Assembly: GCA_041173745.1 (NCBI GenBank)
Contig: JBEDID010000001.1
Coordinates: 1 to 57,949 of the forward strand
Direction of reading: 5' to 3'
DNA from: Candidatus Parcubacteria bacterium
Lineage (GTDB): Bacteria > Patescibacteriota > Minisyncoccia > Phycocordibacterales > UBA918
Length of the DNA: 57,949 bases
Made by a program: the position numbers and the translations under genes. Positions within the stretch are counted from its first letter, which is position 1; every line of letters starts with the position of its first letter. This document shows, piece by piece, positions 1 to 57,949 of this stretch. The notes under the pieces are model-generated. The model was given only the letters and a program-made list of their open reading frames with translations, did no database searches and was not told the DNA's origin.

Positions 1-26
1 CTTTAAGGGTGGCTCTTTTTTAAAAA

Positions 27-302
27 CTACATCTCATCTACATCATCGAAGGTGTCGTAGTCGACGTCTTCGGCGTCTTCTTCTAGTTCTGAGTTTCCTT
101 CATCATCATCATCCTCCTCTTCCTCGTCATCATCCTCCTTGGTTTCTTTGTCGCTTAAAAGTCCAAATCCTTCAATTCCGTCATCCTCATCTTCTTCGTC
201 TAGTTCAACTTCGTCTAGTAAATCATCATCAAGTGATGCATCCTCACTGTCTTCTTCAGGGGTTTCTAATTCCTCTTCTTCATCAATTCGAATGTTCATC
301 AT
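27..302 (-). CDS. hypothetical hyper-acidic protein
   Basis: ORF 27..359(-). The likely start is the ATG pair at 302/299 (MMNIRIDEEEE...). By hand count 52 of the last 90 residues are D/E. No recognisable domain. Confidence 0.5.
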   Translation of the reverse strand: MMNIRIDEEEELETPEEDSEDASLDDDLLDEVELDEEDEDDGIEGFGLLSDKETKEDDDEEEEDDDDEGNSELEEDAEDVDYDTFDDVDEM

Positions 303-383
303 AAATAATAAATTTGTTATGTATGTTTTGTACCAAAATTGCACACAAATGACAATCATTAGTAGTGCATTAGTCGCAGGATT

Positions 384-863
384 CTACTTGGTTCGGCCGT
401 AATGTGCAAGGCAGGTTATACCAACAGCAATCGCATCATACTCATCGTCAAGAGCGGTGGCCGGCGCGGATGGAATCAAACGTTTTACCATATCAATAAC
501 TCCTTTTTTATCACTCTTCCCGTAACCAGTTACTGCCACTTTAATTTCTTGCGGACCAAACTCATGAACGACACAGTTGTGAACCTGAGCGAGGTAAATA
601 ATAATACCGCGCGCTTGAGCAACCCCAATCGCAGTTTTTTGGTTTTTGTTAAAGAAGATGGTTTCGATGGCTAAAGTATTTGGAGCGTAGGTTGTTAGTA
701 GGGAAGTAAAAGCTTCACCAATAACATGCAGGCGCTTGGGAAGCGAGTCTTGTTTATTAGTCTCGACACAACCAGAGTAGAGTATTTGCTCGGATCCGTT
801 TTGGAGTTCTAAGACAGCTACTCCTAAGCGGTCATAACCAGGGTCGACACTAATTACCCGCAT
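384..863 (-). CDS. ruvC: crossover junction endodeoxyribonuclease RuvC
   Basis: MRVISVDPGYDRLGVAVLE... is the RuvC N-terminal catalytic Asp motif. The internal ATG at 863 directly abuts the yebC stop. Size about 159 aa. Confidence 0.9.
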   Translation of the reverse strand: MRVISVDPGYDRLGVAVLELQNGSEQILYSGCVETNKQDSLPKRLHVIGEAFTSLLTTYAPNTLAIETIFFNKNQKTAIGVAQARGIIIYLAQVHNCVVHEFGPQEIKVAVTGYGKSDKKGVIDMVKRLIPSAPATALDDEYDAIAVGITCLAHYGRTK

Positions 864-864
864 A

Positions 865-1404
865 TTATTCAGGGGTGTCGGCGGTGGAATAGATGTTGGT
901 AACATCCTCTAGTTCTTCCAATTTTTCAATAAAATCTGCCAACTTTTCCCCAGCCGCTTCATCGAGTTCTATGGGCATATTGGGAATATAAGCGTGGTCA
1001 ACTTTTGTGAAAGCCCACATAGCTGAGTGCGGAGCACCAAGCTCTAAACCGGCTTTAGAAAAAACGTGTCGAATCAGTGGGGCAGTGCGGTTCATGTTGT
1101 CGGTCACTGCTTCAATTAAGAGTGCAACTCCGCCTGGACCGTAACCTTCAAACATAGCTTCCTCTAGCGCAGAGCTACCAGCGGCACTGCCTTTGGCGAG
1201 CGCGCGCTCGATGTTTTCTTTGGGCATAGAATCCTTCTTGGCTCGGTCTACTGCCGATAACACGCCAGCACTGGTAGTGTTGCCACCAGCTTTTTTGACT
1301 TCCATGGTAATTAACATTGAGTGCTTGGAAAAGACCTTACTTTTTTGCGCATCAGTAGCGCCTTTCTTGTGTTTAATTTTAGACCATTTGTTGTGACCAG
1401 ACAT
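865..1404 (-). CDS. yebC: YebC/PmpR family DNA-binding transcriptional regulator (short form, 179 aa)
   Basis: MSGHNKWSKIKHKKGATDAQKSKVFSK... is the canonical YebC N-terminus. Classic position between ruvC and ruvB. Confidence 0.85.
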   Translation of the reverse strand: MSGHNKWSKIKHKKGATDAQKSKVFSKHSMLITMEVKKAGGNTTSAGVLSAVDRAKKDSMPKENIERALAKGSAAGSSALEEAMFEGYGPGGVALLIEAVTDNMNRTAPLIRHVFSKAGLELGAPHSAMWAFTKVDHAYIPNMPIELDEAAGEKLADFIEKLEELEDVTNIYSTADTPE

Positions 1405-1422
1405 AAATATTTATACTATTGT

Positions 1423-2418
1423 TTAAATAAAGTTTTGAATGTGACTATACGCCGCCGGACTCGCAACGCGCCCGCGCGGGGTGCGTTCGAGTAGACCGTG
1501 GCGTATTAGATAGGGTTCGATAACATCTTCGATAGTAGACATTTCTTCACCGGTGGCGGCAGCAATTGTGTTTAGTCCCACCGGACCACCTTTAAATTTG
1601 TGGATGATTGCTTCTAAAACAGATCGATCTGGTTTGTTGAGTCCAAGGTCATCAATCTCTAACAGGTTAAAAGTTTTGGTGACGATTTCTTCGGTGAGAT
1701 TTCCGGCTTCTAGTTGTGCGAGGTCGCGACAACGTTTGAGTAGATAATTGGCGGTGCGGGGAGTCGCTCGACACCGCCGTGCGATACTGGCGAGAATTTC
1801 ACTTGTGGTGACAACATTAAGGAGTTCGGCCGAACGTTTTAGGATGGTGGCGATTTCATCATCGGTATAAAATTCTAAACGAAAAGTTCCTCCAGAGAAA
1901 CGTGAGCGCAACGGAGCCGAGAGTAGGGAAATTCGCGTAGTCGCAGCCACCATCGTGAACGGTGGCAGTTCGAGTTGGACGGTGCGCGCCGACGGACCTT
2001 TGCCAATAATGATATCGAGCACACCCGATTCCATAGCTGGATAAAGGACTTCCTCAATACTTTTAGATAGACGGTGAATTTCGTCGATAAAAAGCACATC
2101 ACCCGGGGAGAGGTTGGTGAGAATGGCCGCCAAGTCGCCCACCCGCTCGATAGCGGGGCCTGAGGTAATTTTCATGTTGGTGCCAAGTGTTTTGGAGACC
2201 AAGTTGGCGAGCGTGGTTTTACCTAAGCCAGGCGGGCCATATAGAAGAATATGTTCAGCCGCGTGCCCGCGTTCTTTAGCAGCCGTCAGCAGGATGCGGA
2301 GGTTTTCCTTAATTTTAACTTGGCCGATATACTCCTCCCAAGTTTGCGGACGGAGAGTGCGGTCGAGGCCACTGGCGTCGTCGCGAGTGATTTGTTTAGT
2401 TTGAGACGGTTCAGACAT
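1423..2418 (-). CDS. ruvB: Holliday junction branch migration DNA helicase RuvB
   Basis: [12 protein letters not shown], Walker [12 protein letters not shown], Walker [10 protein letters not shown], and a C-terminal winged helix. 331 aa. Confidence 0.95.
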
Positions 2419-2531
2419 AAAGCTAGTATAGCAAAATCAAAAAATACTGGTTAGTGGTTATAACCCTAGCTTGTGCTGTAATTATAAAAACCCTATCAAT
2501 ATACTATATCGATAAGGTTTGTTTGTTGGAT

Positions 2532-3086
2532 TTAAACCAACTTTCGAGCCAATAAGAAGTCGGAGCTTCTTGAAAATCTAGGATTCCCAACTTCCGGTTG
2601 AGTAATCATTTCAACAACACCGGGTTTTTTGACGCTCAAGGTTATTGAATGAAGCATGTCACTATAAATAATATCTGACACTTCAACCATAGTGTTGAAG
2701 TGTCCCTGTTGTTTCATGAAATGATCATAACGAGTCATTAGAAAGAACAATATTTCGACTGTGACAAGCTTGTAGCCAAGTGCGGTTATTTCATCATAGA
2801 TGTCTAAGAATGGGATTCTGCTAGAACGCGGTTTGTCAGAAAGTGAAATTATGTCACTTACTCGACCTGTCACCAGTTCGAATTTTTCGGCTACTTCAAA
2901 CTTCGTCTCTACTAAAGTTAGAAGATTGAATGTTTTAACATCCACTAATCCTTTTGATAATAAATCAAAGAGGATAGCTCTAGTTTCTCCACCTGTTAGT
3001 TTATTGACCCAAATTTCGCCCAGTTTTTTAAAAGGTGTTGTTGTTGTCTTGGTTGTTTCAATCTTCACTGCAAGATTTGATTGCAT
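2532..3086 (-). CDS. hypothetical protein
   Basis: ORF 2532..3125(-). The internal ATG at 3086 is preceded by AAGGAG with a 7-nt spacing. No recognisable motif. Confidence 0.55.
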   Translation of the reverse strand: MQSNLAVKIETTKTTTTPFKKLGEIWVNKLTGGETRAILFDLLSKGLVDVKTFNLLTLVETKFEVAEKFELVTGRVSDIISLSDKPRSSRIPFLDIYDEITALGYKLVTVEILFFLMTRYDHFMKQQGHFNTMVEVSDIIYSDMLHSITLSVKKPGVVEMITQPEVGNPRFSRSSDFLLARKLV

Positions 3087-3266
3087 TTCACTTCTCCTTT
3101 TTTGTTTAAGAACATAACGCCACACTCAAGGTTGAGTATCGCCAACAAAGTTCATGCGAGATGAAATCTGTGGGCGACACTTAAGGATGAAAGGCGAGTC
3201 GGGTATTGTAAGTCAGTTATCTATATATGTAAATAAGCACAAAAAAATCCCAGTAAGGGATAGGTG

Positions 3267-3294
3267 TTGACAAAAATTTAATCTATGCTAAGAT
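3267..3294 (+). promoter_or_regulatory. sigma70-like promoter (TTGACA-N16-TGcTAAGAT)
   Basis: TTGACA at 3267-3272, a 16-nt spacer, and an extended -10 TGcTAAGAT ending at 3294. It points toward the DGR target gene about 410 nt downstream. Confidence 0.5.
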
Positions 3295-3350
3295 AGTAAT
3301 CAATCGATAGTTCACAACGTATCAGAAGATACGTTTCATTCTTTACAATT

Positions 3351-3495
3351 ATTCCAGACGATAACTCTCTAAGCAACTTGGGTACGTTGCGAGGGCTTTG
3401 TGGCGCTCACCCTAGAGTGAGAGTGCGGCAAAATTTCTTAGCGCGGTATTCACTTTCAATGCGGAAGCCTTGCTTAGAGAGTTATATTCTGGAAT
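3351..3495 (+). ncRNA. unassigned structured RNA element (24-bp long-range stem enclosing about 93 nt)
   Basis: attccaga(3351-3358) pairs with tctggaat(3488-3495). ataactctctaagcaa(3361-3376) pairs with ttgcttagagagttat(3470-3485). Both are perfect complements separated by 2-nt bulges. The element lies downstream of the 3267 promoter and contains no ORF. Confidence 0.35.
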
Positions 3496-3600
3496 GAACG
3501 GGCGACATCGAGACAGTAACATATTTTTTTATGTTGCAGTATTGACCATCAATCATTTAACTACTCGAATCTAAAAAAACTCAATCAATACAATCACTAA

Positions 3601-3649
3601 TGAGACGAGCGTTTTGAGCCTTAATGCAGGACTTAAAACGCTCGTCTCA
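3601..3649 (+). promoter_or_regulatory. perfect 15-bp hairpin in the leader of the DGR target gene
   Basis: tgagacgagcgtttt(3601-3615) pairs with aaaacgctcgtctca(3635-3649), with a 19-nt loop. It sits about 60 nt upstream of the likely start codon. Confidence 0.5.
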
Positions 3650-3707
3650 TATAAAGATTAGTCGTTGCCGAGCGATTTCGGTAAAACCCCAAGAAAGGAT
3701 GACGTCG

Positions 3708-4517
3708 ATGAAAACATTTAACACGTCTGCACTGGTAACCGCAGACAGTCCGAAAGGACAGAGAGCTACTGAAATGTTCCGCGCTCAATACAACAAGGCT
3801 GGACTCGATGAAGATGGCGCGCAGAGACTCAACGAGCATCATGGCTTCTCTGCCTACCTGCTCGCAGGGATCAGCCGGTTCACGTCGATGCCGGACTACA
3901 CGCTAGCCCGTTCGATCCTCGGCGCGGATTTCATCTCCGCCGACGAGATCACCACGGCCCGGGGCCTCGCTTACACCGAGGACCAGCTCATCGAGCTCGG
4001 GAAGAAGCTCCCGGATCAGGCGACCCTCGAAGCCATCCGCGACAATGGCATGATACTCGTGGCCGGTCCGCCGACCGCGATGACTATGCTCGATGTCCGG
4101 GCCGTCCATACCGACTTCTTCTACTCGAAGGGGCCGGAGCAGGACGACAGTGGATGGTACGACAAAGCGAACGAGAAGTTCGCCCGCACCGACAAGGTCG
4201 AAGCGCTGACATGGATCGCGTTCCGCAAGGAGCCGGTCGAGGGCTCGCTCAACAAGACCTGGTCGGATCAGCAGGCGCTCGTCGCCGAGCCGATGGTGGT
4301 CCCGAACGCCGCCGAGGCAACCTGGGCGCTGACGACCTACAAGGCCGTCCGCGACATCTATCTGCTCGAATCGCTCTACGTCCGCACGTCCAGTCTCGAC
4401 TCGGGCGGTCTCCGTGTCGGCGTCGGCCGCTTCGTTGCCGGGGGTCTGTACGTCTACCGCTGGCACGATGGCGGCCGCGTCGGCCATCTGGGTGTGTCGG
4501 CTGGCAGGAAGTTCTGA
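3708..4517 (+). CDS. DGR target (variable) protein with C-terminal VR
   Basis: ORF 3624..4517. ATG 3708 has AGGA 10 nt upstream, and ATG 3699 is also possible. The last 39 codons are the VR that matches the TR. The gene is GC-rich compared with its neighbours. No signal peptide is visible. Confidence 0.8.
   Translation: MKTFNTSALVTADSPKGQRATEMFRAQYNKAGLDEDGAQRLNEHHGFSAYLLAGISRFTSMPDYTLARSILGADFISADEITTARGLAYTEDQLIELGKKLPDQATLEAIRDNGMILVAGPPTAMTMLDVRAVHTDFFYSKGPEQDDSGWYDKANEKFARTDKVEALTWIAFRKEPVEGSLNKTWSDQQALVAEPMVVPNAAEATWALTTYKAVRDIYLLESLYVRTSSLDSGGLRVGVGRFVAGGLYVYRWHDGGRVGHLGVSAGRKF
4394..4510 (+). repeat. DGR variable repeat (VR)
   Basis: Aligns without gaps to 4896-5012 at an offset of 502 nt. 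The 21 differences all correspond to A in the TR copy. Confidence 0.9.
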
Positions 4518-4539
4518 ACCTTGACCACTTGAGTCCTTT

Positions 4540-4562
4540 GAAATAGTCTCCCAGACTATTTC
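4540..4562 (+). other. 10-bp hairpin 22 nt downstream of the target-gene stop codon (29 nt after the VR end)
   Basis: gaaatagtct-ccc-agactatttc. Its position is analogous to the VR-flanking hairpins that assist DGR retrohoming. Confidence 0.5.
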
Positions 4563-4577
4563 AACTCTTGAAACCTC

Positions 4578-4620
4578 GAGCTTCCGCGCGATTTTTTCGC
4601 TCGGAAGCTCTTTCTTTTTT
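4578..4620 (+). terminator. intrinsic terminator of the target gene
   Basis: gagcttccg(4578-4586) pairs with cggaagctc(4602-4610), with a nested gcga/tcgc stem, followed by tttctttttt. Confidence 0.65.
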
Positions 4621-4895
4621 CATACAAACAAAATATACTTTCCCTATCTTGCTACTGTAGTGTGGGTTACGGTTCACACTCGCGGGATATCTCACTTGGA
4701 GAATCGCCAGAGTGCTGTTGGTCTACGGATCACCGCAGAGCGCGAACAAGGATAGAGAGAACTTCTTGCCCGTTTCTAGTGGAGATGATTCTGCAAAGAA
4801 TCTGCTCTCGTATAAAATTCAAGAAGGAAAGGACATAAACTTTTAACTAAGTAGCAAACCTTAATTTCTGGTGCCACGGACGGAAACGAGCAATA

Positions 4896-5012
4896 TCTCG
4901 ACTCGGACGGTAACCGTGTCAACGTCGGCAACTTCGATGCCAAGGGTCTGAACGTCAACAACTGGCACGATGGCAACCGCAACGACAATCTGGGTGTGTC
5001 GGCTGACAGGCA
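4896..5012 (+). repeat. DGR template repeat (TR)
   Basis: Non-coding and adenine-rich (AAC-type triplets in the VR frame). It is the invariant partner of the VR at 4394-4510 and lies on the same strand as the VR and RT. Confidence 0.9.
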
Positions 5013-5031
5013 GTCATACCTCTATCTATAG

Positions 5032-5060
5032 GGAAACTCCCGCATCAAGCGGGAGTTTCC
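5032..5060. terminator. 12-bp GC-rich hairpin between the TR and the 3' end of avd (bidirectional terminator candidate)
   Basis: ggaaactcccgc-atcaa-gcgggagtttcc followed by ttt on the + strand. It lies immediately after the avd stop on the - strand. Confidence 0.6.
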
Positions 5061-5065
5061 TTTAA

Positions 5066-5416
5066 TTAATGGTCTTTCGTAGACTTAATCCAACCACCGA
5101 GCATTCGCCCAATTTCATCGAGGTTTGCTTCAATGAGTATGTACTTTTTGTCGTCAATCGCTTTTATGTCTTTCATAAGACGGACACACATGCGTAGAAA
5201 ATTAAGTTTTATACTTGTCTTTTCCAATGTAGGAAGCTTATCAGCTTTCGATTGCTGACTTGCATAGAGAATACCTTCAAGTACTTCAATGAGGAGGCTT
5301 TCACATTTCTGCCACAGCGTGTACCGATCTTGCTTCGGAACTGATAATCGTAATTGATAAAACTCTTTGTACAGGTCGTATGTCTTCTTGAAAATTGGTA
5401 TGTCTAAATCATTCAT
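5066..5416 (-). CDS. avd: four-helix-bundle protein, Avd-like DGR accessory variability determinant
   Basis: About 116 aa and all-helical. MNDLDIPIFKKTYDLYKEFYQL...VLEGILYASQ...LDEIGRMLGGWIKS resembles 23S rRNA IVS / Avd family proteins. It lies between the TR and the RT. ORF track 5066..5461, with the start taken at ATG 5416. Confidence 0.7.
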   Translation of the reverse strand: MNDLDIPIFKKTYDLYKEFYQLRLSVPKQDRYTLWQKCESLLIEVLEGILYASQQSKADKLPTLEKTSIKLNFLRMCVRLMKDIKAIDDKKYILIEANLDEIGRMLGGWIKSTKDH

Positions 5417-5532
5417 GTATGAAAATTTATAAGGAATTGTTCTAGCTAATAATTTCTCCACAGGCGTTATTTAAGGCATGGGAGATATTTAAATCCGACA
5501 AACGAAGTAAGTCCGACGTTATAGAGTTTGAA

Positions 5533-6468
5533 ATGGATATTGAAAAACATATTTTTGAACTGTATCGGGATTTGAAAAATGGAACATACCAACACGGACC
5601 ATATAAAGGATTCTGGATTCATGACCCGAAAGTACGACGTATACACAAAGCAACCGTGCGTGATCGAGTACTCCATCACGCCATTTTCCGTGCACTGAAT
5701 CCCATTTTTGAGCCGACATTTATTCCAAACTCTTTTTCTTGTCGTATTGGTAAAGGGACTCATAAAGGAGTAGAGAAACTTAGAGAGATGATTCGAACAG
5801 AAAGTGGCAATAATACACGCCCATGCTTTGTATTGAAGTGTGATGTGAGGAAGTTTTTTGACTCCATTGATCACACCGCATTGCTCGAAATTCTTGCTCG
5901 AAAAATCAAAGATAAAAAAGTTATGTGCCTTATGCATGAGGTCGTTGGTAGTTTCGCTGCGACTCGTGCGAATCTTTTTGACCGAAAAGGTGTGCCAATC
6001 GGTAATCTCACATCACAAATCTTTGCCAATATCTACATGAATGAGTTTGACCAGTTTGTTAAACAAGATCTCAAGGTAAAACACTATGTACGCTACACTG
6101 ATGACTTTGTCCTTATTTCTTCAGATAAGTCATATCTCGAAAAATTACTACCGTCGATGCGAGATTTTCTCAGAACAAAACTTTACCTTGAACTTCATCC
6201 AAAGAAAGTCACTCTCACAACACATCATCGTGGTATCGACTTTCTTGGGTACGTGATTTTGCCTGAACACATTAAGATGCGAAGCAAAACCAAGAAAAGA
6301 ATCCCGAGAAAATTACGTGAGAGCGTAGAACTTTACAAGAATGGTGTAATCAGTGAGTTGACGCTCAAGTCCACACTGCAATCGTATGTGGGCGTTATTT
6401 CTCATGCTGATGCTTATGAATTTGGTGTAGAAACAAGAAATAATTTCTGGTTTTGGTTGAATGAATAA
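5533..6468 (+). CDS. DGR-type reverse transcriptase
   Basis: IGNLTSQ (5998-6018) is the DGR-specific [ILV]GxxxSQ motif. YTDD catalytic box at 6094-6105. FDSIDH motif. The conserved N-terminal region continues in frame upstream of ATG 5533, back to the stop at 5443-5445. Confidence 0.9.
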   Translation: MDIEKHIFELYRDLKNGTYQHGPYKGFWIHDPKVRRIHKATVRDRVLHHAIFRALNPIFEPTFIPNSFSCRIGKGTHKGVEKLREMIRTESGNNTRPCFVLKCDVRKFFDSIDHTALLEILARKIKDKKVMCLMHEVVGSFAATRANLFDRKGVPIGNLTSQIFANIYMNEFDQFVKQDLKVKHYVRYTDDFVLISSDKSYLEKLLPSMRDFLRTKLYLELHPKKVTLTTHHRGIDFLGYVILPEHIKMRSKTKKRIPRKLRESVELYKNGVISELTLKSTLQSYVGVISHADAYEFGVETRNNFWFWLNE

Positions 6469-6527
6469 AAATCTAACTTTTAGGACAGAGACCTTCTTTA
6501 ATTACTTAATCTATTCAAATATTTTAT

Positions 6528-8288
6528 CTACACCACGTGAGATAAAAAATCATCCTCACTAACTTCAGGAGTAGGGTTGGGGGCTGGCGGTAAACCGGTT
6601 GGTGTTTGAGCGGCAGCGGCTGCGATGTAAGGGAGTTCAATTACACGCTCTAGTTCTTTAAGTGAAGTTAAGCCTTTGATAATTTTTTCGATACCATCTT
6701 CAATCATGGTGGGGATGCCTTGGGGTTTAGCGGCTTCAGCAATGATGTGTTCACGCGGATCACGGATAACTACCTCTTCGACTGCTTCATCCATTACTAC
6801 ACCTTCAAAAATACCGGTTCGTCCTTTGAATCCCGTGCCCGCACATTTGACGCAGCCGGTCGGGCGGTAAATATTAAGCGGGTCAGGAATTGGAAAAGGA
6901 TGAGGGTGACTACCCATAACATAAGTAATAAGTTGTTTTTCTTCGGGTGATGGCTGATAAGCTATTTTACAATCAGTGCACAAGAGGCGAACCAGACGTT
7001 GGCCAATGATGATGTTAATGGAACTGCCCATAATCCGCGGGTCGACTCCCAGATCCATCAAACGCACAAAGCCTGCCACCGCACTATTGGTGTGCAAGGT
7101 ACTGAATACCAAGTGTCCAGTTTGGGCGGCGTGAATGGCGGTCTCAGCCACTTCAGCATCACGAATTTCTCCGACCATAATAATGTCAGGGTCTTGTCGG
7201 AGAATGGCGCGCAAACCAGAGGCAAAAGTGTAGTCGTCACCAGTTTGGGTTTGGACGATACCATCAAGTTTGTATTCCACTGGATTTTCAATCGTGATTA
7301 TTTTTACTCCCTCAGAGTGAGTTTCTTTAAGGAAGGCGTAAAGAGCCGTAGTTTTTCCGGAGCCAGTTGGACCGGTGGTGATAATCAAACCGTTGGGCTT
7401 TTTGAGTTCAAGCTTCATCGCTGCTTCCATATAAGGATTGAGATTTATCTTGTCCATACTGAAACTAGCTGCGGTAGGATCTAAGAGTCGCATTACGATT
7501 GATTCGCCGAGCGCACCAGGAATCACTGAAGAACGAACTTCAATTTGTCGGTCGCCAATATCAAATGTCATACGTCCGTCTTGAGCTTCGGCTTTGGAGT
7601 TGAGAATCATGCCTGAGAGTAATTTCAAGCGCGACATTAAACGACTGAAGATATATTTATCTAGATCAGCAATATCATTCAAAACACCATCGAATCGATA
7701 GCGCAGTCGGATTACGGTTTCTTCCGGTTCGATGTGAATGTCAGAGGCTCTTAAGGCTAGTCCACCAGCAAAGATAAGTTCTAAAGTTTCAGAAATACGC
7801 CGGCTATTGTTGATGGTACTGATTTCGTTAAGGATGACAGCCACATCTTCCTTTTTAGAAATACGCCCAGTTAGTTTGATGATATCAGCAGCACTGATTT
7901 CAAACACTCCTCTTTTTTCGGCAGATGAATCAGTGATGTCTTGGTAGCGTTTCCAGGCATAATTGAGACTGGCGGTTGAGCACATGAAAAGATTGATAGT
8001 GTAGTTGCGCTTTTGTAGTTCTTCCAACAAAGCTTGAAGTTTGGGGCTGTTGGGATTTTTGGTGCCAATTGAGAGGGTGTGGCGGTTGATTTCGTAGCCG
8101 ACCATTTCAGCCGCGCGGGCTTTTTCTTCTGGAATGGCGGTTAAAGCTTCTGGGTTGATACTTAAACCTTGGAGATTAACGTAATCGAATCCTAATTGTG
8201 GTGCGTTCATTTGAATTGAACGTTCTTCTTCACGATTATGTAAATCGCTAATCCTTGCGTTTGAGTATTTATCATCAAAAGTAACCAT
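6528..8288 (-). CDS. pilB: type IV pilus assembly ATPase PilB (GspE family)
   Basis: N-terminal GspE_N-like region, Walker A GPTGSGKTT, Walker B IIMVGEIRD, His box, and a tetracysteine CTDC...CVKC. Confidence 0.9.
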   Translation of the reverse strand: MVTFDDKYSNARISDLHNREEERSIQMNAPQLGFDYVNLQGLSINPEALTAIPEEKARAAEMVGYEINRHTLSIGTKNPNSPKLQALLEELQKRNYTINLFMCSTASLNYAWKRYQDITDSSAEKRGVFEISAADIIKLTGRISKKEDVAVILNEISTINNSRRISETLELIFAGGLALRASDIHIEPEETVIRLRYRFDGVLNDIADLDKYIFSRLMSRLKLLSGMILNSKAEAQDGRMTFDIGDRQIEVRSSVIPGALGESIVMRLLDPTAASFSMDKINLNPYMEAAMKLELKKPNGLIITTGPTGSGKTTALYAFLKETHSEGVKIITIENPVEYKLDGIVQTQTGDDYTFASGLRAILRQDPDIIMVGEIRDAEVAETAIHAAQTGHLVFSTLHTNSAVAGFVRLMDLGVDPRIMGSSINIIIGQRLVRLLCTDCKIAYQPSPEEKQLITYVMGSHPHPFPIPDPLNIYRPTGCVKCAGTGFKGRTGIFEGVVMDEAVEEVVIRDPREHIIAEAAKPQGIPTMIEDGIEKIIKGLTSLKELERVIELPYIAAAAAQTPTGLPPAPNPTPEVSEDDFLSHVV

Positions 8289-8364
8289 ATAGCAATATCA
8301 TATCACGAGTAGTTTTGGTGATTGGTTATTTACTAGCGCCCTAGGGATTGGTATAGTCACAGAT

Positions 8365-8832
8365 ATGAAAACTATTTATCAAGTCGCCAAACCAGCCGAT
8401 TTCACTGTCATTATTTCTGACCTACTACAGTGGTCTGAAAATAACCCCGCTATTAATTTAGTACTCGCTCTTAAGGGAGATTTAGGGGCCGGTAAAACCA
8501 CTTTTACTCAAGAGTTCGCGCGCGTTTTGGGGGTGACTGAAACAGTTAATAGTCCGACTTTTACAATTATAAAACAGTACGAATTGTCCCATCCTCAATT
8601 TGATACTCTGGTACATATGGACGCTTACCGGCTGGAGTCACAGCAGGAAGTTGGTCCACTACGTTTAGAAGAATTATTCTCCCAGCCTCGTACTGTCGTG
8701 TGTGTAGAGTGGCCAGAAATTATAATCGATAGTATTCCTGAGACAGCCGTATGGCTTGAGTTTGAAACTGTAGAAGATGAAGCTAGAACTGTAACAGTAA
8801 AAATGGGGGCAGAGGATAGTGTCACTATCTAA
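8365..8832 (+). CDS. tsaE: tRNA t6A37 biosynthesis ATPase TsaE
   Basis: LKGDLGAGKTTFTQ P-loop, SPTFTI, and HMDAYRL motifs. 155 aa. Confidence 0.85.
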   Translation: MKTIYQVAKPADFTVIISDLLQWSENNPAINLVLALKGDLGAGKTTFTQEFARVLGVTETVNSPTFTIIKQYELSHPQFDTLVHMDAYRLESQQEVGPLRLEELFSQPRTVVCVEWPEIIIDSIPETAVWLEFETVEDEARTVTVKMGAEDSVTI

Positions 8833-8850
8833 AAAATCGTATACTAGCGT

Positions 8851-11250
8851 ATGTCTAAAACAACCACTCCCACTTTAGTTTTACTCGACTCACACGCCAT
8901 CTTGCACCGCGCTTATCACGCCCTGCCGGATTTTTCTTCACCAACCGGCGAACCGACTGGTGCTCTGTATGGAGTAGTAACGATGCTGCTGCGGATTATT
9001 GAAGAGTTTAAGCCGGAGTATATCGCAGCTTGTTTTGATTTACCGGAACCAACTTATCGACATGAGGCGTTTGATGGTTATAAGTCCGGGCGCTCCAAAA
9101 CTGACGATGCTTTGGTGCAACAAATAATTCGCTCGCGGGATATTTTTAAAGTGTTTGGCATCCCGATTTTTGAACGTCCTGGCTTTGAGGCTGACGACCT
9201 CTTGGGCACCATTGCGCATCTCACTGCCGACAATAAAGATTTGCGCGTGGTGATAGCCTCTGGCGATATGGACACGATGCAGTGTGTTGATAAAAAACGC
9301 GTGCAGGTCTTTACTTTAAAAAAGGGTATTAAAGATACAATTACCTACGACGAGCAAGCGGTGAAAGATCGTTATGGTTTTGGGCCGAAATTAGTGCCAG
9401 ATTATAAAGGCTTGCGCGGTGACCCATCCGACAATATTCCGGGTATTGCCGGCATCGGTGAAAAAACGGCCACGACGCTGATTATGACTTTCGGTTCCAT
9501 CGAAAAGATTTATAAAAAATTAGAGAATGACGAACAAGCATTTTTGGATGCGGGCATTAAACCGCGGATTATTAATTTACTGAAAGAAGGCAAAGAAGAA
9601 GCTGAATTTTCAAAAATGTTGGCCACTATTAGGATTGATGCGATTGATACTTTTGATGTTAGTACAACAGAATGGAAAGCTCAGGCTGATACCGATGAGA
9701 TCATTAAACTCTTTAGTGAGCTAGGTTTCCGCACTGTCACTGACCGGGTAAAAAAGTTATTTGATATTACTTTGGTTGATGACGCGGCGATTGCTGAAAG
9801 TATTCCCGAGCATGAACTACAAGAGGCAAGTATTTTACTTTGGTTATTAGAAAGTGAACGCACCAACGCCACCTATATCGACATCATTGAATACGGCCGG
9901 TCATTTCTAGCAGCTAACACTTGGGCCGAAACTGTCAAAGCTTTGCAGCATAAAGTTAAAGCAGCGGGATTGTGGAAGATTTACGAAGAGATTGAATTTC
10001 CACTGATTAAAGTTGTGGCAGCGATGAAGCAACAGGGGATTACACTAGATGTAGATTATCTTAAAACTCTATCGGTGCAGTTTCACCAAGAGTTGGAGAC
10101 TTTGGAGAAAACTATTTACCAACAAGCGGGCGTTGAGTTTAATCTTAATTCACCCAAACAATTAGGTGAAATATTGTTTGACACATTGGGACTCAAGCCT
10201 AAAAATGCTAAAAAAACTGCTGGCGGACAACGCTCTACTAAAGAATCCGAGTTGGAAAAACTGCAAGATGAACATCCAATTATTGGAGAGATTTTGCGCT
10301 ATCGTGAACTACAAAAATTAGTTTCAACTTACGTCGATAATTTACCTGGCCAAGTTGGAACAGACGGAAAATTACATTCTACCTTTTTACAAACCGGCAC
10401 TACCACAGGTCGCATGGCGAGTCGTGATCCAAACGTGCAAAACATTCCCGCTCGCACCAATGAAGGCAAAGCGATTCGTAAAGCCTTTGTGGCTGATGCT
10501 GGCTACACCTTAGTAGCAATTGATTACTCGCAAATCGAACTACGCATTGCTGCGCTCCTTTCAGGTGACGAAACCATGATAGAGATATTTAAAGCTGGTG
10601 GAGACGTGCACGCTGGTGTCGCCTCGCGTGTATTTGGAGTGAAAGAAAACGAAGTAACAGACAATATGCGCCGGCAAGCTAAAGTTATTAACTTCGGTAT
10701 TCTCTACGGCATGGGGGTAAATGCTTTGCGTCAAAATTTGGGTGAAGATACCACTCGAGCCGCCGCCCAAGAATTCCTTAATGCCTACTTTAATACTTTT
10801 ACCAGATTGGCAGAATATTTAGAAGGAATTAAAAGTTTCGCGCGTGAACACGGTTACACCGAAACCGTCTTCGGCCGCCGCCGACATTTTCCTGGTATTA
10901 CTTCTAGTGTGCCGTTTATTCGCGCTCAAGCCGAACGTATGGCGATTAATGCACCAGTTCAAGGTACTTCCGCTGATATTATCCGCTTGGCCATGGTGAA
11001 GATTTTTGATTATATAAAAAGTCATGAATTGGAAGCCGACGCGCGTATGTTGCTTCAAGTGCACGATGAACTTATCTTTGAAATTAAGACTGAAAAGGTT
11101 AAGTCAATCGTACCAACTCTATTAGAAATTATGACGACAGTGTTAGACGAAAAACAATCCAACGGAGTGCCGATTCGAGCTGAAATAAAGCTGGGTCATA
11201 ATTGGGAAGGGTTAAAACCAATAACCTTAGCTGAAGTAAAACAAAAATAA
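8851..11250 (+). CDS. polA: DNA polymerase I (5'-3' exonuclease plus polymerase, shortened central domain)
   Basis: N-terminal FEN-like domain (LLDSHAILHRAYHA, GDPSDNIPG). Pol A motifs DYSQIELR, RRQAKVINFGILYG and QVHDEL. 799 aa. Confidence 0.95.
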   Translation: MSKTTTPTLVLLDSHAILHRAYHALPDFSSPTGEPTGALYGVVTMLLRIIEEFKPEYIAACFDLPEPTYRHEAFDGYKSGRSKTDDALVQQIIRSRDIFKVFGIPIFERPGFEADDLLGTIAHLTADNKDLRVVIASGDMDTMQCVDKKRVQVFTLKKGIKDTITYDEQAVKDRYGFGPKLVPDYKGLRGDPSDNIPGIAGIGEKTATTLIMTFGSIEKIYKKLENDEQAFLDAGIKPRIINLLKEGKEEAEFSKMLATIRIDAIDTFDVSTTEWKAQADTDEIIKLFSELGFRTVTDRVKKLFDITLVDDAAIAESIPEHELQEASILLWLLESERTNATYIDIIEYGRSFLAANTWAETVKALQHKVKAAGLWKIYEEIEFPLIKVVAAMKQQGITLDVDYLKTLSVQFHQELETLEKTIYQQAGVEFNLNSPKQLGEILFDTLGLKPKNAKKTAGGQRSTKESELEKLQDEHPIIGEILRYRELQKLVSTYVDNLPGQVGTDGKLHSTFLQTGTTTGRMASRDPNVQNIPARTNEGKAIRKAFVADAGYTLVAIDYSQIELRIAALLSGDETMIEIFKAGGDVHAGVASRVFGVKENEVTDNMRRQAKVINFGILYGMGVNALRQNLGEDTTRAAAQEFLNAYFNTFTRLAEYLEGIKSFAREHGYTETVFGRRRHFPGITSSVPFIRAQAERMAINAPVQGTSADIIRLAMVKIFDYIKSHELEADARMLLQVHDELIFEIKTEKVKSIVPTLLEIMTTVLDEKQSNGVPIRAEIKLGHNWEGLKPITLAEVKQK

Positions 11251-11256
11251 TATTTT

Positions 11257-11958
11257 ATGTATGTAGTATTTTATGGTTCTGATAGAGGCCGAGTGCGAGA
11301 TGCCGCGACGCAGTATATTGATGCCAATATGCCCGCCGATGCTACGCTTACTACCCTCGAAGCGAGTGCCTTTCAAATCGGGCAAGTCGCAGATGCACTC
11401 GGCGCTAACTCTTTGTTTGGTGGTAGTGAGTGGTTTGTGCTCGATACACCGTCTGACAATCCAGACTTTACCGAAGCGGTGAAAGATTCACTCAAAGAAA
11501 TGTCGGAGTCAGAAAATACTTTTGTAATTTTGGAAGGAGCTTTGTTAGCTCCAGCGAAAAAAGTTTATAGTAAATATACTGCGGAAATAAATGAGTTTAC
11601 CGCCGAAAAATCCGTCCGCTACAACGCCTTCACCTTAGCCGAGGCCTTAGCCGAAAAGGATAAGCGCCGACTGTGGGTGTTGCTGCAAGAAGCGCGCTTA
11701 GAAGGTTTGCGTGATGAAGAAATTATCGGAATGTTATGGTGGCAATTAAAAGCTTTACGTTTAGCAAAGCTGACCAATTCCGCCGACGAAGCCGGTATGA
11801 AAGATTTCCCCTACAACAAAGCCAAACGCGCACTGTCTAAATTCTCTAGTGGGGAAGTGGAGAAATTATCTCAAACATTACTGGAGTTGTATCATGATGG
11901 TCATGCCGGAGTAAGTGATATGGATGTGCGGTTGGAGGAGTGGGTGTTGGGGGTGTAG
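11257..11958 (+). CDS. holA: DNA polymerase III delta subunit-like (HolA)
   Basis: 233 aa. The N-terminal YVVFYGSD and the C-terminal helical region resemble short HolA proteins. It lies directly downstream of polA. Assignment by resemblance only. Confidence 0.55.
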   Translation: MYVVFYGSDRGRVRDAATQYIDANMPADATLTTLEASAFQIGQVADALGANSLFGGSEWFVLDTPSDNPDFTEAVKDSLKEMSESENTFVILEGALLAPAKKVYSKYTAEINEFTAEKSVRYNAFTLAEALAEKDKRRLWVLLQEARLEGLRDEEIIGMLWWQLKALRLAKLTNSADEAGMKDFPYNKAKRALSKFSSGEVEKLSQTLLELYHDGHAGVSDMDVRLEEWVLGV

Positions 11959-11964
11959 AAAAAT

Positions 11965-11993
11965 AAAAACCAACATTCAAAATGTTGGTTTTT
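11965..11993 (+). terminator. intrinsic terminator after holA
   Basis: aaccaacatt-caa-aatgttggtt flanked by an A-run and a T-run. Confidence 0.75.
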
Positions 11994-12050
11994 ATTTACC
12001 TGTCTATCTTAAAACTCCAAATTTATTGAAAGTCTTTGACTGAATGGTGA

Positions 12051-12326
12051 CTACTTCATTGATACGTGTAGTGATAAATCAAGGGCTTTTGCAATACGTT
12101 GTAGTGTCTGCAGGGAAGGGTTGCTTTCCCCGCGTTCTAGGCGAGAAATGACAGGTTGACGACTTCCGGCCGCTTCAGCTAATTGAGACTGTGACCAGCC
12201 GAGTTCAAGACGCCGGCCGATAATTGTTTTGACTACTTCATATTCGGGACTAAGCGCTTCATATTCAGCTTTAATAACTGGGTTCTCGAGTGCCTTAGTT
12301 TTAAATTGTTTGAAGGTAGTTGTCAT
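12051..12326 (-). CDS. XRE-family HTH antitoxin (HigA-like)
   Basis: LGWSQSQLAEAAGSRQPVISRLERGESNPSLQTLQRIAKAL is a typical Cro/C1 HTH. It lies downstream of the toxin gene. Confidence 0.8.
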   Translation of the reverse strand: MTTTFKQFKTKALENPVIKAEYEALSPEYEVVKTIIGRRLELGWSQSQLAEAAGSRQPVISRLERGESNPSLQTLQRIAKALDLSLHVSMK

Positions 12327-12352
12327 AAATCAAATATAACTTATAAGTTATA

Positions 12353-12658
12353 TTATTGCAAGTTTTGTTTAGCTGAAATTGCTCTCTTTAATTCCTTGTT
12401 TAAGGTCTTTTGTGTTTTCTTGATACAAGCATGAAGCAATACCGCTTTTCTTCTATGGAAACAATAAAATATTCTGATTTCTCTTGTGCCCCGTACGCGC
12501 AGTTCTAAAAGACCGTTGGTCATATGTCGGCTGTGTGGTAGTCCAAGATTATTACCAAATTCTTCAAGTAACTCGATAGTTCGAATAGTCTTAGCAATTT
12601 CTTTTTCAGTTAATGTAGAAAGAAATACTTCAACCGAATCGAGTAAGTCAATTTGCAT
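12353..12658 (-). CDS. type II toxin, RelE/ParE superfamily (Gp49/HigB-like)
   Basis: 101 aa with LELRVRGTREIRIFYCF...AVLLHACIKKTQKT, the phage Gp49-like pattern. Toxin-first gene order as in higBA. Confidence 0.75.
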   Translation of the reverse strand: MQIDLLDSVEVFLSTLTEKEIAKTIRTIELLEEFGNNLGLPHSRHMTNGLLELRVRGTREIRIFYCFHRRKAVLLHACIKKTQKTLNKELKRAISAKQNLQ

Positions 12659-12991
12659 GAGGTCAGTATATCAAAATAAAAAACCAAGCTTGTGCTGACA
12701 AAGTTTATTACTGGAGATTATAAAAATTGGCTAGAAACATAACGTGTTTGTCGTCACGAGTCACTAAGTATAATTATTCACTTCGTTCCAATTCTACTAA
12801 GTGTCTCAGTTTTCAATTTGAAGTGTGTTGTCCTCCAGGGGTCTCTGTCTCTACGAGACCAGTATCCCAATTGGATAGTTTAGTTCACTTCGTTCCTAAA
12901 CTACCTCAATCGGGCTTCGAGCCCTGACGGACAGTCTCCCAGACTGTCCTGAGGGCGGACAAAGAAAAAACCCGTAAGGGTTTTTTGTTTG

Positions 12992-13064
12992 TCCGCCCTC
13001 CAGGGCTCGAACCTGGGACCATCTCCTTAAAAGGGAGCCGCTCTACCATCTGAGCTAAGGGCGG
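12992..13064 (-). tRNA. tRNA-Lys (anticodon UUU)
   Basis: Cloverleaf folded by hand: acceptor CCGCCCT/AGGGCGG, D arm GCTC/GAGC, anticodon loop CTTTTAA, T arm CCAGG-TTCGAGC-CCTGG. CCA is not encoded. Confidence 0.9.
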
Positions 13065-13144
13065 ATATCTTTGATTGTCTTTACTATATTCGCCATCGCC
13101 TTAATTAAGGGGTAAGTAGTGCGGGCACTACTTACGCTACCTTT

Positions 13145-13171
13145 CTGAGCTAAGGGCGGATATATTTGATT
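13145..13171. repeat. direct repeat of the tRNA-Lys 5' end plus leader (26/27 nt, copy of 13050-13076)
   Basis: ctgagctaagggcggatat[a/c]tttgatt occurs twice, 95 bp apart. Confidence 0.8.
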
Positions 13172-13261
13172 TACTAATGCAAAGTGGAAAAACTATACCA
13201 TGTTTGATTTCAAAATCAAATGTTGCTCGCTATTTTAATTACTATTTGCTAACCTTGGCAC

Positions 13262-13729
13262 ATGAAATATCTCATTTTAGAAAATATTCGCAGTGCTCAT
13301 AACGTGGGATCTATTTTTCGGACGGCCGATGGAGCGGGGGTGTCTAAGATATTTTTGATTGGTTATACGCCAGATCCACTTGATCGCTTCGGTCGGGTGC
13401 AGCCGGAAATAAAAAAGACTTCACTCGGAGCTAGTGCTGAAATTGCTTGGGAACATCGTGCCACTGCCGCCGAAGTGATTGTTGAATTAAAGGCGCTGGG
13501 AGTACAGATAGTGGCTGTGGAGCAAGCTCCAGCTTCAATTATGCTACAAGCACTGATTGTTCCAACTGCAGTCGCTTATATCTTTGGTAATGAGGTGGAG
13601 GGGGTGAGTCTAGACACTTTAGCCTTGGCTGATGTAACAGTGGAAATTCCTATGCTTGGCATCAAAGAGTCGCTTAACGTATCGGTGGCGACTGGTATCG
13701 TCTTGTACCACGCTCTAGTGGTTGATTAG
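13262..13729 (+). CDS. TrmH/SpoU family RNA 2'-O-methyltransferase
   Basis: NVGSIFRTADGAGV, FGNEVEGV and ESLNVSVATGIVLY SpoU motifs. 155 aa. Confidence 0.8.
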   Translation: MKYLILENIRSAHNVGSIFRTADGAGVSKIFLIGYTPDPLDRFGRVQPEIKKTSLGASAEIAWEHRATAAEVIVELKALGVQIVAVEQAPASIMLQALIVPTAVAYIFGNEVEGVSLDTLALADVTVEIPMLGIKESLNVSVATGIVLYHALVVD

Positions 13730-15006
13730 TCTAAAGTAATTTGGGAGAGCAGTTCTTTCACAACAGTAGCATCGCTCCAAGGCTCCTTGGTGTCATTTGG
13801 TCCCATGATGTAGGGGTCAGTGCCTTTGCCTGAAATTAAGACGCAACCACCTGGAACCGCCAGTGCTAGCGCTTTTTTGATAGCTTCTCGTCTATCCATA
13901 ATAATTTCTACAGGCGCAATATGACTCATCCCATTGCGCATTTCAGTCACGATTTTAAGTGGGTCTTCATCATAGGGGTCTTCATTAGTGAGAATGATTT
14001 GATTGCAGTAGCGTTCAGCAATGGCGCCCATTTCTGGTCGCTTCCAAGTGTCGCGTCCGCCGCCAGTGTTGCCTAAAACACAAACCTTGTGTCGGTTAGG
14101 AAAGGCCTCGTATAATTTAGTGAGCGAGTCAGGGGTGTGGGCATAATCAACAACCGCTGTTACTTTCTTAGGTGCAGTAGCAGGTGATTCAAAGTGTTCC
14201 ACTCGGCCTTTAAGCGGCGGCAGGTTACGTAAGCAGTCTTGAATAGTTTGAAGCGAAACGCCTAAAGCACGACTAATAGTGATGGCGGCTAAAGTGTTAT
14301 AGACATTGAAGAGTCCAACCAAAGGAACTCGAATTGTGATGTTGTTAAGAACTAAACTCACACTGTCCTTGTGGAGCGTGTAGAGATTTAAATCATTCAG
14401 TGAGTAGGGAAGTTCATGTTCAACCGCTGGATTTAAAAAATCCTTTCCGTGTTCGTCATCAATATTAGTCACGATGTAACGAGGTCGTTTTGGTGAAGCT
14501 GCTACCGCCGCGGCAAGTGTTAATTTGGCCGCTTTGTACTTTTCAAACGAACCGTGTGATTCGATATGTTCGGGCGTAAGGTTGGTAAAAACTAATGCAT
14601 CCAAGTCGATGTACTTATGACGAAATTGTCGCGCACCTTCGGAAGTCATTTCTACCACCGCGTGAGTACAACCAGCGTCTACCGCTTCCCGTAAAAACTT
14701 CTGCACAAAAAACCGTCCCGGCATTGTCATTTTGTACATGTTTGGTTCAGTGTGTCCGTCAATTGAAAATTGGATAGTAGAAAGTGAAGCGACTTTCATT
14801 CCGCCGGCTCGTAGTATATGAGCAATTAGTTCGGTGGTAGAGGATTTGCCTTTGGTACCAGTCACCGCAATGATAACTAGGTTTCTGGCTGGATGACGAT
14901 ATTTTACCGCTCCCCAGTAGGCAAGTAGTTGGTGATAATAAGGTTGGAAGAGAGTAAAAACCGACTTCGGAATAATCCGTTTAATCTTTTGTCTTGTTAA
15001 ATCCAT
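13726..15006 (-). CDS. murE: Mur ligase family protein, MurE-like
   Basis: VTGTKGKSSTT P-loop, DYAHTPDSL signature, and C-terminal GKG...DP. 426 aa, lacking the usual N-terminal domain. Confidence 0.75.
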   Translation of the reverse strand: MDLTRQKIKRIIPKSVFTLFQPYYHQLLAYWGAVKYRHPARNLVIIAVTGTKGKSSTTELIAHILRAGGMKVASLSTIQFSIDGHTEPNMYKMTMPGRFFVQKFLREAVDAGCTHAVVEMTSEGARQFRHKYIDLDALVFTNLTPEHIESHGSFEKYKAAKLTLAAAVAASPKRPRYIVTNIDDEHGKDFLNPAVEHELPYSLNDLNLYTLHKDSVSLVLNNITIRVPLVGLFNVYNTLAAITISRALGVSLQTIQDCLRNLPPLKGRVEHFESPATAPKKVTAVVDYAHTPDSLTKLYEAFPNRHKVCVLGNTGGGRDTWKRPEMGAIAERYCNQIILTNEDPYDEDPLKIVTEMRNGMSHIAPVEIIMDRREAIKKALALAVPGGCVLISGKGTDPYIMGPNDTKEPWSDATVVKELLSQITLD

Positions 15007-15046
15007 GATGTAAGTATATGACGCTTTAATATTAGTTGCACGTCGG

Positions 15047-15622
15047 TTATTTTATTTGTTTGAGAGCTTGAGTGACGAGTGAATTCACTGTCATCGTATC
15101 GTCGGTAAAATTTAGGATGACTTCACGCGCTGTATTCATGTCGTAACCAAGAGAAACTAAAGCGTCGATGGCATCGGTCTGGATTTGGTTAGTGGCGTTA
15201 GTAGAGACGCTGCTGGTCATCGGTAAGGAGTCAATTTTTTTCTGTAAATACTGCACAATATTTTCACTAGTCTTTTTACCAATCCCAGATAATTTATGTA
15301 GATATACGCCATCGCGTTTTTGAGTGGCTTCGATGAGTAGGGTAGGAGTAGCGAGGCACATTATGCCTAAGGCTGACTTAGGACCGACTTTTGGAATGCC
15401 GAGTAATAGTTCAAACATTTCTAATTCGGTGTGGTGAGGAAAGCCGTATAAGTCTAGGGCAGTTTCTCGGACTGCTAAATAGGTGTGTAAGGTGACGGTA
15501 GTATTAAGGCGGAATTGGTTGGTGAGAGTGGGGCAGCCGACGAGGTATCCGACCCCATGTACATCAACCACAATTGAATTATCTCCAATGTAAGTAATTT
15601 CTCCAGTTAGGGTACGAATCAT
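15047..15622 (-). CDS. ruvA: Holliday junction DNA helicase subunit RuvA
   Basis: MIRTLTGEI...VDVHGVGYLV OB domain, HhH GIGKKTSE, and C-terminal domain III. The longer ORF to 15721 overlaps the rpsT start and was rejected. Confidence 0.9.
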   Translation of the reverse strand: MIRTLTGEITYIGDNSIVVDVHGVGYLVGCPTLTNQFRLNTTVTLHTYLAVRETALDLYGFPHHTELEMFELLLGIPKVGPKSALGIMCLATPTLLIEATQKRDGVYLHKLSGIGKKTSENIVQYLQKKIDSLPMTSSVSTNATNQIQTDAIDALVSLGYDMNTAREVILNFTDDTMTVNSLVTQALKQIK

Positions 15623-15714
15623 ACGTGTATTGTACGTGAGAGAACCATACTCGCAAGGGCTTGCCTTTTTGGGACTCCTGCGGTACAGTACTCTCACTTT
15701 ATTGAAGTATATAT

Positions 15715-15978
15715 ATGCCAATTACAAAAGGAGCAGAAAAAGCCTATCGTCAATCAGAGCGCAAGCGCGTGTTTAACATTCGTCGCAAGGGCACAATGAA
15801 AGACGCTGAAAAGGCAGTCCAAAAAGCCATCACTGGTGGCGACCCCGTTAAAGCAAAAGAGCTTTTACCAACTGCTTACAAAGCAATTGATAAAGCTGCT
15901 AAGCGTGGAGTTATTAAAAGTAACACCGCCGATCGCAAGAAGTCACGATTGACCGCTCGCGTCAAAGCCGCTAAGTAA
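15715..15978 (+). CDS. rpsT: 30S ribosomal protein S20
   Basis: MPITKGAEKAYRQSERKRVFNIRRK... Basic, 87 aa, typical S20. Confidence 0.9.
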   Translation: MPITKGAEKAYRQSERKRVFNIRRKGTMKDAEKAVQKAITGGDPVKAKELLPTAYKAIDKAAKRGVIKSNTADRKKSRLTARVKAAK

Positions 15979-15980
15979 AT

Positions 15981-16008
15981 AAAAAACCGCCTTCGGGCGG
16001 TTTTTTTT
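15981..16008. terminator. bidirectional intrinsic terminator (rpsT / csoR)
   Basis: aaaaaaccgcc-ttcg-ggcggtttttttt. Confidence 0.85.
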
Positions 16009-16019
16009 ATTGTTTAACT

Positions 16020-16280
16020 TTAATCACTAGCCAAAACTTTAATTGCTTCAGAGATTTGTTGGTCACGCTCTTGGGCAGGCAGGTTCTGACATTGATGAAT
16101 GTGTTGCAGGACATACTGCTCACTAGTGCGCTTAAGGGCAGAGCGGGCGGCTTTGATTTGAGAAATAAAAGCTTTGCAGTCCTTCACCTCATCTTTCTCT
16201 AAGGCTAAGCGCAACGCACGTACCTGTCCTTCAGCGCGACTAAGGCGATCGAGTAAAGCTTTGTTATCAGAATTATTCAT
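16020..16280 (-). CDS. csoR: CsoR/RcnR/FrmR family metal-sensing transcriptional repressor
   Basis: 86 aa with LDRLSRAEGQVRAL. The Cys (..KDCKAF..) plus H-x3-C (QHIHQC) spacing matches the Cu(I) C-H-C ligand pattern. Confidence 0.8.
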   Translation of the reverse strand: MNNSDNKALLDRLSRAEGQVRALRLALEKDEVKDCKAFISQIKAARSALKRTSEQYVLQHIHQCQNLPAQERDQQISEAIKVLASD

Positions 16281-16349
16281 AAGATTTAAATTAAGGGCTA
16301 CTAAATTTTACTATAAAAGAAAAAGAAAAAGGGTAGAGGAGTTTACAAT

Positions 16350-16369
16350 ATATACCCTATAGGGTATAT
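16350..16369. promoter_or_regulatory. perfect 20-bp palindrome, candidate CsoR operator
   Basis: ATATACCCTATAGGGTATAT, with all 10 pairs checked. It ends 8 nt upstream of the MFP start codon, in the csoR/efflux divergent region. Confidence 0.6.
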
Positions 16370-16377
16370 TAACACAC

Positions 16378-17979
16378 ATGATATCGATGACAAGTAAGCG
16401 GGGTAAACTGCTTATCACAGTGGCATTAGGAATAATCGTATCGGTTAGTGCCTTCAGTGTTTTTACCAATGAAGTTGAAGTGGCGATGGGACAAGATGTT
16501 GAAAAGCAATTAACAAATAAAATTTATCTCAGTACCAGCACGCTCCCTGTCTTGGTATCGGGGGTTGTTGAAGCGGCTGACAGTGCGACTATTTATGCTG
16601 AAACAGCAGGAGTGATTACTGTATTACCACTGCGCGAAGGGGCACTGGTGACAACCGGACAAGTACTTAGTCGGCAGGCGACACCAGTGGCCAATGCGCA
16701 TGTACAACTAGCTCAAGCTGAGTTGGGTTTGGTGAAGTTGCAACAAGCACAAAGTGTTGAGTTGAATAATTTGAGTGCAAAACAAGCGACTGTTCGTACC
16801 TACTCCGCGCAAGAAATTGCGACTTTGCGTACAGTCAGTAATGATAAACGAGTAACAGAAGCTAAAGCCGCACTTTTAAAAACTATTGAACAGAATCTTC
16901 TAACGACAGTAACGGCAATTGATTATGTTAATAATAATCGTCCTTTATTTTCGGCTACTGGTCTGCGTGTTTATGATTCTGTTGTAAAAGATTTGTACGG
17001 AACTTCCCCTAAATATTTCATCGGTGGAGTACAGCATACGATTACTAATTCGGCTGACATACTGCCATTACTAACTGAGTTGAAAAATAATCCCTCAGCT
17101 TCGGTTACTGAAGTACAAACTTTAGCCGCACTAACAGCGCAACAGTTGAACGCTGTCTCATATTTATTTACGACTGCTGAATCAGATGTATTTGATCGGG
17201 GTTCAAGTTTTATGACACCGGCTCTTCAGACTGAATATTTAAATCAAAGAACAGCAGTGTTGGCGGCGGCTCAAATAATGCAAGTTAATCAAGCTACTAC
17301 GGAACAAGTAATTGACAGAACACTAGAGGAGGCTGTCGCACAAAATACAACAGTCTCAGTGACAGATTTAGACGAGCAGTTAGCTGCTACGCAGAATCAG
17401 TACGCAGTTAAAATTGCAAACCAATCTGAATTAGTCAGTGGGGCAGCCATCGCTGTTGCTGCCGCTGAACAATCACTTGGGGTAGTGACGTCTCCCTTTA
17501 GTGGAATTGTTTCAAAAGTGTATGCGCATGTCGGTGAGTATGTAACACCGGGAACACCTTTGTTTACCTTGGTTGGAACTGGTGCTCGCGAACTTCGCGT
17601 TTCAGTACCAGCTTACTTATTACCGAGTGTCTCCATCGGTCAATCTTTTTCTGTCGATGGAGAAGCACAAGGGTTTGTTAATCGGTTTAGTGCCGTGAGT
17701 GAAGGTGGTAGTGGTGAGGTGATAATTACTCTTACGTCTGACGCAGACATGACTGTTGGAGCTAGTGTGATTGGTTATTTGGAATTAGTTTGTGATAAAA
17801 ATATTTATCAAGTTCCACGAACCTATATTCACTTTACTAATAATGGTCCACAGTTGGTGTACGCAAGTGGAGTCAAAAGTGCTGTAGAAATTATCTACGA
17901 TTCTGGAGCTGAACTATATATCCAAGTAGTCGACTTTAAATCAGAGTCATTAAAATCGGTTACTAGTATTTCATTCTAA
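16378..17979 (+). CDS. efflux RND periplasmic adaptor (HlyD/MFP family), long form
   Basis: N-terminal TM, long coiled-coil region, and C-terminal beta-barrel motifs (SPFSGIVSKVYAHVGEYVTPGTPLF). Translationally coupled to the RND pump. Confidence 0.75.
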   Translation: MISMTSKRGKLLITVALGIIVSVSAFSVFTNEVEVAMGQDVEKQLTNKIYLSTSTLPVLVSGVVEAADSATIYAETAGVITVLPLREGALVTTGQVLSRQATPVANAHVQLAQAELGLVKLQQAQSVELNNLSAKQATVRTYSAQEIATLRTVSNDKRVTEAKAALLKTIEQNLLTTVTAIDYVNNNRPLFSATGLRVYDSVVKDLYGTSPKYFIGGVQHTITNSADILPLLTELKNNPSASVTEVQTLAALTAQQLNAVSYLFTTAESDVFDRGSSFMTPALQTEYLNQRTAVLAAAQIMQVNQATTEQVIDRTLEEAVAQNTTVSVTDLDEQLAATQNQYAVKIANQSELVSGAAIAVAAAEQSLGVVTSPFSGIVSKVYAHVGEYVTPGTPLFTLVGTGARELRVSVPAYLLPSVSIGQSFSVDGEAQGFVNRFSAVSEGGSGEVIITLTSDADMTVGASVIGYLELVCDKNIYQVPRTYIHFTNNGPQLVYASGVKSAVEIIYDSGAELYIQVVDFKSESLKSVTSISF

Positions 17980-17980
17980 T

Positions 17981-20900
17981 ATGTCAGTTCACGAAATTAA
18001 CTTAGCTGGACGGATTAGTCACTTCTTTGCAGTCAATCGTCCGCTGTCAGTTTTACTATTGCTTGTTTCCTTGGTATTTGGTTTAGTGTCATTTTTTGTT
18101 ACCCCCAAACAATATAATCCTGAGATAGTGCGCCCAGCCTTTGCTGTGTCTCTGACATATCAAGGAGCTACAGTTGACGAATCTATCAATCGTGTTGTTT
18201 ATGAACTGGTTGAAAAGATAGATACTGTACCGGGTGTGGATGATGTTTATACGGAAGTGCATGACGGAGCACGAATCAACACGACGGTAATTTTCGAAGT
18301 GGGTTACGATGCAACTAAAGCCAAACTTGATTTATTAACGCAACTTAATCAGCATAGTTATTTAGCTAACGGAAATATTGCAACTCCACAAATAATTGAA
18401 ATTAATCCTGAAACCATTCCGGTTTTACAATTGGCATTTGGTTCAGCTGACTTATCAATTTCTGAATTAAGACAGTTGGTCACTAGACTATCGCAACGTT
18501 TAGGACAGGTGCCAGATGTGAGTGAGATGCAAGTTTATGGTGGTTATCAGGCGGCGTTAGTGGTGGAGGTTAATCCCGATTTACTACAAACTAATCAGCT
18601 TTCTTTTGCGGACGTGCAACAAACTTTGCAGCAGAGTCAGGAGCGGGTGGTGACAACCGGTTTACATAATCAACCTTACACAATTGATTTAGTGTTTGAC
18701 GGGGTAGCTGATTCAGCTGAGGCTATCGGCAACTTAGTGGTGCGCGAAGGAGTGCAGATTCGGGATGTGGCAAAAGTTTATGAAGGAGTGCTTGGTGCTC
18801 GGTCTTATGTTTTTTATCAGGATAAAGCAGAGTCAGGGGAAGTGGTTTTACTCTCAGTGGCGAAGGTTGAAGGTTCGAGTGCGCCGGTAGTAACCAAAGC
18901 CTTCTTAAAAACTTTGTCAGAAATTAATGCTGAACCAGAATTTTCTGGATTGCAATATAAAGTAATTGGTAACGATGGAGCAACAGCTGAAACAGAAATT
19001 TTAGGTTTAACTAAAAATCTTATTAGTTCGATTTTGATTGTGGCAGTTGTGCTTTTGCTGTTTCTTTCAATGCGCGCGGCGGCAGTAGTGTTGGTGGCAA
19101 TTCCTGTGACGTTATTGGTAGTGTTTGGTTTAGGTTTTTTGTTTCATCAAACAATTAACCGGATTACATTGTTCGCCCTTATTTTGTCGCTCGGCTTGTT
19201 AGTTGATTCGGCGATTGTGGCGGTAGAAAATATGTACGCTCACTTAAGACGTTATCACGCCGAGCCGACTGCCGCGACCAGAGAGCGAGTAATCGCCGGA
19301 GCAATTGATGAAATTGGTGTAGGATTATTACTTTCAATGTTGACCTCAGTCATCGTCTTTCTACCGATGAATTATATTACTGGAATGATGGGTCCATACA
19401 TGGGTCCGATTGCTTTCTTTGTACCGGCCGCACTGATGGTGTCGTTCTTAGTAGCGATTGTGGTAACGCCTTTCGTGGCCAATCATTTACTACGTGTAGA
19501 TGAAATACCAAATCGGTTCACCGTTTTATTTTCTAGAGTTATGGAAAGTGTGACCAAAGTTTATGTAAAACTTTTGCGGGTAATTTTATATAATCCCATC
19601 TTGCAAAAACGTTTATTGCTTTCAGCAGTTGGAGTATTCCTACTAACGTTGCTACTACCATTGTTCGGCTTAGTGCATTTTCAAATGTTGCCTAAGGCTG
19701 ATCGTGACCAGTTTTATGTGTACGTTGATTTACCGGTAGGAACAGACAGGGAAGAGACTAAACGAGTGACGAGCGAAGTGGCGACTATTTTGTTGGCTGA
19801 TGCTGATGTGCGAAATGCGCAGCAATTTATTGCTACACCTCCGATTCTTGATTTTAACGGCATGTTCAAAGGGGCTCAAAATCGGAGTGCCGCGCAGCAA
19901 GCGACCATTCGGGTAAATCTTACTCCCGCTGGCGAACGTAAGCGAAGTTCTACTGATGTGGTTGATTCAGTTCGTCATGCTGTGACAGATAAATTGCCAG
20001 CTGTTGTGTCGGCCGTGCGTTATTTAGAAGAACCACCTGGTCCACCTGTCCGAGCGACGTTTGTGGCTAAAGTTGCAACGGCTGACGCTACTAAACAACG
20101 TGAGCTGGCCGCTGCCTTAGAATCATTTATTACTAAGGTGCCAGGAGTAGTCGATACTTACGTGAGTGACGAAGCTCAAGTAGGCCGAGTGCGTTATAAC
20201 TTTGATTACGCTGCTGCCGAGAAACTCGGGGTCTCTCCCAAGGCAGTGTCAGATATGGTGCAAGCTTTGGGTGGAGTGATTGAAGTGGCTGAGTTCAAAG
20301 GTTCTGATTCAGTTACTTATACGCCAATTGTGATGCGATTACCTTCACAATATTTGCAATCACCCAACGTCATTGATTCTGTAACTGTGATGACAAATCA
20401 TGGTAAGTTAGTGCCCTTACGTTCAGTCTTGATGGTTGACTACGAAGCACGGCCAGCCACGACTTATATGGAAGATGTCGGACAGTTGTCCTATGTTACG
20501 GCTGAAGTGGAAGACCGTTCAATTGTGTATGTTGTCATTGAGGTAATTAAGCGTCTAACGGCTGGAGAATTATCTGGTTACACTGTCACAAATTGGAATT
20601 TGTGGAGTATGGAAATTGCTAGCGCTGACGGTACAGTTGCTACTCTGACTTGGGGAGGGGAATGGGAAATGACCTTGGAAAATTTCCGTGACTTAGGGGT
20701 CGCAATGGGAGTTGCTTTACTTATGGTCTATGCACTCTTAGTAGCGCAGTACAACACCTTCAGTACACCGGCCTATATTTTAGTGACAATACCACTTGGA
20801 TTAGTTGGGATTTTATGGGGTTTCTTTTTCCTTGATGTTGGCTTTAGTATTAACCTTACAGCCACGGCGCTGATTGGATTTATTGCGCTGATTGGACTAG

Positions 20901-21175
20901 TAGTTAATAACGCGATTATCTTTCTCGAGTATGTTGAGCAAGCTCGCACCGATGGACTTTCATATCGTGAATCTTTAATTGCTGCCGGAGAAGCTCGGTT
21001 GCGTCCTATCTTTCTCACCTCACTTACAACCGTGCTGGGCTCACTCACAATTGCCAGCGATCCAGTTTGGTCAGGGTTAGCTTGGGCGATTATTTTCGGA
21101 TTGTCATTATCAACTATACTAACTCTCATTATGTACCCAACACTTTTGGTATATTTTAATCGAACTGAAAAGTAG
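17981..21175 (+). CDS. efflux RND transporter permease (AcrB/CusA superfamily)
   Basis: 1064 aa. Two 6-TM bundles with large loops. GLLVDSAIVAVEN and GLVVNNAIIFLEY repeated motifs. Confidence 0.9.
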   Translation: MSVHEINLAGRISHFFAVNRPLSVLLLLVSLVFGLVSFFVTPKQYNPEIVRPAFAVSLTYQGATVDESINRVVYELVEKIDTVPGVDDVYTEVHDGARINTTVIFEVGYDATKAKLDLLTQLNQHSYLANGNIATPQIIEINPETIPVLQLAFGSADLSISELRQLVTRLSQRLGQVPDVSEMQVYGGYQAALVVEVNPDLLQTNQLSFADVQQTLQQSQERVVTTGLHNQPYTIDLVFDGVADSAEAIGNLVVREGVQIRDVAKVYEGVLGARSYVFYQDKAESGEVVLLSVAKVEGSSAPVVTKAFLKTLSEINAEPEFSGLQYKVIGNDGATAETEILGLTKNLISSILIVAVVLLLFLSMRAAAVVLVAIPVTLLVVFGLGFLFHQTINRITLFALILSLGLLVDSAIVAVENMYAHLRRYHAEPTAATRERVIAGAIDEIGVGLLLSMLTSVIVFLPMNYITGMMGPYMGPIAFFVPAALMVSFLVAIVVTPFVANHLLRVDEIPNRFTVLFSRVMESVTKVYVKLLRVILYNPILQKRLLLSAVGVFLLTLLLPLFGLVHFQMLPKADRDQFYVYVDLPVGTDREETKRVTSEVATILLADADVRNAQQFIATPPILDFNGMFKGAQNRSAAQQATIRVNLTPAGERKRSSTDVVDSVRHAVTDKLPAVVSAVRYLEEPPGPPVRATFVAKVATADATKQRELAAALESFITKVPGVVDTYVSDEAQVGRVRYNFDYAAAEKLGVSPKAVSDMVQALGGVIEVAEFKGSDSVTYTPIVMRLPSQYLQSPNVIDSVTVMTNHGKLVPLRSVLMVDYEARPATTYMEDVGQLSYVTAEVEDRSIVYVVIEVIKRLTAGELSGYTVTNWNLWSMEIASADGTVATLTWGGEWEMTLENFRDLGVAMGVALLMVYALLVAQYNTFSTPAYILVTIPLGLVGILWGFFFLDVGFSINLTATALIGFIALIGLVVNNAIIFLEYVEQARTDGLSYRESLIAAGEARLRPIFLTSLTTVLGSLTIASDPVWSGLAWAIIFGLSLSTILTLIMYPTLLVYFNRTEK

Positions 21176-21209
21176 TAAAATAGAATTAATAATTAAATAA
21201 TTAACCTTT

Positions 21210-21455
21210 ATGTTTTATCTTCAGACTAAAAATTTACAAGAACCAGTTGCTCTACAAAACTTACCAACCTTACGTCAGTCTTTTGTGGTTGCTTCAGTAA
21301 TAATAATTCTCGGATATGTCCTGGGAGCACTAGTTGATCCCCGGTTTGAATTTCTCCCGCTGCTCGTCGCGGGCGGATTAATGTTTGCCGGAGTAACAGG
21401 CGTGTGTCCAATGGTAATGCTAGTTCAAAAGATGCCTTGGAATCGTAATAAGTAA
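21210..21455 (+). CDS. DUF2892 (YgaP-like) small membrane protein
   Basis: 81 aa with two TM segments. GGLMFAGVTGVCPM motif. Confidence 0.65.
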   Translation: MFYLQTKNLQEPVALQNLPTLRQSFVVASVIIILGYVLGALVDPRFEFLPLLVAGGLMFAGVTGVCPMVMLVQKMPWNRNK

Positions 21456-21493
21456 TTAGGTTCATCATTTTCATATAGTACAATCATAACTAT

Positions 21494-22324
21494 ATGAATA
21501 TTAAAAATTGGTCAATAAAAAAACGTTTTGCTGTAGTATTGTTTGTGCCAGTGGTGTTTTTTGCCGCTTGGTACTTCTTGCAAAGTCCGAGCAATAATCG
21601 TAATTGGACGCCTGATCAACAGTTGTTACCTTACGCCGCAATGAATAACGGACTGGCTGAAGTATTTAATATTCGGAATTTTTCTTATACGGCAGTGGGC
21701 GAATATACTCCGGCTTATTACAACAAAACCTTCGATCTATCTGAGTTGGAAACAGTCGATTATATTGTTGAGCCGTTTAACGGTATTGGTGCGGCCCATA
21801 CGTTTCTTAGTTTTGGTTTTAGTACTGGTGATTATCTCGCAGTCTCAGTGGAGATTCGTAAAGAAGTAGGGGAGTCATTTTCTCCGCTTAAAGGTATTCT
21901 GCGTAATTACGAAATTATGTACGTCGTAGCAGATGAGCGTGATGTGATTAAACTTCGAACTAATTTCCGCAAAGATGATGTGTATCTGTATCCTGTTAAA
22001 ACCACAAAAGAGAATATGCAAAAAGTTTTTGTCGATATTATGAATCGTATTAATACTTTGAAAGATAAGCCAGAGTTCTACAATACGCTTACAAATACTT
22101 GTACGACTAATATTGTTAGTCATGTTAACACTATAGTACCAGGAAGGATTCCACACGACTTGCGCTTGTTGCTACCAAAAAATTCAGACGAACTAGCCTA
22201 TGAACTAGGGTTGATAGATACCAGTCTGCCACTAGAGGAGTTGCGTCGCAAGCACCGTATCAATGAATTAGCCGAACAATACGCCGACAGTCTAGATTTT
22301 TCCCAAAAGATTAGGGGGCAATAA
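21494..22324 (+). CDS. DUF4105 domain-containing protein
   Basis: N-terminal TM, NRNWTPDQ..., and FNIRNFSY motifs typical of the DUF4105/Lnb N-terminal domain. Confidence 0.6.
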   Translation: MNIKNWSIKKRFAVVLFVPVVFFAAWYFLQSPSNNRNWTPDQQLLPYAAMNNGLAEVFNIRNFSYTAVGEYTPAYYNKTFDLSELETVDYIVEPFNGIGAAHTFLSFGFSTGDYLAVSVEIRKEVGESFSPLKGILRNYEIMYVVADERDVIKLRTNFRKDDVYLYPVKTTKENMQKVFVDIMNRINTLKDKPEFYNTLTNTCTTNIVSHVNTIVPGRIPHDLRLLLPKNSDELAYELGLIDTSLPLEELRRKHRINELAEQYADSLDFSQKIRGQ

Positions 22325-22349
22325 ATAAATTCTGTCTGAACAGAAAGTA

Positions 22350-22391
22350 AAAACAAAAAGCTTGAGAGTAAACTCTCAAGCTTTTTGTTTT
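22350..22391. terminator. 19-bp perfect hairpin, bidirectional terminator
   Basis: aaaacaaaaagcttgagag-taaa-ctctcaagctttttgtttt. Confidence 0.8.
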
Positions 22392-22406
22392 TTAAATGTA
22401 GTTAAA

Positions 22407-22862
22407 TTAACTAGCAGCCGACACTCGACTGGGCTGTACTGCTACAGGAGCTGCTGCTGCAGCCTTTTTCTTAGCTGCGGCAATTTGGTCAGCGAGGGCA
22501 GTGTTTGGTTTAGAGACTGGAGTCGGTGCGACTGGGGTTACTGTAGGTGCTGTGGCACTGGGTTTGACTGCTACCGGCGTTACTGGATTTGGTTTTGTTG
22601 CTACTGGAGTAATTGCTTTCACGGGTGTTGTTGCTACTGGTTGCTGGGCAACCAGTTCAATCGGAACAGCGAGATTAGCTTTTTGAATAAGTAACTGCTG
22701 CATCTCTTGTTGTGCTATTAGCTCCTCATGTAATCGTTTATCAGCACGTAAACCAATTAATTCCTCAACCATAATTTTCCTGGCGTAGAGAATAGAACTG
22801 GTCGTTAGTGTGATAAGGACTAACGAGAAAGTTATAGCTACATTTTTAATATCAGGTTTCAT
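22407..22862 (-). CDS. hypothetical membrane-anchored protein with Pro/Val/Thr/Ala-rich tail
   Basis: N-terminal TM (VAITFSLVLITLTT), a coiled segment, then a PVAT low-complexity region. Confidence 0.55.
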   Translation of the reverse strand: MKPDIKNVAITFSLVLITLTTSSILYARKIMVEELIGLRADKRLHEELIAQQEMQQLLIQKANLAVPIELVAQQPVATTPVKAITPVATKPNPVTPVAVKPSATAPTVTPVAPTPVSKPNTALADQIAAAKKKAAAAAPVAVQPSRVSAAS

Positions 22863-22938
22863 ACAATTAAGATTTTAACTCTAGTCTTTAAATTATTCTA
22901 GCTCGAGTGAACTAATAAAAATTAAAATAATTTAATAA

Positions 22939-24339
22939 TTAATCATCATTCTCATTTTCTCCATCGTGTTCACTTTCACTTTTATTTTCTCTTTCATCAT
23001 CACCATCTCTTTCACTTTCTCCTCCTTCGTCATCTTTGTAAATTTTAGGAGCAACAACATTATTTGGAATCAGATTAGCTAATCCACTGTCGGCTGGTTG
23101 GCTAGATCGATTATCATTTTTGATAACAAGTTGTTCATCAACTTGAACTTGAGTTAGGGCAGGAAAGTCATTCAAGATAGCGGCAATAATTTCTGCTCGA
23201 GTGGTGGCAGCGGTCTCAACGTAAACCGAGTCCTTACCAAAAGTAAGGGTGACGATAGTTTTATCAGTAAAGATGTTAGCTATAGCGGTAAAATCTGGCA
23301 AGGTGCTAGAAGCTGAAACTGTAGATTTTCGGACAGTTTCTTTTTCGCGGTTGTCAGATTGAACTTTAATAGTGTCACCCTTTTTCTCAACCTGGATTTT
23401 TTCATTACTTTCACCACGGATTTCTATTTTACTGTCACCATCGTCATTCATTTTTATTTCAAATCGACTATCGTTGTTTCCAATATGGATACCGTCACGA
23501 TCTTGTCGAACCTTACGTGATTGATTGTCTGTTTTTATTTCGCTGTTGATAAGAGACATTAATTCGGTTTTATTCAAATCTTCCGTATCTACACTATCAA
23601 GGAAACTTAGTAGCTCAGCAACCGCTTTGTCGACACGAGCTTGACCCTCGTTTGAAAGTGAAACTACCCCACGGTCTTTTGGTCGACTAGCGCGGTTTTC
23701 AACTGCAAAATCCATTGTCTCGATAATCATAGCATCTGTTAACATTGGAAATTTTTCTTGGATTACAATCAAAGTATCGACACTGGTAGTGGCGGTGGTT
23801 TCAAAATAAAATTTCTTGCCTTCAATCTGAATTCTAACGACTGTAGTGTCGGTAAAGACAGTCGCTTCTATTTCTAGTGTACTATCGGTACTCGTGGCTG
23901 TAGAACTGGCAGTGTCATCTGTGTTACTGGGAGATACAGTGATTTCCTCATCAATAATTGATCGCAGTTCGGCTAATCTTTCATCAGTTAGTTTTTGTAC
24001 TAAAGCGTCATGAGCTTCGGCATTTAGAGTGAGTCGTAATTGTAAGTTTTCAATCGCTCGTTCAACCGGGAAGAGTATGTCTCCTGGACGGGCAGCGTCA
24101 GAGGCAAAAGCAGTAGCTCCGCCGCCAAGGGCCAGAATAAGTAATAGTGCTAATGAAGTCATAGAATATGTATTTTTAAATGAAAATAATTTGGTAAAAG
24201 GGGAAGGGGTTGGTTGGATTACCGGAGTCGAGGGGTTTAATTTGGATTCAATATTGTTCCATAACGAAAGCGACACCGATTCACTTAGTTCAGGCCGGGC
24301 ATTCTCAATGATTTTTATGATATCAGTATTGTCTTCCAT
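22939..24339 (-). CDS. putative anti-sigma factor / DUF5667-like membrane protein with two internal repeats
   Basis: It lies immediately downstream of the ECF sigma gene and has a single TM (MTSLALLLILALGGG). ERAIENLQLRL... helical domain. Repeats FTD(T/K)T(V/I)V...ET(T/A)ATT occur twice. Acidic C-terminus. ATG 24339 is preferred over TTG 24354. Confidence 0.55.
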   Translation of the reverse strand: MEDNTDIIKIIENARPELSESVSLSLWNNIESKLNPSTPVIQPTPSPFTKLFSFKNTYSMTSLALLLILALGGGATAFASDAARPGDILFPVERAIENLQLRLTLNAEAHDALVQKLTDERLAELRSIIDEEITVSPSNTDDTASSTATSTDSTLEIEATVFTDTTVVRIQIEGKKFYFETTATTSVDTLIVIQEKFPMLTDAMIIETMDFAVENRASRPKDRGVVSLSNEGQARVDKAVAELLSFLDSVDTEDLNKTELMSLINSEIKTDNQSRKVRQDRDGIHIGNNDSRFEIKMNDDGDSKIEIRGESNEKIQVEKKGDTIKVQSDNREKETVRKSTVSASSTLPDFTAIANIFTDKTIVTLTFGKDSVYVETAATTRAEIIAAILNDFPALTQVQVDEQLVIKNDNRSSQPADSGLANLIPNNVVAPKIYKDDEGGESERDGDDERENKSESEHDGENENDD

Positions 24340-24340
24340 A

Positions 24341-24901
24341 TTATTGTGTATCAACTCTAGTAAATGTTGCCGCTAGTTCTTTTAGGGTGCGGTGGTGACG
24401 TACACGCACCGCCGATTCGTTCATTTCTAACAGTAGAGCAATCTCTGGAAACGTATAGCGGGACCAATGATGCAAGACGATAATTTCTCGTGACACCTCA
24501 TCTAAAGTAGAGAGGGCAGCGTGAATATCAATTTGGTCACCCAGCGCTTTATCGTTATTTGATAAAACTGCTGACATGCTAGTCTCATCAAATGACAAGT
24601 TGGTGTCATGGTCCCGTTTCTCTGCCTCACGATAATGTGAGGCGATTTTACGCCGAGTAATCGTAAACAAGTACGAGTAAAACTGCCCGCTGGATTGATA
24701 TGAAAACTTCGACAATGTCGAGAAAAAATCTATGAACACATCTTGTGTCACATCGGTCGCGATTTCAGTAGTGGCTGTTCGCGAACGAACATAAACAAAT
24801 ACTTGATTGCAGACACAGTCATAGAGTTTTTTACAGCTTTCCATATCACCTAGTGCGCTTTTTTCTACAAGCAAACTAATGTCATGATTACTCTTTTCCA
24901 T
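24341..24901 (-). CDS. ECF-type RNA polymerase sigma-70 factor
   Basis: Region 2 (DVTQDVFIDFF) and region 4 HTH (YTFPEIALLLEMNESAVRVRHHRTLKEL). 186 aa. Confidence 0.8.
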   Translation of the reverse strand: MEKSNHDISLLVEKSALGDMESCKKLYDCVCNQVFVYVRSRTATTEIATDVTQDVFIDFFSTLSKFSYQSSGQFYSYLFTITRRKIASHYREAEKRDHDTNLSFDETSMSAVLSNNDKALGDQIDIHAALSTLDEVSREIIVLHHWSRYTFPEIALLLEMNESAVRVRHHRTLKELAATFTRVDTQ

Positions 24902-25102
24902 AATTACTTTACTCTACACTATTAATGGTTACTTTTTAACAAAACGTTACATTTTATGGGCTTGCTTATAAAAACGATTATGATTAACATTTTATTATAT
25001 AAAAATAACTGACAAATCCCCAAATCAATTCATTTACTAGGCTAATAATATAATCTTTTATATTCTGTATTTGTTATACTGAACAAACATAACGTAAATT
25101 AT

Positions 25103-28100
25103 ATGGAACAAAATATTATTACTGAGGGTCAAACAGTCGGGGCTACAGATGTGATTGAAACAAAAGAAATAATTGTAGAAGACCCTGCCAATAAGGAACT
25201 TAATGATGTGCCAAGTATGAAAAAGAAGCCTTGGTGGCTATTGCTAGGATTGGTGATTTTGTTGGTTATTGTGCTGATAATTAAAGCTGGTTTTGATGAT
25301 AATCAACCAATAAAACAGTTTACAAATATCTATTCTTTTGTTCCAGAAAAGATTTCTAAAAGTGCCAATATTGTAATAAATCTACCGGCTGGGATAGATA
25401 AGGTTGTTGCCCAGTCGGGAATTACTTTCAGTCCAGAAATAAAAGGCGACTGGTTGACTGAGAATCAAGACGGAATAATTGTTTTTGATCCCAACAAATC
25501 ACTTGAAACTGGAGTTTATTACGCTATTAATCTCAATACTGAAGGAGCTCAAATGTCCGGTGATTTTTATGTTGATGATGATCCTAAGGTCATGACTATT
25601 TTTCCAGCCGCGGGAAGTGAAACTAACGAAGATAGTGAAATAACGATTGTCTTCAATCGGCCAATGGTGCCTCTTTCTACTTTAGCAACTCAAGAGTCAG
25701 TAGCTTTGCCGATTACGATTACTCCTCCTACCGAAGGAAAGTTCAAGTGGATTAGTACTCGTAATTTACAATTTATTCCTACTGATACCCTTATTCCGGC
25801 TTCTGATTATGTGGTCACGATTAAGGAGGGGATGTTTTCCGTCGATGGACTACCGGTTGATTCACTAACCCATACTTTTATTACTAGACCGCTGCGCTAC
25901 AAGAATATTTCCGAAGGAACGGTGGGTTATCGAGACCCAGTTGTATTTGAGTTTAATCAGCCAGTTGATTTGGCTGAAACTAAAAAATACATATCAGTAA
26001 AAAAAGATGGTAATAATGTGCCGGTGGTGGTTGAGTATGGGGAAGACCGTCATTATGATTATGAGAAAAAAGAGATGGTTTCTGTTCCTGATGAGAGTAA
26101 GTTGTTCGTGTATCTAAAAGAAGATTCTCACGGCCGAAGTCGTTTGTGGGACTTTGAATCTGGTTATGAAGTTTCTATAACAGAAGCGGTGCCGCTTAAA
26201 GGTACGAAACACTTACTGGCAGGAAAACATACTAATATTCATATTCCCAATATAATTGCCGGTATTACCGCCAAATCAGATCGTTCAGATGGAGTTAGGC
26301 AAAATGTGTTTGATCCTAAGGGTACATTGGTGATTACTTTTCATGATGATATTGATAAAGACGGTTCTGATTTTAAAGTGAAAGGCTTACGTAGTGTGGA
26401 GTACGCGGAGCGATGTAAATTGGATAATGAAGGACAAGAAATAAAGCTTGGTAACAGTTGCGAAAAAGAAGCTAATACTAAACAATTAATATTTTCTTTT
26501 AACGAGGCTGCTTTTAATCGGGGTGAAGAATTTACTTTAGAATTAAAAAAGATTAAAACCAAAGATGGATTTAAGGCAAATACAGAAGTTATGCCAGTCC
26601 CTCTTAAAACCTATTCCGAATTTAATATTTCTCGCACCGTTCCTAATTCTCAAACTACGGACGCAGCATTGGACGTGATAAATGTCTGCTCTAATACTCC
26701 GTTGCAAGAACCAAGTGAAGAAGTTGGTCTGTCTTCATACATTAAGACTAGTGAGTACATAGTTTATGGTCGGTGGAACGGTTCTTGGTATATCGATAGT
26801 GTTAGCGGTAATAATGTCTGTCAGGTGGGTGAGTATCAAACCAGAGTGCTTTATGGATTGTTGCCATTAACTAAATATGACATGAATCTAAATTTGGTTG
26901 ATGAGTTTGGACAGACTGCCACACAACAATTGTCATTCACAACTCAAGGTCCGAGTGAAAAATATACTCGTTTTCATAACATGCAACAGTTGTATAACGT
27001 GACTACTCCAGAACGAACTAACTTTACTTATGCAGCCGAAAATTTGGATTATGTCGATATGAGTATTTGTCGATTGGAGCCAGAGACTTTCTTGAAAAAA
27101 ATTACTCACACCCAAAGTGAGTCGTCTGCGCCTGACAATAGTGATTGTGCTCAGGTGATAAACGAAAGAATTGAATTACCACCACGTTACTGGGTGAATA
27201 ATTATTTTCAAATTGATTTACATAAATATTTTCCCGACACTAGAGGATATTACATTGTCACTTTTAGTAATCCTTTATACGTTGATCATTATCGTGAGAA
27301 TGAGTCTCGTCCGATTTACGATCGTACATATATAAGTGTAACCAATTTAGCGGTTGGTAAAAAAGAAGTTAAGAATAATGATAGAACTTGGAGTAGTTCT
27401 GATAATCCGGCGCACCTAAAATTAATGAATGAGTTACTGTTATCAGCGCGTAATCTGTATTGGGTTAATGATACAAGGACTTTGACTGCCGTTTCTAATG
27501 CAACAGTTACTCAATATTTAGAAGATGATAAAGAAAGAATTTTCACTAAAACCCTAGGAGTAACTGATGCTGTTGGTATTGCTAGAGTCGCGACTGATAA
27601 AAATGTAATCGGAGCTGTGGTGCGGTATGGGTCGGAAACAGCTGTAATTTCTAACTGGTCTGACGTATTAGAAGATGTTGGGCCTGTTTACGATGCATCG
27701 CGTACTTATATTTACACCGATAGACCAATTTATCGCCCAGGACAAACGGTATACATTCGTGGTATTGATCGAATTGGTTTTGACGGCCAGTATGAGATCT
27801 GGAACAAAGACCAAGCCAAGCTGGAGGTTTATGATTCCTTGAGTGATTGGAAAGGTTCATTAATTTATGAAACTAACTTAGATATTAGTGACTATGGAAC
27901 TTTCAATAGTCAGTTTGAAATTCCTAAGGACGCTAAACTTGGTACCTATAGCATTAACGTGTTTGGACAAAATGTTAATTTCTCAGTTGAGGAATATGTG
28001 CCAGCCGCTTTTAAAGTTGAAACCAGTTTAAATAAAGAAGAGTATATTAGTGGAGATGACTTGCAGTTAACTTTGCAAGCTGATTATTATTTTGGTGTTC

Positions 28101-31100
28101 CTTTGGATGGGGGAACAATTGCTTATTCAGTGACAGCTCAAGACTATCACTTTGACCGCTATACAGATGAATACTTTAATTTTGGTCAATCGTGGTATTA
28201 CTGTTATTACTGTGGTTACGGCGACGATTTTCTTTTCCGAGGAGAGGCAGTAATTAATAAAAATGGCCAGGCGGTAATTGAAAGAAAACTTGATTTAGAT
28301 AAGTTCTTTACCAAGGATGAAGATAAAGGTAGTAAATTGGTGGTTGTGTCTATGACCGCTAAGGATACTAATGGTCGGTCAGTTTCAGCACAACGTTCCT
28401 TCATTGTGCACCAAGGAGAATTTTATTTGGGAGTTAAAACCGACAGTTACTACACGGGTGTAAATTCCCCAATTACGTTACGAGTTAAATCGGTTGATAC
28501 CCAAGGTGAGCCTGTAAGTTTAAAACAAATTGAAAGAGCTCTTTATAAAGTGCGTTACGAAACATATAAACGGCAAGAGGTTGATGGCGGATTCTATTAT
28601 CGATCAGAAAAACATCTAGATTTGGTTTCTAAAGAAAATATTACAACTGATGAAAAAGGTGACTGGAGTAATAGTTTGTCGATTAGTGAAGAAGGGCAGT
28701 ACGAAATACAAATTTCAAAAACAGACAATCGAGGAGATGTAATTAAGACCACTACCAATCTGTACATCTATGGTAATAAAGCAGTGCAGGTGCCACCAAA
28801 TAATAATTACGAACTCGATATTGAAGTTGAACAATCTAGTTTAAAAGTGGGAGATACAGCTACGCTCTTAATAAAATCTCCTTACGAAAATGCTAAGGCG
28901 CTAATTTCAGTAGAGCGTGGCACCGTCCAAGATTATTGGGTAGTAGACATAAAGGGTGGTTTGTATGTTCATAAGTTCCAAGTTAAAAGTGATTATGCAC
29001 CTAATTTTAATGCGTCAGTGCTGCTGCTGTCACCTAATCCAGAAATAAAATACGGTAGTGTGCAGTATCAGGTAGGATATGACGAGCATGAATTATCTGT
29101 TGAAGTAACATCAGATAAAACCTTTTATTTGCCGGGTGAAGAAGTAACTCTTTCTGTAAGTACTAAGGATAATTTAGGACGACCAGTGCCGGCAGAAGTT
29201 TCTCTAGCGGTGGCTGATTTGTCGGTATTGGCTTTGAAAGGTAATCCTAAGAAAAATCCCGCTCTGTTTTTCTACGACGGTTTTCCACTCTCAGTTTCAA
29301 CGGCTAGTAATATAAAAAATATTTTATATGAAGTTGATATTCCTTTAGGGACTAAAGGCGGGGGAGGCGGTAGTCCAGATGACTTAGCAAAAAAGAAACG
29401 AGGTAATTTTAAAGACACTGCTTTTTGGGAAGCTTCAGTTAGAACTGATGATTCTGGTCAGGCGTCCGTCACGTTTACTTTGCCTGACAATTTAACTACC
29501 TGGCAGATAGAGTCATTGGGTGTAACAAAAGATACAAAATTAGGGGTTGATTATGCAGAGTTTACTAGCAAAAAAGATTTAATGGCGGTGCCATTAAAGC
29601 CGCGCTTTGTAGTGGCCGGTGACAAGTTCTCATTGGGGGCAAAAGTATTTAATCAAACTGATAAAGGCGTGACAATTAATGTAAAACTGGAAAGTGATAC
29701 TTTGGTATTTGATGATGAACATGAATCCTCTATATTTGTTAATCAAGGAGAGTCAAAAACAGTTTACTTTCCGGTGACAGCTCCAGCTGAGAAAAGATTT
29801 GGACAGCATACCTTTACCTTTACGGCTGAAGCAGAAGATTTTGTTGATAGTGTTGATCAAGTGATACCGATTACTCCAAATAAAACTTATGAAACCGTAG
29901 CGACAGCAAACTTTACTAAAGAAGATAAAGCAACTGAGTATGTCTACCTTCCAAAGGAAGTAGTCGGAGGGGAAGGGGGACTTACTATTAACGCCAATGC
30001 GACTTTGGCTGTCTTTATGAACGATGCTGTATCGTACATGGTTAGTTATCCTTACGGTTGTAGTGAACAGCTGGCCAGCTCTTTAAGTACGATTGCAATT
30101 ATGAAGCAAGCTCTAGCTATTCCGAATGTAGATGGTGAACTAAAAACAATTGATTTTGAGGGCGTGACTCACACTGTCGATGATGTTGTAAAAGATGGTT
30201 TAGATAGAATCTATCAAACTCAAACCACTAATGGCGGTTTTGCTTACTACGGTGGATTGCGTCCGAGTTTGTCACTCACTATGCATGTTGCCACCGCACT
30301 TACAAAATTAAAAACAGCCGGATTCTCTGTGCGTGAAGACGTTTTGCAACGGGCTGCCAAATATATCGAAACTGAATCCAACAATAATTACCAGCGCTCT
30401 CCGGGCACGAGCCAAGAAATAATTATCATGGCTGAGTATACCTTGCGGTCAATTAATGGAAATAAGGAAACTGGATTAACAAATCTTACTAAGTCATTTA
30501 TTTCCGACAAAGCATTTCTGAATGAGAAAATCAGTAGTATGGGCTTGGCCTACTTAGCTTTGTTGTCGCCAACCTATGGTAAAAGTAATAATGATTTGGT
30601 GTATAACACTTTAAAAAATCGTATTAATATTGATGGCCGTGGCGCATATTTGAAACACAGTAATATGATCAACGGTGAATATTATGAAACTTCCATTAAA
30701 GATACCGCTTTATTGCTTAAAGTATTTGCGGTGCAACAAGATGAACATCCAGCTATGGGAAATGTGTTGCGTTGGCTATTAGCTAGTCGTGATAAGTACG
30801 GGGTATGGGGAGGGACCCATAATACTTTTACAGTAATAGATGCGATGGTTGAGTATTTAAATTGGCAACATGAAACAGAAGCAAATTTTACACTCAAAGG
30901 AATATTTGATGGCACCGAAGCCTTTACTCACGAATTTAATCAGACTAATATTTTTGAGACTTTCACACATTTCATTTCAATTGACAGTATGAAACGAGAA
31001 CAGTTGCTAAAGTTGGCACTGGAAAAAGAAAACCATGGGGGAGTCAGTACCAACCTGTATTACGATATGACACTCAAGTATTATTTGCCAGTAGAAAATT

Positions 31101-31606
31101 TACCACCTCGCGATGAAGGTATCACAATCACGCGCGCCCTGTATAAACTCGATGATAAAGCCGAGAAGAAAGAGATTCTCTCAGCCAAAGTAGGTGAAGT
31201 AATTCGCGGTAAATTAACTCTGACTATTCCAGCGCAATACACTAATGTATCGATTGAAGACATGATACCGGCAGGTTTTGAAATTGTTAATTTTAGTTTA
31301 GCGACCGAAGACCAGACCTTGCTAGGTGAAGACAGAAATTACTCACCTTACTACGAGCAATCTAAGTGGTGGTATGAAGAACCGAGTGCAGCACTTAGAA
31401 CCTTGAATCCAACTCACGTTGAGTCCCATGACGACCGAATCTTCTTGTATATTGACCAACTAACCCCAGGTGTATATAAATATGAGTATTATCTCAGAGC
31501 TTTAGTGCCAGGAGAATTTAGACACATGCCAGCCCGTGCAGAAGAACTATTTTTCCCAGAAGTATTTGGTCGAACCAGTGGAGATATTGTGAAAGTTACT
31601 GAGTAG
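25103..31606 (+). CDS. alpha-2-macroglobulin family protein (bacterial A2M) with thioester motif
   Basis: 2167 aa. N-terminal TM anchor, MG-domain repeats, and thioester CxEQ as YPYGCSEQ (Cys codon 30059-30061). A TED-like helical region follows. Confidence 0.85.
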   Translation: MEQNIITEGQTVGATDVIETKEIIVEDPANKELNDVPSMKKKPWWLLLGLVILLVIVLIIKAGFDDNQPIKQFTNIYSFVPEKISKSANIVINLPAGIDKVVAQSGITFSPEIKGDWLTENQDGIIVFDPNKSLETGVYYAINLNTEGAQMSGDFYVDDDPKVMTIFPAAGSETNEDSEITIVFNRPMVPLSTLATQESVALPITITPPTEGKFKWISTRNLQFIPTDTLIPASDYVVTIKEGMFSVDGLPVDSLTHTFITRPLRYKNISEGTVGYRDPVVFEFNQPVDLAETKKYISVKKDGNNVPVVVEYGEDRHYDYEKKEMVSVPDESKLFVYLKEDSHGRSRLWDFESGYEVSITEAVPLKGTKHLLAGKHTNIHIPNIIAGITAKSDRSDGVRQNVFDPKGTLVITFHDDIDKDGSDFKVKGLRSVEYAERCKLDNEGQEIKLGNSCEKEANTKQLIFSFNEAAFNRGEEFTLELKKIKTKDGFKANTEVMPVPLKTYSEFNISRTVPNSQTTDAALDVINVCSNTPLQEPSEEVGLSSYIKTSEYIVYGRWNGSWYIDSVSGNNVCQVGEYQTRVLYGLLPLTKYDMNLNLVDEFGQTATQQLSFTTQGPSEKYTRFHNMQQLYNVTTPERTNFTYAAENLDYVDMSICRLEPETFLKKITHTQSESSAPDNSDCAQVINERIELPPRYWVNNYFQIDLHKYFPDTRGYYIVTFSNPLYVDHYRENESRPIYDRTYISVTNLAVGKKEVKNNDRTWSSSDNPAHLKLMNELLLSARNLYWVNDTRTLTAVSNATVTQYLEDDKERIFTKTLGVTDAVGIARVATDKNVIGAVVRYGSETAVISNWSDVLEDVGPVYDASRTYIYTDRPIYRPGQTVYIRGIDRIGFDGQYEIWNKDQAKLEVYDSLSDWKGSLIYETNLDISDYGTFNSQFEIPKDAKLGTYSINVFGQNVNFSVEEYVPAAFKVETSLNKEEYISGDDLQLTLQADYYFGVPLDGGTIAYSVTAQDYHFDRYTDEYFNFGQSWYYCYYCGYGDDFLFRGEAVINKNGQAVIERKLDLDKFFTKDEDKGSKLVVVSMTAKDTNGRSVSAQRSFIVHQGEFYLGVKTDSYYTGVNSPITLRVKSVDTQGEPVSLKQIERALYKVRYETYKRQEVDGGFYYRSEKHLDLVSKENITTDEKGDWSNSLSISEEGQYEIQISKTDNRGDVIKTTTNLYIYGNKAVQVPPNNNYELDIEVEQSSLKVGDTATLLIKSPYENAKALISVERGTVQDYWVVDIKGGLYVHKFQVKSDYAPNFNASVLLLSPNPEIKYGSVQYQVGYDEHELSVEVTSDKTFYLPGEEVTLSVSTKDNLGRPVPAEVSLAVADLSVLALKGNPKKNPALFFYDGFPLSVSTASNIKNILYEVDIPLGTKGGGGGSPDDLAKKKRGNFKDTAFWEASVRTDDSGQASVTFTLPDNLTTWQIESLGVTKDTKLGVDYAEFTSKKDLMAVPLKPRFVVAGDKFSLGAKVFNQTDKGVTINVKLESDTLVFDDEHESSIFVNQGESKTVYFPVTAPAEKRFGQHTFTFTAEAEDFVDSVDQVIPITPNKTYETVATANFTKEDKATEYVYLPKEVVGGEGGLTINANATLAVFMNDAVSYMVSYPYGCSEQLASSLSTIAIMKQALAIPNVDGELKTIDFEGVTHTVDDVVKDGLDRIYQTQTTNGGFAYYGGLRPSLSLTMHVATALTKLKTAGFSVREDVLQRAAKYIETESNNNYQRSPGTSQEIIIMAEYTLRSINGNKETGLTNLTKSFISDKAFLNEKISSMGLAYLALLSPTYGKSNNDLVYNTLKNRINIDGRGAYLKHSNMINGEYYETSIKDTALLLKVFAVQQDEHPAMGNVLRWLLASRDKYGVWGGTHNTFTVIDAMVEYLNWQHETEANFTLKGIFDGTEAFTHEFNQTNIFETFTHFISIDSMKREQLLKLALEKENHGGVSTNLYYDMTLKYYLPVENLPPRDEGITITRALYKLDDKAEKKEILSAKVGEVIRGKLTLTIPAQYTNVSIEDMIPAGFEIVNFSLATEDQTLLGEDRNYSPYYEQSKWWYEEPSAALRTLNPTHVESHDDRIFLYIDQLTPGVYKYEYYLRALVPGEFRHMPARAEELFFPEVFGRTSGDIVKVTE

Positions 31607-33689
31607 TGATGGTGATGGTTAAGCGCTCACGTTTTTCGCCCAATACATCAATCGCTTCAATTTCATAATTGCCAGTTTCAGTGGGGTGAAAGATGGTCTC
31701 AGTTCCTTCGGCTAGAGACTGACCGTTAACAGTCCAGGTGACTATTTTTCGGGCTTTAAGAGGGATAGTGGTGTTTTCGGTCAGAGCAAAAACATCACCC
31801 TGATGAATGCTGATAATAAGATTGTCAGTAGTTAGTAATGATTGGTGTTCAGAAACAATATCAGCTGGAAGTCCCCATTCTTCATTTCTGTTAATGTTGA
31901 AACGAGATAGATGGTCAAGTGATAAATTGTTTCCGTGATAGTAGGGGGTATTAATCATATATTCCATAACTTCATGCCAGACCGCGCCAGCACCTGTTTG
32001 GCCGGAGACTTGGTCTAGTGGCTTGTTTTCACTATTGCCCATCCATACCCCAACTACAAAGTCTGATGTGTAACCGACCACCCAGCTGTCATGAAAGTCT
32101 CGTGAAGTACCAGTTTTGACTCCGTAACCAGTAATTGGAAGTGAAAGACTACTGACTAAACCAAATTGGTTAACTCCTGTGAAGCGGTCACTGATAATTG
32201 CGTGCACTAATTCTATATAAGGTTCTTCTACTACTCGCGTGACGTCGGTGATGTGTGATTGGGGAGGTAGGTCAAAGTTGTTTGCTGAATCGGTAAGAAT
32301 CCGAAGGGGTGCAATTACTCCTTTGTTGGGAAAAATGGTGAAGTAGTGAGTGAGAGTCAGAAGGTCCATTTCTAATCCACCTAAAGCAATTCCGTATTGG
32401 TAGCTGTCATAATCCTGAATCGGTTCAAAAGCTAGGGGACCAGACAAGAAAGCATAAAACTTTTCTAGGCCAATATATTCTAAAGTTTTTACCGAAGGAA
32501 CATTTAGGCTGTTGCTGAGTGCTTCGTGCAGAGTGATAGCACCTCGATATTGGCCGTCGTAGTTTTTAGGATAAAGCGAGAAACCCGATGCGATAGGGTA
32601 TTTGTATTCCCGATCCTCAACAATAGTGTAGGGTCTCAATCCGTCGGTAAAACCTTTAGCGTAAATAAACGGTTTAACAGTTGATCCAATCGGACGAGGA
32701 GATATGGCCATATTGATTTGATTACCATCTTGTATGCTCTGAGGATTGCGTGTCCCAACTAAAGCAATGACCTCACTGGTATGAGGATTGATTATCACGA
32801 CTGCTCCATTTTTAATTTTATTAGACCAACCTTTCTCAATATGTTTAGAAAGTATTTCGCGGATATCTTCAGTGACACTGGAGTCGACAGTAGTAATACA
32901 AGTTTCTTCGCAATTAACACCAGCGGTATTAAGTTCAAAGTAAGTGTTCTTACTAAAATTATATTTTTTGGTAGTGTCTGGTTTAATAAAAGTTTCAGCT
33001 GGAGAAAACTTCTGATTTAAAAAATTAGCAATTTGTTCATTGTCTTTTTCCCAAGGATTACGAGTGCTGGGGTAGGAGAGAGTGGCGAGTAAAGAAACCT
33101 TTTCACTGTGAGAAGTGTCTTTTAGTGATTTGCCAAAATAAGCTAGACTGGCACTTTCAAAACCTTGAACCTGATTACCTAAATAAGCCGTGTTGGCATA
33201 CATCAATAATAATTCTTCCTTGGAGGTAAATAGCTCGAGACTAATCGCATAAATTACCTCAGTTAATTTGTTTGTAAAAGTACGGTCTGATTCAGTACCA
33301 AGAATATTTTTAGCTAATTGTTGGGTGATAGTACTAGCACCATAACTTCGTCCATCCTTAAGATAGTAAAATATTGCCCGTACTGTGCTCACCGGATTAA
33401 TACCAAAATGATAGTAAAAATAAGCATCTTCTTTAGCGATTAAAAGCTTTTTAAAATCTTCTGGAAGAGTGTTAAGCGGGTAAAGATAATGGCCTTTAGA
33501 ATTTTCCGTTAGGTTGATTGGAATTTGGTGGCGGTCATATATAATAACCGGCATTTGATTTTGATAACGTTGCAATGCATCGGTATATAAAAAATGCGAC
33601 GTTACTAATAATGCTATAAAACCAAACAAGACAATCGTTATAAACTTGTACTTTCTACTGATGATTATGTATCGATGTTGCAGTTTCAT
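31596..33689 (-). CDS. pbpC: penicillin-binding protein 1C (bifunctional GT51 transglycosylase / transpeptidase)
   Basis: EDAYFYYHFGINP and GASTITQQLAKN (GT51). STVKP, SNSLN and KTGTS (TPase). C-terminal Ig-like BiPBP_C-like tail. Overlaps the A2M 3' end by 11 nt in convergent orientation. Confidence 0.85.
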   Translation of the reverse strand: MKLQHRYIIISRKYKFITIVLFGFIALLVTSHFLYTDALQRYQNQMPVIIYDRHQIPINLTENSKGHYLYPLNTLPEDFKKLLIAKEDAYFYYHFGINPVSTVRAIFYYLKDGRSYGASTITQQLAKNILGTESDRTFTNKLTEVIYAISLELFTSKEELLLMYANTAYLGNQVQGFESASLAYFGKSLKDTSHSEKVSLLATLSYPSTRNPWEKDNEQIANFLNQKFSPAETFIKPDTTKKYNFSKNTYFELNTAGVNCEETCITTVDSSVTEDIREILSKHIEKGWSNKIKNGAVVIINPHTSEVIALVGTRNPQSIQDGNQINMAISPRPIGSTVKPFIYAKGFTDGLRPYTIVEDREYKYPIASGFSLYPKNYDGQYRGAITLHEALSNSLNVPSVKTLEYIGLEKFYAFLSGPLAFEPIQDYDSYQYGIALGGLEMDLLTLTHYFTIFPNKGVIAPLRILTDSANNFDLPPQSHITDVTRVVEEPYIELVHAIISDRFTGVNQFGLVSSLSLPITGYGVKTGTSRDFHDSWVVGYTSDFVVGVWMGNSENKPLDQVSGQTGAGAVWHEVMEYMINTPYYHGNNLSLDHLSRFNINRNEEWGLPADIVSEHQSLLTTDNLIISIHQGDVFALTENTTIPLKARKIVTWTVNGQSLAEGTETIFHPTETGNYEIEAIDVLGEKRERLTITITTQ

Positions 33690-33715
33690 GGGGAGGTGTT
33701 GTGAGATAGTTAGTG

Positions 33716-34363
33716 TTATTCGGTCTCATGTTTAAATCTTTTTTGGAGATAATGAATAATGAAAATTAATACTGCAACTTCAGTCAGAGTAATGATTTGC
33801 AGGCCAAGCGAAAGACTTCCAGTGTAAGAAAAAATAAACGCAAACGGTGTAACACCAATCAAAGTAGAAAAAAAGAAGGCTTTGCTAGACATAGTTGAGA
33901 AGAGACCAAGGGCGTAGGAGAGAATGTCTACTGGTACAGTCATGCGTAATAAAACTACTGTCCAGAATAAATTTTCGGGCGGAAAGCGTTTTTCAAATGA
34001 ATTAAAACGTTCTAAAGAAATAAATCTCTGGACTAATTTTTTACCATACCGACGCGCTAGATAAAATGCAATTTGGGAGCCAATCGTCCAGCCGATAATT
34101 GAAAGTACTGCCGTTATAACCCAACCCCAAATTGCAACCGCTAGCGGAATTAAAGGCAGGGTAGAGACTGGGGCCAAGATGATAGCAATGGCGGTGATTG
34201 TCACATAAGCCAACATGCCTAAACCATTATCAGTAGTGGCCATGCTCGACAGTTCAGGAGCGTAGCTTTGAGACAAGAGTGTTGCCCCCACAAAGAAAAT
34301 TAAAACACCAGCCAAAGCGAGCAGGCCATTAATAGTTTCTTTTTTTGCAGTTGGAAAACTCAT
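33716..34363 (-). CDS. TVP38/TMEM64 (DedA-related) family membrane protein
   Basis: Polytopic membrane protein, 215 aa, with an ARRYGKKLV loop and a VPVDILSYALG motif. Confidence 0.65.
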   Translation of the reverse strand: MSFPTAKKETINGLLALAGVLIFFVGATLLSQSYAPELSSMATTDNGLGMLAYVTITAIAIILAPVSTLPLIPLAVAIWGWVITAVLSIIGWTIGSQIAFYLARRYGKKLVQRFISLERFNSFEKRFPPENLFWTVVLLRMTVPVDILSYALGLFSTMSSKAFFFSTLIGVTPFAFIFSYTGSLSLGLQIITLTEVAVLIFIIHYLQKRFKHETE

Positions 34364-34493
34364 GGTTTAAGTGTACAGGAAGATATGAGGTTTGGCTCGG
34401 TTTAGTAAGTAAAAGGGTTGTTTTGGTTCTGATTCAATGGTATACCAAATAGGGTTTTAGTTACTTTAACAACAACAACAGCTGAGGTGTGTG

Positions 34494-35024
34494 ATGGATA
34501 TTCTGAATTGGTTAGTATTTGAACTTATTGTGGCATTAGTATTTTTTGCCTTAATTCTTTCACTGTGGATGAATGAGCGTAAATATCTTAAGGAGCATCA
34601 ATATCCAGGGTTTGGATTTTTACTTAATTGGAAAGATGATGTCTTCACTGTAGCAGCGGTACTGTTGACTGGGCCAGCAGATTTAGCTGGTGTCAGGGCT
34701 GGTGATACTCTGCATGGGTGGGGAGAAATGCCTTTTGCTTTTAAGGAGAATCAAGAATGTGTTCAATGGTTAAATGAACATCGTCTTGTCATCGGTGATA
34801 GTAGAACGTACATCTTCAGTCATCAAGGTTCTGATGAACAGTACTCCGTTCTGCTCAAGGCGGTAACTATTCAAGGGCCAATTCCGGTGTATGGTCAGTT
34901 ACCAGAGTATGTTTTGTCTAATCCATTCTATGTAAAGGGAATGTCTGTCTGCAAAAAAACAGGAGTGCTGGTTGAAAATAATAATTTAAACAATCAAATT
35001 ATAGAAGGTATCTTTAGATCTTAA
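34494..35024 (+). CDS. hypothetical membrane protein with PDZ-like segment
   Basis: GAGG lies 6 nt upstream of ATG 34494. N-terminal TM. GPADLAGVRAGDTL resembles the PDZ carboxylate-binding region. Confidence 0.5.
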   Translation: MDILNWLVFELIVALVFFALILSLWMNERKYLKEHQYPGFGFLLNWKDDVFTVAAVLLTGPADLAGVRAGDTLHGWGEMPFAFKENQECVQWLNEHRLVIGDSRTYIFSHQGSDEQYSVLLKAVTIQGPIPVYGQLPEYVLSNPFYVKGMSVCKKTGVLVENNNLNNQIIEGIFRS

Positions 35025-35074
35025 GCAAGGGTGAATTAATAGATATTAATCTAATTAATACCTCAGTAATAACC

Positions 35075-35106
35075 AAACAGCCGAATGCCTAGCATCGGCT
35101 GTTTTT
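35075..35106 (+). terminator. intrinsic terminator
   Basis: aaacagccga...tcggctgttt followed by tt. Confidence 0.7.
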
Positions 35107-35156
35107 ATAATTTATGTGTTTGCTGCGAATTTATCTACATGCAGAAACTACTTATG

Positions 35157-35591
35157 CTAAGGAATTAAAATCCAATAACGTAAAAGTTTTTCAGCTTGGG
35201 TTTTAAAAATGTCTGGGTCGACGTGATATTTTTCGGCGATTGCCATTAGCTTTGCGATTTTTCTGGGATTGCGTACTTCAGTAATCAGTAAGGCAGAACC
35301 AACTTTTTTACCGAGTGTGCGAAAAAAGAGCCAACGCATTGTGTACTTCGGAATCATATAAATAATGCCAATAAAAAATTTAAGAGTTGAGAAAGGGAAG
35401 GTGATAGTGGTGTGACCAGACCATCCCGCGCGAGTGTAAGTATAGACAACATCAGACAGTTCACTCCAAGTATCAATCAATCCTTCAGCTTCATAATATT
35501 CCGCCAACTCATCCGCCATATCATCACGATGCCATCGTTCGTCATACTTTGGCATGTTGAGGGCGGTGTGCCAGTTATTGATTAGTTGCAT
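35157..35591 (-). CDS. hypothetical protein (weak MazG-like all-alpha resemblance at N-terminus)
   Basis: 144 aa. DDMADELAEYYEA...SELSDVVY. Overlaps the upstream gene by 10 nt (operon). Confidence 0.45.
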   Translation of the reverse strand: MQLINNWHTALNMPKYDERWHRDDMADELAEYYEAEGLIDTWSELSDVVYTYTRAGWSGHTTITFPFSTLKFFIGIIYMIPKYTMRWLFFRTLGKKVGSALLITEVRNPRKIAKLMAIAEKYHVDPDIFKTQAEKLLRYWILIP

Positions 35592-36151
35592 GTTATGTTC
35601 TTAAAAAATGTTTCTGCATCAATGTGCCCTTTTTTCAAAACAGCTTCATAAATTTCCTGTCCCGAGATTTTAAGCTTATGTTCCTTACGGTAAGCCTTAA
35701 ATCCAAGGATTGTGCTTCGCTGTTCTGCAGTAAGGTTTATTTTACTGATGTCTAGTACACCTCGGTCTCGTAACGCTTCAGCATCAGAAATGAACCAAAT
35801 ATCAAACTTCCACCGCTCATTTTTAAAAAGTGTTTTTAGACCGATGTATTTACCGTATGGATATTGAGCGCCAAAACGCGGGTCATCCCAGTCAGCCTTA
35901 ATGAATAAACTACGAATACTATCCTTGCATGTGTCGTGAATATCTCTGAGAATGGTAAAAATCTCTTCGTTGGTATACTCATCATTTCTAATAATTTTTA
36001 TGTCCACATCTCCATGTAACATAACATTTCCAGCATACGCTCCTTCAAATTCAATCCGCCCATATTTTTGAAGTACTGAAAATAAGTTAGATTCATTAAG
36101 AAAGGTGACAGCAGTCTCCCGGTATAGATCACTAATAGTTAATGTGTCCAT
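35582..36151 (-). CDS. putative Pol-beta superfamily nucleotidyltransferase
   Basis: GAYAGNVMLHGDVDIKI (G-x-n-DxD-like) and a later KFDIWF. 189 aa. Assignment tentative. Confidence 0.4.
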   Translation of the reverse strand: MDTLTISDLYRETAVTFLNESNLFSVLQKYGRIEFEGAYAGNVMLHGDVDIKIIRNDEYTNEEIFTILRDIHDTCKDSIRSLFIKADWDDPRFGAQYPYGKYIGLKTLFKNERWKFDIWFISDAEALRDRGVLDISKINLTAEQRSTILGFKAYRKEHKLKISGQEIYEAVLKKGHIDAETFFKNITCN

Positions 36152-36204
36152 GAGTAAAGTATAGCAAGTAATGGGATGTAAGGAATATTATTTTCATCTT
36201 GTAC

Positions 36205-36545
36205 TACTTCCCACTAACGATGGTGACCTGTCAAAGTTTGTGTACTGGTTTACCATGACTCCCACCTTACGATAGTGTTCAATAAAAAAGACAATCGACT
36301 CAGGACATATATTTCAAGGAAGGTGTAAATCATTTCTTGTGCAGGGAGATGAGCATTTAATAACATTGATACGCTATGTAGGACGTAACCCTTTGAGAGC
36401 AAAACTTATTGAGTGTGCTGTTGAGTGGAAATATTCAAGTCGATTGCACGGCAGTGGTGTGCAAAAGAAAATAATCAGTATCGGAGGTTTAGTCTTGCCT
36501 AAAGATTATCTAAAATTCATCCAGATTCCGCTGACTCCAAAATAG
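36205..36545 (+). pseudogene. IS200-like HUH/Y1 transposase pseudogene (N-terminally truncated, frame-disrupted)
   Basis: VLLPTNDGDLSKFVYWFTMTPTLR* in one frame, then ...GHIFQGRCKSFLVQGDEHLITLIRYVGRNPLRAKL...EWKYSS in another. These parallel LVLHPQNDGDLGVFMHRLTNAHTRR and GPLYQGRYKSFLV...LLKYVERNPVRARL...DWKWGS of the intact copy at 52615. Confidence 0.7.
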
Positions 36546-36696
36546 TTGGAAATAGCTCGTACTTCAATCAACAAAAGTACACCATACGGGGGAGAGTTGT
36601 AGGGAGATAAAATGATAGATCAGTTCAAGCTGCAGAGTGCAGTGAGAGGTAAGGGGAGCCCAAAGAAATGCTCCTGACCCTTTTATTCCCCTCCTA

Positions 36697-37602
36697 ATGA
36701 TTCTTGGATCACAGGCAAAACTGGAGAACGATAACCGAGGTATCAACGTAAAGCGAGGACTGCGTACACGAGCCGAGATGGGACTGTGGGTAGGCATGGC
36801 TCCGCTTGGATATCTCACTCAAGGTTTGATGGATAAAAAGTGTCAGCTGATAGTAGATCCACTTAGAGCACCTACCGTGAAGAAGATATTTGAAAAAGTC
36901 GCTTACGAACACTGGTCAGGGCGTAAGGTATATAACTGGTTAAGATTTGAGCTGAATTTCTATACTAGAGGCAACAAACCTCTCACTCTCGGTGGTGTGT
37001 ACCGTATCCTAGAAAACCCCTTCTACTATGGAGTCTTTGAAAGACCCAGAAAAAGTGGAAACTGGTATCAGGGTAAACATACGCCACTAATTACTCAGGA
37101 GTTATTTGAGAAAGCTAAGGTACAACTAAAACGAGACCAGATTGTTCGAGAAACCAAGGAATTCGCCTTCACCAAGCTATTTACCTGCGGATACTGCGGA
37201 TCAGGTATATCAGCTGAAGAAAAGTGGAAACAACTTAAAGACGGCGGAGCTAATAGATACATCTACTACTCCTGCTCACGAGCTAGAGATCGCAACTGCA
37301 AAAACATGTATATCCGAGAAGAAGATTTGATACTAGAACTACTCAAAATACTTGATAAGGTAAATATAAATGAGCTGGGCATGCGGAAAAAACTTGAGGA
37401 CGAGATTGCTAGATTCAACATATTTCAAAGGTCAGTACTTGGAGCGAAGGAAAAGATAAAAACAGATCCTGATACTGACATTCGCAACTATGCGAAGTAT
37501 ATCTTGAAAGAAGGCACGACGATTGAGAAGCGGGAGCTACTAGCGAATTTGCGATCAAGAATAATGTACAAAGATAAAACACTCACCTTGATTAAAGAAT
37601 GA
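36697..37602 (+). CDS. large serine recombinase lacking the N-terminal catalytic resolvase domain (likely remnant)
   Basis: The recombinase domain (GLWVGMAPLGY, YNWL) and zinc-ribbon (CGYCG...YYSCS) are present. The frame is closed by TAA just upstream, so the Ser catalytic domain is missing. Confidence 0.7.
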   Translation: MILGSQAKLENDNRGINVKRGLRTRAEMGLWVGMAPLGYLTQGLMDKKCQLIVDPLRAPTVKKIFEKVAYEHWSGRKVYNWLRFELNFYTRGNKPLTLGGVYRILENPFYYGVFERPRKSGNWYQGKHTPLITQELFEKAKVQLKRDQIVRETKEFAFTKLFTCGYCGSGISAEEKWKQLKDGGANRYIYYSCSRARDRNCKNMYIREEDLILELLKILDKVNINELGMRKKLEDEIARFNIFQRSVLGAKEKIKTDPDTDIRNYAKYILKEGTTIEKRELLANLRSRIMYKDKTLTLIKE

Positions 37603-37878
37603 GGCTTTCGGGACGAATTTCTGAAATATGGTAAAATTAAGGAAATCTGACGTCGAAACATTTTTTCATTTCGACGAAATATGTTCCTTAAATTGTAATC
37701 TCAGCCTTCGGGTCCACCTTTGCGTTTCGACTACGCTTAATCTATTCTTTGAAGCAGAACTTGTTGATTGGAGTGTCACAGTTATTCAAATCTTTAACGC
37801 ACTTCACAGTCATATGTCTAAATTTAGAGCAATTATTGCAGGTGTAACGGTGGGCTGAGATCGCAACTTATTTACAAT

Positions 37879-39564
37879 ATGTCTTCACAAAATAAAAAAA
37901 TAGCGCAACAACTAATGCCGTGGTCGAATAATGAACTGGAAGATCTTTTAAAGGGATTGATTTCGCATGGTTCAGAGGTGGCTAAAATTGATTTTAAACT
38001 TGAACTTGAGACATCAACTTCTGAACAAAAGGCTGAATTACTTAAGGACATTACCGCCATAGCAAATACATACGATGACAGTAATTATGATGATTATGGT
38101 TTTGTAATTTACGGGGTGCAATCGAAGGCCATAGTTGGAATAACTTCCACTGAAAAAAATACTGATAAATTGCAGAATACCGTAGAACAAATATTGAAAA
38201 CCTATATAACGCCAATGCCCCAGATTTATGTAACTGGCTTTATAACAGCAGACAACAAAAGTTGGGGTGCCATTGTAATACCTCCACGAAATACTAAGCC
38301 CCATATGTTCTTTAAAGACATATCTTGCCCAACTAATCAAACTAAGACGCGAAAGCGTGGTGAATGGTTTGTTAGACGCGGAGCAACAATTGACCCAGGT
38401 CTCCCGGAAGATTTAGCGATACTTACGCAAAAGCAAATGGAACTTAGTTTGGAGCCATTAAAAGAAAGTATTAGAAGTTTACAGATTCGAATAGGAAAGA
38501 CTGAGGAACAATATAATAGCGCACTCTTTAAGCTCGTTGAGAGAGCATTAAAATCTCTCCCAGAGATTAGGCAATCTGCAGACCATGCCGATATAGGCGA
38601 TGACCTTGGTGAGGCATTGGGAATGGATTTACCAAGTAAGCTAAAGCAGAGACTCCGCACCCCGAAAAACGAAATAGCAGATGACCTGATTGAGGAAGCT
38701 AAAGCACTTCGTGAATATATTGAAGGTGCGGATACTGGTCTTACATGGACGCCACAACTTAACGATACGGAAAAAAACAAGCAGATGTTTACCGAGCTAG
38801 AAGAAAGAGTGAAAATGTTCCAGGTATCTGTTGCGACTATTCTCTTGAAAGACACTAAGGGTATCTATGATGAAGCTTTCCTTAAGTCACTTAAGATCCT
38901 TACCAAAGAAATAGAAATTCCGACTGGTACGCAGTACAATCGAATTGGAAAAGCTCTACGATACTATCCTCTTTATATTATTCTTTATACGATATTTGTG
39001 TGCGGTGTAGCAAGTAGCCGAGGGAAGCTACTGAGGCAGGTTCTTGATATACCTCTCAAGCATCGAGAAAGAAACGTAACATCTCCGATTACAGACGTTT
39101 ACTTTTATGCATACGAAGCAAAGGCATTGGTCAATGATGCTTTTGGTCAACGGTGGTGTGAACCTCTCGCTAATAGAGTTCGACAGCTAATAAATAACAA
39201 CATCAGTGACATGTTGACTGAGGCGTCGGAACCCGAGTACTTTTTTAAAGGCGAATTTGTTTTTTCTCTTACAAATATCGAGAAGTGTATGAGCACAGGG
39301 GAAGATGCTGACCACAGAGTTCCGTTAGGTGGGCTATATCTTTATTTGCACGAAGCACACGATCCAATACTTGATCTACTACAAGAGCTACCAGATTGGC
39401 TTACAACATTTTATAAGTATCCTCTGAATGAAATCCTAGACATGTTCGATAGAAATAATAATAAAATGTGTGAGGCGGGATGTTTTGCAACTGGCATGCA
39501 TGGAGTAAAGACGGTCGACGTGTACCAGGAAGCTCTGAGAAAAAAGCAGTTAGCTAAAGGGTAA
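37879..39564 (+). CDS. AlbA_2 (Schlafen-like putative DNA-binding) domain protein with uncharacterised 370-aa C-terminal region
   Basis: The N-terminal 180 aa contain E...IDFKLEL...LLKDITAIANT...GFVIYGV...PHMF...VRRGATI, which matches the AlbA_2 pattern. The remainder has no recognisable motifs. Confidence 0.55.
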   Translation: MSSQNKKIAQQLMPWSNNELEDLLKGLISHGSEVAKIDFKLELETSTSEQKAELLKDITAIANTYDDSNYDDYGFVIYGVQSKAIVGITSTEKNTDKLQNTVEQILKTYITPMPQIYVTGFITADNKSWGAIVIPPRNTKPHMFFKDISCPTNQTKTRKRGEWFVRRGATIDPGLPEDLAILTQKQMELSLEPLKESIRSLQIRIGKTEEQYNSALFKLVERALKSLPEIRQSADHADIGDDLGEALGMDLPSKLKQRLRTPKNEIADDLIEEAKALREYIEGADTGLTWTPQLNDTEKNKQMFTELEERVKMFQVSVATILLKDTKGIYDEAFLKSLKILTKEIEIPTGTQYNRIGKALRYYPLYIILYTIFVCGVASSRGKLLRQVLDIPLKHRERNVTSPITDVYFYAYEAKALVNDAFGQRWCEPLANRVRQLINNNISDMLTEASEPEYFFKGEFVFSLTNIEKCMSTGEDADHRVPLGGLYLYLHEAHDPILDLLQELPDWLTTFYKYPLNEILDMFDRNNNKMCEAGCFATGMHGVKTVDVYQEALRKKQLAKG

Positions 39565-39642
39565 AGAAAACAGCTCTCAAATTGAGAGCTGTTTTCTTTA
39601 CCCTAATTAGGGTACTCGGGTCACTCCGATACTTAGTTCTGT

Positions 39643-39732
39643 TGGCGGAGAGAGAGGGATTCGAACCCTCGAAGAGCTTTCACCCTTGGCGGTTTTCAAG
39701 ACCGCTGCCTTCAACCACTCAGCCATCTCTCC
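39643..39732 (-). tRNA. tRNA-Ser (anticodon UGA), CCA encoded
   Basis: 90 nt. Acceptor GGAGAGA/TCTCTCC, anticodon loop CTTGAAA, long variable arm, T arm GAGGG-TTCGAAT-CCCTC. Confidence 0.9.
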
Positions 39733-39916
39733 GTATGCGTTTGATTGTCGTTACTACTGTTTAAATTGAAAAGCGTTTGAGTTTTAATCACTAATTCGTA
39801 ATAGTCGTCTCACGATTCCTTTACTCACTCCGCACTCATGGTCCAGCGATTTTCTCATGGGGAGAAAAAATCGGGACATAAATTCAATATAGTCACTTCG
39901 TTCCTTATTTCATTCA

Positions 39917-39949
39917 CCATCTCTCCGTATGCGTTTAATTGTTGTTACT
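39917..39949. repeat. direct repeat of the tRNA-Ser 5' end plus leader (31/33 nt, copy of 39723-39755)
   Basis: ccatctctccgtatgcgttt[g/a]attgt[c/t]gttact occurs twice, 194 bp apart. Confidence 0.8.
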
Positions 39950-40029
39950 TCTTTCGTCGTTTCTTTCGCTCGAGATAATAACAGAAGATGTGTGAAATGT
40001 ACACCGAGTGTGTGCTACAATAATTGCAA

Positions 40030-40500
40030 ATGGAACCAACACCACGAAGTATTGCTTGGGAAGCCCCTGAGCATCATCATGTCGAAAAAGGAAATGACTG
40101 GTTTTTTGCGTTAGCAATTATCATCATCGCCTTAGTCGTTGCTGCAATTTTATTTGATAATGTACTGTTCGCGCTGTTAATCGGGCTGTCCGGTGGGGCA
40201 TTGGCGGTGTCGGGGGCAAAGCGGCCTTCGATTGTCCCTTATGCTGTGTCAGTGCGAGGGGTTAAGATTGAAGATAAGCTTTATCCATTCTCGGCGCTTG
40301 AAAGTTATCGGATTGATGAAGAGGACCCGCGAGGCCCGCAACTACTCATTAAGGTGAGTAAGAAAATCATGCCTCTGATTGTGATTCCAATCCCAAAAGA
40401 TCACGTCGACAATATAGAAAACATGCTGAAGGATAAGTTGGTAGAAGAGGAGCTTGAAGAGTCACTCTTTATCAAAGTACTGGAATTATTTGGATTTTAA
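40030..40500 (+). CDS. hypothetical membrane protein
   Basis: Two TM segments (WFFALAIIIIALVVAAILF, LLIGLSGGALAV) followed by a soluble beta-rich domain. ATG 40030 (TTG 40024 in the ORF track). Confidence 0.55.
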   Translation: MEPTPRSIAWEAPEHHHVEKGNDWFFALAIIIIALVVAAILFDNVLFALLIGLSGGALAVSGAKRPSIVPYAVSVRGVKIEDKLYPFSALESYRIDEEDPRGPQLLIKVSKKIMPLIVIPIPKDHVDNIENMLKDKLVEEELEESLFIKVLELFGF

Positions 40501-40582
40501 TGTATGATTTGTCGCACATCCCCAAGGGGATGTGCGACATTTTTAAATGTCGAGTAAAGATAACTAATTTCTTTACATCCTT

Positions 40583-40654
40583 GCTCCCGTAGTTTAATGG
40601 ATAAAACATTGGTTTGCGGTACCGGAACTCCAGGTTCGATTCCTGGCGGGAGCA
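40583..40654 (+). tRNA. tRNA-Arg (anticodon GCG)
   Basis: 72 nt. Acceptor GCTCCCG/CGGGAGC, D arm GTTT/AAAC, anticodon stem TTGGT/ACCGG with loop TTGCGGT, T arm CCAGG-TTCGATT-CCTGG. Confidence 0.8.
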
Positions 40655-40661
40655 CACAGGT

Positions 40662-40703
40662 AAAACAAAAACACTATTCTGCTAAGAATAGTGTTTTTGT
40701 TTT
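40662..40703 (+). terminator. 19-bp perfect hairpin terminator after tRNA-Arg
   Basis: aaaacaaaaacactattct-gcta-agaatagtgtttttgtttt. Confidence 0.8.
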
Positions 40704-40950
40704 AGAAACTGAACTGCTTCAGTTTCGTGCCTGTGTGCTGACCGGAGTTATGTTTTAAGCTTTTTCCTAGAGCTTAAAACAAACGAGGTGGGGTCGAGAG
40801 CACTTAGTAAATTTCGCACGAAGTGCAGAAATATACTTAGTGACTCGTGACCACATAGGTAAAACTCCTGCTTCAGTTTCGTGTCTATGTGCTATGTATC
40901 GTAAATTTATTAATAAGGCGCTAAATAAAACTCGTGGTATGCTATGGGTT

Positions 40951-41334
40951 ATGAAAAGAATGGGAATTGATTTTGGAACTAAAAAAATTGGCATTGCCCT
41001 AACGGACGATGCCGGCCGAATGGCGTTTCCACATGAAGTGGTGCCAAACGACGGAAAGTTTTTGTCTTACATAGAATCTCTGGTGACCCAGCGAGGAGTT
41101 GCTGAAATTGTGATTGGTCACTCGCTTAATAATGATGGACAGGCTAATCCTGTCCATAAACTAGTTGAGGAATTCATGTTGGACATTACTTTATCTATTG
41201 GTATACCAGTACACCTCGAACCAGAGTATTATTCTTCTCAACAAGCCATGCAGCTCCAAGGAAAAAACAAACAAATCGACGCCTCAGCCGCCGCTATAAT
41301 TTTGGACAGTTTTATCACCAAACAAAAAAACTAA
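40951..41334 (+). CDS. ruvX: Holliday junction resolvase-like RuvX (YqgF)
   Basis: MKRMGIDFGTKKIGIALTD is the typical YqgF N-terminus. The longer ORF from 40840 covers a repeat element and was trimmed. Confidence 0.85.
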   Translation: MKRMGIDFGTKKIGIALTDDAGRMAFPHEVVPNDGKFLSYIESLVTQRGVAEIVIGHSLNNDGQANPVHKLVEEFMLDITLSIGIPVHLEPEYYSSQQAMQLQGKNKQIDASAAAIILDSFITKQKN

Positions 41335-41337
41335 ATA

Positions 41338-41673
41338 ATGAAACCTATGATTACTTACGATGATTTTGCAAAACTAGAAATTCGCCTCGGCACGATAGTA
41401 ACAGCTGAAGTGGTTGATGGCGCAGATAAACTTCTAAAATTAACAGTTGATTTGGGAGAAGAAAACCCACGCCAGATTTTGTCCGGCATTCGCGAACATT
41501 TTCCCGATGAATCTGTTTTGGTAGGGAAGCAGTGCCCGTTTGTGGTTAATCTTGCACCCCGAGTGATTCGTGGTTTTGAGAGTCAAGGAATGATACTGGC
41601 TGGTGGTATGGAAAATGTGTTTGCACTTCTTCATCCCAGTACTGAAGTGCCAGCCGGAACCCTGATACAATAA
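41338..41673 (+). CDS. tRNA-binding protein (CsaA / EMAP-II-like OB fold)
   Basis: FAKLEIRLGTIVTAEVV...KLLKLTVDLGEE..RQILSGI...VVNLAPR...G..SQGMILA. Confidence 0.8.
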   Translation: MKPMITYDDFAKLEIRLGTIVTAEVVDGADKLLKLTVDLGEENPRQILSGIREHFPDESVLVGKQCPFVVNLAPRVIRGFESQGMILAGGMENVFALLHPSTEVPAGTLIQ

Positions 41674-41678
41674 TTAAA

Positions 41679-42290
41679 ATGTCATTAGAAAAAGATTTAG
41701 AAATTAAACTAGAAGAAGTCTTGCACGCTGATTCTGTTACCAAAGCCAAGCGCATTATGCGCTCTCGTTCGGGTGTGGTTATGGTGGGAATTATCTCGTT
41801 TATAGAATCAGCCCTACCCTTACCAATTCTGACAGACCCGTTTCTAATCGCTGCTATTTTGGTAGAACGTACCAACGCAGTTCGTTTAGTTGTGGTGACA
41901 ATAATCACCTCAGTGTTAGGTGGTGTTTTCGCTTATTTTACTGCCGCTATGGCACTTAATTTGTTGATGCAATGGTTGCCGGCGGGAGCCTTGAACGATT
42001 TTAATCAACTGATGGCCAACAATCAATCAAGTGCTTTCACACTGGCTTTTGTTGGAGCCTTTACTCCGGTGCCTTATACAGCCGCAGCGTGGGCGGTAGC
42101 AGTGATGAAGGGAAGTATCTGGGCCTTCATTGCGGCCTCTATCATCGGTCGCGGCGCTCGTTATATTATTGTTGGCTACAGTGTTTACAGATTTGGCCCG
42201 CTGGCTACCACCTATGTTAAGCGTTACATTGGAATTCTTTCATTGCTTTTGATAGTAATTGCGCTTGCTTACTTTATCATCAGGATGTGA
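41679..42290 (+). CDS. YqaA/DedA-related membrane protein
   Basis: 203 aa and polytopic. ESALPLPILTDPFL and FTPVPYTAAAWA motifs. Confidence 0.6.
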   Translation: MSLEKDLEIKLEEVLHADSVTKAKRIMRSRSGVVMVGIISFIESALPLPILTDPFLIAAILVERTNAVRLVVVTIITSVLGGVFAYFTAAMALNLLMQWLPAGALNDFNQLMANNQSSAFTLAFVGAFTPVPYTAAAWAVAVMKGSIWAFIAASIIGRGARYIIVGYSVYRFGPLATTYVKRYIGILSLLLIVIALAYFIIRM

Positions 42291-42343
42291 GTTTCTGGTA
42301 TCGAAACTAGAGCCGTAACAGCGTATACTAAAGGGACAAAAAC

Positions 42344-43432
42344 ATGTCGGTTCTTTCACGCTTTTTACCACCACCAACTTATATCACCATACCAGCGGTT
42401 GGGGTTGATATTTCTGATACCTCATTAAAATACTTTGCCTTCAAACCCTCTGTCCGCGAAGGAGCGGAGAGAGAATTGCTACAGTGGGGAGATATCCCTA
42501 TTCCTAGTGGTGTGGTCGATAAAGGTGTTGTTCACGACTTAGAAAAATTAGTCTTGGTTTTAAAAGAGTTCAAAGCTAAGACCGGAGCGGAGTTCGTTAA
42601 TGTTTCATTGCCTGAAGAAAGAGCCTATGTGTTTGAGACTGAGGTGCGCCGTAATACTCCACTCAAAGAAATCCGCGGATTACTAGAATTCAAGTTGGAA
42701 GAGAATGTACCAATACCTTCCAAGGATGTGCTTTTTGATTATGAAATCCTAGAAAATGACGAGGACGATAGAACCGTTCGGATTTCGGTGGTTGCTTATG
42801 CTAAAGAGACTATTCAACATTATTACGATGCTTGTATCGAAGCCGGTCTTAAACCAGTCTCGTTTGAAGTTGAGTCTCAAGCGGTGGCGCGGGCTGTAAT
42901 TCCAAAAGATATTAAAGGCACTTCGATGCTAGTGGATTTTGGTAAAACTAGATCAGGCATTGGAATTGTTAGTAATGGTATCTTGCTTTACACTTCGACA
43001 ATAGATATTGGTGGAGACTCGTTGTCGCAAGCTTTACGGAAAGTAGTCAGTGCAGATACCTCAGAGGCTGAATTAACAATCCTAAAAAACACTCAAGGCC
43101 TAATCCGGGGGATAGACTCCTCTGATGCTCATAATGCCCTAATAACTACCGTGTCGGTAATAAAAGATGCTCTGGCCGACCGAATGCAATATTGGCACCT
43201 ACTCAATGATAATGATATAGGGCGTCGAATCGATTCGGTTATTTTGTGTGGCGGAAGTTCAAACCTTAAGGGTCTAACGGCTTATTTAACAGAGTCTATT
43301 GGAGTGCCTTGTGTGCAAGGTAACGTCTGGGAAAATTCATTTTCATTATCGAACCATGTACCACCAATTGACCATAATCACTCATTGGGTTACGCCACAG
43401 TCATCGGTCTAGCTCTTAAGCAAAGCACATAG
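42344..43432 (+). CDS. pilM: type IV pilus assembly protein PilM
   Basis: Actin-like ATPase fold motifs (GVDISDTSLKY, DFGKTRSGI, GGDS, CGGSSNLKGL). Followed by pilN/pilO-like genes. Confidence 0.8.
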   Translation: MSVLSRFLPPPTYITIPAVGVDISDTSLKYFAFKPSVREGAERELLQWGDIPIPSGVVDKGVVHDLEKLVLVLKEFKAKTGAEFVNVSLPEERAYVFETEVRRNTPLKEIRGLLEFKLEENVPIPSKDVLFDYEILENDEDDRTVRISVVAYAKETIQHYYDACIEAGLKPVSFEVESQAVARAVIPKDIKGTSMLVDFGKTRSGIGIVSNGILLYTSTIDIGGDSLSQALRKVVSADTSEAELTILKNTQGLIRGIDSSDAHNALITTVSVIKDALADRMQYWHLLNDNDIGRRIDSVILCGGSSNLKGLTAYLTESIGVPCVQGNVWENSFSLSNHVPPIDHNHSLGYATVIGLALKQST

Positions 43433-43434
43433 TT

Positions 43435-43980
43435 ATGATTAATCTTATTCCCACATCTGCTAAACGTAAGTTACTTCTCGAATACTGGTCGCGAGTAATT
43501 TCGGTTTGGTTTTTATTGTGGGCCACTGCCTTGATAGCTAGCGCGTGTATCTTATTACCAGCCTATGTTTTAATTGGTGGAAAAATTACCGCTTATGAAG
43601 CATCATCGGTTGCTGCTTCAGAAAAAGTATCAGGCTATGAAAATATTTCTTCTGAACTCGCAACAGCGAATACTCAAGCCAAAAAAATAATTGACGAAGC
43701 AAAATTAGTTAAGTTTTCAAACTTACTAACACTTTTTTCCGAACTACAGGGTAGTGAGGTACATATAAATAAAATACAATTAGGTCGAGCTAAAGCTGGA
43801 GTAGCACCAGTTATAATGGGTGGTATGGCAGATTCGCGCCAGAGTTTGGCGTCATTCAGAGATAGACTTTTGGCAGACTCAACTATAGAAAGTGTCGATT
43901 TACCAATTTCTAATTTAGCGCAAGATAAAAACATTGCCTTTTCGATTACAGTGGTTTTACGTAAGCAAGAAAATATATGA
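43435..43980 (+). CDS. pilN: PilN-like pilus assembly protein
   Basis: MINLIPT... N-terminus, a single TM, and position directly after pilM. Confidence 0.65.
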   Translation: MINLIPTSAKRKLLLEYWSRVISVWFLLWATALIASACILLPAYVLIGGKITAYEASSVAASEKVSGYENISSELATANTQAKKIIDEAKLVKFSNLLTLFSELQGSEVHINKIQLGRAKAGVAPVIMGGMADSRQSLASFRDRLLADSTIESVDLPISNLAQDKNIAFSITVVLRKQENI

Positions 43981-44489
43981 GCACCGCTACAGTTAGAAAT
44001 TTAATAATTGGATTACTGATTACTATAGCTTCCGCTGCTGCTTTTAGCTTTACTGTCTATACCGTAATTCAGAAAGGTAATAAATTGTCTGCGCTAGTAG
44101 CAACGTTAGAAGAACAGAAAGCCCAAGAAGATTCGTATCTATATTTGCAGCACTTGACTGAAAATACTCAAACAGAAAGAGATGAACTAAAAAAATATTT
44201 TTTAGTTGGAGAAAGTGACAGTATTGATTTTCTTACCCAAGTGGAATCACTTGCTCCACAATTGGATTTAACCATCAAGACTAGTGATTTGAAAAAAATC
44301 ACTGATGTAGAAAAGGTGGATTGGATTGAAGCAACTTTTTCATTTTCCGGTTCACAAACTAACGTCTATAGTTTTATAAAAGTTTTAGAGTCCTTGCCAT
44401 ATGTGCTACGTCTGACCAGTGTAAATGTAGATGCTTTGTCCAGTTCTGACTGGAAAGCAAGTGTTACAATGCAAGTACAAATTCTATAG
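43977..44489 (+). CDS. pilO: PilO-like pilus assembly protein
   Basis: Single TM, coiled coil, then a ferredoxin-like C-terminus. 4-nt overlap with pilN. Confidence 0.55.
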   Translation: MSTATVRNLIIGLLITIASAAAFSFTVYTVIQKGNKLSALVATLEEQKAQEDSYLYLQHLTENTQTERDELKKYFLVGESDSIDFLTQVESLAPQLDLTIKTSDLKKITDVEKVDWIEATFSFSGSQTNVYSFIKVLESLPYVLRLTSVNVDALSSSDWKASVTMQVQIL

Positions 44490-44491
44490 TT

Positions 44492-44983
44492 ATGTCACAT
44501 CAAACTAAATTTACAGAGCTAGCAAAGTCTATCCTTAAGCATAAAAGTGTGATGGTCGCTCCCCGTATTATGCACCCGACCAGGGAGTGGGGAATCGGTC
44601 TAGTTATTGCCTGCCTAATATTTGGCGCTAGCGCAATTTGGAACATACAAACTTATAATAAATTCGATGGTGATCTAACTTCTACACAAGTGGTTGTTAA
44701 TACTAGTGCGGACAAATATAAAGCAGCCCTCATCGAAGAAGCCCTTGCTACTCTAAAAGAACAGAGTGTAAAATACAATAATTTAGTTCTAAATGCTAAA
44801 CCTGTTAGTTCTGTAGAAGTTACTGTTGAACCAGAAGTGGTAAGTCCTGTAGTAGAAGATGTTTCTGCTTCAATGCCGGTGGTTGAGACAACTGGTGCTT
44901 CTTCTAGTGAATCGGTCACTGGTGATATAAGTAGTTCATCACCAGACTTTATTGAGGTTATTCCAGTAATAAAAAGTCAGTAA
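44492..44983 (+). CDS. hypothetical membrane protein in the pilMNO operon
   Basis: Single TM (WGIGLVIACLIFGASAIW) and a Ser/Val/Glu-rich tail. Tightly packed after pilO. Confidence 0.5.
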   Translation: MSHQTKFTELAKSILKHKSVMVAPRIMHPTREWGIGLVIACLIFGASAIWNIQTYNKFDGDLTSTQVVVNTSADKYKAALIEEALATLKEQSVKYNNLVLNAKPVSSVEVTVEPEVVSPVVEDVSASMPVVETTGASSSESVTGDISSSSPDFIEVIPVIKSQ

Positions 44984-45033
44984 CCAACAATCGTAGTTGA
45001 ATAATTAAAGTTTAAAACCCTAACCTAGGGTTT

Positions 45034-47442
45034 TTATTCAGTTCGACTAAGAAATTTAGCTAATGGTCTTTTTAGTAATTCGGTCACAACGAAGTAAGCG
45101 AAAGTGAGAGCTAGTATTAAAGCTAGGTGTGATGGTTTAGGTGTAACAAAACTGAAGAACTTTGCGGTGACGGGAATGATAGGGAGGAGAAGGGCAGCCG
45201 ACATTGCAACTATTGATAACCATGTAATAACTGGTGCTGGCCAGCCTGTTTTTTCAATTGGCAGCATTGAGCGAATGGTAAACAACAGAACGATTTCGGT
45301 TAGAACGCTGGCGATAAACCAGTTGGTCTGCAAAACTTCGGGAGAAATTCTATAAAAGAGGGCGAACCACATGAAGTCAAATACAGTACTCACTAAACCT
45401 AGGGTGATGAAAATAATATAGAGCGAGCGAAAGTCGTAACGTTGGGGTTTTTTTATCTCAGCCGGACTGACGCGGTCAAAAGCAATCGCCATCATCGGAA
45501 AGTCAGAGAGGAGATTAAGAAGAAGTAGTTGCTTGGGCAACATTGGTAAAAAACTAATAAACAATGAACCAATCGCAACCGCATAAAAGTTTCCAAAGTT
45601 TGAAATTAGAGTGGCTCGAATATACTTGATGGTGTTGATGTGGGTTTCGCGACCTAAACGAATACCGTCAATAATAACGCTTAAATTTGGTTTGGTTAGA
45701 ATGATGTCGGCTGTCTCGCGCGCCACGTCCGAGGCTGATTGAACCACGATTCCAACATGGGCCGACTTAAGGGCAGGCGCATCATTGATACCTTCGCCTA
45801 AAAATCCAACCGTCCGCTGTTCTTTTAGAAGTTCGATCAGCGAGAGTTTTTGTTCAGGAGTGGTGCGAGCAAACACACGTATAGTAGTTATGCGTGTGAG
45901 TTGTTCTTTAATTGGTAAATTAAAGAAAGCGGCTGCCTCAATTATTTCCTCTGGGGTTGTAATCAAACCGGTTTCTCGTCCAATAGCTTCAGCTACGCGC
46001 AAAGCATCTCCGGTAATTATGGTGATAGCGACGCCAAGTTTATTAGCGGCGGCAATAGTGTGATTGGTAGACGCTTTTAGGACGTCAGCAAATGATATAA
46101 AACCACCAAAGCGCATGCCGGCACCATCGTCGTAACTTACTCCTAACACTCTGCGACCGAGTTGTTCCTCCGCTTGTAGCCAGTCATTAACATCGGACTC
46201 AGCAACTAAGTTTTGATTGAAAAAATATTCTGGACTACCGCGCCGAATGTGTAATTTGTGACCATCAGCTTGGACGACGATTGAGCCGTTACTTCTTAAG
46301 TCAGGATTAAACGATTCTTCCTCAATAATGTTAAAAGTACTGAGTTCAGCTCGTTGTTCAACTGAGAGCGCTTCATCAATGGCGCGATCAAATGGTTCTG
46401 GGATTCGCTCATGGAGATCATTGGCGGCCAGCCAGGCTAGGGAGAGAGGGTGGAAAGGTGATTCTGGTACAAGGTATTCATTTTGATAAGCTAAGTGATT
46501 TTCGGTGATGGTGCCCGTTTTGTCGGTGCATAAAAGTTCAATCGAACCTAAGTCTTGAACCGAAGATAGGCGTTTAACCAAGACGTGTTTTTTGGCTAAG
46601 CGCAGAGCACCGCGCGATAAAGAAAAAGTAATTACCAACGGTAGAGCTTCAGGAATCACCGATACTGCCAGTGCAATGGCGAACACCAACAAGTGAGGAA
46701 TATCAGCATCTCCACCCTCGATAACAACATTGGCGATAACAACAAAGAGGAGAGTAATTAGTGTGGCGCGCAAAATAAAGGTACTGATTCTGTCGATACC
46801 TTTAGTAAGCTCACTGACACTTTGAGTGGTGGAGGTGGTCTGAGCAATACTGGCTAAGCGGGTAGTGGAGCCAGTTTGGGTAACTTCAGCATAAGCACCA
46901 CCAGTCAAAATTACTACTCCTTGAAGTAGGGCATAGGTTGTGGCAGCTTGGTTTATGTCCTCGACCATGCGAGCAGATTTAGTAACCGGAATACTTTCAC
47001 CAGTGAAAGTGGTTTCATCAACTCGCAGTTCAGAGGTCTGTATAACAATGGCATCGGCGGGCACAATATCACCAGACTCCAGTTTTAAAATATCTCCCGG
47101 GACAATCTCAGAGGTGGGAATCTCCGCGTCTTTATTATCACGCCGCACCGTAATAGTGTGTGCTAAATATGATTTTAGAGTGTCGGCGGCCGCGTTAGAT
47201 TTGTACTCTTGAAAGAGACTAAGGCCAACGCCAAGAAAAACGAAGACAAGAATCAGTGACGCATCAATCGGCTCACCTAAAAAGAAGGTTACTCCAGCCG
47301 CGACTAAAAGTAGAATATTGAATACCCCAGCAAACTGCCGAGCAACTAATTTTAAGAAACGGTAGTGTGGCGTCGGCAATTCATTTTTGCCATATTTTGC
47401 TTGTAATTCACGCACTGCTGCGGATGATAATCCTGTATACAT
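45034..47442 (-). CDS. cation-transporting P-type ATPase (type II/III)
   Basis: CTDKTGTITEN phosphorylation site, TGES, TGDALRVA, and GEGINDAPALK. N-terminal cation_ATPase_N-like LSSAAVRELQAKYGKNELP. Start taken at ATG 47442. Confidence 0.9.
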   Translation of the reverse strand: MYTGLSSAAVRELQAKYGKNELPTPHYRFLKLVARQFAGVFNILLLVAAGVTFFLGEPIDASLILVFVFLGVGLSLFQEYKSNAAADTLKSYLAHTITVRRDNKDAEIPTSEIVPGDILKLESGDIVPADAIVIQTSELRVDETTFTGESIPVTKSARMVEDINQAATTYALLQGVVILTGGAYAEVTQTGSTTRLASIAQTTSTTQSVSELTKGIDRISTFILRATLITLLFVVIANVVIEGGDADIPHLLVFAIALAVSVIPEALPLVITFSLSRGALRLAKKHVLVKRLSSVQDLGSIELLCTDKTGTITENHLAYQNEYLVPESPFHPLSLAWLAANDLHERIPEPFDRAIDEALSVEQRAELSTFNIIEEESFNPDLRSNGSIVVQADGHKLHIRRGSPEYFFNQNLVAESDVNDWLQAEEQLGRRVLGVSYDDGAGMRFGGFISFADVLKASTNHTIAAANKLGVAITIITGDALRVAEAIGRETGLITTPEEIIEAAAFFNLPIKEQLTRITTIRVFARTTPEQKLSLIELLKEQRTVGFLGEGINDAPALKSAHVGIVVQSASDVARETADIILTKPNLSVIIDGIRLGRETHINTIKYIRATLISNFGNFYAVAIGSLFISFLPMLPKQLLLLNLLSDFPMMAIAFDRVSPAEIKKPQRYDFRSLYIIFITLGLVSTVFDFMWFALFYRISPEVLQTNWFIASVLTEIVLLFTIRSMLPIEKTGWPAPVITWLSIVAMSAALLLPIIPVTAKFFSFVTPKPSHLALILALTFAYFVVTELLKRPLAKFLSRTE

Positions 47443-47547
47443 GGGTAAAGTATACAGGTTTAAAAAACCATAACCATAGTCCATGCACAAGCGTTTTTTT
47501 TGTTTTTAGATAAAGCTAGGGCTTTTAATAATTTGACTACAGTTAAA

Positions 47548-48072
47548 TTATTCAGTTCGAGTTTTTAGGATGTAGATGTACAACACAATCATAAATCCAA
47601 ACAGAAAAGCTGACAAAAGTGGAAAGGTGACAAAGCCAAATTCAAACATAAATCTTTTGGCGCAATCGCCGCCGGAAGTGGGGCAGGCAATAAACTCATT
47701 GCCGCCCATTTGTAGGTAGTGCTGATACAACGCTACAATTAATCCAGGAATCGAAAGCAATAAACCATACCGAGCGGCTACTTTTTCTTTGTAGAAAATA
47801 GCCATTCCAAGAATAAATACTTGCGGATAAAGAAAGACGCGTTGCGTCCAACATAAACCACACGGTATAAAACCAAAGCCTTCAGAATAAACTAAAGTCA
47901 TGATGCTTGAGCCGAGAGTAAATAAAAACCCAGCCGTCATTCCCCAAACCTTAATGATTTTTTCAAACTCTCTACTGGTGTAAAGGTCTACTAATATTAT
48001 TGAGCTAACCAGCAGAACCGAAATTCCTCCTAGGGCTAAGATAAAGTTTAAAGTCTGCACTGTATCACTCAT
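47548..48072 (-). CDS. disulfide bond formation protein DsbB/BdbC family
   Basis: 4 TM segments, IPCGLCWTQR motif, and a second Cys pair CPTSGGDC. Confidence 0.8.
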   Translation of the reverse strand: MSDTVQTLNFILALGGISVLLVSSIILVDLYTSREFEKIIKVWGMTAGFLFTLGSSIMTLVYSEGFGFIPCGLCWTQRVFLYPQVFILGMAIFYKEKVAARYGLLLSIPGLIVALYQHYLQMGGNEFIACPTSGGDCAKRFMFEFGFVTFPLLSAFLFGFMIVLYIYILKTRTE

Positions 48073-48074
48073 AG

Positions 48075-48488
48075 TTATTGAATTACACAGCCGGTTTTTT
48101 CAGCCAGTTTATCAAATTGTTGGACGCCACTTAATTCGGTACCATCAGTAAATTTCCAAGTGGGGTAGCCGGTAATTTTTTCATCAATACAAACTTGAGT
48201 TTGACCATTACCGTCTTCTAGAGAACATTCTACGTAAGGTAATTTCTTTGAGTTTTCAAATAAGGCTTTTTGTTCCTGACAATGCGGACACCAAAAAGCG
48301 CCGTAAAATACCGCTCCAGCATCAGCTAAACATTGAGCGAATTCATCGGCAGAACTGTTGGAGGCTGTGGCTGTAGAGTTGTCAGCATTAGTAACTGTCT
48401 GAGCAGGAGCCTCAGCTTGGTTGTTAAAAATTAGTAAACCAATAACCGCTACCACCACTACCATCATGTATATATATGTAGTCTTCAT
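48075..48488 (-). CDS. secreted thioredoxin-fold thiol-disulfide oxidoreductase
   Basis: N-terminal TM/signal and a WCPHC active site. Coupled to the dsbB-like gene (2-nt gap). Confidence 0.75.
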   Translation of the reverse strand: MKTTYIYMMVVVVAVIGLLIFNNQAEAPAQTVTNADNSTATASNSSADEFAQCLADAGAVFYGAFWCPHCQEQKALFENSKKLPYVECSLEDGNGQTQVCIDEKITGYPTWKFTDGTELSGVQQFDKLAEKTGCVIQ

Positions 48489-48808
48489 ACCGCTAGCATA
48501 CCATTACACGCTATTCATTTCCAGATAAATAGTCCGTTTGGTTATTATATTGGAAAATTATCTAGAGTATTTTTTATGAGAAGTAGTTGTTTGTTAAATA
48601 AATTGTTATACAATCACTAGTAATAGACACCCGCAAATAAACCTTACTTATTAAATAAAATCTATGGACCTAAATAAATTTGAGGTAAATATTGGTAAAT
48701 AGGGAGGCATCCGATTTAATCTCCATAACCGCCTCCCCATTTACCCTTTGGTACCTAGTCCAACGCCAATACCTCGTATGCTTGTCATCGGGGTAGTTTA
48801 TTAATTGT

Positions 48809-48840
48809 GCCTGTCCCCATTTATGCCTGTCCCCATTTAT
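48809..48840. repeat. tandem 16-mer gcctgtccccatttat x2 (reverse complement contains AATGGGGACAG)
   Basis: Perfect tandem copies at 48809-48824 and 48825-48840. It is the same 11-mer core as the boxes at 52387-52575, but in the opposite orientation. Confidence 0.8.
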
Positions 48841-49031
48841 CGAGACCAAGGAAGAGATTAGGCGGACTCACTCCATATGAGTTCTTTTATCAAGAGACGG
48901 GTGTTGCACTTGGTGGTTGAAGGTAGCACCGATAAACTTGTCATTATCTTATATTTATTGTATGGTTATAATTGGAAGTCACTCAACCGAGTGACTATTT
49001 TGTTCTCCATAAATCAACAAAGGATACGAAA

Positions 49032-51197
49032 ATGAAAAATGATTCCCTCTTTATCATACCCATGACTACCAAGGTTTCTCAAACCAAGACAGTCTTCCAG
49101 CAACACGATCAGGACATCATCATCAATGCACCAGGTTCTCTTATGGGGAAGTTGGTTGACTTGTGTGACGGTAAATCAACAAAGACGCAGATTGTCGACT
49201 CGCTCACTACTGAGTGGGATCAAGGCTGTGTTGTTGAACTGGTTGACGAACTGTTCCGTCTTGGATTGCTTATCGAACCGAAGTATATATGTGAGGGTAT
49301 GTGGCGATACGCAACAAATCCTTCACGTTACGCTCGTGCAGTCAGCGATCAAGAAGCCACAAACTTGGCAAAAAAAGCCTGGGAGAGACACCAGACTTCG
49401 GCTGTATGCAAATACTACCAGAAATCGACATCCAACTTCAACAATCTTCTCGAAGACAGGTGTTCGACCCGCAACTTCTCGAGGTTGCCGGTCGAAGTTC
49501 AAGTTATTGTGGACATGCTCTGGTCTGGATATGGTGAATGTAGAAATACTAAACGCACCGTTCCATCGGCTGGAGCCCTGTATCCAATCGTGCTGTACTT
49601 GGGGCTCATGCGTTCGTCGGGAGAACTTTCTCCGGGTGTATATCGTGTGAGTGTTAGTCAGATGTGGTCGGTCGGGTTCGAGATGGTGTCAGAAGATATT
49701 GCTAAGTTACAAAGATCTTTTATGGACCCGATGATGGCAGAAAAAGCACACGGGGCAGTGGTTATAGGCGGTTCATTACGACGTACCGCTGAGAAGTATG
49801 GCAACCGCAGTATGCTGTACGTTCCTCTGGAAGCTGGACATGTGGCCCAGAATATCCATCTGTCCGCCTACTCCCATAAACTTGTTACGGTAGAAATCGG
49901 CGGCTTTGCCGAAGATGTGCTACACAAAGCTTGTGGAATGCCAGATGAATACATACCGATGACTACCATTCTGTTTGGTCACCCTTCACAGGAGGTCGAA
50001 AATACGACAGGTGTGTCCGAGGTTGACTGGGTCATGCCTACTGCCAGGTCCTATCAAACACCATTCGCTATTGCGCAAGCACGAGTATCGGCGGAGCTGA
50101 ATGAAGACTGGTCGTATGGGCGAGATGCCTCGCCCAGGATGGCAATGATAAAAGCTGTGTCCGAGGCAAAAGAATGGGCGGCGTGTGGTTGTGTCCCGGA
50201 AGGGTTGTTGAGGGCGCGATTGAAAGACGTACCGAATGCAATCGATCCGAGAGCTGTCATTCAGTTCCATGAAAGTCAGTACAAGCTGACGGGCTTTCCT
50301 CTAAAGCCATTTGACGAGGAAACTGCATATGAGTGGGTGGAAGGAAAAGATGAATTAACGGGTGAAAGCAAATATCTGTTGGCTGATCTTGTCTATTTCC
50401 CATATTTTGGAGAAACTCCACCATACCTATTTGCAAATTCGTCGGGTGTCGCAGCACATCCTGATTCACAAAAGGCAGTTGAATCAAGCGTGCTCGAACT
50501 GATTGAGCGTGACGCTTTTATGGTTGCCTACCTGACCAGCTTGAGTTACCCGACAATATCGGCGAGTTCTTTACCTCAGTATCTGCAGGAGCGCATTTCG
50601 ACCCTTAAGCAAGAAGGTTTTGAAGTTACTATCAAAGATCATACTCTTGACCTGGCACCTGTAGTGACCGTCTTGGTTCAAAACGAGGCATTAGCGTATA
50701 CCAATTGTGCTTCATGCTCTCGTTTTGAAATCGAATCGGCCATAGATCATGCTTTGATGGAGGCTGAAGGTTCAGTCTTAGCAAGACTTCAAAATGGTCC
50801 TGCTCCAGCACTGAAACCGTCGGATGTTGATATGCCTTTGCAACATGGAGCGCTCTACGAACAGAAAGGATATTTTCGTAGAGCCGACTTTATGTTTAAG
50901 GGAGAGGTCTGTATGATGAATGAGTTGCCTGCTCGGGTGAGTAGCTGGGGTGGTTTGCTTGATAGGCTACATCAGATGGAGGTTCCTTTGGTAACCACCC
51001 CGTTCTTTCTTTCGGAACAGTATGGTGGTAATGGTGACTTGTACATCGTGCGCTCAATTATTCCAGGACTTGTACCGATGACCTTCGGGTATCGGCAAGA
51101 GCCTGGTGGTATGAAAAGGCTGTACAACGTGGCTCGTCAGAAAGGTAAGCATTTGAGCTACGGAAACATCCGGAAGTTCCCGCATCCTTTCGCATAA
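49032..51197 (+). CDS. fused RRE(PqqD-like)-SagB-type FMN dehydrogenase-YcaO cyclodehydratase
   Basis: AGGA lies 7 nt upstream of ATG 49032. The N-terminus LVDLCDGKSTKTQIVDSL...VVELVDELFRLGLLIE is PqqD/RRE-like. The middle region RCSTRNFS, PSAGALYP and LEAGHVAQN is SagB/nitroreductase-like. The C-terminal half SSGVAAHPD...SVLELIERDAF and the terminal FPHPFA are YcaO-like. Confidence 0.8.
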   Translation: MKNDSLFIIPMTTKVSQTKTVFQQHDQDIIINAPGSLMGKLVDLCDGKSTKTQIVDSLTTEWDQGCVVELVDELFRLGLLIEPKYICEGMWRYATNPSRYARAVSDQEATNLAKKAWERHQTSAVCKYYQKSTSNFNNLLEDRCSTRNFSRLPVEVQVIVDMLWSGYGECRNTKRTVPSAGALYPIVLYLGLMRSSGELSPGVYRVSVSQMWSVGFEMVSEDIAKLQRSFMDPMMAEKAHGAVVIGGSLRRTAEKYGNRSMLYVPLEAGHVAQNIHLSAYSHKLVTVEIGGFAEDVLHKACGMPDEYIPMTTILFGHPSQEVENTTGVSEVDWVMPTARSYQTPFAIAQARVSAELNEDWSYGRDASPRMAMIKAVSEAKEWAACGCVPEGLLRARLKDVPNAIDPRAVIQFHESQYKLTGFPLKPFDEETAYEWVEGKDELTGESKYLLADLVYFPYFGETPPYLFANSSGVAAHPDSQKAVESSVLELIERDAFMVAYLTSLSYPTISASSLPQYLQERISTLKQEGFEVTIKDHTLDLAPVVTVLVQNEALAYTNCASCSRFEIESAIDHALMEAEGSVLARLQNGPAPALKPSDVDMPLQHGALYEQKGYFRRADFMFKGEVCMMNELPARVSSWGGLLDRLHQMEVPLVTTPFFLSEQYGGNGDLYIVRSIIPGLVPMTFGYRQEPGGMKRLYNVARQKGKHLSYGNIRKFPHPFA

Positions 51198-51232
51198 ACT
51201 GCGACTTAGGGCGAGGAGTATAACTCCTCGCC

Positions 51233-51880
51233 CTATTTTTTATCTAAAAAATCAACAGAGTGTAATTTATAAAGATCACTAGCTCTCAATCCACTTGCTT
51301 TTATTTTTTCTTGTACCAATTTGAAGCCTAGTGAATAGCCGGACCAACGTTTAATGGTGTCGCTGCCGAAGAACCATTCGTCATTTACCCAACCTCGTTG
51401 ATTTAAAATATCGTTTGCTTTAGTCCACAGATCATCCAATTCGTTCTCGGTAAAGGCAGTAGTATAAATAGATGGAGGTAGATCTGGTTGTACTTCTATT
51501 TCAAAATTCTGTGTTAAACCTTCTGCAATCAAAGAGTCTAGTAATGTTCCATTCTCCCACGGTATATATTGCTCACGCACTACATGCATATATTCATGAA
51601 TGAGCGTACGAGCAACTTCTGCCTCGAAGTTATTTTTAAGATGAGGATTGCTCAAATCTAAGTAGATATCAATACATCTAGCATCTTTTGTATATTGTCC
51701 TGAAATACCCAATCCAGGAATTGAGTTTTGTGGACTGTGCCGAACGACAACATCTGTTTCTACTGATTCAGTGAGAAAGATCACTTTGTCCGCTGTTGTA
51801 TCAAAGATGTCTTGCATTTGGCCAGTAACTACTTCTAGTTCTTTATTAGTTTTAAGAAAGTGATAGTGAAAAATTTGCAT
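51233..51880 (-). CDS. DUF2268-like predicted zinc metalloprotease (HExxH)
   Basis: LIHEYMHVVRE (HExxH), TLLDSLIAEGLTQNF and RWSGYSLGFKLV match the DUF2268 pattern. Start taken at ATG 51880. Confidence 0.65.
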   Translation of the reverse strand: MQIFHYHFLKTNKELEVVTGQMQDIFDTTADKVIFLTESVETDVVVRHSPQNSIPGLGISGQYTKDARCIDIYLDLSNPHLKNNFEAEVARTLIHEYMHVVREQYIPWENGTLLDSLIAEGLTQNFEIEVQPDLPPSIYTTAFTENELDDLWTKANDILNQRGWVNDEWFFGSDTIKRWSGYSLGFKLVQEKIKASGLRASDLYKLHSVDFLDKK

Positions 51881-51913
51881 AATTATATTGTAGCAAAGTT
51901 TATAGCTGCTGTA

Positions 51914-51947
51914 TAAAAAAACAGGCGCGGCATTGTTGTGCCACACC
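51914..51947 (-). terminator. intrinsic terminator/attenuator after the small peptide gene
   Basis: The minus-strand RNA is GGUGUGGCA-CAACAA-UGCCGCGCC followed by UGUUUUUUUA. It lies between the peptide stop (51970) and the protease start (51880). Confidence 0.6.
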
Positions 51948-51969
51948 CGTCTGGTGGTTGAAATTGTCC

Positions 51970-52110
51970 TTACTTGTTTTCTGGCTTCTTGCCGCCACAT
52001 CTCCCGTTACCGCCACCGCCACTACGGCACTGTGATTGGAAGTTTCCGCGATCGTTGTGTCCCTGCGGAACGGTTTTGGTTGAAAAAGAGAACTTCTTTT
52101 TAGGTTTCAT
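51970..52110 (-). CDS. 46-aa Lys-flanked Gly/Cys-rich peptide, candidate RiPP precursor
   Basis: Hand translation gives MKPKKKFSFSTKTVPQGHNDRGNFQSQCRSGGGGNGRCGGKKPENK. AAGGA lies 9 nt upstream of the ATG, with its own promoter upstream and a terminator downstream. Confidence 0.5.
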   Translation of the reverse strand: MKPKKKFSFSTKTVPQGHNDRGNFQSQCRSGGGGNGRCGGKKPENK

Positions 52111-52197
52111 ATCTGATTTTCCTTTGAAAAGACCTCCAGGCAAAGATACAGTCGGTGCCACATATTGACAAAGACAGGCCCTTACAATCTAAGGTAA

Positions 52198-52225
52198 AAT
52201 ATATACTAAAACAGCTATAAGTCAA
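52198..52225 (-). promoter_or_regulatory. sigma70-like promoter for the peptide gene (TTGACT-N16-TATATT on the minus strand)
   Basis: The reverse complement of 52220-52225 is TTGACT. The reverse complement of 52198-52203 is TATATT. It lies about 85 nt upstream of ATG 52110. Confidence 0.5.
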
Positions 52226-52513
52226 CAGATTCCGCTGAAATCTCAGCAGTAGATGGTAGAGGGACGATTAATATAAAACACCCTCCACTCTAATTATGAC
52301 CACACAGCTAATGTGGCACACAGAGACTCGCAAAGTCGATGACTGGAAGGTACCCCAAATCTAAGACACCTTTTCTAAGTAATGAAGTAATGGGGACAGT
52401 GAACCGTACCCCTTAACATAGACACGAAATAGAAATAGTGATTTCATTTATGTACACAGTAAATGTTTCCGATACTCCACTGGTGACATTTTTTCTCTGT
52501 GCCATTGCTTGAA

Positions 52514-52575
52514 GTAACGGGGACATTGGTAATGGGCGGTAATGACGGTAATGGGGACAGCGGTAATGGGGACAG
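52514..52575. repeat. array of GGTAATG(GGGACAG) boxes (REP-like), plus an isolated copy at 52387-52399
   Basis: gtaacggggacat, ggtaatgggcg, ggtaatgacg, ggtaatggggacag and cggtaatggggacag lie in tandem directly upstream of the Y1 transposase gene. Confidence 0.75.
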
Positions 52576-53324
52576 TCACGATTTATCCCAAAGAAAATAT
52601 GGCATAATACACACATGCCAAGACTTGCTCGAGTAGACATCGGAAACGAAATATATCACGTAATCAATCGAGCAGTCGGTCGTCTCCAGATATTCAATAA
52701 AGACGAAGATTATAAACTGTTTGAAGACATAATGCTCGAAGCAAAGGATCTGTCTGGCATGAGAATTCTTGCCTACACTATCATGCCTAACCATTGGCAC
52801 TTAGTACTTCATCCGCAAAATGATGGAGACTTAGGAGTATTTATGCACCGATTAACAAACGCTCACACAAGGCGAGTGCACGTTAAGACTGAAACAATTG
52901 GACATGGTCCTCTATATCAAGGTCGGTATAAGTCATTTTTGGTTGACTCAGAGAAATACTTTCTTACCTTGCTTAAGTACGTAGAAAGAAATCCTGTCCG
53001 AGCAAGACTCGCTAAAAGATGCGAAGACTGGAAGTGGGGGAGCGCCTATCGCAGGAGTGCTGGAGAAACTTTTCAAAATCAGATTCTAGATGCCTCACCA
53101 GTTTCTTTTACTCTTGACTATGCAGAATGGATTAATGCTCCTGACACAGAAAGCGACCTTAGTTCAATCCGCATCTCTGTTAATAAAGGGGCACCCTATG
53201 GTAGAGAGAATTGGGTTGAAGCTATGACGAAGCTGTATAAGTTGGAGACAACGCAACGTCTGGCAGGAAGACCGAGGAAAATTAATTAGACCATGGGTAT
53301 TTTCTGAAAAATCGTGACTGTCCC
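52569..53324 (+). mobile_element. IS200-like unit: Y1 transposase gene flanked by perfect 16-bp inverted repeats
   Basis: gggacagtcacgattt (52569-52584) and aaatcgtgactgtccc (53309-53324) are exact reverse complements bracketing the ORF. Confidence 0.6.
52615..53289 (+). CDS. HUH/Y1 transposase, IS200-like (REP-associated tyrosine transposase-like)
   Basis: HUH motif in IMPNHWHLVL and catalytic Tyr region GPLYQGRYKSF. 224 aa with a C-terminal extension. Confidence 0.85.
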   Translation: MPRLARVDIGNEIYHVINRAVGRLQIFNKDEDYKLFEDIMLEAKDLSGMRILAYTIMPNHWHLVLHPQNDGDLGVFMHRLTNAHTRRVHVKTETIGHGPLYQGRYKSFLVDSEKYFLTLLKYVERNPVRARLAKRCEDWKWGSAYRRSAGETFQNQILDASPVSFTLDYAEWINAPDTESDLSSIRISVNKGAPYGRENWVEAMTKLYKLETTQRLAGRPRKIN

Positions 53325-53350
53325 TGTTTACTCATTTAGCTTCAAAATTT

Positions 53351-55300
53351 ATGAAAGAGAATTGGGAAATTCCGTTGTTGGATAATCGAGTTGTATGTAT
53401 TGCTAATATCGAAAGCGAATCTCTTGTTGCTCAAATTTCTTCCTTGTTTGCAAGAAAGGGTCACTATTTTCCTCTCTATATGTTTCCAAATGTAAATACG
53501 GTGAGTGCTGAGTATGTAGATCGTGATTCTGACGAATTTATTTCAAATATGATTGGAAATGAGTCAGCCGTTTTCATAAATAACAGCATTGCAAAAATGC
53601 AGGGTGCTGAAACCTATCTTTTTGTTGGTCTTAGTGAATTTCAAAAAAGTTATATGTCTCAGTACATAAAGGAATTCGTTGAGATATCTGATCAGAGTGA
53701 GATCGAAACAAAGCTACATTCTATTGCTAATCTGAAGATAGAGATACTTGCTTGCAAGGAGGATGAGCTACTAAAGGGTCTTTATTTAGCCTGTATGAAT
53801 AATAAGCGCCTTGTGGTTGATAATGAGGCAGAATCATTGACTCTAGAACTTAGAGGTAAACAGGGTGTGGTAGGTGTTGAAAAAAGTAGAGAAGGACACA
53901 CATCATCAATTATTGGTGTGAATTATGCAGTATCACTGGATGCAGATTTAATAATCTTAGATCAGGTTTCTAGGCAGGAATTTGAACAAATTGAACGAAG
54001 ACTACAAAGATGGAAAGATGAGAACAATCATAATCACTTTCGTAAAGTTTGTAACAAAGCTAAAAATCGTCTTTCAGAATACGATTTGTCGCAGTATAAG
54101 TATGGGACATTTTTTACTGAGGGAATACCCTACGGACTCGGTATAGATAATCTAATACCTACAACCCATGTCCACTTACATCTAAGGCCGGATTTATTTA
54201 TAATAAATGGGATTGGAACAGAACGGGGCGGTAGATTTCATTCCGCAGTCGTTTTCTCACCACAATTTTTTACCCTAGAAGAAACAGAATCTGTAATAGA
54301 GTTTCTTCAAGAGAAAGAGTATTACGTAAGGGAGTTGGTGGGTGAAGACGCGACAACACAAAACTTAGATTTTCACGCACAGCATTTTCCGTACGACCTA
54401 CTTCATATTTGTAGTCATGGAGGAGAAATGGAAGGTTATGAGGTAACTCTAAAATTTAAAGATAGAAAAGGTGCACTCCACACTATTGTGTATGATGAGG
54501 CGGTTTCATTCTCGCCTGTGCCTGGAAAGGAATTAATATCAGTGCTTCAAAAAGCTTTTTTCCGGACACTCAATGGTTATAAGTGGATGAGTCCGCAACT
54601 GAAAGTAAAAAACTACCCTCAATATGTCTACCAGGATATGTTTAAAGCAGTAAGTAATGACAATACTCCTAGAAAGAAAAAGGCTGGAACAATTCCGTCT
54701 GCTTATGCAATCACAACTTCAGATGGTTTTAACCAGGGTGCATTTAAAATTTTATCTTCTCACAACAACCCAATTATTTTCAATAACTCCTGTTGGTCAT
54801 GGGGTCAGATTGCAACACACTTTATAGTCTCTGGTGCACGAGGCTACATAGGCACTTTATGGAAAATAGGTAACTTAGAAGCGAATATAGCTGCGAGAAG
54901 GTTTTATGCAATGATTAATGACTACTCAATCATGACTTGCCTACATTCAGCGCAGCAAGAAATTAAAGGTACAGAGTCAGAAAATGTATTCCACTACTGG
55001 GGTTTACATTTTACATCGATAGCACAAAACGGCGTCAGTGAAAAAGAAAGTCGCATTCGTGTCTTTTCAGAATTGTTACGCGCTGTTTTTGCATGGATTG
55101 ATAAAGTGAATACAACGGCTAATCCAACTATTAGAAGTAATTCTATACAGGTTGTACACGAGCTCCATAATGAATTACTTACTCATTTTACAGAGGAAGA
55201 CATGGCGAACCTTGAAAAGAAATTCAATGATCTACCAGTTCCTCAGGCAACACCTGAGCTAGGTGAATCGGATCGTAGTTCTGTCGAAAGAAAACATTAA
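53351..55300 (+). CDS. CHAT (caspase-like) protease domain protein with uncharacterised N-terminal half
   Basis: The C-terminal half has LLHICSHGG (His, codon 54416-54418 region), IIFNNSCWSWG (Cys codon 54791-54793) and GYIGTLWKI...ARRFY, the CHAT His/Cys dyad pattern. Confidence 0.65.
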   Translation: MKENWEIPLLDNRVVCIANIESESLVAQISSLFARKGHYFPLYMFPNVNTVSAEYVDRDSDEFISNMIGNESAVFINNSIAKMQGAETYLFVGLSEFQKSYMSQYIKEFVEISDQSEIETKLHSIANLKIEILACKEDELLKGLYLACMNNKRLVVDNEAESLTLELRGKQGVVGVEKSREGHTSSIIGVNYAVSLDADLIILDQVSRQEFEQIERRLQRWKDENNHNHFRKVCNKAKNRLSEYDLSQYKYGTFFTEGIPYGLGIDNLIPTTHVHLHLRPDLFIINGIGTERGGRFHSAVVFSPQFFTLEETESVIEFLQEKEYYVRELVGEDATTQNLDFHAQHFPYDLLHICSHGGEMEGYEVTLKFKDRKGALHTIVYDEAVSFSPVPGKELISVLQKAFFRTLNGYKWMSPQLKVKNYPQYVYQDMFKAVSNDNTPRKKKAGTIPSAYAITTSDGFNQGAFKILSSHNNPIIFNNSCWSWGQIATHFIVSGARGYIGTLWKIGNLEANIAARRFYAMINDYSIMTCLHSAQQEIKGTESENVFHYWGLHFTSIAQNGVSEKESRIRVFSELLRAVFAWIDKVNTTANPTIRSNSIQVVHELHNELLTHFTEEDMANLEKKFNDLPVPQATPELGESDRSSVERKH

Positions 55301-55334
55301 AGAACAAAGAATTGATGTAGTTTAGTTGAATCGA

Positions 55335-55370
55335 AATAATAAGACCACCCAATTGGGTGGTCTTATTATT
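55335..55370 (+). terminator. intrinsic terminator after the CHAT gene
   Basis: aataataagaccaccc-aatt-gggtggtcttattatt. Confidence 0.8.
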
Positions 55371-55405
55371 TAACTAGACTTGCTGAGATTAATGGGGTAT
55401 TAACC

Positions 55406-55454
55406 CCTCTCAGTAGGTCTCACTAGTTGGTGCCTGCGTAAAGAATCGAACTCC
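55406..55454 (-). repeat. degenerate copy of the tRNA-Arg(UCU) 3' half plus trailer (att-like)
   Basis: cctctcagtaggtctcactagttggtgcctgcgtaaagaatcgaactcc versus cctctcgataggtctcgctacgtggtgctcccagtaggaatcgaaccta (55560-55608). About three quarters of positions are identical. Confidence 0.6.
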
Positions 55455-55581
55455 TCTCAGTCTCTCTAAAGGGGTGGCTTAAAATATGCGTAAAATTACA
55501 CTTAGTTCGATACCTAGAGGGGTGCTCAATTTTCACCCTCAAAATATCCTTATTTTAGGCCTCTCGATAGGTCTCGCTACG

Positions 55582-55656
55582 TGGTGCTCCCAGTAGGAAT
55601 CGAACCTACATCAACGGCTTAGAAGTCCGCAGTTCTATCCATTAAACTATGGGAGC
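55582..55656 (-). tRNA. tRNA-Arg (anticodon UCU), CCA encoded
   Basis: Acceptor GCTCCCA/TGGGAGC, anticodon loop CTTCTAA, T arm GTAGG-TTCGATT-CCTAC. Confidence 0.85.
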
Positions 55657-55794
55657 AAGGACTCTGCTTTCTCGCAAAGCGTTATAACCATACCAGATAT
55701 TTTTTATTGTGGGAAATGAGGCGGGGCCAAAGGCCCCGCCTCAACTTTGTCATGATATAAAAAACCGCCCTGTTTAATGTCGGGCGGTTTAACT

Positions 55795-56187
55795 TCACCG
55801 GTTCTCATTTATGATATTGTTGGCAATATTGAATAAATAATTGATTTCACCATCACAATCAATAGTATCAACCTTAGCTCTACTTAGTCGTAAGTTGCTA
55901 ACAAGCTCGTATATACTCATATAATTACATCTACAGGTATAGATAGATATTTTTTCGCTGAAATCTTGTCTAGGGATTGAAAACAATATTTTACTGTAGT
56001 GCTCTCCTAGATAGAGAATGGTGTGATCAAATTGACCATGTATTAGTTGAATCTGATTTAGATAATCTTCAAGTCTTAATTCTTGCCCGATATATAGATA
56101 GGGTATTTCAGCATTATAAAAACCATTTTGTTTACCTGGTAGAATAAAACTGGGGGATAAAATCGCCGTTGTTGTATATCTGCGCAT
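55795..56187 (-). CDS. hypothetical protein
   Basis: ATG 56187 is preceded by AAGGAG with a 5-nt spacing. No recognisable motifs. Terminator hairpins lie at 55720-55744 and 55762-55792. Confidence 0.5.
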   Translation of the reverse strand: MRRYTTTAILSPSFILPGKQNGFYNAEIPYLYIGQELRLEDYLNQIQLIHGQFDHTILYLGEHYSKILFSIPRQDFSEKISIYTCRCNYMSIYELVSNLRLSRAKVDTIDCDGEINYLFNIANNIINENR

Positions 56188-56366
56188 AGCCACTCCTTTC
56201 AAAAAGTAAAAAGAACATTTTATTTCAAACGGACTATAAAGTAGCCTTAAATTAAGTTTATGTAAATAGGGTCAATCTATAGTAGTTAATTAATTACAGT
56301 TCACTTTAGTTCAATACTGAAAATTGTAGTGATAGAATTTATTATAAAGTGGGGTAAAATAAAATT

Positions 56367-57422
56367 ATGAAAAAATTACCAAAATTAAAAAGTGGAGATA
56401 AAGTGGCGATTGTGTCGCCGAGCTTTGCGGCTTCGGGGCAGTGGCCGCATGTGCACGAACTTGGTTTAGAGCGATTGAAAACTGTATTTGGTTTGGAAGC
56501 TGTTGAATTGCCAGCGACCAGAAAGTTGGGAGCAACTGGCGCAGAGCGGGCAGAAGATTTAGTCATCGCTTTTTCTGACCCGACAATCAAGGCGGTTATT
56601 TCGTCCTTGGGTGGAGACGACCAAGTGACTTATATAAAAAATTTGCCAGCGGAACCCTTCATAAATAACCCAAAACCTTTCTTCGGTTTTAGTGATAATT
56701 CACATTTTTGTAATTTCCTGTTTCTTAATGGTATTCCTTCATATTATGGCGCGGCGTTATTTACGCAGTTTGCGAAGCAGGGAGCGATGGATGACTTTTC
56801 TGTAAAATATATTAAGCATGCGTTATTTGATGAAGGTGAATTTGAACTACAGTCGTCAGATGTATATAACGATAGTAATTTAAGTGCGGATGAAAATGTG
56901 ATATTAAATTGGGACGACCCAGAATCTCTGCAGTTACAAAGAAAATATGTACCCAATGAAGGCTGGTATTGGGCTGGAGAACAGGACGCAAAAGGTTTGC
57001 TGTGGGGCGGCTGTATCGAATCGGTGGATGAGATGTTGCGACATGGTGTGCCGATTCCAACTCTAGAGCAATTTGAAAATATTGTTCTAATGTTGGAATC
57101 GTCTGAAGAGATTCCTTCTGCTCAATATGTATTTCGGATTATGCGTGCTTTGGGTGAGCGGGGAATTTTGGCAAGTGTAAAAGGAGTTTTAGTAGGACGG
57201 CCAAAAGCGTGGGAATTTGATAAACAAAATAATGACGAACAAAAAGCCCGATATTGCCAAACACAACGAGACACTATTTTGCAAACAATTCGTCAGTACA
57301 ATCAATTTATTCCCGTAATTCAAAATCTAGACTTCGGCCACACCGACCCACAGATACCTATGCCATATGGTGGGAAGGTTAGAGTTCAGGCTACCGAACA
57401 AAAAATCTTTGTAACTTTTTAA
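56367..57422 (+). CDS. S66 family LD-carboxypeptidase (LdcA/MccF-like)
   Basis: LKSGDKVAIVSPS N-terminus, nucleophile motif GFSDNSH, and C-terminal DFGHTDP. 351 aa. Confidence 0.8.
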   Translation: MKKLPKLKSGDKVAIVSPSFAASGQWPHVHELGLERLKTVFGLEAVELPATRKLGATGAERAEDLVIAFSDPTIKAVISSLGGDDQVTYIKNLPAEPFINNPKPFFGFSDNSHFCNFLFLNGIPSYYGAALFTQFAKQGAMDDFSVKYIKHALFDEGEFELQSSDVYNDSNLSADENVILNWDDPESLQLQRKYVPNEGWYWAGEQDAKGLLWGGCIESVDEMLRHGVPIPTLEQFENIVLMLESSEEIPSAQYVFRIMRALGERGILASVKGVLVGRPKAWEFDKQNNDEQKARYCQTQRDTILQTIRQYNQFIPVIQNLDFGHTDPQIPMPYGGKVRVQATEQKIFVTF

Positions 57423-57479
57423 ATCTTTGTAATAAAAACTAAAACAATCAAACCGCCTAATAAGGCGGTTTGATTTTTG

Positions 57480-57552
57480 TGCGCGATGAGAGACTTGAAC
57501 TCCCGACCGTCTCAGTGTAAATGAGCTGCTCTACCAACTGAGCTAATCGCGC
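57480..57552 (-). tRNA. tRNA-Val (anticodon UAC)
   Basis: Acceptor GCGCGAT/ATCGCGC, D arm GCTC/GAGC, anticodon loop TTTACAC, T loop TTCAAGT. Confidence 0.9.
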
Positions 57553-57669
57553 GGATATTTTATTTGGTGCTTGTTCATTCTGCCGAATCAGCTGAATGTG
57601 ACACTATCCTACCGAATTTTCAGAAAAAAACAATAGTGAGGAATCACAAGTGAGTTATACTGTGCGGAT

Positions 57670-57942
57670 ATGGTAGAAATTCATTGTGTAATTGTTGGTC
57701 AAGTGCAAGGCGTAGCCCTACGTACTTATGTGCAGGAGTCAGCGACTGAGCTTGGATTAGTTGGATATGTGAAAAATTTAGACGATGGTTCGGTGCGCGT
57801 GGTGGCCCAAGGAGCGCCTGATACACTTAAGGAATTTATTGAATACTTACATGAAGGGTCGCTGTTGTCGGTGGTGGAAGGAGTGGCGGTGGATTGGCGT
57901 ACCCCCAGTGCAACATTTTCAGAATTTTCGTTGTTACACTAA
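57670..57942 (+). CDS. acyP: acylphosphatase
   Basis: VQGVALRTYVQ...GLVGYVKNLDDGSVRVVAQG is the acylphosphatase signature. 90 aa. Confidence 0.85.
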   Translation: MVEIHCVIVGQVQGVALRTYVQESATELGLVGYVKNLDDGSVRVVAQGAPDTLKEFIEYLHEGSLLSVVEGVAVDWRTPSATFSEFSLLH

Positions 57943-57949
57943 TTAATGA

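Follow-up and report, generated by a model that had tools for sequence, protein, structure and literature searches.

Diversity-generating retroelements (DGRs), reverse-transcriptase systems that recode the end of one protein at sites where the template has adenine, are reportedly abundant in CPR lineages, and the hosts of the family described here are likewise Patescibacteria. The closest described systems are the BPP-1 DGR, with the order mtd-avd-TR-brt, and architecture B3, given as TR-(avd)-RT by Wu et al. 2018 (PMC5758913), who also report for BPP-1 that a hairpin placed just downstream of VR favours homing. Two Rfam RNAs, RT-10 (the BPP-1 spacer motif) and RT-16, come from Weinberg et al. 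2017 (PMC5737381), who propose that RT motifs besides RT-10 may also serve DGRs.

The window analysed here is the whole of a 57,949-nt stretch of a Candidatus Parcubacteria contig, and it carries an element of a type known before from very small bacteria living in groundwater. The explanation that best accounts for the data taken jointly, and one that we consider likely, is a chromosomal Patescibacteria DGR that rewrote its VR in the past, has a separate TR RNA and has an RT that is now off. Its core features are as follows.

3708-4517, plus strand: target (variable protein) gene, 269 aa, from the ORF list
4394-4508, plus strand: VR, 115 nt, comprising the target's last 38 variable-region codons
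4895-5010, plus strand: TR, beginning 2 nt past helix P3 of the RNA described below
5066-5416, minus strand: avd, 116 aa, pointing towards TR and away from the RT gene
5419-6468, plus strand: DGR RT frame of 349 codons, broken at codon 9 by TAG
5443-5445, plus strand: premature stop TAG (W9*), where the closest relatives have TGG

Core gene order and orientation, from TR (+) through avd (-) to RT (+), are identical to those of B3 as defined by Wu et al. 2018 (PMC5758913), with no other accessory gene. The likeness to BPP-1 extends to the A-specific TR-to-VR mutagenesis with its AAC-rich design, a VR at the 3′ end of the target, a G/C-rich, A-free IMH-like boundary, a hairpin downstream of VR, an Avd accessory protein and an RT with the [LIV]GxxxSQ motif, whose best match among solved structures is the BPP-1 RT itself (PDB 8ub7_A, 4.6e-45, compared to 2.1e-24 for a group II RT). 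The locus differs from BPP-1 in having a conserved structured RNA 5′ of TR (4646-4893) rather than in the 3′ spacer, where RT-10 lies, in having merely some 55 nt after TR, in a target with no detectable similarity to Mtd, and in the nonsense codon within its RT. The same gene order is shared by about 34 related loci, which all keep the unit TR -> <- avd, RT ->, including those in which the unit as a whole is inverted relative to the target. The organisms carrying the homologs bear out the CPR/Patescibacteria setting suggested in the preliminary description, and the element belongs to a large Patescibacteria family.

The preliminary description had paired VR and TR without gaps at an offset of 502 nt and counted 21 mismatches, each with A in TR. 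Our recount over 115 nt of each repeat (VR 4394-4508, TR 4896-5010) returned exactly the same TR positions, 21 of 21 being A; with 28 A among the 115 positions, the probability of 21 random mismatches all falling on A is 2.2e-17. The substitutions from TR to VR are A>G (12), A>T (5) and A>C (4). VR differs from TR at about 75% of the TR adenines. Seven adenines are unaltered (4901, 4952, 4958, 4967, 4970, 4988 and 5008), rather than the eight originally counted, the eighth being 5012, outside the repeat. Identity at the non-A positions is complete within 4896-5010 (87/87), but the repeat ends first given, 4510 and 5012, take in one non-A mismatch, A at VR 4509 vs. C at TR 5011. This difference (..CAGGAAG.. 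in VR vs. ..CAGGCAG.. in TR) is kept throughout the family in an alignment of related loci, and to judge from the sequence it behaves like an IMH/IMH*-like boundary rather than an error. At the other end, the repeat of the relatives starts one base further 5′ (4393/4895), which here would be a 22nd A-to-G difference. The codon set initially listed for the variable sites is exact (AAC eight times, AAG, AAT, GAC three times and GAT), with no stop codon arising. VR ends 9 nt before the target stop codon, and the window contains no second VR.

It is worth considering whether the repeats could be an ordinary duplication, or a chance similarity, beside an unrelated RT from a retron, a group II intron or a defence system. 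The top NCBIfam RT model is indeed that of a group II intron RT/maturase, at 160 bits. This is far under its cut-off of 300, however, and the BPP-1 DGR RT is 20 orders of magnitude ahead of any group II RT; the group II, retron and DRT models of NCBIfam all score below their cut-offs. The IGNLTSQ and YTDD motifs noted earlier are both found in the RT frame, the former as PIGNLTSQ. The adjoining 116-aa protein, first described as Avd-like, is a DGR-type Avd according to NCBIfam NF033474 (DivGenRetAVD, 84 bits vs. a cut-off of 80), Pfam bAvd (2e-17, 64 bits vs. 40) and the PHROG family 'Avd protein of DGR' (8e-20). Finally, more than 30 related loci show the A-only TR/VR pattern as well. The RT match, Avd, the A-only mismatches and the related loci effectively refute the duplication or unrelated-RT reading, to which we give a negligible probability. 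Adenine-only divergence, a VR at the 3′ end of an ORF, Avd, RT kinship and RT motifs therefore identify a DGR of the known B3 layout.

The state of the RT gene is a different matter. Its frame opens at ATG 5419 and is closed by TAG at codon 9; the 2-nt distance between its start and that of avd is shared by all relatives. In each of the 37 other RT entries codon 9 specifies an amino acid, being TGG in every group-B relative. The preliminary description had called the element complete and active-looking, while naming an inactivating RT mutation among the observations that would count against it; the TAG at 5443-5445 is one such mutation, and the RT ORF is not intact. This lowers the claim of an active DGR and leaves the claim of a DGR standing. 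Reassignment of TAG can be ruled out, because 10 of the 41 long ORFs of the window end in TAG, an ordinary stop in this contig. The stop at codon 9 therefore suggests that the RT is probably switched off.

The DGR could nevertheless be fully active if the TAG were a rare allele or had been introduced by sequencing or assembly, or if enough RT were made by readthrough or by re-initiation, from a non-ATG codon or from ATG 5533. Consistent with this idea, the 341 codons past the TAG are open (80% identical to the RT of L009, a group-B locus), the catalytic motifs, avd, TR, IMH-like end and hairpins are all intact, the extent of adenine substitution in VR is high and the TAG is a single base away from the ancestral TGG. 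ATA 5449 and ATT 5452, 13-16 nt after an AAGGA, are starts allowed by translation table 11. On the other hand, the contig consensus is TAG, its use as a stop elsewhere in the window gives no sign of recoding, and there is no canonical start codon between the TAG and 5533. The ORF that is open from ATG 5533 (311 aa) would lack the conserved N-terminal 38 residues, including the most conserved N-terminal motif of the family (LIISPxxLFxAWxxFKxDKR). A metagenome scan for a close relative of the contig found none, the best RT match being 71% identical. We consider full activity fairly unlikely. The remainder of the RT and all cis elements being intact, the element is most likely a recently silenced copy, not active and restorable by a single back-mutation.

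Phase-variable (contingency) genes of bacteria are based on simple sequence repeats. The RT genes of relatives contain a comparable frame-shifting tract, (GA)6-25 or G9-10, in the loop between motifs 3 and 4. The (GA)n repeat is usually out of frame, and all three frames occur among near-identical sequences. This resemblance to contingency genes is a feature of the relatives and not of the window, whose RT has no (GA)n repeat and is interrupted by a point nonsense mutation instead. Six samples of a single population gave no sign of frame switching at the tract. Searches of the literature for a DGR RT under repeat-based or phase-variable control returned nothing relevant, and term searches of the available text of Wu et al. 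2018 (PMC5758913) gave no mention of an RT repeat tract.

Homologs of the target protein, about 265 aa long, number at least 325 and come from Patescibacteria. An alternative in-frame start, ATG 3699, matches the MMSMK with which the homologs begin. Searches of Pfam, NCBIfam, PHROG and PDB sequences gave zero matches. An AF2 model of the full-length protein (pLDDT 86.9) has a helical N-terminal domain and an alpha/beta C-terminal domain; the C-terminal domain modelled alone is poor (pLDDT 63). The C-type-lectin-fold class of DGR variable proteins displays VR on a CLec/FGE-like fold. For the present target, Foldseek of the full-length model against PDB and BFVD gave nothing significant (best E 0.08); the weak top matches, none with E < 0.07, include snake-venom C-type lectins and EgtB/SenA, which have an FGE-like domain. 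Sliding identity along the gene distinguishes one internal segment:

3860-4390, plus strand: target body of group-A lineage, by sliding identity (GC3 of group A 0.83-0.93)

Positions 3708-3830 are 90-98% identical to group-B loci and 30-48% identical to group A, whereas 3858-4340 is 78-97% identical to L004 (group A) and 4578-6300 is 85-98% identical to L009. From these comparisons, the target gene appears as a mosaic of two lineages, with a group-A body, and with its own 5′ end and everything downstream from group B. The TR is also of group-B type, 93-98% identical to that of L009. A group-B TR thus coexists with a group-A body beside VR, yet VR equals TR at all 87 non-A positions, as expected if homing proceeds from the resident TR. 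This TR has clearly served to rewrite VR in the past.

Since the window is a metagenome contig, this B-A-B pattern could also have arisen by co-assembly of two related populations, in which case the gene would not be a true recombinant. Both junctions do lie within family-conserved segments, and a sharp G+C step occurs at about 3840. Neither junction, however, has a long exact stretch shared by A and B; neither the reading frame nor the TR-matched VR shows a seam, and the family has intermediate N-terminal types, such as P0037. Furthermore, the group-A part has at most 84% protein identity to anything among 5.8 billion proteins, so no donor contig is visible. An assembly artefact seems to us quite improbable, and we retain the view that the gene is a two-lineage mosaic.

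The GC3 of the target is 0.79 vs. 0.30-0.48 in other long ORFs of the window, with a GC3 step visible along the gene. High G+C is common to the whole target family and extends beyond this copy: GC3 is 0.55-0.9 in target genes vs. 0.2-0.5 in other genes of the same genomes. Adenine avoidance was ruled out as its source, because T is depleted at third positions as well as A (C 124, G 89, T 33, A 23). The preliminary description was silent on this family-wide composition, as it was on the mosaic and on the structured RNA 5′ of TR.

The RNA and the elements around it, in the order in which they occur on the DNA, are as follows.

3600-3652, plus strand: long hairpin in the target-gene leader, 16-bp stem 3601-3616 / 3636-3651
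About 3671-3684: small hairpin after the leader hairpin
4486-4512, plus strand: IMH-like 3′ boundary, with the A-free 16-nt stretch CTGGGTGTGTCGGCTG at 4488-4503 and the 4509 difference
4540-4562, plus strand: stem-loop 30 nt past VR, 10-bp stem with a CCC loop, read from the sequence
4578-4620, plus strand: intrinsic-terminator-like hairpin and T-run, putative end of the target transcript, from folding and kept in the alignment
4634-4639, plus strand: -10-like box TATACT, 6 nt upstream of the structured RNA
4646-4893, plus strand: conserved structured RNA domain of about 250 nt directly 5′ of TR, from covariation
4646-4652/4682-4688 and 4657-4667/4672-4681, plus strand: helix P1
4691-4697/4749-4757, plus strand: helix P2, with three short helices inside
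4766-4777/4882-4893, plus strand: closing helix P3, holding hairpins 4781-4791/4798-4808 and 4822-4832/4859-4869
5011-5030, plus strand: conserved post-TR segment CAGUCAUACCUCUAUCU, IMH*-like or spacer-like, kept in the alignment
5032-5060, plus strand: 12-bp hairpin between TR and the avd 3′ end, its stem formed by differing sequences in aligned loci

Compensatory changes occur in 49 of the 67 pairs of the RNA domain across 27 loci. Overall, 97.4% of the cells are paired, compared to 36-50% when the structure is slid along the alignment, and none of 500 shuffles matched the observed values. Folding of 4646-4894 as a single sequence lends no thermodynamic support (z = -0.6), and since this fold is unremarkable, it is covariation that carries the structure. 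A search of the whole window with Rfam at gathering thresholds found tRNAs only. Below the threshold, RT-16 (RF03019) scores 23.9 bits against the domain (gathering score 50, E 0.2-2.5) with full coverage of the model, and none of 34 related loci reaches its gathering threshold. The alignment spans 4722-4899, ending where TR starts, and takes in the long-range helix GCCCGUUUCU/GGAAACGAGC and the single-stranded AUAAAAU. The domain is about 90 nt longer here than RT-16, due to P1 and P2, and is at best a distant relative. Term searches of the available text of Wu et al. 2018 (PMC5758913), and of other literature, found no such 5′ RNA domain.

Positions 5020-5027, in the post-TR segment, are complementary to 4750-4757. 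This long-range pairing is 86% paired with little covariation, and would replace the local helix 4691-4697/4749-4757, which is 94-99% paired. We keep the clamp as speculation only, because the local helix is better supported, and rejected it as a substitute for that helix.

The leader hairpin is found upstream of target-family genes at 45 of 77 loci, some without a nearby RT, with compensatory changes. By likeness to BPP-1 (Wu et al. 2018), 4486-4512 would act as the IMH, and the stem-loop past VR lies in the position of the BPP-1 hairpin; most related loci have a hairpin of other sequence in the equivalent spot. The locus thus has a putative IMH/IMH* pair as well as a stem-loop downstream of VR. 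The terminator-like hairpin at 4578-4620 was missed by a simple terminator scan because its stem is interrupted. The TATACT box, matched by a conserved TAnAaT in the corresponding position of 25 aligned loci, is the presumed promoter of the TR RNA, and the 5032-5060 hairpin is its likely end.

Taken together, the layout is target (VR), putative terminator, structured RNA plus TR, avd on the opposite strand, and RT. We propose that a separate plus-strand RNA of about 415 nt, running roughly from 4646 to 5062, would begin with the folded 5′ domain (250 nt), continue through TR (116 nt) and finish in a short, hairpin-bearing 3′ tail. RT and Avd would copy its TR into cDNA, with misincorporation opposite adenines, and this cDNA would replace VR as far as the IMH-like boundary at 4509. 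The outcome would be the recoding of 14 codons in the last 38-codon stretch of the 269-aa protein. The later change of TGG to TAG at codon 9 would have knocked out the RT, or at least badly compromised it. The data themselves establish the anatomy of the repeats, the identities of the proteins, the stop codon and the covariation of the RNA. The placing of both transcript ends, the role of the 5′ domain in docking or priming RT-Avd and the off state are predictions of this scheme.

A more tentative idea, which we think possible although we would not bet on it, has two parts: the 5′ RNA would be a module for both RT-Avd recruitment and priming, and the RT would be under heritable on/off control across the clade. 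For the first part, a multi-helix 250-nt domain fused to the 5′ end of TR would take the place of the spacer 3′ of TR in the Bordetella phage, with P3 and the possible 4750-4757/5020-5027 pairing clamping both ends of the template together. For the second, control would operate through the (GA)n or poly-G tract in many relatives, and through the revertible TGG-to-TAG change in the window. The DGR would accordingly be silent in the majority of cells and live in rare ones.

As a DGR, the locus adds little, such elements being already abundant in CPR/Patescibacteria and the layout being catalogued. It does provide a caution for annotation, in that a textbook-perfect TR/VR pair can go with a silenced RT, and the compositional (GC3) signal of the target genes could aid the finding of DGR targets. 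The strongly covarying RNA is joined to TR in a layout that bars co-transcription of the template with RT, and its attachment makes the recognition and priming of non-BPP-1 DGR RNAs directly testable. If the frame switch in the RT of the relatives is real phase variation, it would mean that bacteria place a targeted mutator under the kind of control typical of contingency loci.

The variable repeat (VR, 4394-4508) at the 3′ end of the target gene (3708-4517, + strand) and the template repeat (TR, 4896-5010) align without gaps at an offset of 502 nt, according to a scripted recount for which 3400-6800 was re-read. The preliminary description had listed 21 mismatches; the recount returned the same TR positions, with A in the template at each of the 21 (from TR to VR, 12 A>G, 5 A>T and 4 A>C) and no difference at any of the 87 non-A positions. 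For 115 positions that include 28 A, the chance of 21 random mismatches all falling on adenines is 2.2e-17. The codon design also held up, with AAC (x8), AAG, AAT, GAC (x3) and GAT as the substituted codons and zero stops created, while seven TR adenines, rather than the eight first counted, are unchanged inside the repeat. The earliest non-A mismatch is A at VR 4509 vs. C at TR 5011. This difference (..CAGGAAG.. in the VR vs. ..CAGGCAG.. in the TR) recurs among related loci and would look like the boundary expected of IMH/IMH*, the sequences at the VR and TR 3′ ends. Homology in the relatives starts one base earlier (4393/4895), where the window VR has G against A in its TR; this is a possible 22nd adenine substitution (A-to-G), through which an AAT-type codon becomes AGT, the Ser conserved in the family. 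A TR-based scan of the window, tolerating any base at A positions, found no second VR.

Diversity-generating retroelements (DGRs) are common in the CPR/Patescibacteria lineage. Our scan of one genome per GTDB species gave 80 loci encoding target relatives, all in Patescibacteria-type MAGs, barring a few doubtful bin labels. The accessory gene avd and the reverse transcriptase (RT) gene lie within 5 kb in about 34 of these loci, and an A-mismatch TR/VR pair is detectable in more than 30. The order and orientation of the unit (TR forward, avd reverse, RT forward) are constant across related loci; in 8 of them the whole unit is inverted and upstream of the target, TR and VR then being on opposite strands. 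The window DGR and its relatives share this layout with architecture B3, TR-(avd)-RT, as described by Wu et al. 2018 (PMC5758913). The element is a genuine DGR of known architecture, as first classified, and its repeat had been accurately observed.

The minus-strand ORF at 5066-5416, initially called Avd-like, is Avd by profile matches (NCBIfam DivGenRetAVD, 84 bits against a curated threshold of 80; Pfam bAvd, 2e-17; PHROG 'Avd protein of DGR', 8e-20). The RT matches RVT_1, contains PIGNLTSQ and YTDD, in keeping with the IGNLTSQ and YTDD motifs noticed before, and stays below cut-off with all NCBIfam models for group II, retron and DRT RTs. Among solved structures its best match is 8ub7_A (4.6e-45, vs. 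2.1e-24 for the best group II RT), a 328-aa protein labelled only 'Reverse transcriptase' in the search output, which we take to be the DGR RT of Bordetella phage BPP-1.

The preliminary description had judged the element complete and active-looking. This is contradicted by a stop at RT codon 9, whichever the origin of the TAG. In related loci the RT ORF, 342-350 aa long, opens 2-5 nt away from the start of avd; in that frame, the window RT (5419-6468, + strand) begins with ATG at 5419 and reads MKIYKELF*LIISPQALFKAWEIFKSDKR, with TAG at 5443-5445. The equivalent codon is sense in all 37 other RT entries examined and TGG in every relative of group B, one of two target-family lineages; the closest relative, L009, reads MKIYKELFWLIISPQALFKAWEIFKADKR, with TGG at the stop site. 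The window therefore has a TGG-to-TAG nonsense change. Reassignment of TAG was rejected: TAG ends 10 of 41 long window ORFs, and housekeeping genes are open under code 11. Translation from the first canonical start past the TAG (ATG 5533) would give a product shortened by 38 residues, among them the N-terminal motif that is most conserved in the family. Past the TAG the frame stays open for 341 codons, with 80% identity to the L009 RT; the change is therefore a recent lesion, or an error, or a minority allele.

The RT gene of 15 of about 34 distinct GTDB loci contains a simple repeat ((GA)6-16 in 14, G10 in one), always at the same spot, immediately before KGVPIGNLTSQ in the loop that joins motifs 3 and 4.

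Loci with a repeat tract in the RT
L011, L012, L015, L016, L019, L024-L028, L030, L040, L045, L050, L052
Additional loci: L091, L092, L125, L129, L164-L171

Four of the 15 tracts are in frame, reading (RE)n, and 11 are out of frame, near the 1:2 expected by chance. Tract length differs between 94-95%-identical loci: L012, L016 and L026, with flanks 94% identical, have 10, 6 and 15 units, respectively. Metagenome loci add in-frame (GA)10, (GA)25 and G9. Full-length RTs with (RE)1-6 occur in the protein collection, as do hundreds of N-terminal RT fragments of 180-226 aa that end in either out-of-frame tail, with near-identical pairs in different frames (P0241/P0242 and P0249/P0250). The RT half downstream of the tract can be matched without a break in 10 of the 11 loci with an out-of-frame tract (the matched pieces overlap in L027), which argues against simple decay. 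A population identical across six samples has (GA)8, out of frame, in every assembly, which argues against fast switching. The repeat resembles a switch on the RT that would work by phase variation (a contingency locus) or by recoding; our literature search found no description of a repeat tract or phase-variable RT in DGRs. The window RT is without a tract at the equivalent site (about 5940-5990), and its probable off state would stem from the nonsense change instead.

Conservation of the non-coding DNA upstream of the TR exceeds that of the surrounding genes (70-97% identity over 4638-4790, even vs. distant loci). RNAalifold predicted 67 pairs on a 27-locus alignment (A3/A4), 48 of them with compensatory changes by its own count and 49 by an independent count on A4. 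In A4, 97.4% of cells were paired, vs. 36-50% with partners slid by 1-3 columns, and the covariation score was 0.46 vs. 0.24 shuffled, 0 of 500 shuffles reaching the observed value. Single-sequence folding was unremarkable (z = -0.6), and the evidence for RNA structure is therefore comparative only.

Elements around the TR (P1-P3 and the hairpins inside P3 from the comparative structure)
4578-4620, target terminator
4634-4639, conserved -10-like TATACT, just past the target terminator and 6 nt upstream of the RNA domain
4646-4652/4682-4688, helix P1, capped by 4657-4667/4672-4681
4691-4697/4749-4757, helix P2, with three short helices inside
4766-4777/4882-4893, P3, 12-bp closing helix, ending 2 nt before the TR
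4781-4791/4798-4808 and 4822-4832/4859-4869, hairpins inside P3
Post-TR segment, conserved 20 nt after the TR, then a 12-bp hairpin (5032-5060), then the avd stop

The full length of the Rfam RT-16 model can be aligned to 4722-4899, at 23.9 bits, under its gathering score of 50, a threshold reached in 0 of 34 related loci scanned. RT-16 is among the RT-associated motifs for which a DGR role has been suggested, and RT-10 corresponds to the BPP-1 spacer (Weinberg et al. 2017, PMC5737381). Whereas that RNA spacer lies 3′ of the BPP-1 TR, the structured domain of the window lies 5′; we infer that the two may be functional counterparts. An 8-nt complementarity between 4750-4757 and 5020-5027 might clamp the two TR ends together, which we keep as speculation because the competing local helix is better supported.

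A long, covarying and conserved hairpin (3600-3652) precedes the target and is present in 45 of 77 loci, some without an RT nearby. It is accompanied in the leader by a small hairpin (3671-3684). In many loci a GAGAC(A/C)AG farther downstream could serve the 3′ arm (GCUCGUCUC) as an alternative partner, as might be expected of a regulatory switch. Of 34 related loci scanned, 10 have LOOT RNA (RF03000, 74-90 bits) no more than a few kb from the DGR, either upstream of the target gene or past the 3′ end of the RT; the Rfam scan found none in the window.

LOOT RNAs (Rfam RF03000), always on the strand opposite to the RT
L002, 5587-5716
L004, 7647-7765
L009, 8301-8419
L013, 4570-4702
L043, 4508-4625
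Also in L084, L093, L097, L105 and L117

The target had zero sequence matches in Pfam, NCBIfam, PHROG and PDB. Its homologs (at least 325, ~265 aa) are, where named, from Patescibacteria or Taylorbacteria. A confident AlphaFold model from 105 homologs (pLDDT 86.9, pTM 0.81) predicts two domains, helical at the N-terminus and alpha/beta at the C-terminus, the latter bearing the VR. Foldseek searches of PDB and BFVD with this model gave nothing under E = 0.07, the weak top matches (EgtB/SenA and snake-venom C-type lectins) being the only hint that the fold may be lectin-like. An in-frame ATG at 3699 (3699-3707; MTSMK...) parallels the MMSMK start of many homologs, and the protein may be 272 aa instead of 269 if it starts there; the JGI call gives a shorter product (247 aa).

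Sliding identity on a MAFFT alignment resolved three blocks.

Blocks of the target locus and their closest lineage
3588-3830, group B (L013, L011, L032, L009), 90-98% identity, 30-48% to group A
3858-4340, group A (L004), 78-97% identity
4578-6300, group B (L009), 85-98% identity

The target is a mosaic of these two divergent lineages (3588-3855 B, about 3860-4390 A, 4578-6468 B), joined at about codon 50 and again immediately before the VR; the protein alignment has the same B/A switch near residue 52. The TR, avd and RT share group-B lineage with the target 5′ end. The VR agrees with this group-B TR at all non-A positions; either the right-hand junction would therefore lie at the VR, or a foreign VR would have been overwritten later by the resident TR. 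The mosaic reflects either recombination or a chimera created by co-assembly, but for the latter the donor sequence is not visible (best identity 84%) and the junctions are without long exact A/B matches, making a chimera rather improbable.

The GC3 of the target is 0.79 overall and 0.83-0.93 past about 3840; values are 0.30-0.48 for the 19 other long window ORFs (0.36 for the uninterrupted RT ORF) and 0.40 for avd, a shorter gene. Host loci range from 31 to 64% G+C, yet the target-family gene mostly keeps to 54-66% in the 82 loci compared; its GC3 is above that of its neighbours in 80 (mean +0.28), and RT and avd composition track the host. Among 43 additional metagenome DGRs, most of them with a target of another family, target GC3 also exceeds RT GC3 in 35 (mean +0.18). 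High target GC3 is thus peculiar neither to the window nor to the mosaic. Adenine avoidance was rejected as its cause, A and T both being depleted at third positions; the candidate causes are biased gene conversion, in a gene prone to recombination, and repeated acquisition from a G+C-rich pool. This family-wide GC3 excess is worth following up, as are the TR-linked 5′ RNA domain in the window and, across the family, what looks like a repeat-based RT switch.

Follow-up and report, generated by a model that had tools for sequence, protein, structure and literature searches.

The short boxes that lie on both sides of a RiPP-like gene cassette in the window (the whole stretch of DNA analysed, 57,949 nt) are, judged from sequence, the outer arm and CAG centre of the terminal inverted repeat (TIR, ~47 nt) of a neighbouring TIRtron. 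They are very probably leftover TIRtron ends in the two cassette spacers, the cassette being an independent accessory unit. This type of element has already been described: TIRtron and TIRYT refer to the TIR-associated tyrosine transposases of Di Nocera, De Gregorio & Rocco 2013 (PMC3733652), which correspond approximately to TnpA-Y1 subclass 2.1 of Quentin et al. 2018 (PMC6006769), and the present one resides in a CPR genome. Nothing in the sequences indicates that the TIRtron mobilises the cassette. The features are listed in Table 1.

Table 1. Coordinates of the RiPP cassette, the TIRtron, its end copies and adjoining features in the window
Feature	Position	Strand	Details
TIR dimer, second TIR subtype, REPIN/MITE-like hairpin	48684-48745		arms GGTAAATAGGGAGGC, GCCTCCCCATTTACC
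Gene-less TIR copy, right-end orientation	48800-48824	-	minus strand reads ATAAATGGGGACAGGCACAATTAAT; 86% to left TIR
Stutter unit	48825-48840	-	perfect 16-nt tandem partial copy of outer part of 48800-48824 TIR
Predicted YcaO promoter	48938-48966	+	TTGTCA-17-TATGGT
SagB-type dehydrogenase (nitroreductase)-YcaO cyclodehydratase fusion, 721 aa	49032-51197	+	Pfam PF00881 + PF02624
Bidirectional terminator hairpin between convergent units	51207-51235	.	13-bp stem
DUF2268 HExxH zinc protease	51233-51883	-	Pfam PF10026, E 2e-23
Candidate precursor peptide, 46 aa, Gly/Cys-rich	51970-52110	-	ORF; within block conserved in relatives
Predicted promoter, peptide-protease unit	52198-52225	-	TTGACT-16-TATATT
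Isolated left-end-type TIR copy, decayed	52377-52410	+	AAGTAATGGGGACAGTGAACCGTACCCC
Stutter array	52510-52561	+	four partial left-TIR copies: 14, 10, 9, 15 nt
TIRtron left TIR	52562-52608	+	outer module GGTAATGGGGACAGTCACGATTT, inner module ATGGCATAAT
TIRYT, RAYT-like HUH/Y1 enzyme, 224 aa	52615-53289	+	H60-W-H62, Y122-VERNP
TIRtron right TIR	53285-53331	-	minus strand reads GTAAACAGGGACAGTCACGATTTTTCAG...
CHAT-domain protein	53351-55300	+	Pfam PF12770; outside TIRtron
Partial duplicate of tRNA-Arg 3'-end DNA	55415-55434	+	
tRNA-Arg(tct)	55582-55656	-	3' end towards cassette

To the left of the cassette, gcctgtccccatttat forms a perfect tandem pair (48809-48824 and 48825-48840). To the right stand an isolated gtaatggggacag (52387-52399) and an array at 52513-52575 that reads AGTAACGGGGACAT / TGGTAATGGG / CGGTAATGA / CGGTAATGGGGACAG / CGGTAATGGGGACAG and is continuous with TCACGATTT. 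Exact copies of the 11-mer AATGGGGACAG number five in the window, two on the minus strand (48811 and 48827) and three on the plus strand (52389, 52550 and 52565), so that the boxes are where the sequence-only reading had placed them and the left copies are inverted relative to the right ones. The genome-wide census that this reading had proposed found the exact 11-mer at no further site in the assembly (905,747 bases, 78 contigs), and all five copies belong to one locus; when up to one mismatch is allowed, the window holds six copies against 0.66 expected, a number reached in none of 100 shuffles. Less exact members of this repeat family are present at other genomic sites (C20:88-175, C28:5262-5300, C4:17.1-17.4 kb and C74:3.6 kb), and the census is a lower bound, because the assembly breaks exactly at such repeats. 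Scatter of the motif away from transposase genes had been named as evidence against mobilisation, and here the outcome is divided: gene-less copies of the family do lie away from Y1 genes, which tells in part against the cargo proposal, and the exact 11-mer is not found outside the locus.

The likeness between boxes and TIRtron ends is longer than the 11-mer, with 86% complementarity between 48800-48821 and 52565-52586 over 22 nt. This bears out the earlier suggestion that the boxes belong with the repeats of the adjacent HUH/Y1 gene, which is of RAYT type. The inverted repeat around that gene covers 40 nt at 75% (52569-52608 / 53285-53324) with a 16-nt perfect core, and the 16-mer GGGACAGTCACGATTT is found only on either side of the gene, at 52569-52584 (+) and 53309-53324 (-). 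GGGGACAG is present in the left TIR as well as in each of the five boxes and matches the consensus GGGGWSAS given for TIRYT-associated TIRs (PMC3733652, PMC6006769), and the right TIR core, AGGGACAG, is one base away from it. The inner module of the left TIR, ATGGCATAAT, is likely to be the -10 element of the TIRYT gene; the paralogs on C62, C39 and C58 are likewise preceded by an inner ATGG(C/T)ATAAT module.

The partial copies of the stutter array have the outer end GGTAAT in common and vary in how far they reach inwards. An 8-nt partial copy, AAGTAATG, stands before the isolated box, whose region is 89% identical to 52510-52528 over 19 nt; this box is very probably an older copy of the left TIR. 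On the other side of the cassette, the core of the gene-less copy, GGGGACAGGCACA, recurs unchanged in the TIR of the nearest TIRYT homologue, that of G009, and this copy agrees at 18 of 19 positions with a MITE end in the related locus L054. The nearby dimer, whose arms are preceded by the partial copy GGTAAATATT, differs from the TIR of the C14 paralog by 2 mismatches in 20, and dimer and left pair together make up a small cluster of probable TIR debris. As single-stranded DNA the dimer folds at -11 to -13.2 kcal/mol (z -3.3). The expectation that the boxes are short structured repeats was not confirmed: C1-type boxes and TIRs have minimum free energies of 0 to -1.6 kcal/mol with z > 0, and single TIRs are unfolded. 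Because the two tandem 16-mers and two 15-mers are perfect, some process has been active recently at either flank of the cassette.

The TIRYT matches Pfam Y1_Tnp (54 bits), and its best PDB sequence match (phmmer) is 4ER8, E. coli TnpA-REP, which is also the top Foldseek match of its AlphaFold model (pLDDT 77.6; E 8.5e-10, TM 0.73, target-normalised). H60 and H62 of the HUH motif and Y122 and N126 of the Y---NP motif are unchanged across nine homologues, PNHWH is present, and the C-terminal tail is conserved and terminates in a GRPK motif. A search for a C-terminal HTH-like domain (Bac_DnaA_C, HTH_23, HTH_28) gave no Pfam match at E <= 10; residues 143-207 are modelled, with lower confidence, as a helical C-terminal region. 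By homology to TnpA-REP and IS608, the enzyme would nick and rejoin DNA at the outer TIR boundary via Tyr122, and on the same analogy the partial TIR copies may derive from aborted or repeated events of this kind.

About eight diverged TIRYT paralogs, 38-54% identical, are found in the 0.9 Mb of this genome, every one with its own matching TIR variant and outer-end stutter, and TIR plus outer-end stutter also accompany several homologues in related genomes. A GTAG foot is seen in the C14-type paralog only. Among 47 homologues from many phyla, 42 are flanked by an inverted repeat of the same type of at least 14 nt, mostly 36-60 nt before the ATG. Furthermore, a scan of metagenomes for TIRs yielded ~750-bp TIRtrons, clusters, and gene-less dimers with cores ~45-310 nt apart; the TIR pairs contain either nothing or a TIRYT gene, the sole extra gene being an IS4-like insertion.

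These properties resemble those of described TIRtrons, which likewise have a RAYT-like HUH/Y1 gene of ~220-240 aa, long inverted repeats in place of GTAG hairpin REPs, a TIR core fitting GGGGWSAS, TIR copies that are also found singly, in dimers and in groups, and several diverged paralogs per genome, each with its own TIR. There are differences, however: NH[WF]H is the HUH motif here, against NHVH or NH[YF]H in subclass 2.1; the tyrosine motif is YVERNP here and YIELNP or Y[IV]HLNP there; Pfam recognises no C-terminal HTH, and the tail ends in GRPK; the host genome is an ultrasmall one of the CPR (Paceibacteria, Nomurabacteria-like), with ~8 paralogs in 0.9 Mb; and neither PMC3733652 nor PMC6006769, which speak only of 'grouped' TIRs, describes outer-end stutter arrays. 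The E. coli REPtron (TnpA-REP, 4ER8; Messing et al. 2012, PMC3479197) is the best match in sequence and fold, and has in common with our element an own target repeat, inverted on both gene flanks, and an apparent co-evolution of protein and repeat. It differs in that the TIRYT scores 70.6 bits with NCBIfam REP_Tyr_transpos (NF047646), below the equivalog cut-off of 80, in that the C1-type repeat lacks both a stable hairpin and a GT[AG]G foot, and in that a handful of copies stand here against tens to hundreds of REPs. Canonical RAYT/REPtron identity was rejected on this score, on the unfolded TIRs and on the restriction of the five exact boxes to one locus. Members of IS200/IS605 (IS608, ISDra2) share the HUH/Y1 catalytic core and are second-tier fold matches, but they have unlike subterminal hairpins at their two ends, Y---Q in place of Y---NP, and multiple near-identical copies; the YVERNP motif, the mutually inverted ends and paralogs of 38-54% identity led us to reject this identity also. 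As to REPINs and MITEs, 48684-48745 folds as an inverted dimer and GGGGACAG-type TIR dimers are common in metagenome contigs, whereas the left box pair consists of one end plus a partial copy and is no dimer.

The SagB-YcaO fusion is, by its domain content, a RiPP maturase; TIGR03604 and TIGR03605 both match it below their cut-offs, and the closest of its 499 homologues are 73-84% identical. With the YcaO and SagB-type dehydrogenase domains, the Cys/Gly-rich peptide, its 46-aa ORF being conserved in the relatives, and the protease, the predicted gene set of an azole-type (TOMM/LAP-like) RiPP appears complete. The YcaO-protease-peptide block (~48.94-52.3 kb) is also found in eight other Paceibacteria contigs, in differing neighbourhoods, and every relative examined keeps the protease beside YcaO. 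In some of these contigs the cassette adjoins a tRNA gene, a large serine recombinase, or both. By BLAST the eight loci, whose YcaO proteins are 73-84% identical, share only the interval from 48934/48975 to 52032/52298 of the window, and their flanks are unrelated. Homology starts at the predicted YcaO promoter and, with most relatives, stops at the predicted peptide-protease promoter (end at 52206-52298 in six of eight loci). In this comparison the cassette stands out as an accessory unit of its own, with conservation running from one predicted promoter to the other. No homologue of the CHAT protein turned up in the 60 related genomes that were searched.

The sequence-only reading had suggested that the RiPP module may be cargo of the Y1 system, with precise boundaries at the boxes as the thing to look for in related genomes. 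The conserved block instead has its limits at the two promoters: its start lies 94-135 nt beyond the left boxes on the cassette side and its end at least 89 nt short of the isolated box, overall 89-190 nt inside the boxes. Furthermore, a TIRYT/Y1 gene lies within 7 kb of the cassette in none of the eight related loci, six of them are wholly without a TIR-like box, and boxes on both sides are present in none. The boundary result that the sequence-only reading had named as a refutation is thus borne out in full. TIR copies do lie upstream of the cassette in L054 too, which leaves room for a loose association between cassette and TIRs; divergence within the genus is deep, flank proteins being 37-68% identical, and a true empty site of the interval from DsbB/Trx to tRNA-Arg was not found.

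That the ~3.5-kb cassette is present or recent cargo of the Y1 enzyme by way of the boxes at 48.8 and 52.4-52.6 kb is consequently very improbable, even though the enzyme's repeat is inverted on both sides with the exact 11-mer limited to the locus, the cassette neighbourhood clearly changes from genome to genome, the conserved block stops within 90-190 nt of the boxes, and the perfect tandem units suggest recent activity. Besides the related loci and the contents of the metagenome TIR pairs, the orientation of the ends speaks against it. The left copy is of right-end type, its outer face directed rightward, and the right copies are of left-end type, so that the outer faces and stutter units are turned towards the cassette, which lies between two elements and inside neither; this argument follows cut-and-paste logic and may fail for a single-strand HUH enzyme. 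The left box is, moreover, nearer to the TIR of the G009 TIRYT than to that of the adjacent one. Copies of an end sequence stand inverted on both sides of a gene cassette in composite transposons as well, but here the ends face outward, the transposase lies outside the bracket, and cassette and ends do not travel together in relatives; a transposon with RiPP cargo was rejected because the ends are not inward-facing and cargo and ends do not co-occur in the eight related loci. We favour the view that TIR elements colonised the two cassette-flanking spacers separately, in which case the inverted bracket would be incidental.

The same positions could be read as cis-regulatory sites, at which a DNA-binding protein, possibly the TIRYT with its conserved C-terminal GRPK tail, would co-regulate both convergent RiPP units. 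Each box set reads CTGTCCCCATT towards its downstream gene and lies upstream of the RiPP promoter, ~100 nt and ~160 nt from the predicted -35 boxes, in the same orientation for both units. We give this reading very little credence, given that six of eight relatives lack the boxes despite having the same promoters and genes, that motif and stutter stand beside every TIRYT paralog whatever its neighbours, and that an operator-like dyad is absent.

A further explanation, which we regard as unlikely, is that cassette, TIRtron and CHAT gene form one integrative island linked to tRNA-Arg and moved by a serine recombinase, with the boxes as passengers. The cassette lies at the 3' side of tRNA-Arg(tct) both here and in the syntenic L054, where tRNA-Arg, tRNA-Val and acylphosphatase follow on the right as in the window, a serine-recombinase pseudogene takes the place of box, TIRtron and CHAT gene, and a 22-bp stretch of the tRNA 3' end, directly repeated, marks the limits of the cassette-bearing island. 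An intact large serine recombinase directly follows the cassette in L058, and tRNA-Glu does so in L055. The partial tRNA repeat at 55415-55434 is, by its sequence, a possible old attachment-site scar. Against this, a left-hand copy of the tRNA repeat was not found in the window, a recombinase gene is absent from 48.5-55.6 kb, and four of the eight relatives are without a nearby tRNA or recombinase. As regards the boxes, the island explanation agrees with that of TIR debris.

A last reading, in which the TIRYT acts in trans to remodel the surroundings of accessory cassettes at tRNA-linked hot spots, appears highly doubtful to us. Were it true, the perfect partial copies at either side of the RiPP cassette would be footprints left by recent nick-and-rejoin events, the TIRtron would occupy the site of the relatives' serine recombinase, and one-ended, rolling-circle-like events from an outward-facing TIR could occasionally carry the cassette. 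A second, dead TIRYT adjoins a truncated serine recombinase at 36.2-37.6 kb, and would under that reading belong to the same picture.

The short repeats on either side of the RiPP cassette (the YcaO fusion, DUF2268 protease and 46-aa peptide genes, ~48.94-52.3 kb) were all found where the sequence-only reading had placed them. Direct reading of the sequence shows two perfect copies of the 16-mer gcctgtccccatttat on the left, at 48809-48840; on the right, an isolated box, gtaatggggacag, lies at 52387-52399, and an array at 52513-52575 continues without a gap into TCACGATTT. A census of the 11-mer AATGGGGACAG over the source assembly (905,747 bases in 78 contigs, 40.7% G+C, the window being all of contig C1) returned five copies in inverted arrangement, two on the minus strand to the left and three on the plus strand to the right, and no further copy in the 78 contigs; as a census of terminal inverted repeats (TIRs) this is a lower bound, because the assembly breaks at TIR arrays. 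Six matches with at most one mismatch are present in the window against 0.66 expected, a number reached in 0 of 100 shuffles. The complementarity between the two sides is longer than had been noticed, covering 22 nt at 86% (48800-48821 against 52565-52586). Furthermore, the Y1 gene is itself flanked by an imperfect 40-nt inverted repeat with a perfect core of 16 nt.

The Y1 protein matches Pfam Y1_Tnp and scores 70.6 bits with the NCBIfam model of REP-associated tyrosine transposases, under its 80-bit cut-off. By sequence and predicted fold the closest solved structure is E. coli TnpA-REP (4ER8), with IS200/IS605 transposases second. The name TIRtron has been given to RAYT-like genes that lie between long inverted repeats, and TIRYT to their enzymes; many of the TIRs have GGGGWSAS in common, a consensus matched here by GGGGACAG, and copies are found singly, as dimers or in groups (Di Nocera et al. 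2013, PMC3733652). Most TIRYTs have been equated with TnpA-Y1 subclass 2.1 (Quentin et al. 2018, PMC6006769), for which a C-terminal HTH is reported. The C-terminus of the window's TIRYT gave no credible Pfam match at E <= 10, to an HTH or otherwise. The HUH histidines, the YQGRYKSF motif and Y122-VERNP are kept in nine homologues. Scanning a single genome from each species yielded at least 564 relatives, in Paceibacteria, Saccharibacteria, Planctomycetota, Acidobacteriota and other groups; 42 of the 47 with both flanks available carry a flanking inverted repeat of the same type of at least 14 nt, mostly 36-60 nt upstream of the ATG. Together, the inverted repeat at the gene, the TIRs of its paralogs, the NCBIfam and 4ER8 matches, the published description, the conserved HUH and Y122 motifs and the repeats of the relatives assign the window's element to the TIRtrons, an already described kind. 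The catalytic mechanism of the enzyme and the source of its partial copies we infer from homology. To our knowledge there is no published biochemistry for the TIRYTs, a large RAYT group, so the TIR footprints described below supply defined substrates and possible cleavage sites for in vitro work.

TIRtrons are abundant in this 0.9-Mb CPR genome, with ~8 diverged TIRYT paralogs (38-54% identical), several of them at contig ends and one a pseudogene in the window (36186-36674). Each paralog has its own TIR variant, for example GGGTCAGTCACGGTTT, GGGGTCAGCCACCATTAAT, AGGGTCAGGTACGGTTT and GGGGAGGCGTCCGATTT, and an inner ATGG(C/T)ATAAT module lies directly upstream of the paralogs' ATG. Nearly all paralog ends show tandem duplication of the whole end or an array of partial copies, anchored at a common outer terminus and reaching inward to a variable extent; the same stutter pattern is seen at homologues in related genomes (L009, L011, L012) and in gene-less copies on contigs C4, C28 and C74. 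The array to the right of the cassette is made of partial units of 14, 10, 9 and 15 nt ahead of the full left TIR. The isolated box (52385-52399, preceded by AAGTAATG) represents a diverged copy of the left TIR, and the left pair combines a TIR oriented as a right end with a single partial copy of 16 nt. Because its core, GGGGACAGGCACA, is found unchanged as the TIR of the nearest TIRYT homologue (in related genome G009; 56% identical), the left box is 18/19 identical to the end of a 140-bp MITE in L054, a cassette-bearing contig of another genome, and the TIRtron adjoining the cassette carries the different GGGGACAGTCACG, the left box may be a relic of another TIRtron variant.

Beside the left pair, an inverted dimer of the TIR type found on contig C14 (48684-48745) folds as ssDNA at -11 to -13 kcal/mol (z -3.3). 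Folding of the boxes as ssDNA had been suggested; no structure was obtained for the C1-type TIR and box copies. TIRs of the C39-type paralog and of a Pirellulaceae do fold, with z of -5.0 and -3.4, so the capacity to form hairpins differs within the family, a point made before (Di Nocera et al., PMC3733652). A GTAG/GTAA 'foot' was considered as a general cleavage tag and dropped, since GTAG is present in one paralog only (C14). Several assembly breaks are caused by TIRtron end repeats, as contig ends overlap via TIR arrays (C20:1-200, C62:1-60, C39:900-1000); C20 begins with the reverse complement of the DNA preceding the C39 TIRYT, and positions 175-195 of C20 match the right-hand TIR of C62. 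Tangled contig ends are present at C14, C20, C23, C39, C58 and C62.

Genes of the cassette locus, in window coordinates
Feature	Position	Strand
DsbB-like	47548-48072	-
Thioredoxin-like	48075-48488	-
SagB-type dehydrogenase fused to YcaO, 721 aa	49032-51197	+
DUF2268 HExxH protease	51233-51883	-
Gly/Cys-rich peptide, 46 aa	51970-52110	-
Y1 gene (TIRYT, 224 aa)	52615-53289	+
CHAT-domain protein, 649 aa	53351-55300	+
tRNA-Arg(tct)	55582-55656	-

Promoters are predicted at 48938-48966 for the YcaO gene and at 52225-52198 for the peptide-protease unit, and the two units converge on a shared hairpin at 51207-51235. Over 47-55 kb, Rfam models gave a single chance-level match at E <= 1, lying on the terminator. 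A search with the YcaO fusion yielded 499 homologues (E <= 1e-20), and we compared the neighbourhoods of the closest loci, 73-84% identical (G035:C60, L054, L055, L057, L058, L060, L061 and L062). The three-gene set recurs in all eight. Their DNA homology to the window, at 73-80% identity, begins at 48934-48975 and stops at 52032-52298, that is, it runs from promoter to promoter. It begins 94-135 nt to the cassette side of the left boxes and ends at least 89 nt before the isolated box. Flanking genes vary, immediate neighbours being common to L061 and L062 only. No TIRYT was detected by tblastn within 7 kb of any of the eight loci, and six of them have no TIR-like box. L054 has TIR copies on the left side only, amid several further TIR elements across the contig, and its left spacer aligns with that of the window in the TIR and shows no orthology otherwise. 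The proposal that the Y1 transposase mobilises the cassette through the inverted boxes is not upheld by these loci: the boundaries of the cassette in its relatives do not coincide with the boxes, an outcome that the sequence-only reading had itself named as refuting the proposal.

The orientation of the repeats agrees with this. TIRtron repeats always have their GGGG core on the outer side; the copy to the left of the cassette represents a right end and those to its right represent left ends, and therefore the cassette lies between two elements, not within one. Scanning metagenome contigs for the exact pattern ATGGGGACAGNCACNATT recovered TIRtrons of ~750 bp, gene-less plus-then-minus dimers with cores ~45-310 nt apart, and clusters. 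The sole TIR pair with extra inner DNA, in L065, was rejected as a cargo-bearing TIRtron, the additional 1.2 kb being an IS4-like element inserted in the left TIR. The flanking DsbB and LD-carboxypeptidase proteins, traced in 60 genomes of the same genus, did not define an empty site, because the genus is deep and the homologues are diverged (37-48% and 64-68% identical, respectively) and not co-located. The boxes are TIRtron end debris, and the TIRYT gene beside them is intact. Most probably the RiPP cassette is no cargo of this TIRtron, and the bracketing by boxes is incidental. Tempting as it is, a link from the RiPP gene cluster to the transposase is unsupported, and the cassette is best analysed as a free-standing promoter-to-promoter unit.

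The cassette probably moves among Paceibacteria by other means, and a tRNA-targeting serine-recombinase island would be the better, though unproven, vehicle, given the following features of the cassette loci. L054 and the window have a common right-hand neighbourhood of tRNA-Arg(tct), tRNA-Val(tac) and acylphosphatase. At the position of the window's box, TIRtron and CHAT gene (52299-55334), L054 carries a large-serine-recombinase pseudogene. The 3' end of tRNA-Arg(tct) recurs there as a 22-bp direct repeat, AGGTCTCGCTAGTTGGTGCCCC, at 6547-6568 and 11120-11141, and the 4.6 kb bounded by the copies, which comprise the RiPP cassette, the pseudogene and a DUF45-like fragment, resemble an integrative island that has decayed. 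In L058 the cassette is directly followed by an intact large serine recombinase, and in L055 by a tRNA-Glu. The window retains a partial tRNA repeat at 55415-55434, its only copy; no left-hand copy of the tRNA-Arg 3' repeat was found in it.

In the G035 locus (L029) the cassette is placed between direct repeats of at least 100 bp (1-110 and 3640-3760), the 3' part of a 176-aa HEMLH-motif gene that is full upstream and a fragment downstream at the contig end, which suggests a duplication or an insertion event of another kind. The window's dead TIRYT copy has three TAG stops and is 38% identical; it directly adjoins a large serine recombinase (36667-37575) missing its first ~143 residues, and in cassette relatives a serine recombinase occupies the place of the window's intact TIRtron; this co-location could be coincidence or target preference. 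The CHAT gene, whose protein has no homologue in 60 related genomes, lies directly 3' of the TIRtron, and both fill the genome-specific segment 52299-55334.

A hairpin in the YcaO 5' leader (48977-48996; AGTCACTCAACCGAGTGACT then ATTTTGTTCT) is kept in G035 and L054 with only the loop differing, and may serve the RiPP maturase gene as a leader or attenuator. Fifteen nucleotides of the left spacer (48895-48909) are 93% complementary to 51938-51952, an arm of the terminator hairpin downstream of the peptide gene, probably by chance. Finally, two metagenome contigs, L066 (130-1200 and 10360-11070) and L072 (57-1121), carry at least 11 copies of the TIR core ATGGGGACAGACACGAT, spaced ~50-235 nt and mostly near 100 nt apart. 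L066 is G+C-rich, with arrays in inverted orientation at both contig ends, beside a TIRYT gene start, and the TIR core is thus nearly identical in a CPR genome and a G+C-rich organism.

What the first reader, a model, noticed from the sequence alone, without database searches (positions are those of the whole stretch)
49032..51197. Single-polypeptide RRE-SagB-YcaO fusion: an azole-type RiPP maturase without an E1-like partner
One 721-aa ORF (counted from ATG 49032) combines three parts in order. First comes an N-terminal PqqD-like peptide-recognition element (..LVDLCDGKSTKTQIVDSL..VVELVDELFRLGLLIE). Next comes a SagB-type FMN dehydrogenase (RCSTRNFS, PSAGALYP, LEAGHVAQN). Last comes a YcaO domain (SSGVAAHPD, LELIERDAF, C-terminal FPHPFA resembling the PxPxP tail). 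In canonical thiazole/oxazole RiPP systems the dehydrogenase (B), the E1-like RRE-bearing C protein and YcaO (D) are separate, or are C-D fused. I see no E1-like/ThiF-like gene anywhere in the window. A B-D fusion in which the RRE has moved to the dehydrogenase N-terminus would be a minimal one-enzyme azole synthetase. It would also be an unexpected natural-product locus in a reduced CPR-like genome. The gene is visibly more GC-rich than its surroundings (35/60 at 49561-49620), which is consistent with horizontal acquisition.
Basis: partly seen in the sequence, partly recalled or inferred. Interest (0 to 1): 0.85.

Follow-up and report, generated by a model that had tools for sequence, protein, structure and literature searches.

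The report
One-protein thiazole peptide maturase module
A single 721-residue protein in this Parcubacteria genome joins a peptide-docking domain, an FMN oxidase and an ATP-dependent YcaO cyclase, and it sits beside its likely substrate (a 46-residue cysteine-bearing peptide) and a zinc protease; this compact three-gene peptide-modification module is widespread in ultra-small bacteria, and I found no description of it.

Summary
ORF 49032-51197 (+) encodes a 721-aa protein with three confidently modelled parts (AF2 pLDDT 89.6). Residues 1-82 form an RRE/PqqD-type winged helix: sequence HMMs miss it (PqqD E=0.12), but its best fold matches are nearly all RiPP recognition elements. Next is a SagB-type FMN dehydrogenase with the catalytic Lys-Tyr pair (K255-Y256, aligned to McbC K201-Y202). 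Last is a TOMM-type YcaO with invariant Mg/ATP residues. None of the 29 larger window ORFs scanned has an E1/ThiF domain. The gene is not alone. In all 31 Patescibacteria-type loci it sits next to a DUF2268 gluzincin. In 31 of 47 loci, including Proteobacteria, it sits next to a small peptide with a conserved (K/R)FSW(K/T)(V/I) motif and a Cys/Gly/Ser-rich C-terminus. The window copy is 51970-52110 (-). That ORF is coding: third-position changes dominate, 202 against 86 and 77. Gene callers and family libraries miss it. Most likely this is a self-contained azole-forming RiPP system. The chemistry, and DUF2268 as leader peptidase, are inferred. It is common in CPR, not exceptional, and the GC argument for transfer is weak. 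I rate it a new variant of a known kind.

The parts
49032..51197 (+). Fusion gene, 721 aa plus stop: RRE, SagB-type dehydrogenase and YcaO in one polypeptide
   Evidence: ORF. Pfam and NCBIfam domains. AF2 pLDDT 89.6. More than 500 homologues, nearly all full length with the same architecture.
49032..49277 (+). Residues 1-82: RiPP recognition element (PqqD-like winged helix, order beta-beta-alpha-beta-alpha-alpha)
   Evidence: DSSP elements E20-23, E28-31, H35-44, E46-50, H51-58, H64-76. Foldseek top hits are RRE domains: TruD, PbtF RRE 8t19, LynD, TbiB1, TigE, ThcOx, McbB, MadB, CteB, MccB. The PqqD HMM gives only E=0.12.
49278..49433 (+). Residues 83-134: helical linker and N-terminal extension of the dehydrogenase domain
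   Evidence: Helices 83-94 and 106-121 in the model. The BmdC oxidase aligns from residue 63.
49434..50006 (+). Residues 135-325: SagB-type FMN dehydrogenase (nitroreductase fold)
   Evidence: PF00881 aa 141-317. TIGR03605 aa 170-305. Invariant R143/S145/R147 and K255/Y256/R259. K255-Y256 align to the McbC catalytic pair K201-Y202 (PMC6395948).
50007..51194 (+). Residues 326-721: TOMM-type YcaO cyclodehydratase domain with C-terminal FPHPFA tail
   Evidence: PF02624 aa 363-680. TIGR03604 aa 370-721 reaches profile end 377/377. Invariant E378/E381, S470/S471/G472, E489/E492/R493/D494, H573/E577 and P717. Register to E. coli YcaO E199/E202/R203. Foldseek hits LynD, TruD, MusD, McbD.
51207..51235 (.). 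Bidirectional intrinsic-terminator-like hairpin between the convergent fusion and DUF2268 genes
   Evidence: 13-bp stem with 8 GC pairs and T-runs on both sides.
51233..51880 (-). DUF2268 gluzincin-type metalloprotease, 215 aa from ATG 51880; candidate leader peptidase
   Evidence: PF10026 E=2.4e-23. Invariant HExxH plus a downstream Glu (H95/E96/H99/E120). Adjacent to the fusion gene in all 31 Patescibacteria-type loci.
51919..51952 (-). Hairpin plus T-run between the precursor gene and the DUF2268 gene (attenuator-like)
   Evidence: 14-pair stem followed by TTTTTATAC.
51970..52110 (-). Precursor peptide gene, 46 aa: MKPKKKFSFSTKTVPQGHNDRGNFQSQCRSGGGGNGRCGGKKPENK
   Evidence: Conserved small-ORF family next to the fusion gene in 31 of 47 loci. 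AAGGAAA RBS and ATG. Codon-position differences of 86/77/202 show it is coding. No Pfam or NCBIfam family matches.
52198..52225 (-). Sigma-70-like promoter for the precursor gene (TTGACT-16-TATATT)
   Evidence: 10 of 12 consensus matches, the joint-best score in the region. This is a consensus match only.

Best explanation
This is a compact three-gene RiPP module of the linear azole-containing-peptide (TOMM/LAP) type. The 46-aa peptide (51970-52110, minus strand) is the substrate. Its conserved N-terminal (K/R)-F-S-W/F-x-(V/I/T) motif docks as a beta-strand onto the N-terminal RRE of the 721-aa enzyme. This step is inferred from the fold and from the motif being conserved together with the enzyme. 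The YcaO domain then uses ATP to activate the backbone amide before each Cys (C28 and C38 here, possibly Ser as well) and closes a thiazoline or oxazoline ring. The fused SagB-type FMN domain oxidises each azoline to an azole through its Lys255-Tyr256 pair. The chemistry is inferred from intact catalytic residues and from the closest characterised relatives. No E1-like (C) or Ocin-ThiF (F) partner is needed, because the RRE is supplied in cis at the dehydrogenase N-terminus. The neighbouring DUF2268 zinc metalloprotease probably removes the leader; this is the weakest inference. Shown here: the three-domain architecture, the conserved residues, the gene linkage across phyla, and the coding status of the peptide.
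For: Architecture: Pfam and NCBIfam domains; confident AF2 model; the N-terminal domain's best fold matches are nearly all RiPP RREs, several solved with leader peptide bound. Catalytic competence: invariant ExxE, SSG, ExxERD and E577 in YcaO, in register with E. coli YcaO E199/E202/R203; invariant RxSxR and K255-Y256 aligned to McbC K201-Y202 at E=1.6e-14 (PMC6395948). Closest models and structures are azoline-forming or azoline-oxidising enzymes: TIGR03604 scores 165 bits against 53 for the thioamidation model; LynD, TruD, MusD, McbD, McbC, BmdC and ThcOx are hit. Substrate: an FSW-motif peptide with a Cys/Gly/Ser-rich C-terminus lies next to the enzyme gene in 31 of 47 loci, from Patescibacteria to Alpha- and Betaproteobacteria where the enzymes are only 26-36% identical, while all other neighbours differ. 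The ORF is under purifying selection. Proteobacterial versions add a C39-peptidase ABC exporter, HlyD and a YheCD-like ATP-grasp, which are typical RiPP accessories. No E1/ThiF gene is in the window, and none recurs in the 47 loci. The window has a promoter, RBS, attenuator-like hairpin and terminator arranged as in RiPP operons.
Against: There are no biochemical data. The protein scores below NCBIfam trusted cut-offs for both SagD (165 against 219 bits) and SagB (66 against 78 bits). The PqqD HMM is not significant, and RREs fused to dehydrogenases have been called possibly vestigial (PMC7470986). The C-terminal tail is PHPFA, not a full PxPxP. The window peptide has only two Cys, and one relative (L028) has none. 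No exporter or immunity gene is linked in the Patescibacteria loci. Within Patescibacteria the C-terminal 'core' is as conserved as the enzyme, which is unlike typical bacteriocins. No precursor could be recognised in about 13 of 47 loci, mostly the most divergent Betaproteobacteria. The role of DUF2268 is untested, it has no solved relative, and it is absent from the proteobacterial loci.
Confidence: 0.68

Rival explanations
1. Same module and same peptide substrate, but different chemistry. The YcaO domain makes a thioamide, an amidine/macroamidine or only azolines, or acts as an ATP-dependent peptidase like MusD. The nitroreductase-fold domain would then perform another oxidation, for example forming a dehydro-amino acid as in the MNIO-nitroreductase PflD.
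For: YcaOs without an E1-like or Ocin-ThiF partner are best known from non-azole chemistry such as bottromycin amidines and thioamidation (established knowledge; Cox 2015). MusD (7u58) and the thioamidating Mj and Mk YcaOs rank high in sequence and fold searches. A nitroreductase domain was recently shown to make dehydro-Phe (PMC12636437). Scores fall below the SagD and SagB trusted cut-offs.
Against: No TfuA or sulfur-delivery gene is linked. The SagD model scores three times higher than the thioamidation model. The Lys-Tyr pair specific to azoline oxidases is invariant and aligns to McbC. The nearest characterised oxidase relatives (McbC, BmdC, ThcOx) all oxidise azolines. Cys next to Gly is the recurring core feature.
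Confidence: 0.15
2. The N-terminal RRE is vestigial and the enzyme is not self-sufficient. It would depend on an unlinked E1-like or Ocin-ThiF partner, or another scaffold encoded elsewhere in the genome.
For: RRE-Finder's authors consider RREs fused to dehydrogenases possibly vestigial (PMC7470986). Canonical azoline-forming YcaOs are strongly activated by the C protein (Cox 2015). Only one 58-kb contig of this genome could be examined.
Against: The N-terminal domain is well conserved across the family down to about 28% identity (alignments start at residues 5-35; G47 invariant, C45/W62/L70/L74 at 90% or more). It is the only RRE in the module, and the peptide carries a co-conserved strand-like motif across phyla. 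No E1-like gene recurs in 47 neighbourhoods. Reduced CPR genomes are unlikely to keep a scattered system.
Confidence: 0.1
3. The enzyme is a housekeeping protein-modifying factor, comparable to YcaO for McrA thioamidation or as the S12/RimO accessory, and the small ORF is not its substrate.
For: The gene pair is very widespread in reduced genomes and is flanked by housekeeping genes with no transporter. JGI auto-annotations call some homologues 'S12 methylthiotransferase accessory factor'. One CPR survey speculated about MCR thioamidation (PMC12153355).
Against: The S12-type model scores only 16 bits and the McrA model 53 bits, against 165 for SagD. An RRE is a peptide-leader-binding device. 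The peptide is the only partner conserved across both phyla, and it is under purifying selection. Proteobacterial versions sit with peptide exporters. CPR bacteria have no MCR.
Confidence: 0.05

Closest known systems
Microcin B17 synthetase McbBCD (LAP/TOMM archetype)
   Same: Both have an ATP-dependent YcaO cyclodehydratase, an FMN dehydrogenase with a catalytic Lys-Tyr pair (K201-Y202 aligned to K255-Y256), an RRE that binds the leader, and a Gly/Cys/Ser-rich core in a small precursor. Fold matches to McbD, McbC and the McbB RRE are seen.
   Different: Mcb has three separate proteins in an octameric complex, and its RRE sits on the E1-like scaffold McbB. Here there is one polypeptide, no E1-like domain, and the RRE is at the dehydrogenase N-terminus. 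Mcb has dedicated export and immunity genes; the Patescibacteria module has none linked.
Cyanobactin heterocyclases LynD/TruD/PatD and the oxidase ThcOx
   Same: LynD and TruD are the best fold matches, both for the whole protein and for the N-terminal RRE. ThcOx shows that an RRE-nitroreductase fusion exists (5lq4).
   Different: LynD and TruD are RRE-E1-like-YcaO (C-D) fusions, with the oxidase on another protein. ThcOx has RRE-like domains but no YcaO. Here the order is RRE, oxidase, YcaO, and the E1-like domain is missing.
Partner-independent ('standalone') YcaOs such as those of bottromycin, and the Mj/Mk thioamidation YcaOs
   Same: They have no E1-like or Ocin-ThiF partner. The YcaO core and ATP site are shared.
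   Different: They have no fused RRE or dehydrogenase, and their chemistry is amidine or thioamide formation rather than azole formation.
Split B-then-D operons in Actinobacteria (loci L054, L061, L062)
   Same: The closest non-fused relatives have a nitroreductase gene immediately followed, often with overlapping stop and start codons, by a YcaO gene in the same order.
   Different: These are separate polypeptides, and some loci carry a second YcaO. No FSW peptide or DUF2268 was noted there, although their neighbourhoods were not analysed in depth.
BmdC, thiazoline oxidase of the bacillamide NRPS
   Same: It is among the best sequence and fold matches to residues 63-318, and it is also an azoline oxidase.
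   Different: It acts on a carrier-protein-tethered NRPS intermediate and is a stand-alone protein.

Membership tests
TOMM/LAP azole synthetase (BCD-type) | YcaO (D) domain with intact Mg/ATP-binding acidic residues | tested here: met
   PF02624 E=2.7e-35. E378/E381, E489/E492/R493 and E577 are invariant. Register to E. coli YcaO E199/E202/R203 confirmed.
TOMM/LAP azole synthetase (BCD-type) | Scores above the curated cut-off of TIGR03604 (SagD family) | tested here: not met
   165.3 bits against a cut-off of 219.25. It is the best-scoring YcaO model by far and aligns to profile end 377/377.
TOMM/LAP azole synthetase (BCD-type) | C-terminal proline-rich PxPxP-type tail of azoline-forming YcaOs (my knowledge of Dunbar et al. 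2014, not verified in a held paper) | tested here: inconclusive
   The protein ends in FPHPFA. P717 is invariant, and H718 and P719 are at 90% or more. The last Pro is replaced by Ala. McbD itself ends in MVPFP.
TOMM/LAP azole synthetase (BCD-type) | E1-like (C) or Ocin-ThiF-like (F) partner, separate or fused to D | tested here: not met
   No ThiF/E1 domain in the protein or in the 29 larger window ORFs scanned. No such gene family recurs in 47 neighbourhoods. The rest of the genome was not available.
TOMM/LAP azole synthetase (BCD-type) | FMN dehydrogenase (B) with the catalytic Lys-Tyr pair | tested here: met
   PF00881 E=3e-12. K255-Y256 are invariant and aligned to McbC K201-Y202 (PMC6395948). 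TIGR03605 scores 66.2 bits, below its cut-off of 78.4.
TOMM/LAP azole synthetase (BCD-type) | Adjacent small precursor with a conserved leader and a Cys/Ser/Thr-rich core | tested here: met
   The FSW-motif peptide is found in 31 of 47 loci. The window copy is 51970-52110 (-). It is coding by codon-position test.
TOMM/LAP azole synthetase (BCD-type) | Azol(in)e rings demonstrated in the product | not testable with these tools
   This needs co-expression and mass spectrometry.
RRE / PqqD-like peptide recognition element | Significant match to PqqD (PF05402) or RRE sequence models | tested here: not met
   PF05402 E=0.12, 13.2 bits against a cut-off of 23.4. There was no hit on the full-length scan. 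A profile against PDB finds the LynD RRE region only at E=1.3.
RRE / PqqD-like peptide recognition element | Winged-helix fold with three strands and three helices, superposable on solved RREs | tested here: met
   The model has pLDDT 86-94 over residues 11-80. Foldseek gives TruD rmsd 2.4 A over 81 columns, PbtF RRE TM 0.66 and TbiB1 TM 0.58, with probability 1.00.
RRE / PqqD-like peptide recognition element | Binds the leader of its cognate precursor | not testable with these tools
   This is inferred from the co-conserved FSW motif. No further structure jobs were available for a complex prediction.
TfuA-associated thioamide-forming YcaO | Adjacent TfuA gene, and a best match to the thioamidation YcaO models | tested here: not met
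   No TfuA hit among the window ORFs scanned. TIGR03266 scores 53 bits against 165 for SagD.
DUF2268 (PF10026) zinc metalloprotease | Pfam match above cut-off, with HExxH and a third zinc ligand | tested here: met
   83.1 bits against a cut-off of 23.6. H95/E96/H99/E120 are invariant in 27 sequences. Protease activity and leader cleavage were not tested.

The most novel reading that the evidence does not exclude
The module encodes a truly self-sufficient single-polypeptide azole synthetase, the smallest known, that needs no E1-like activator. In Patescibacteria its product would not be an arms-race bacteriocin. It would be a conserved, strongly basic, thiazole-containing peptide with a fixed cellular or host-directed role, such as a factor of the episymbiotic lifestyle, a ribosome or nucleic-acid ligand, or a metal-binding peptide. 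This would explain why the core is as conserved as the enzyme and why no exporter or immunity gene is linked.
Probability: 0.25. Interest if true: 0.82.

Novelty: new variant of a known kind. Interest (0 to 1): 0.66.

Why it matters
Azole installation normally needs two or three proteins, and the E1-like partner is regarded as the leader-binding activator of YcaO. A natural one-chain RRE-oxidase-YcaO enzyme with a short, defined recognition motif would be a compact tool for peptide engineering. It would also test whether YcaO activation by the E1-like domain can be dispensed with. The module further gives ultra-small, host-dependent Patescibacteria a widespread and largely unannotated peptide natural product. 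Its precursor genes are almost absent from public protein catalogues: the family profile finds only 11 matches among 5.8 billion proteins. Finally, it assigns a candidate role to DUF2268, a family with no known function.

Tried and rejected
- Looking up the window's own proteins in the encoding-contig index, to get precomputed neighbour annotations, found nothing. I scanned the ORFs against Pfam directly instead.
- Adding E. coli YcaO to the full-length alignment with mafft --add gave a mis-registered alignment. I replaced it with a profile of the YcaO domain alone.
- Apparent 'B-D fusions' in Actinobacteria (L054, L061, L062, L071, L085) turned out to be adjacent, separate B and D genes joined by tblastn.
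- The GC-content argument for horizontal acquisition is not distinctive.
- Motif and composition searches for a precursor in the most divergent betaproteobacterial loci (L037, L040, L042, L043, L045, L046, L048, L051) found nothing convincing.
- I considered that the conserved small ORFs might be frames of a non-coding RNA element, because several overlapping small-ORF clusters appeared. I rejected this: one frame carries the conserved peptide, third-codon-position changes dominate, and Rfam finds only tRNAs in the window.
- Eight literature queries found no description of this architecture, of any YcaO-DUF2268 link, or of the peptide. The key YcaO review (PMC5406272) is not held, so a brief mention there cannot be excluded.
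Full report
OBSERVATION. The ORF is real. The mechanical ORF runs 48972..51197 (+). The ATG at 49032 is preceded by an AAGGA RBS-like site and gives 721 aa. Most of the 120 listed homologues are full length (typically 721-740 aa) and align from residue 1, which supports that start. The identical protein is on record from an NCBI MAG named Candidatus Parcubacteria bacterium, on a contig of the same length as the window. Pfam places Nitroreductase at aa 141-317 (E=3e-12) and YcaO at aa 363-680 (E=2.7e-35). NCBIfam places the SagB domain TIGR03605 at aa 170-305 (66 bits) and the SagD-type TOMM cyclodehydratase TIGR03604 at aa 370-721 (165 bits, reaching the last profile position). Both scores are below the curated cut-offs. 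The thioamidation model scores 53 bits and the S12-accessory model 16 bits.

THE N-TERMINAL DOMAIN. Sequence models do not establish it. PqqD PF05402 gives no hit on the full protein and E=0.12 on residues 1-135. A profile of the family's N-termini finds the RRE region of LynD only at E=1.3. Fold does establish it. The AF2 model of the whole protein is confident (pLDDT 89.6, pTM 0.87). It gives strands 20-23 and 28-31, helix 35-44, strand 46-50, and helices 51-58 and 64-76, which is the PqqD/RRE order. A separate model of residues 1-130 has pLDDT 82.8. Searched against the PDB, it returns RiPP recognition elements almost exclusively. The hits are TruD (rmsd 2.4 A over 81 columns), the PbtF RRE solved with bound leader (TM 0.66), LynD, lasso TbiB1 with leader, TigE, ThcOx, McbB, MadB, CteB and MccB. 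E-values are modest (3e-3), as expected for an 80-residue domain, but Foldseek's probability is 1.00 for the top matches.

CATALYTIC COMPETENCE. In the dehydrogenase domain, R143/S145/R147 and K255/Y256/R259 are invariant. A profile of this domain aligns to McbC at E=1.6e-14 and places McbC K201-Y202 on K255-Y256. The McbBCD structure paper describes K201-Y202 as the catalytic pair (PMC6395948). In the YcaO domain, E378/E381, S470/S471/G472, E489/E492/R493/D494 and H573/E577 are invariant. A profile alignment to E. coli YcaO puts G182, E199, E202 and R203 on G472, E489, E492 and R493. The roles of those E. coli residues are from my knowledge of Dunbar et al. 2014. The whole-protein fold search ranks LynD, TruD and MusD first, followed by the Mj and Mk YcaOs, BmdC, McbD, McbC and ThcOx. 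The tail FPHPFA is a near-PxPxP motif (P717 invariant). McbD itself ends in MVPFP.

NO E1-LIKE PARTNER. None of the 29 larger ORFs of the window has a ThiF/E1 or TfuA domain. No such family recurs in the neighbourhoods of 47 homologues. The rest of the genome could not be examined.

THE FAMILY AND ITS NEIGHBOURS. An exhaustive HMMER search finds 378 representatives of 50%-identity clusters at E<=1e-30. Most of the best 150 are 700-780 aa and align end to end, down to about 28% identity. In species-representative genomes the full-length fusion occurs in many Patescibacteria lineages: Paceibacterota, Parcubacteria, Kaiserbacteria, Kerfeldbacteria, Magasanikiibacteriota, Moraniibacteriota and bins labelled Saccharibacteria. 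At 26-39% identity it also occurs in Alpha- and Betaproteobacteria, including cultured Cupriavidus and Rhizobacter isolates. Flanking genes differ from locus to locus and are mostly housekeeping. All-against-all clustering of every ORF of 25 aa or more within 4 kb of the gene in 47 loci found two recurrent partners.

The first partner is a DUF2268 protein. It is adjacent in all 31 Patescibacteria-type loci and absent from the proteobacterial ones. In the window it lies at 51233-51880 (-), with PF10026 E=2.4e-23. HExxH and a downstream Glu are invariant.

The second partner is a small peptide. It is recovered by HMM in 29 loci, and a motif search adds L035 and L044, giving 31 of 47. Further candidates appear in L008, L033, L049 and L050. 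The peptides share an N-terminal (K/R)-F-S-W-(K/T)-(V/I) motif and a Cys/Gly/Ser-rich C-terminus. Examples are MKNPKKFSWKVTSKDKPLPGTIVCQEQCSSGGGGNGKCGTGK from a Patescibacteria locus and MQKAVKASKPKAPVPVKFSWTVRRTGKASVPVKIPTGCCGGK from a proteobacterial one.

The window copy is MKPKKKFSFSTKTVPQGHNDRGNFQSQCRSGGGGNGRCGGKKPENK, at 51970-52110 (-). Gene order and strand vary between loci (fusion then DUF2268 then peptide on the opposite strand; fusion then peptide then DUF2268; or, in the window, peptide then DUF2268 convergent with the fusion gene). The three genes nevertheless stay together. In Proteobacteria the peptide follows the enzyme gene directly. The neighbourhood there adds a C39-peptidase ABC transporter, a HlyD protein and a YheCD-like ATP-grasp.

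THE PEPTIDE IS A GENE. Across 11 equal-length pairs, differences by codon position are 86, 77 and 202, so third positions dominate. The window copy has a promoter-like site (TTGACT-16-TATATT, 10 of 12) and an AAGGAAA RBS. A hairpin with a T-run follows the stop codon, ahead of the DUF2268 gene. A strong bidirectional terminator separates the convergent genes. The peptide matches no Pfam or NCBIfam family. A profile of 26 members finds only 11 proteins among 5.8 billion, and none is named beyond 'hypothetical'. Gene callers largely miss it.

MECHANISM. The best-supported reading is a LAP-type RiPP system. The leader motif docks on the cis RRE. The YcaO domain cyclodehydrates Cys (possibly also Ser). 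The fused oxidase aromatises the azolines. DUF2268 removes the leader in Patescibacteria, a role that the C39 exporter could fill in Proteobacteria. What is shown: the architecture, the residue conservation, the gene linkage and the coding status. What is inferred: leader binding, azole chemistry and the protease's role.

Two observations do not fit a classical bacteriocin. No exporter or immunity gene is linked in Patescibacteria. And within that group the C-terminal 20 residues are at least as conserved (about 56%) as the enzyme (44-49%), although the Gly-rich low-complexity run inflates that figure.

COMPARISON AND NOVELTY. Several elements are already known. C-D fusions are described, as is a dehydrogenase fused to PatG (Cox 2015, PMC4603692). 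RREs fused to dehydrogenases are described and were thought possibly vestigial (PMC7470986). Partner-less YcaOs are known. CPR surveys have reported antiSMASH 'YcaO' RiPP regions without analysing them (PMC12153355). I found no description of three things: an RRE-B-D single chain, its FSW precursor family, or a YcaO-DUF2268 link. The main YcaO review was not available. The closest non-fused relatives are split B-then-D operons in Actinobacteria. I therefore rate it a new variant of a known kind.

The locus is common in CPR rather than exceptional. The GC signal is weak: 0.478, z=1.8, lower than ruvB, with a GC-poor partner gene. However, the module is bracketed by inverted copies of a CTGTCCCCATT repeat and lies next to a Y1 transposase, so local mobility is possible.

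Noticed in passing
window 48805-48838 (+) and 52387-52576 (-): Six of the eight window matches to CTGTCCCCATTA (up to 2 mismatches; 3.5 expected by chance) cluster at the two ends of the three-gene module, in inverted orientation. The same motif forms part of 40-nt inverted repeats (52569-52608 and 53285-53324) that flank the IS200-like Y1 transposase gene at 52615-53289. These may be REP/RAYT-like elements that could mobilise the module.
   Followed up: partly
window 48807-48920 (+): A 37-aa ORF ending in ...RPRKRLGGLTPYEFFYQ looks like the C-terminal remnant of an IS30-type transposase, just upstream of the fusion gene. It gave no Pfam hit because it is too short. The resemblance is from memory only.
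   Followed up: no
window 5533-6468 (+) and 3624-5000: A 311-aa reverse transcriptase (RVT_1, E=1e-27) lies next to the most GC-rich kilobase of the window (4001-5000, GC 0.558) and to a 297-aa ORF with no Pfam hit. This could be a retron, DGR or group II intron. The Rfam gathering scan found only tRNAs.
   Followed up: no
window 53351-55300 (+): A 649-aa protein with a C-terminal CHAT (caspase-like) domain (E=5e-8; HICSHGG...NNSCW) lies directly after the Y1 transposase. It may be a defence or effector gene.
   Followed up: no
window 36697-39564 (+): A serine recombinase (Recombinase plus Zn_ribbon_recom) is followed by a 561-aa Schlafen/AlbA_2 protein and flanked by tRNA genes (39646-39732, 40583-40654). 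This looks like a small integrated island.
   Followed up: no
window 25103-33689: A 2167-aa bacterial alpha-2-macroglobulin is paired with a convergent PBP1c-like transglycosylase/transpeptidase. This is the classical A2M-PBP1c pair, which is notable in a reduced CPR genome.
   Followed up: no
window 47548-48488 (-): DsbB and a thioredoxin-fold protein lie directly upstream of the module. They are not conserved next to the module in other loci, so the placement is probably coincidental, although the precursor does carry Cys residues.
   Followed up: partly
L033:45-179 (+) and L033:2553-2783 (+): A divergent fusion locus (31% identity) has two candidate precursors with an I(G/S)FTVT motif. One has an extreme Cys-rich tail (...CGCDCECDSDCQCDCGCGCNCDCAGDCGQD), which suggests much heavier heterocyclisation or metal binding in some relatives.
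   Followed up: no
L029:5431-6423, L031:8179-9156, L047:4967-5923; L030:548-4155: Proteobacterial versions of the module carry a YheCD-like ATP-grasp/TTL-type ligase next to the precursor. L030 also has a C39-peptidase ABC exporter plus HlyD. These point to extra tailoring and to export in that branch.
   Followed up: partly
window 48895-48909 (+) and 51938-51952 (+ strand coordinates): A 15-nt, 93% complementary pair (AGACGGGTGTTGCAC and GTGCCACACCCGTCT) links the region upstream of the fusion gene with the hairpin that follows the precursor gene. Its significance is unknown and it may be chance.
   Followed up: no

What the first reader, a model, noticed from the sequence alone, without database searches (positions are those of the whole stretch)
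51914..52225. Autonomously expressed 46-aa Gly/Cys-rich peptide gene as candidate precursor, followed by an HExxH protease
On the minus strand, a TTGACT-N16-TATATT promoter (52225-52198) and an AAGGA SD precede a short ORF (52110-51970). Its product is MKPKKKFSFSTKTVPQGHNDRGNFQSQCRSGGGGNGRCGGKKPENK. A 9-bp stem plus U-run (51947-51914) then separates it from a DUF2268-like zinc protease (LIHEYMHVV). A hairpin between a highly expressed precursor gene and downstream processing genes is a common RiPP arrangement. The C-terminal SQCRSGGGGNGRCGG segment offers Cys/Ser flanked by Gly, which are typical cyclodehydration substrates. The pair is convergent with the YcaO fusion, and their ends are 36 bp apart. 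Caveats: there are only two Cys, the region is GC-rich with an open mirror frame on the + strand, and no family assignment is possible by eye.
Basis: inference. Interest (0 to 1): 0.7.

Follow-up and report, generated by a model that had tools for sequence, protein, structure and literature searches.

The report
Unannotated azole-peptide precursor gene in Parcubacteria
The 46-codon ORF is a real, conserved but unannotated gene that almost certainly encodes the precursor of a thiazole/oxazole-modified peptide, made by the neighbouring one-protein YcaO–dehydrogenase enzyme and probably trimmed by a zinc protease, in a tiny-genome candidate-phyla bacterium.

Summary
The 46-aa ORF (52110..51970, minus) has a near-consensus promoter, an AAGGA ribosome-binding site and its own terminator.

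A homologous small gene lies within 2.5 kb of the RRE–SagB-dehydrogenase–YcaO fusion in 35 of 46 loci with a full-length fusion, including all with the enzyme ≥37% identical. This holds across three gene orders.

The leader motif (K/R)xF(S/E)W is conserved from CPR bacteria to Proteobacteria. Cores vary: Cys-, Ser- or Gly-rich. Core codons differ almost only synonymously (13 synonymous, 0 nonsynonymous, window vs L001).

The enzyme's N-terminus models as a RiPP recognition element. No E1-like or ThiF-like partner gene is present. The DUF2268 protein keeps an invariant HExxH…E.

Only these three genes co-travel.

Corrections:
- DUF2268 has its own conserved extended −10 promoter, so the hairpin is a terminator, not an intra-operon attenuator.
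- The commonest core, QxQC(S/R)SGGGGNG(K/R)CG, is unusually conserved.

Linear azole-peptide clusters in CPR genomes were reported in 2020. This is therefore a new variant (fused enzyme, undescribed precursor family) of a known kind, with no biochemical proof yet.

The parts
52198..52225 (-). Sigma-70-type promoter of the peptide gene (TTGACT-16-TATATT)
   Evidence: Scan. The -35 and -10 boxes are invariant or nearly so in 8 unique relatives, while sequence upstream of -35 is unrelated.
52111..52190 (-). Conserved 5' UTR (~80 nt) with a predicted long stem-loop; AAGGA Shine-Dalgarno at 52124..52120
   Evidence: The UTR has mostly invariant columns across 8 window-clade loci but contains a 2-nt indel, so it is non-coding. 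RNAalifold gives -27 kcal/mol with only one-sided compatible changes and no compensatory pairs. Function unknown.
51970..52110 (-). Precursor peptide gene, 46 aa. Leader about residues 1-15 (KKKFSFSTKTV). Conserved core FQSQCRSGGGGNGRCGG.
51919..51952 (-). Rho-independent terminator of the peptide gene (T-run extends to ~51914)
   Evidence: The stem sequence differs between relatives but pairing is kept. A hairpin plus T-run occurs in 16 of 16 unique loci.
51887..51915 (-). Promoter-like site for DUF2268 with extended -10 (TGcTACAAT)
   Evidence: TTTGyTACAAT is invariant in alignment A1.
51233..51880 (-). DUF2268 zinc metalloprotease (215 aa), candidate leader peptidase
   Evidence: Pfam PF10026, 2.1e-23. 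H95, E96, H99, E120 and G121 are invariant in 30 homologues next to fusion genes. It is linked to the fusion in 28 of 46 loci.
51207..51235 (+). 13-bp hairpin between the convergent genes, likely a bidirectional terminator
49032..51197 (+). 721-aa fusion enzyme. RRE-like domain about 49032-49316; SagB/nitroreductase domain about 49452-49982; YcaO domain about 50118-51197, ending KFPHPFA.
   Evidence: Pfam and NCBIfam. PDB profile hits to McbC, ThcOx, BmdC, TruD, LynD and MusD. AF2 model of residues 1-120 plus Foldseek. The ATG at 49032 matches the 721-aa database protein P0003.
48808..48840 (+). Two tandem copies of a REP-like motif (CTGTCCCCATT) on the left flank of the cassette
52387..52576 (-). 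Three exact copies (plus one degenerate) of the same motif in inverted orientation on the right flank, next to the RAYT-like gene (52615-53289)

Best explanation
The ORF is the structural gene of a ribosomally synthesised, post-translationally modified peptide of the linear azol(in)e type. It is transcribed as its own short monocistronic mRNA with a strong promoter, a conserved structured 5' UTR, a strong SD and its own terminator. The following steps are inferred. The leader motif KKKFSFS(T)K(T)V binds as a beta-strand to the N-terminal RRE domain of the 721-aa fusion enzyme. The YcaO domain uses ATP to cyclodehydrate Cys28 and Cys38, and possibly Ser30, of the core QC-R-S-GGGGNG-R-C-GG to azolines. 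The fused SagB-type FMN dehydrogenase oxidises them to thiazoles and oxazoles. The DUF2268 HExxH...E metalloprotease removes the leader. The product would be a small, cationic, Gly-rich bis-azole peptide. The three genes form a self-contained cassette with no conserved exporter or immunity gene. Shown here: the gene is real, it is under purifying selection at the protein level, and it is linked to the enzymes across about 45 loci. Inferred: the chemistry, the modified residues, the protease's role and the bioactivity.
For: (1) Coding. Across 16 core codons there are 13 synonymous and 0 nonsynonymous differences between the window and L001, and 5-9 synonymous against 1-2 nonsynonymous in other pairs. 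Only this frame is open in all homologues. An SD is present in 16 of 16 unique loci.
(2) Linkage. A peptide homologue lies within 2.5 kb of the fusion in 35 of 46 full-length loci, and in all loci with enzyme identity of 37% or more. Three different gene orders occur. None of the other seven neighbouring window genes tested co-travels (one, the ATPase, has a single hit).
(3) Precursor pattern. The leader (K/R)xF(S/E/K)W is conserved from Parcubacteria to Proteobacteria. Cores vary: GGGGNGKCG, GCCGGK, GCGGCGC, Ser-rich, and DCxC repeats.
(4) Enzyme. YcaO scores 2.9e-35 over the whole Pfam model. SagD TIGR03604 scores 2e-48 and SagB TIGR03605 2.5e-18. PDB hits include McbC, ThcOx, BmdC, TruD and LynD. 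A K255-Y256 pair is invariant; McbC's catalytic pair is K201-Y202 (PMC6395948).
(5) Leader-binding domain. The AF2 model of residues 1-120 has pLDDT 82. Its eight best Foldseek PDB hits are all RRE-containing RiPP-pathway proteins (TruD, LynD, PbtF, ThcOx, TbiB1), and RiPP proteins (TigE, McbB, lasso B1, MccB) make up most of the remaining top hits. PqqD gives weak Pfam hits in 6 of 15 members.
(6) The same core, TQEQCSSGGGGNGxCG, occurs behind an unrelated leader in front of separate, only 27-31% identical YcaO and nitroreductase genes.
(7) The DUF2268 catalytic residues are invariant.
(8) LAP clusters made of YcaO, nitroreductase and a peptidase have been reported in CPR genomes (PMC7298704).
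Against: There are no expression, mass-spectrometry or enzymatic data. The core has only two Cys and two Ser, fewer heterocyclisable residues than classical TOMM cores. Its strong conservation is atypical of hypervariable antibiotic RiPPs. The SagD and SagB NCBIfam scores fall below the curated cut-offs (165 vs 219 bits; 66 vs 78 bits). There is no E1-like or Ocin-ThiF-like partner, which most azoline-forming YcaOs need. RREs fused to dehydrogenases have been called possibly vestigial (PMC7470986). DUF2268 is absent from the proteobacterial loci, so it is not obligatory. No transporter or immunity gene is linked. Foldseek E-values for the RRE are only 1e-3 to 1e-1.
Confidence: 0.8

Rival explanations
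1. The peptide is a YcaO substrate, but the chemistry is not azole formation. It could be backbone thioamidation or amidine/macroamidine formation, with the nitroreductase-like domain doing something other than azoline oxidation.
For: The YcaO superfamily also makes thioamides and amidines. The second-best YcaO-type NCBIfam hit is the McrA-glycine thioamidation family (2.5e-14). The core has few Cys/Ser and many Gly. The SagD and SagB scores are below the curated cut-offs.
Against: No TfuA gene is among the neighbours scanned or co-travelling. The fused domain matches SagB, McbC, ThcOx and BmdC azoline oxidases and keeps an invariant Lys-Tyr pair. The best YcaO matches are SagD-type and cyanobactin heterocyclases. 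Cys or Ser is the common feature of all variant cores.
Confidence: 0.1
2. The small gene encodes an unmodified small basic protein, for example a Cys-containing metal-binding or regulatory peptide. It would be merely co-located or co-regulated with the enzymes, whose real substrate lies elsewhere.
For: The core is highly conserved, as in a folded or functional small protein. The peptide is Lys/Arg-rich. The genes are separate transcription units.
Against: Linkage survives three rearrangements and spans phyla. The N-terminal motif, not the core, is the universally conserved part, as expected for a leader read by the enzyme's RRE. Cores switch between Cys-, Ser- and Asp/Cys-rich types while always keeping heterocyclisable residues. 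The same core recurs next to unrelated YcaO/dehydrogenase pairs. No other candidate substrate gene co-travels.
Confidence: 0.06
3. The locus is primarily a non-coding RNA (a small RNA or regulatory leader), and the ORF is incidental.
For: The 5' UTR is conserved at the nucleotide level more strongly than synonymous sites and can form a long stem-loop. The region is more GC-rich than the window (0.49 vs 0.41).
Against: No Rfam family reaches threshold; the best hit is sraL at 16 bits against a gathering score of 39. The transcript folds no better than shuffles, z = -0.86. The codon-position substitution pattern and frame conservation show protein-level selection. Distant homologues share the peptide but not the UTR sequence.
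Confidence: 0.03

Closest known systems
Linear azol(in)e-containing peptide (LAP) clusters of candidate-phyla-radiation bacteria (Sharrar et al. 2020, mBio, PMC7298704)
   Same: Same lineage and the same gene set: YcaO, nitroreductase-type dehydrogenase, peptidase and a short precursor. That paper counted 110 clusters in 93 CPR genomes, 51 of them Parcubacteria, and 89 clusters had a nitroreductase next to YcaO.
   Different: The published exemplar (Microgenomates) has separate enzyme genes and an 84-aa precursor. In the passages I read, neither the 40-50-aa KKFSW-leader precursor family, nor its conserved GGGGNGKCG core, nor the RRE-dehydrogenase-YcaO fusion is described. I did not read its supplements.
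Microcin B17 system (McbA / McbBCD synthetase, E. coli)
   Same: Both have a Gly-rich core in which Cys/Ser are converted to thiazoles/oxazoles by a YcaO (McbD) and an FMN dehydrogenase (McbC, catalytic Lys201-Tyr202). The fusion's profile hits McbC at 3e-8 and McbD weakly. The N-terminal model resembles the RRE-bearing McbB.
   Different: No peptide search returned a named McbA-like protein. McbB, an E1-like scaffold, is a separate protein in an octameric B4C2D2 complex, whereas here there is one polypeptide and no E1-like domain. McbA has many more modified sites. MccB17 has export and immunity genes (from my own knowledge), and none is linked here.
Cyanobactin azoline oxidase ThcOx / PatG oxidase domain
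   Same: An N-terminal RRE-type winged-helix domain is followed by a SagB-type FMN nitroreductase domain. ThcOx (5LQ4) is hit both by sequence, at residues 131-206, and by the fold of the N-terminus.
   Different: ThcOx is not fused to a YcaO. Its RREs are thought to be dispensable, and leader binding is done by the heterocyclase's own RRE. Here the dehydrogenase-side RRE is the only one in the system.
Fused C-D cyclodehydratases (TruD, LynD, PatD) and F-protein-dependent YcaOs (heterocycloanthracin, thiopeptides)
   Same: A YcaO is joined in one chain with, or partnered by, an RRE-bearing domain that presents the leader.
   Different: In those systems the RRE sits in an E1-like or ThiF-like module. 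Here it is attached to the dehydrogenase, giving the order RRE, then B, then D, and the E1-like module is absent. No paper in the searchable library names such a fusion.

Membership tests
LAP / TOMM (azol(in)e-containing RiPP) gene cluster | YcaO-family cyclodehydratase encoded next to the precursor | tested here: met
   PF02624 2.9e-35 over positions 2-324 of 325. TIGR03604 (SagD) 2.1e-48 over 8-377 of 377, but 165 bits is below the 219-bit cut-off. PDB hits include TruD, LynD, MusD and MJ1094.
LAP / TOMM (azol(in)e-containing RiPP) gene cluster | C-terminal proline-rich PxPxP motif of azoline-forming YcaOs (from my own knowledge: Dunbar et al. 2014) | tested here: inconclusive
   The protein ends ...KFPHPFA. 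F716, P717, H718 and P719 are invariant in 21 homologues. The separate YcaOs of L087 and L088 end YPHPML and FPHPFL. The form is PxPx(A/L), so the third Pro is missing.
LAP / TOMM (azol(in)e-containing RiPP) gene cluster | FMN-dependent SagB/McbC-type azoline dehydrogenase with a catalytic Lys-Tyr pair | tested here: met
   PF00881 2.8e-12. TIGR03605 2.5e-18 (66 bits against a 78-bit cut-off). PDB hits to McbC, ThcOx and BmdC. K255-Y256 is invariant. Equivalence to McbC K201-Y202 is inferred only from the alignment offset (query 151-319 against McbC 92-266), not checked residue by residue.
LAP / TOMM (azol(in)e-containing RiPP) gene cluster | E1-like (C) or Ocin-ThiF-like (F) partner that binds the leader | tested here: not met
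   There is no room for such a domain in the 721-aa fusion (RRE 1-95, dehydrogenase about 141-317, YcaO about 363-721). No such family appears among the neighbours scanned. No further gene co-travels. A fused RRE appears to replace it.
LAP / TOMM (azol(in)e-containing RiPP) gene cluster | Short precursor with a conserved leader and a Cys/Ser/Thr-containing, variable core | tested here: met
   In this window the core has only 2 Cys and 2 Ser.
LAP / TOMM (azol(in)e-containing RiPP) gene cluster | Azol(in)e heterocycles in the mature product | not testable with these tools
   This needs mass spectrometry of the peptide after reaction or from cells.
RiPP recognition element (PqqD-like winged helix) | Three-stranded sheet plus three-helix fold resembling solved RREs | tested here: met
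   AF2 model with pLDDT 82; residues 11-80 score above 87. The eight best Foldseek PDB hits are all RRE-containing RiPP-pathway proteins, and RiPP proteins make up most of the remaining top hits: probability about 1.0, E 1e-3 to 1e-1, rmsd 2.2-3.0 A over about 85 columns. Sequence-level PqqD hits are only weak, best E 0.003.
RiPP recognition element (PqqD-like winged helix) | Binds the cognate leader peptide | not testable with these tools
   Inferred from co-conservation of the F-S-W/F leader motif with the fusion.
Microcin B17 family | Precursor homologous to McbA, and a separate McbB scaffold | tested here: not met
   The peptide searches returned only unnamed or 'hypothetical protein' small proteins, none named McbA. 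There is no McbB-like gene. The resemblance lies only in composition and chemistry.
DUF2268 (PF10026) predicted Zn-dependent protease | Family HMM match and an intact HExxH with a downstream Glu ligand | tested here: met
   83 bits against a 23.6-bit cut-off. H95, E96, H99, E120 and G121 are invariant in 30 cluster-linked homologues. No protease activity or substrate has been tested.
TfuA-YcaO thioamidation systems | TfuA partner gene next to YcaO | tested here: not met
   None among the Pfam-scanned neighbours or the conserved neighbours.
Known RNA families (Rfam 15) | Covariance-model match at the gathering score | tested here: not met
   Only tRNAs reach threshold in the window. The best local sub-threshold hit is sraL, 16 bits against 39.

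The most novel reading that the evidence does not exclude
The RRE-dehydrogenase-YcaO protein is a self-sufficient, single-polypeptide azole synthetase that needs no E1/ThiF partner. Its conserved product, from the core QxQC(S/R)SGGGGNG(K/R)CG kept across many Parcubacteria genera and even behind unrelated leaders and enzymes, is not a strain-specific antibiotic. It would instead be a lineage-wide functional molecule of these reduced-genome episymbionts, for example a host-interaction factor, a signal or a metal-binding factor.
Probability: 0.2. Interest if true: 0.7.

Novelty: new variant of a known kind. Interest (0 to 1): 0.5.

Why it matters
CPR/Patescibacteria have minimal genomes and very little known secondary metabolism. 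A three-gene cassette kept in many of them is therefore likely to matter for their lifestyle.

Practical value:
- The work defines a precursor family that gene callers almost never report. About 30 representatives exist among 1.84 billion proteins, against at least 399 clusters of the enzyme.
- It gives a searchable leader motif.
- It identifies what may be the most compact azole-forming machinery known, with one enzyme carrying the recognition, cyclodehydration and oxidation functions. That is attractive for peptide engineering.
- It gives DUF2268, a family of unknown function, a testable role as a RiPP leader peptidase.

Tried and rejected
- **Known RNA family.** The Rfam gathering scan of the whole window found only tRNAs. 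The permissive scan of 51700-52700 found only chance-level hits. The 286-nt transcript folds no better than shuffles, z = -0.86. Rejected.
- **Longer ORF from the GTG at 52161 (63 aa).** Rejected. The upstream part contains a 2-nt indel between relatives and is not conserved as protein.
- **Plus-strand mirror ORF 51974-52168.** Rejected. Antisense frames are interrupted in most homologues.
- **Family assignment of the peptide.** Pfam and NCBIfam gave no hit for the window peptide or for 7 variants.
- **Structure of DUF2268.** A sequence search of the PDB gave nothing meaningful. The single-sequence model was unusable, pLDDT 36, so no fold search was run.
- **5' UTR covariation.** Seven sequences are too similar and gave no compensatory pairs. 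Inconclusive.
- **Literature.** No paper holds the core-motif strings or names a YcaO-dehydrogenase fusion. DUF2268 appears in only two unrelated papers. The Burkhart 2017 YcaO review is not held, so prior description of B-D fusions cannot be excluded.
- **REP-like motif in other loci.** CTGTCCCCATT was not found in any of the 97 fetched loci.

Full report
**What is there**

The window is a contig of a Candidatus Parcubacteria MAG. The fusion protein matches an NCBI entry from a 57,949-bp contig at 100%.

On the minus strand, 52110..51970 encodes MKPKKKFSFSTKTVPQGHNDRGNFQSQCRSGGGGNGRCGGKKPENK. The surrounding signals are:
- TTGACT-16-TATATT at 52225..52198, the best promoter-like site in 3 kb.
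- AAGGA at 52124..52120, 9 nt before the ATG.
- A hairpin at 51952..51919 plus a T-run, about -22 kcal/mol.

- A DUF2268 protein, 51880..51233, Pfam 2.1e-23.
- A convergent 721-aa protein, 49032..51197, with Nitroreductase (2.8e-12) and YcaO (2.9e-35) domains.
- NCBIfam assigns these domains to the SagB and SagD families, though below the curated cut-offs.

Small corrections: the stem is 14 pairs with wobbles, not 9, and the convergent stop codons are 35 nt apart.

**Is the ORF a gene?**

Yes. It was not called in the source record: the database search returned no identical protein, only two homologues at 67-70% identity. Those homologues lie in the same peptide, DUF2268, fusion arrangement.

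Three lines of evidence show protein-level selection:
- The DNA alignment shows third-position changes.
- Counted over 16 core codons, the window and L001 differ at 13 codons, all synonymous. Other pairs give 5-9 synonymous against 1-2 nonsynonymous.
- Across 16 unique homologues only this frame is always open.

No Rfam family matches, and the transcript is not unusually structured, z = -0.86.

**Is it linked to the enzymes?**

A profile of the fusion retrieved 80 genome loci. tblastn, regular expressions and an HMM of the peptide were run on six-frame translations of these loci. The results:
- A homologous small gene lies within 2.5 kb of the fusion in 35 of 46 loci with a full-length fusion.
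- This includes every locus where the enzyme is at least 37% identical.
- A few more candidates turn up at weaker scores in Proteobacteria.

Three gene orders occur:
- Window clade: fusion(+), then DUF2268(-), then peptide(-).
- Most Parcubacteria: fusion followed by DUF2268 on the same strand, with the peptide gene convergent.
- Others: fusion followed directly by the peptide gene, with DUF2268 convergent or absent.

None of the other seven neighbouring window genes tested (P-type ATPase, DsbB, thioredoxin-like protein, transposase, CHAT protein and two unassigned ORFs) co-travels; only the ATPase has a single hit. The unit is therefore a three-gene cassette.

**Leader and core**

The N-terminal motif (K/R)xF(S/E/K)(W/F)x(V/I) is the universally conserved part, from Parcubacteria to Rhodocyclales, Reyranella and Burkholderiales MAGs.

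Cores differ:
- Window clade: FQSQCRSGGGGNGRCGG.
- Most common: CQEQCSSGGGGNGKCG.
- Others: CSSGKCSGKCN, SCHGCEACTDC, GCCGGK, GCGGCGC, Ser-only (KSRSSSSQSQQSRSS), and a 65-aa peptide with (DC)n repeats.

A conserved leader with Cys/Ser-bearing variable cores is the pattern expected of a RiPP precursor.

The GGGGNGKCG core is unusually conserved. It also occurs behind an unrelated leader, upstream of separate YcaO and nitroreductase genes that are only 27-31% identical to the fusion.

**The enzyme**

Profile searches against PDB sequences hit azoline oxidases (McbC, ThcOx, BmdC) and YcaO heterocyclases (TruD, LynD, MusD). A Lys-Tyr pair, K255-Y256, is invariant in 21 homologues. McbC's catalytic pair is Lys201-Tyr202 (PMC6395948). 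The correspondence is inferred from alignment offsets only.

The protein ends in FPHPFA, close to the PxPxP tail of azoline-forming YcaOs (my own knowledge).

Residues 1-120 gave an AF2 model with pLDDT 82. Its eight best PDB Foldseek hits are all RRE-containing RiPP-pathway proteins (TruD, LynD, PbtF, ThcOx, TbiB1), and RiPP proteins (TigE, McbB, lasso-peptide B1, MccB) make up most of the remaining top hits. Pfam PqqD gives weak hits in 6 of 15 members.

There is neither room nor a neighbouring gene for an E1-like or ThiF-like partner. The architecture is therefore RRE, then dehydrogenase, then YcaO in one chain.

RREs fused to dehydrogenases are known but were suspected to be vestigial (PMC7470986). 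Here the fused RRE is the only one present.

**The protease**

DUF2268 homologues next to 30 fusion genes keep H95, E96, H99, E120 and G121 invariant, an HExxH...EG pattern. A leader-peptidase role is plausible but inferred. Proteobacterial loci lack the gene.

**Transcription**

A strong SD and a hairpin plus T-run (ΔG -15 to -28 kcal/mol) follow the peptide gene in 16 of 16 unique loci. In the window clade a conserved TTTGyTACAAT extended -10 follows the hairpin. In most relatives the peptide gene is convergent with the enzyme genes.

The hairpin is therefore a true terminator of a monocistronic precursor mRNA, not an attenuator within an operon.

The ~80-nt 5' UTR has mostly invariant columns across 8 window-clade loci, more than synonymous sites are. 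It can form a long stem-loop, but no compensatory changes are available. Its function is open; mRNA stabilisation or regulation are possibilities.

**Comparison with what is known**

Sharrar et al. 2020 reported LAP clusters (YcaO, nitroreductase, peptidase) in 93 CPR genomes, 51 of them Parcubacteria (PMC7298704). The kind is therefore known.

In what I could search, the following are not described:
- This precursor family. It has no Pfam or NCBIfam model. About 30-35 called proteins exist, all unnamed. No paper contains the motif.
- The B-D fusion with its own RRE.
- Any role for DUF2268.

**Verdict**

This is a new variant of a known kind. Interest is moderate (0.5): useful for RiPP enzymology and CPR biology, but not categorically new.

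Noticed in passing
window 48808-48840 (+), 52387-52576 (-), 52569-52608 / 53285-53324, gene 52615-53289 (+): The three-gene cassette is bracketed by inverted clusters of the motif CTGTCCCCATT. There are 5 exact copies in the window against 0.8 expected, all of them here, and none in the 97 related loci. The adjacent Y1 transposase gene is RAYT-like (NF047646, 70.6 bits, below the 80-bit cut-off) and is itself flanked by a 40-nt imperfect inverted repeat containing GGGACAGTCACGATTT. This looks like a REP/RAYT system in a CPR genome and may bear on mobility of the cassette.
   Followed up: partly
window 52111-52190 (-); L001, L004, L007, L090, L092, L095 upstream of the peptide gene: The 5' UTR of the peptide mRNA is conserved at the nucleotide level from -35 to the ATG in 8 unique relatives, more than synonymous sites in the CDS. 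It contains a GACTGTA direct repeat and a predicted ~60-nt stem-loop. No covariation is available, and distant loci have different UTRs, several with their own 5' hairpins.
   Followed up: partly
L087 38-2410; L088 1816-4233: Peptides with the same core (TQEQCSSGGGGNGxCG) but an unrelated leader precede separate YcaO (450-470 aa) and nitroreductase (~265 aa) genes that are only 27-31% identical to the fusion. L087 sits next to type-IV-secretion (TraG/VirD4-like) genes.
   Followed up: partly
L036 2586-2783: This is a 65-aa family member with the same leader type (KKKRISFTV) but a very different core made of Asp/Cys repeats: DSDNCGCDCECDSDCQCDCGCGCNCDCAGDCGQD.
   Followed up: no
L008 8194-8330: In this close relative (fusion 80% identical) the peptide gene is inverted relative to DUF2268. 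It also appears frameshifted: leader and core hit in different frames. This is either an assembly error or a pseudogene.
   Followed up: no
L009-L028 (DUF2268 homologues, e.g. L016 ~7230-8040): DUF2268 proteins of the fusion-then-DUF2268 layout are about 270 aa. They carry a conserved ~60-aa N-terminal extension (IEFYFPE...GSIxYAGY...) that the 215-aa window-clade proteins lack.
   Followed up: no
window 53351-55300 (+): A 649-aa protein has only a weak C-terminal CHAT (caspase-like) domain hit (5e-8) and no NCBIfam match. It lies next to the RAYT-like gene and is not conserved near other cassettes.
   Followed up: no
window 47548-48488 (-): A DsbB-like gene and a thioredoxin-fold gene sit just upstream of the cassette. 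They could oxidise Cys in exported peptides, but they do not co-travel with the cassette in other loci.
   Followed up: partly
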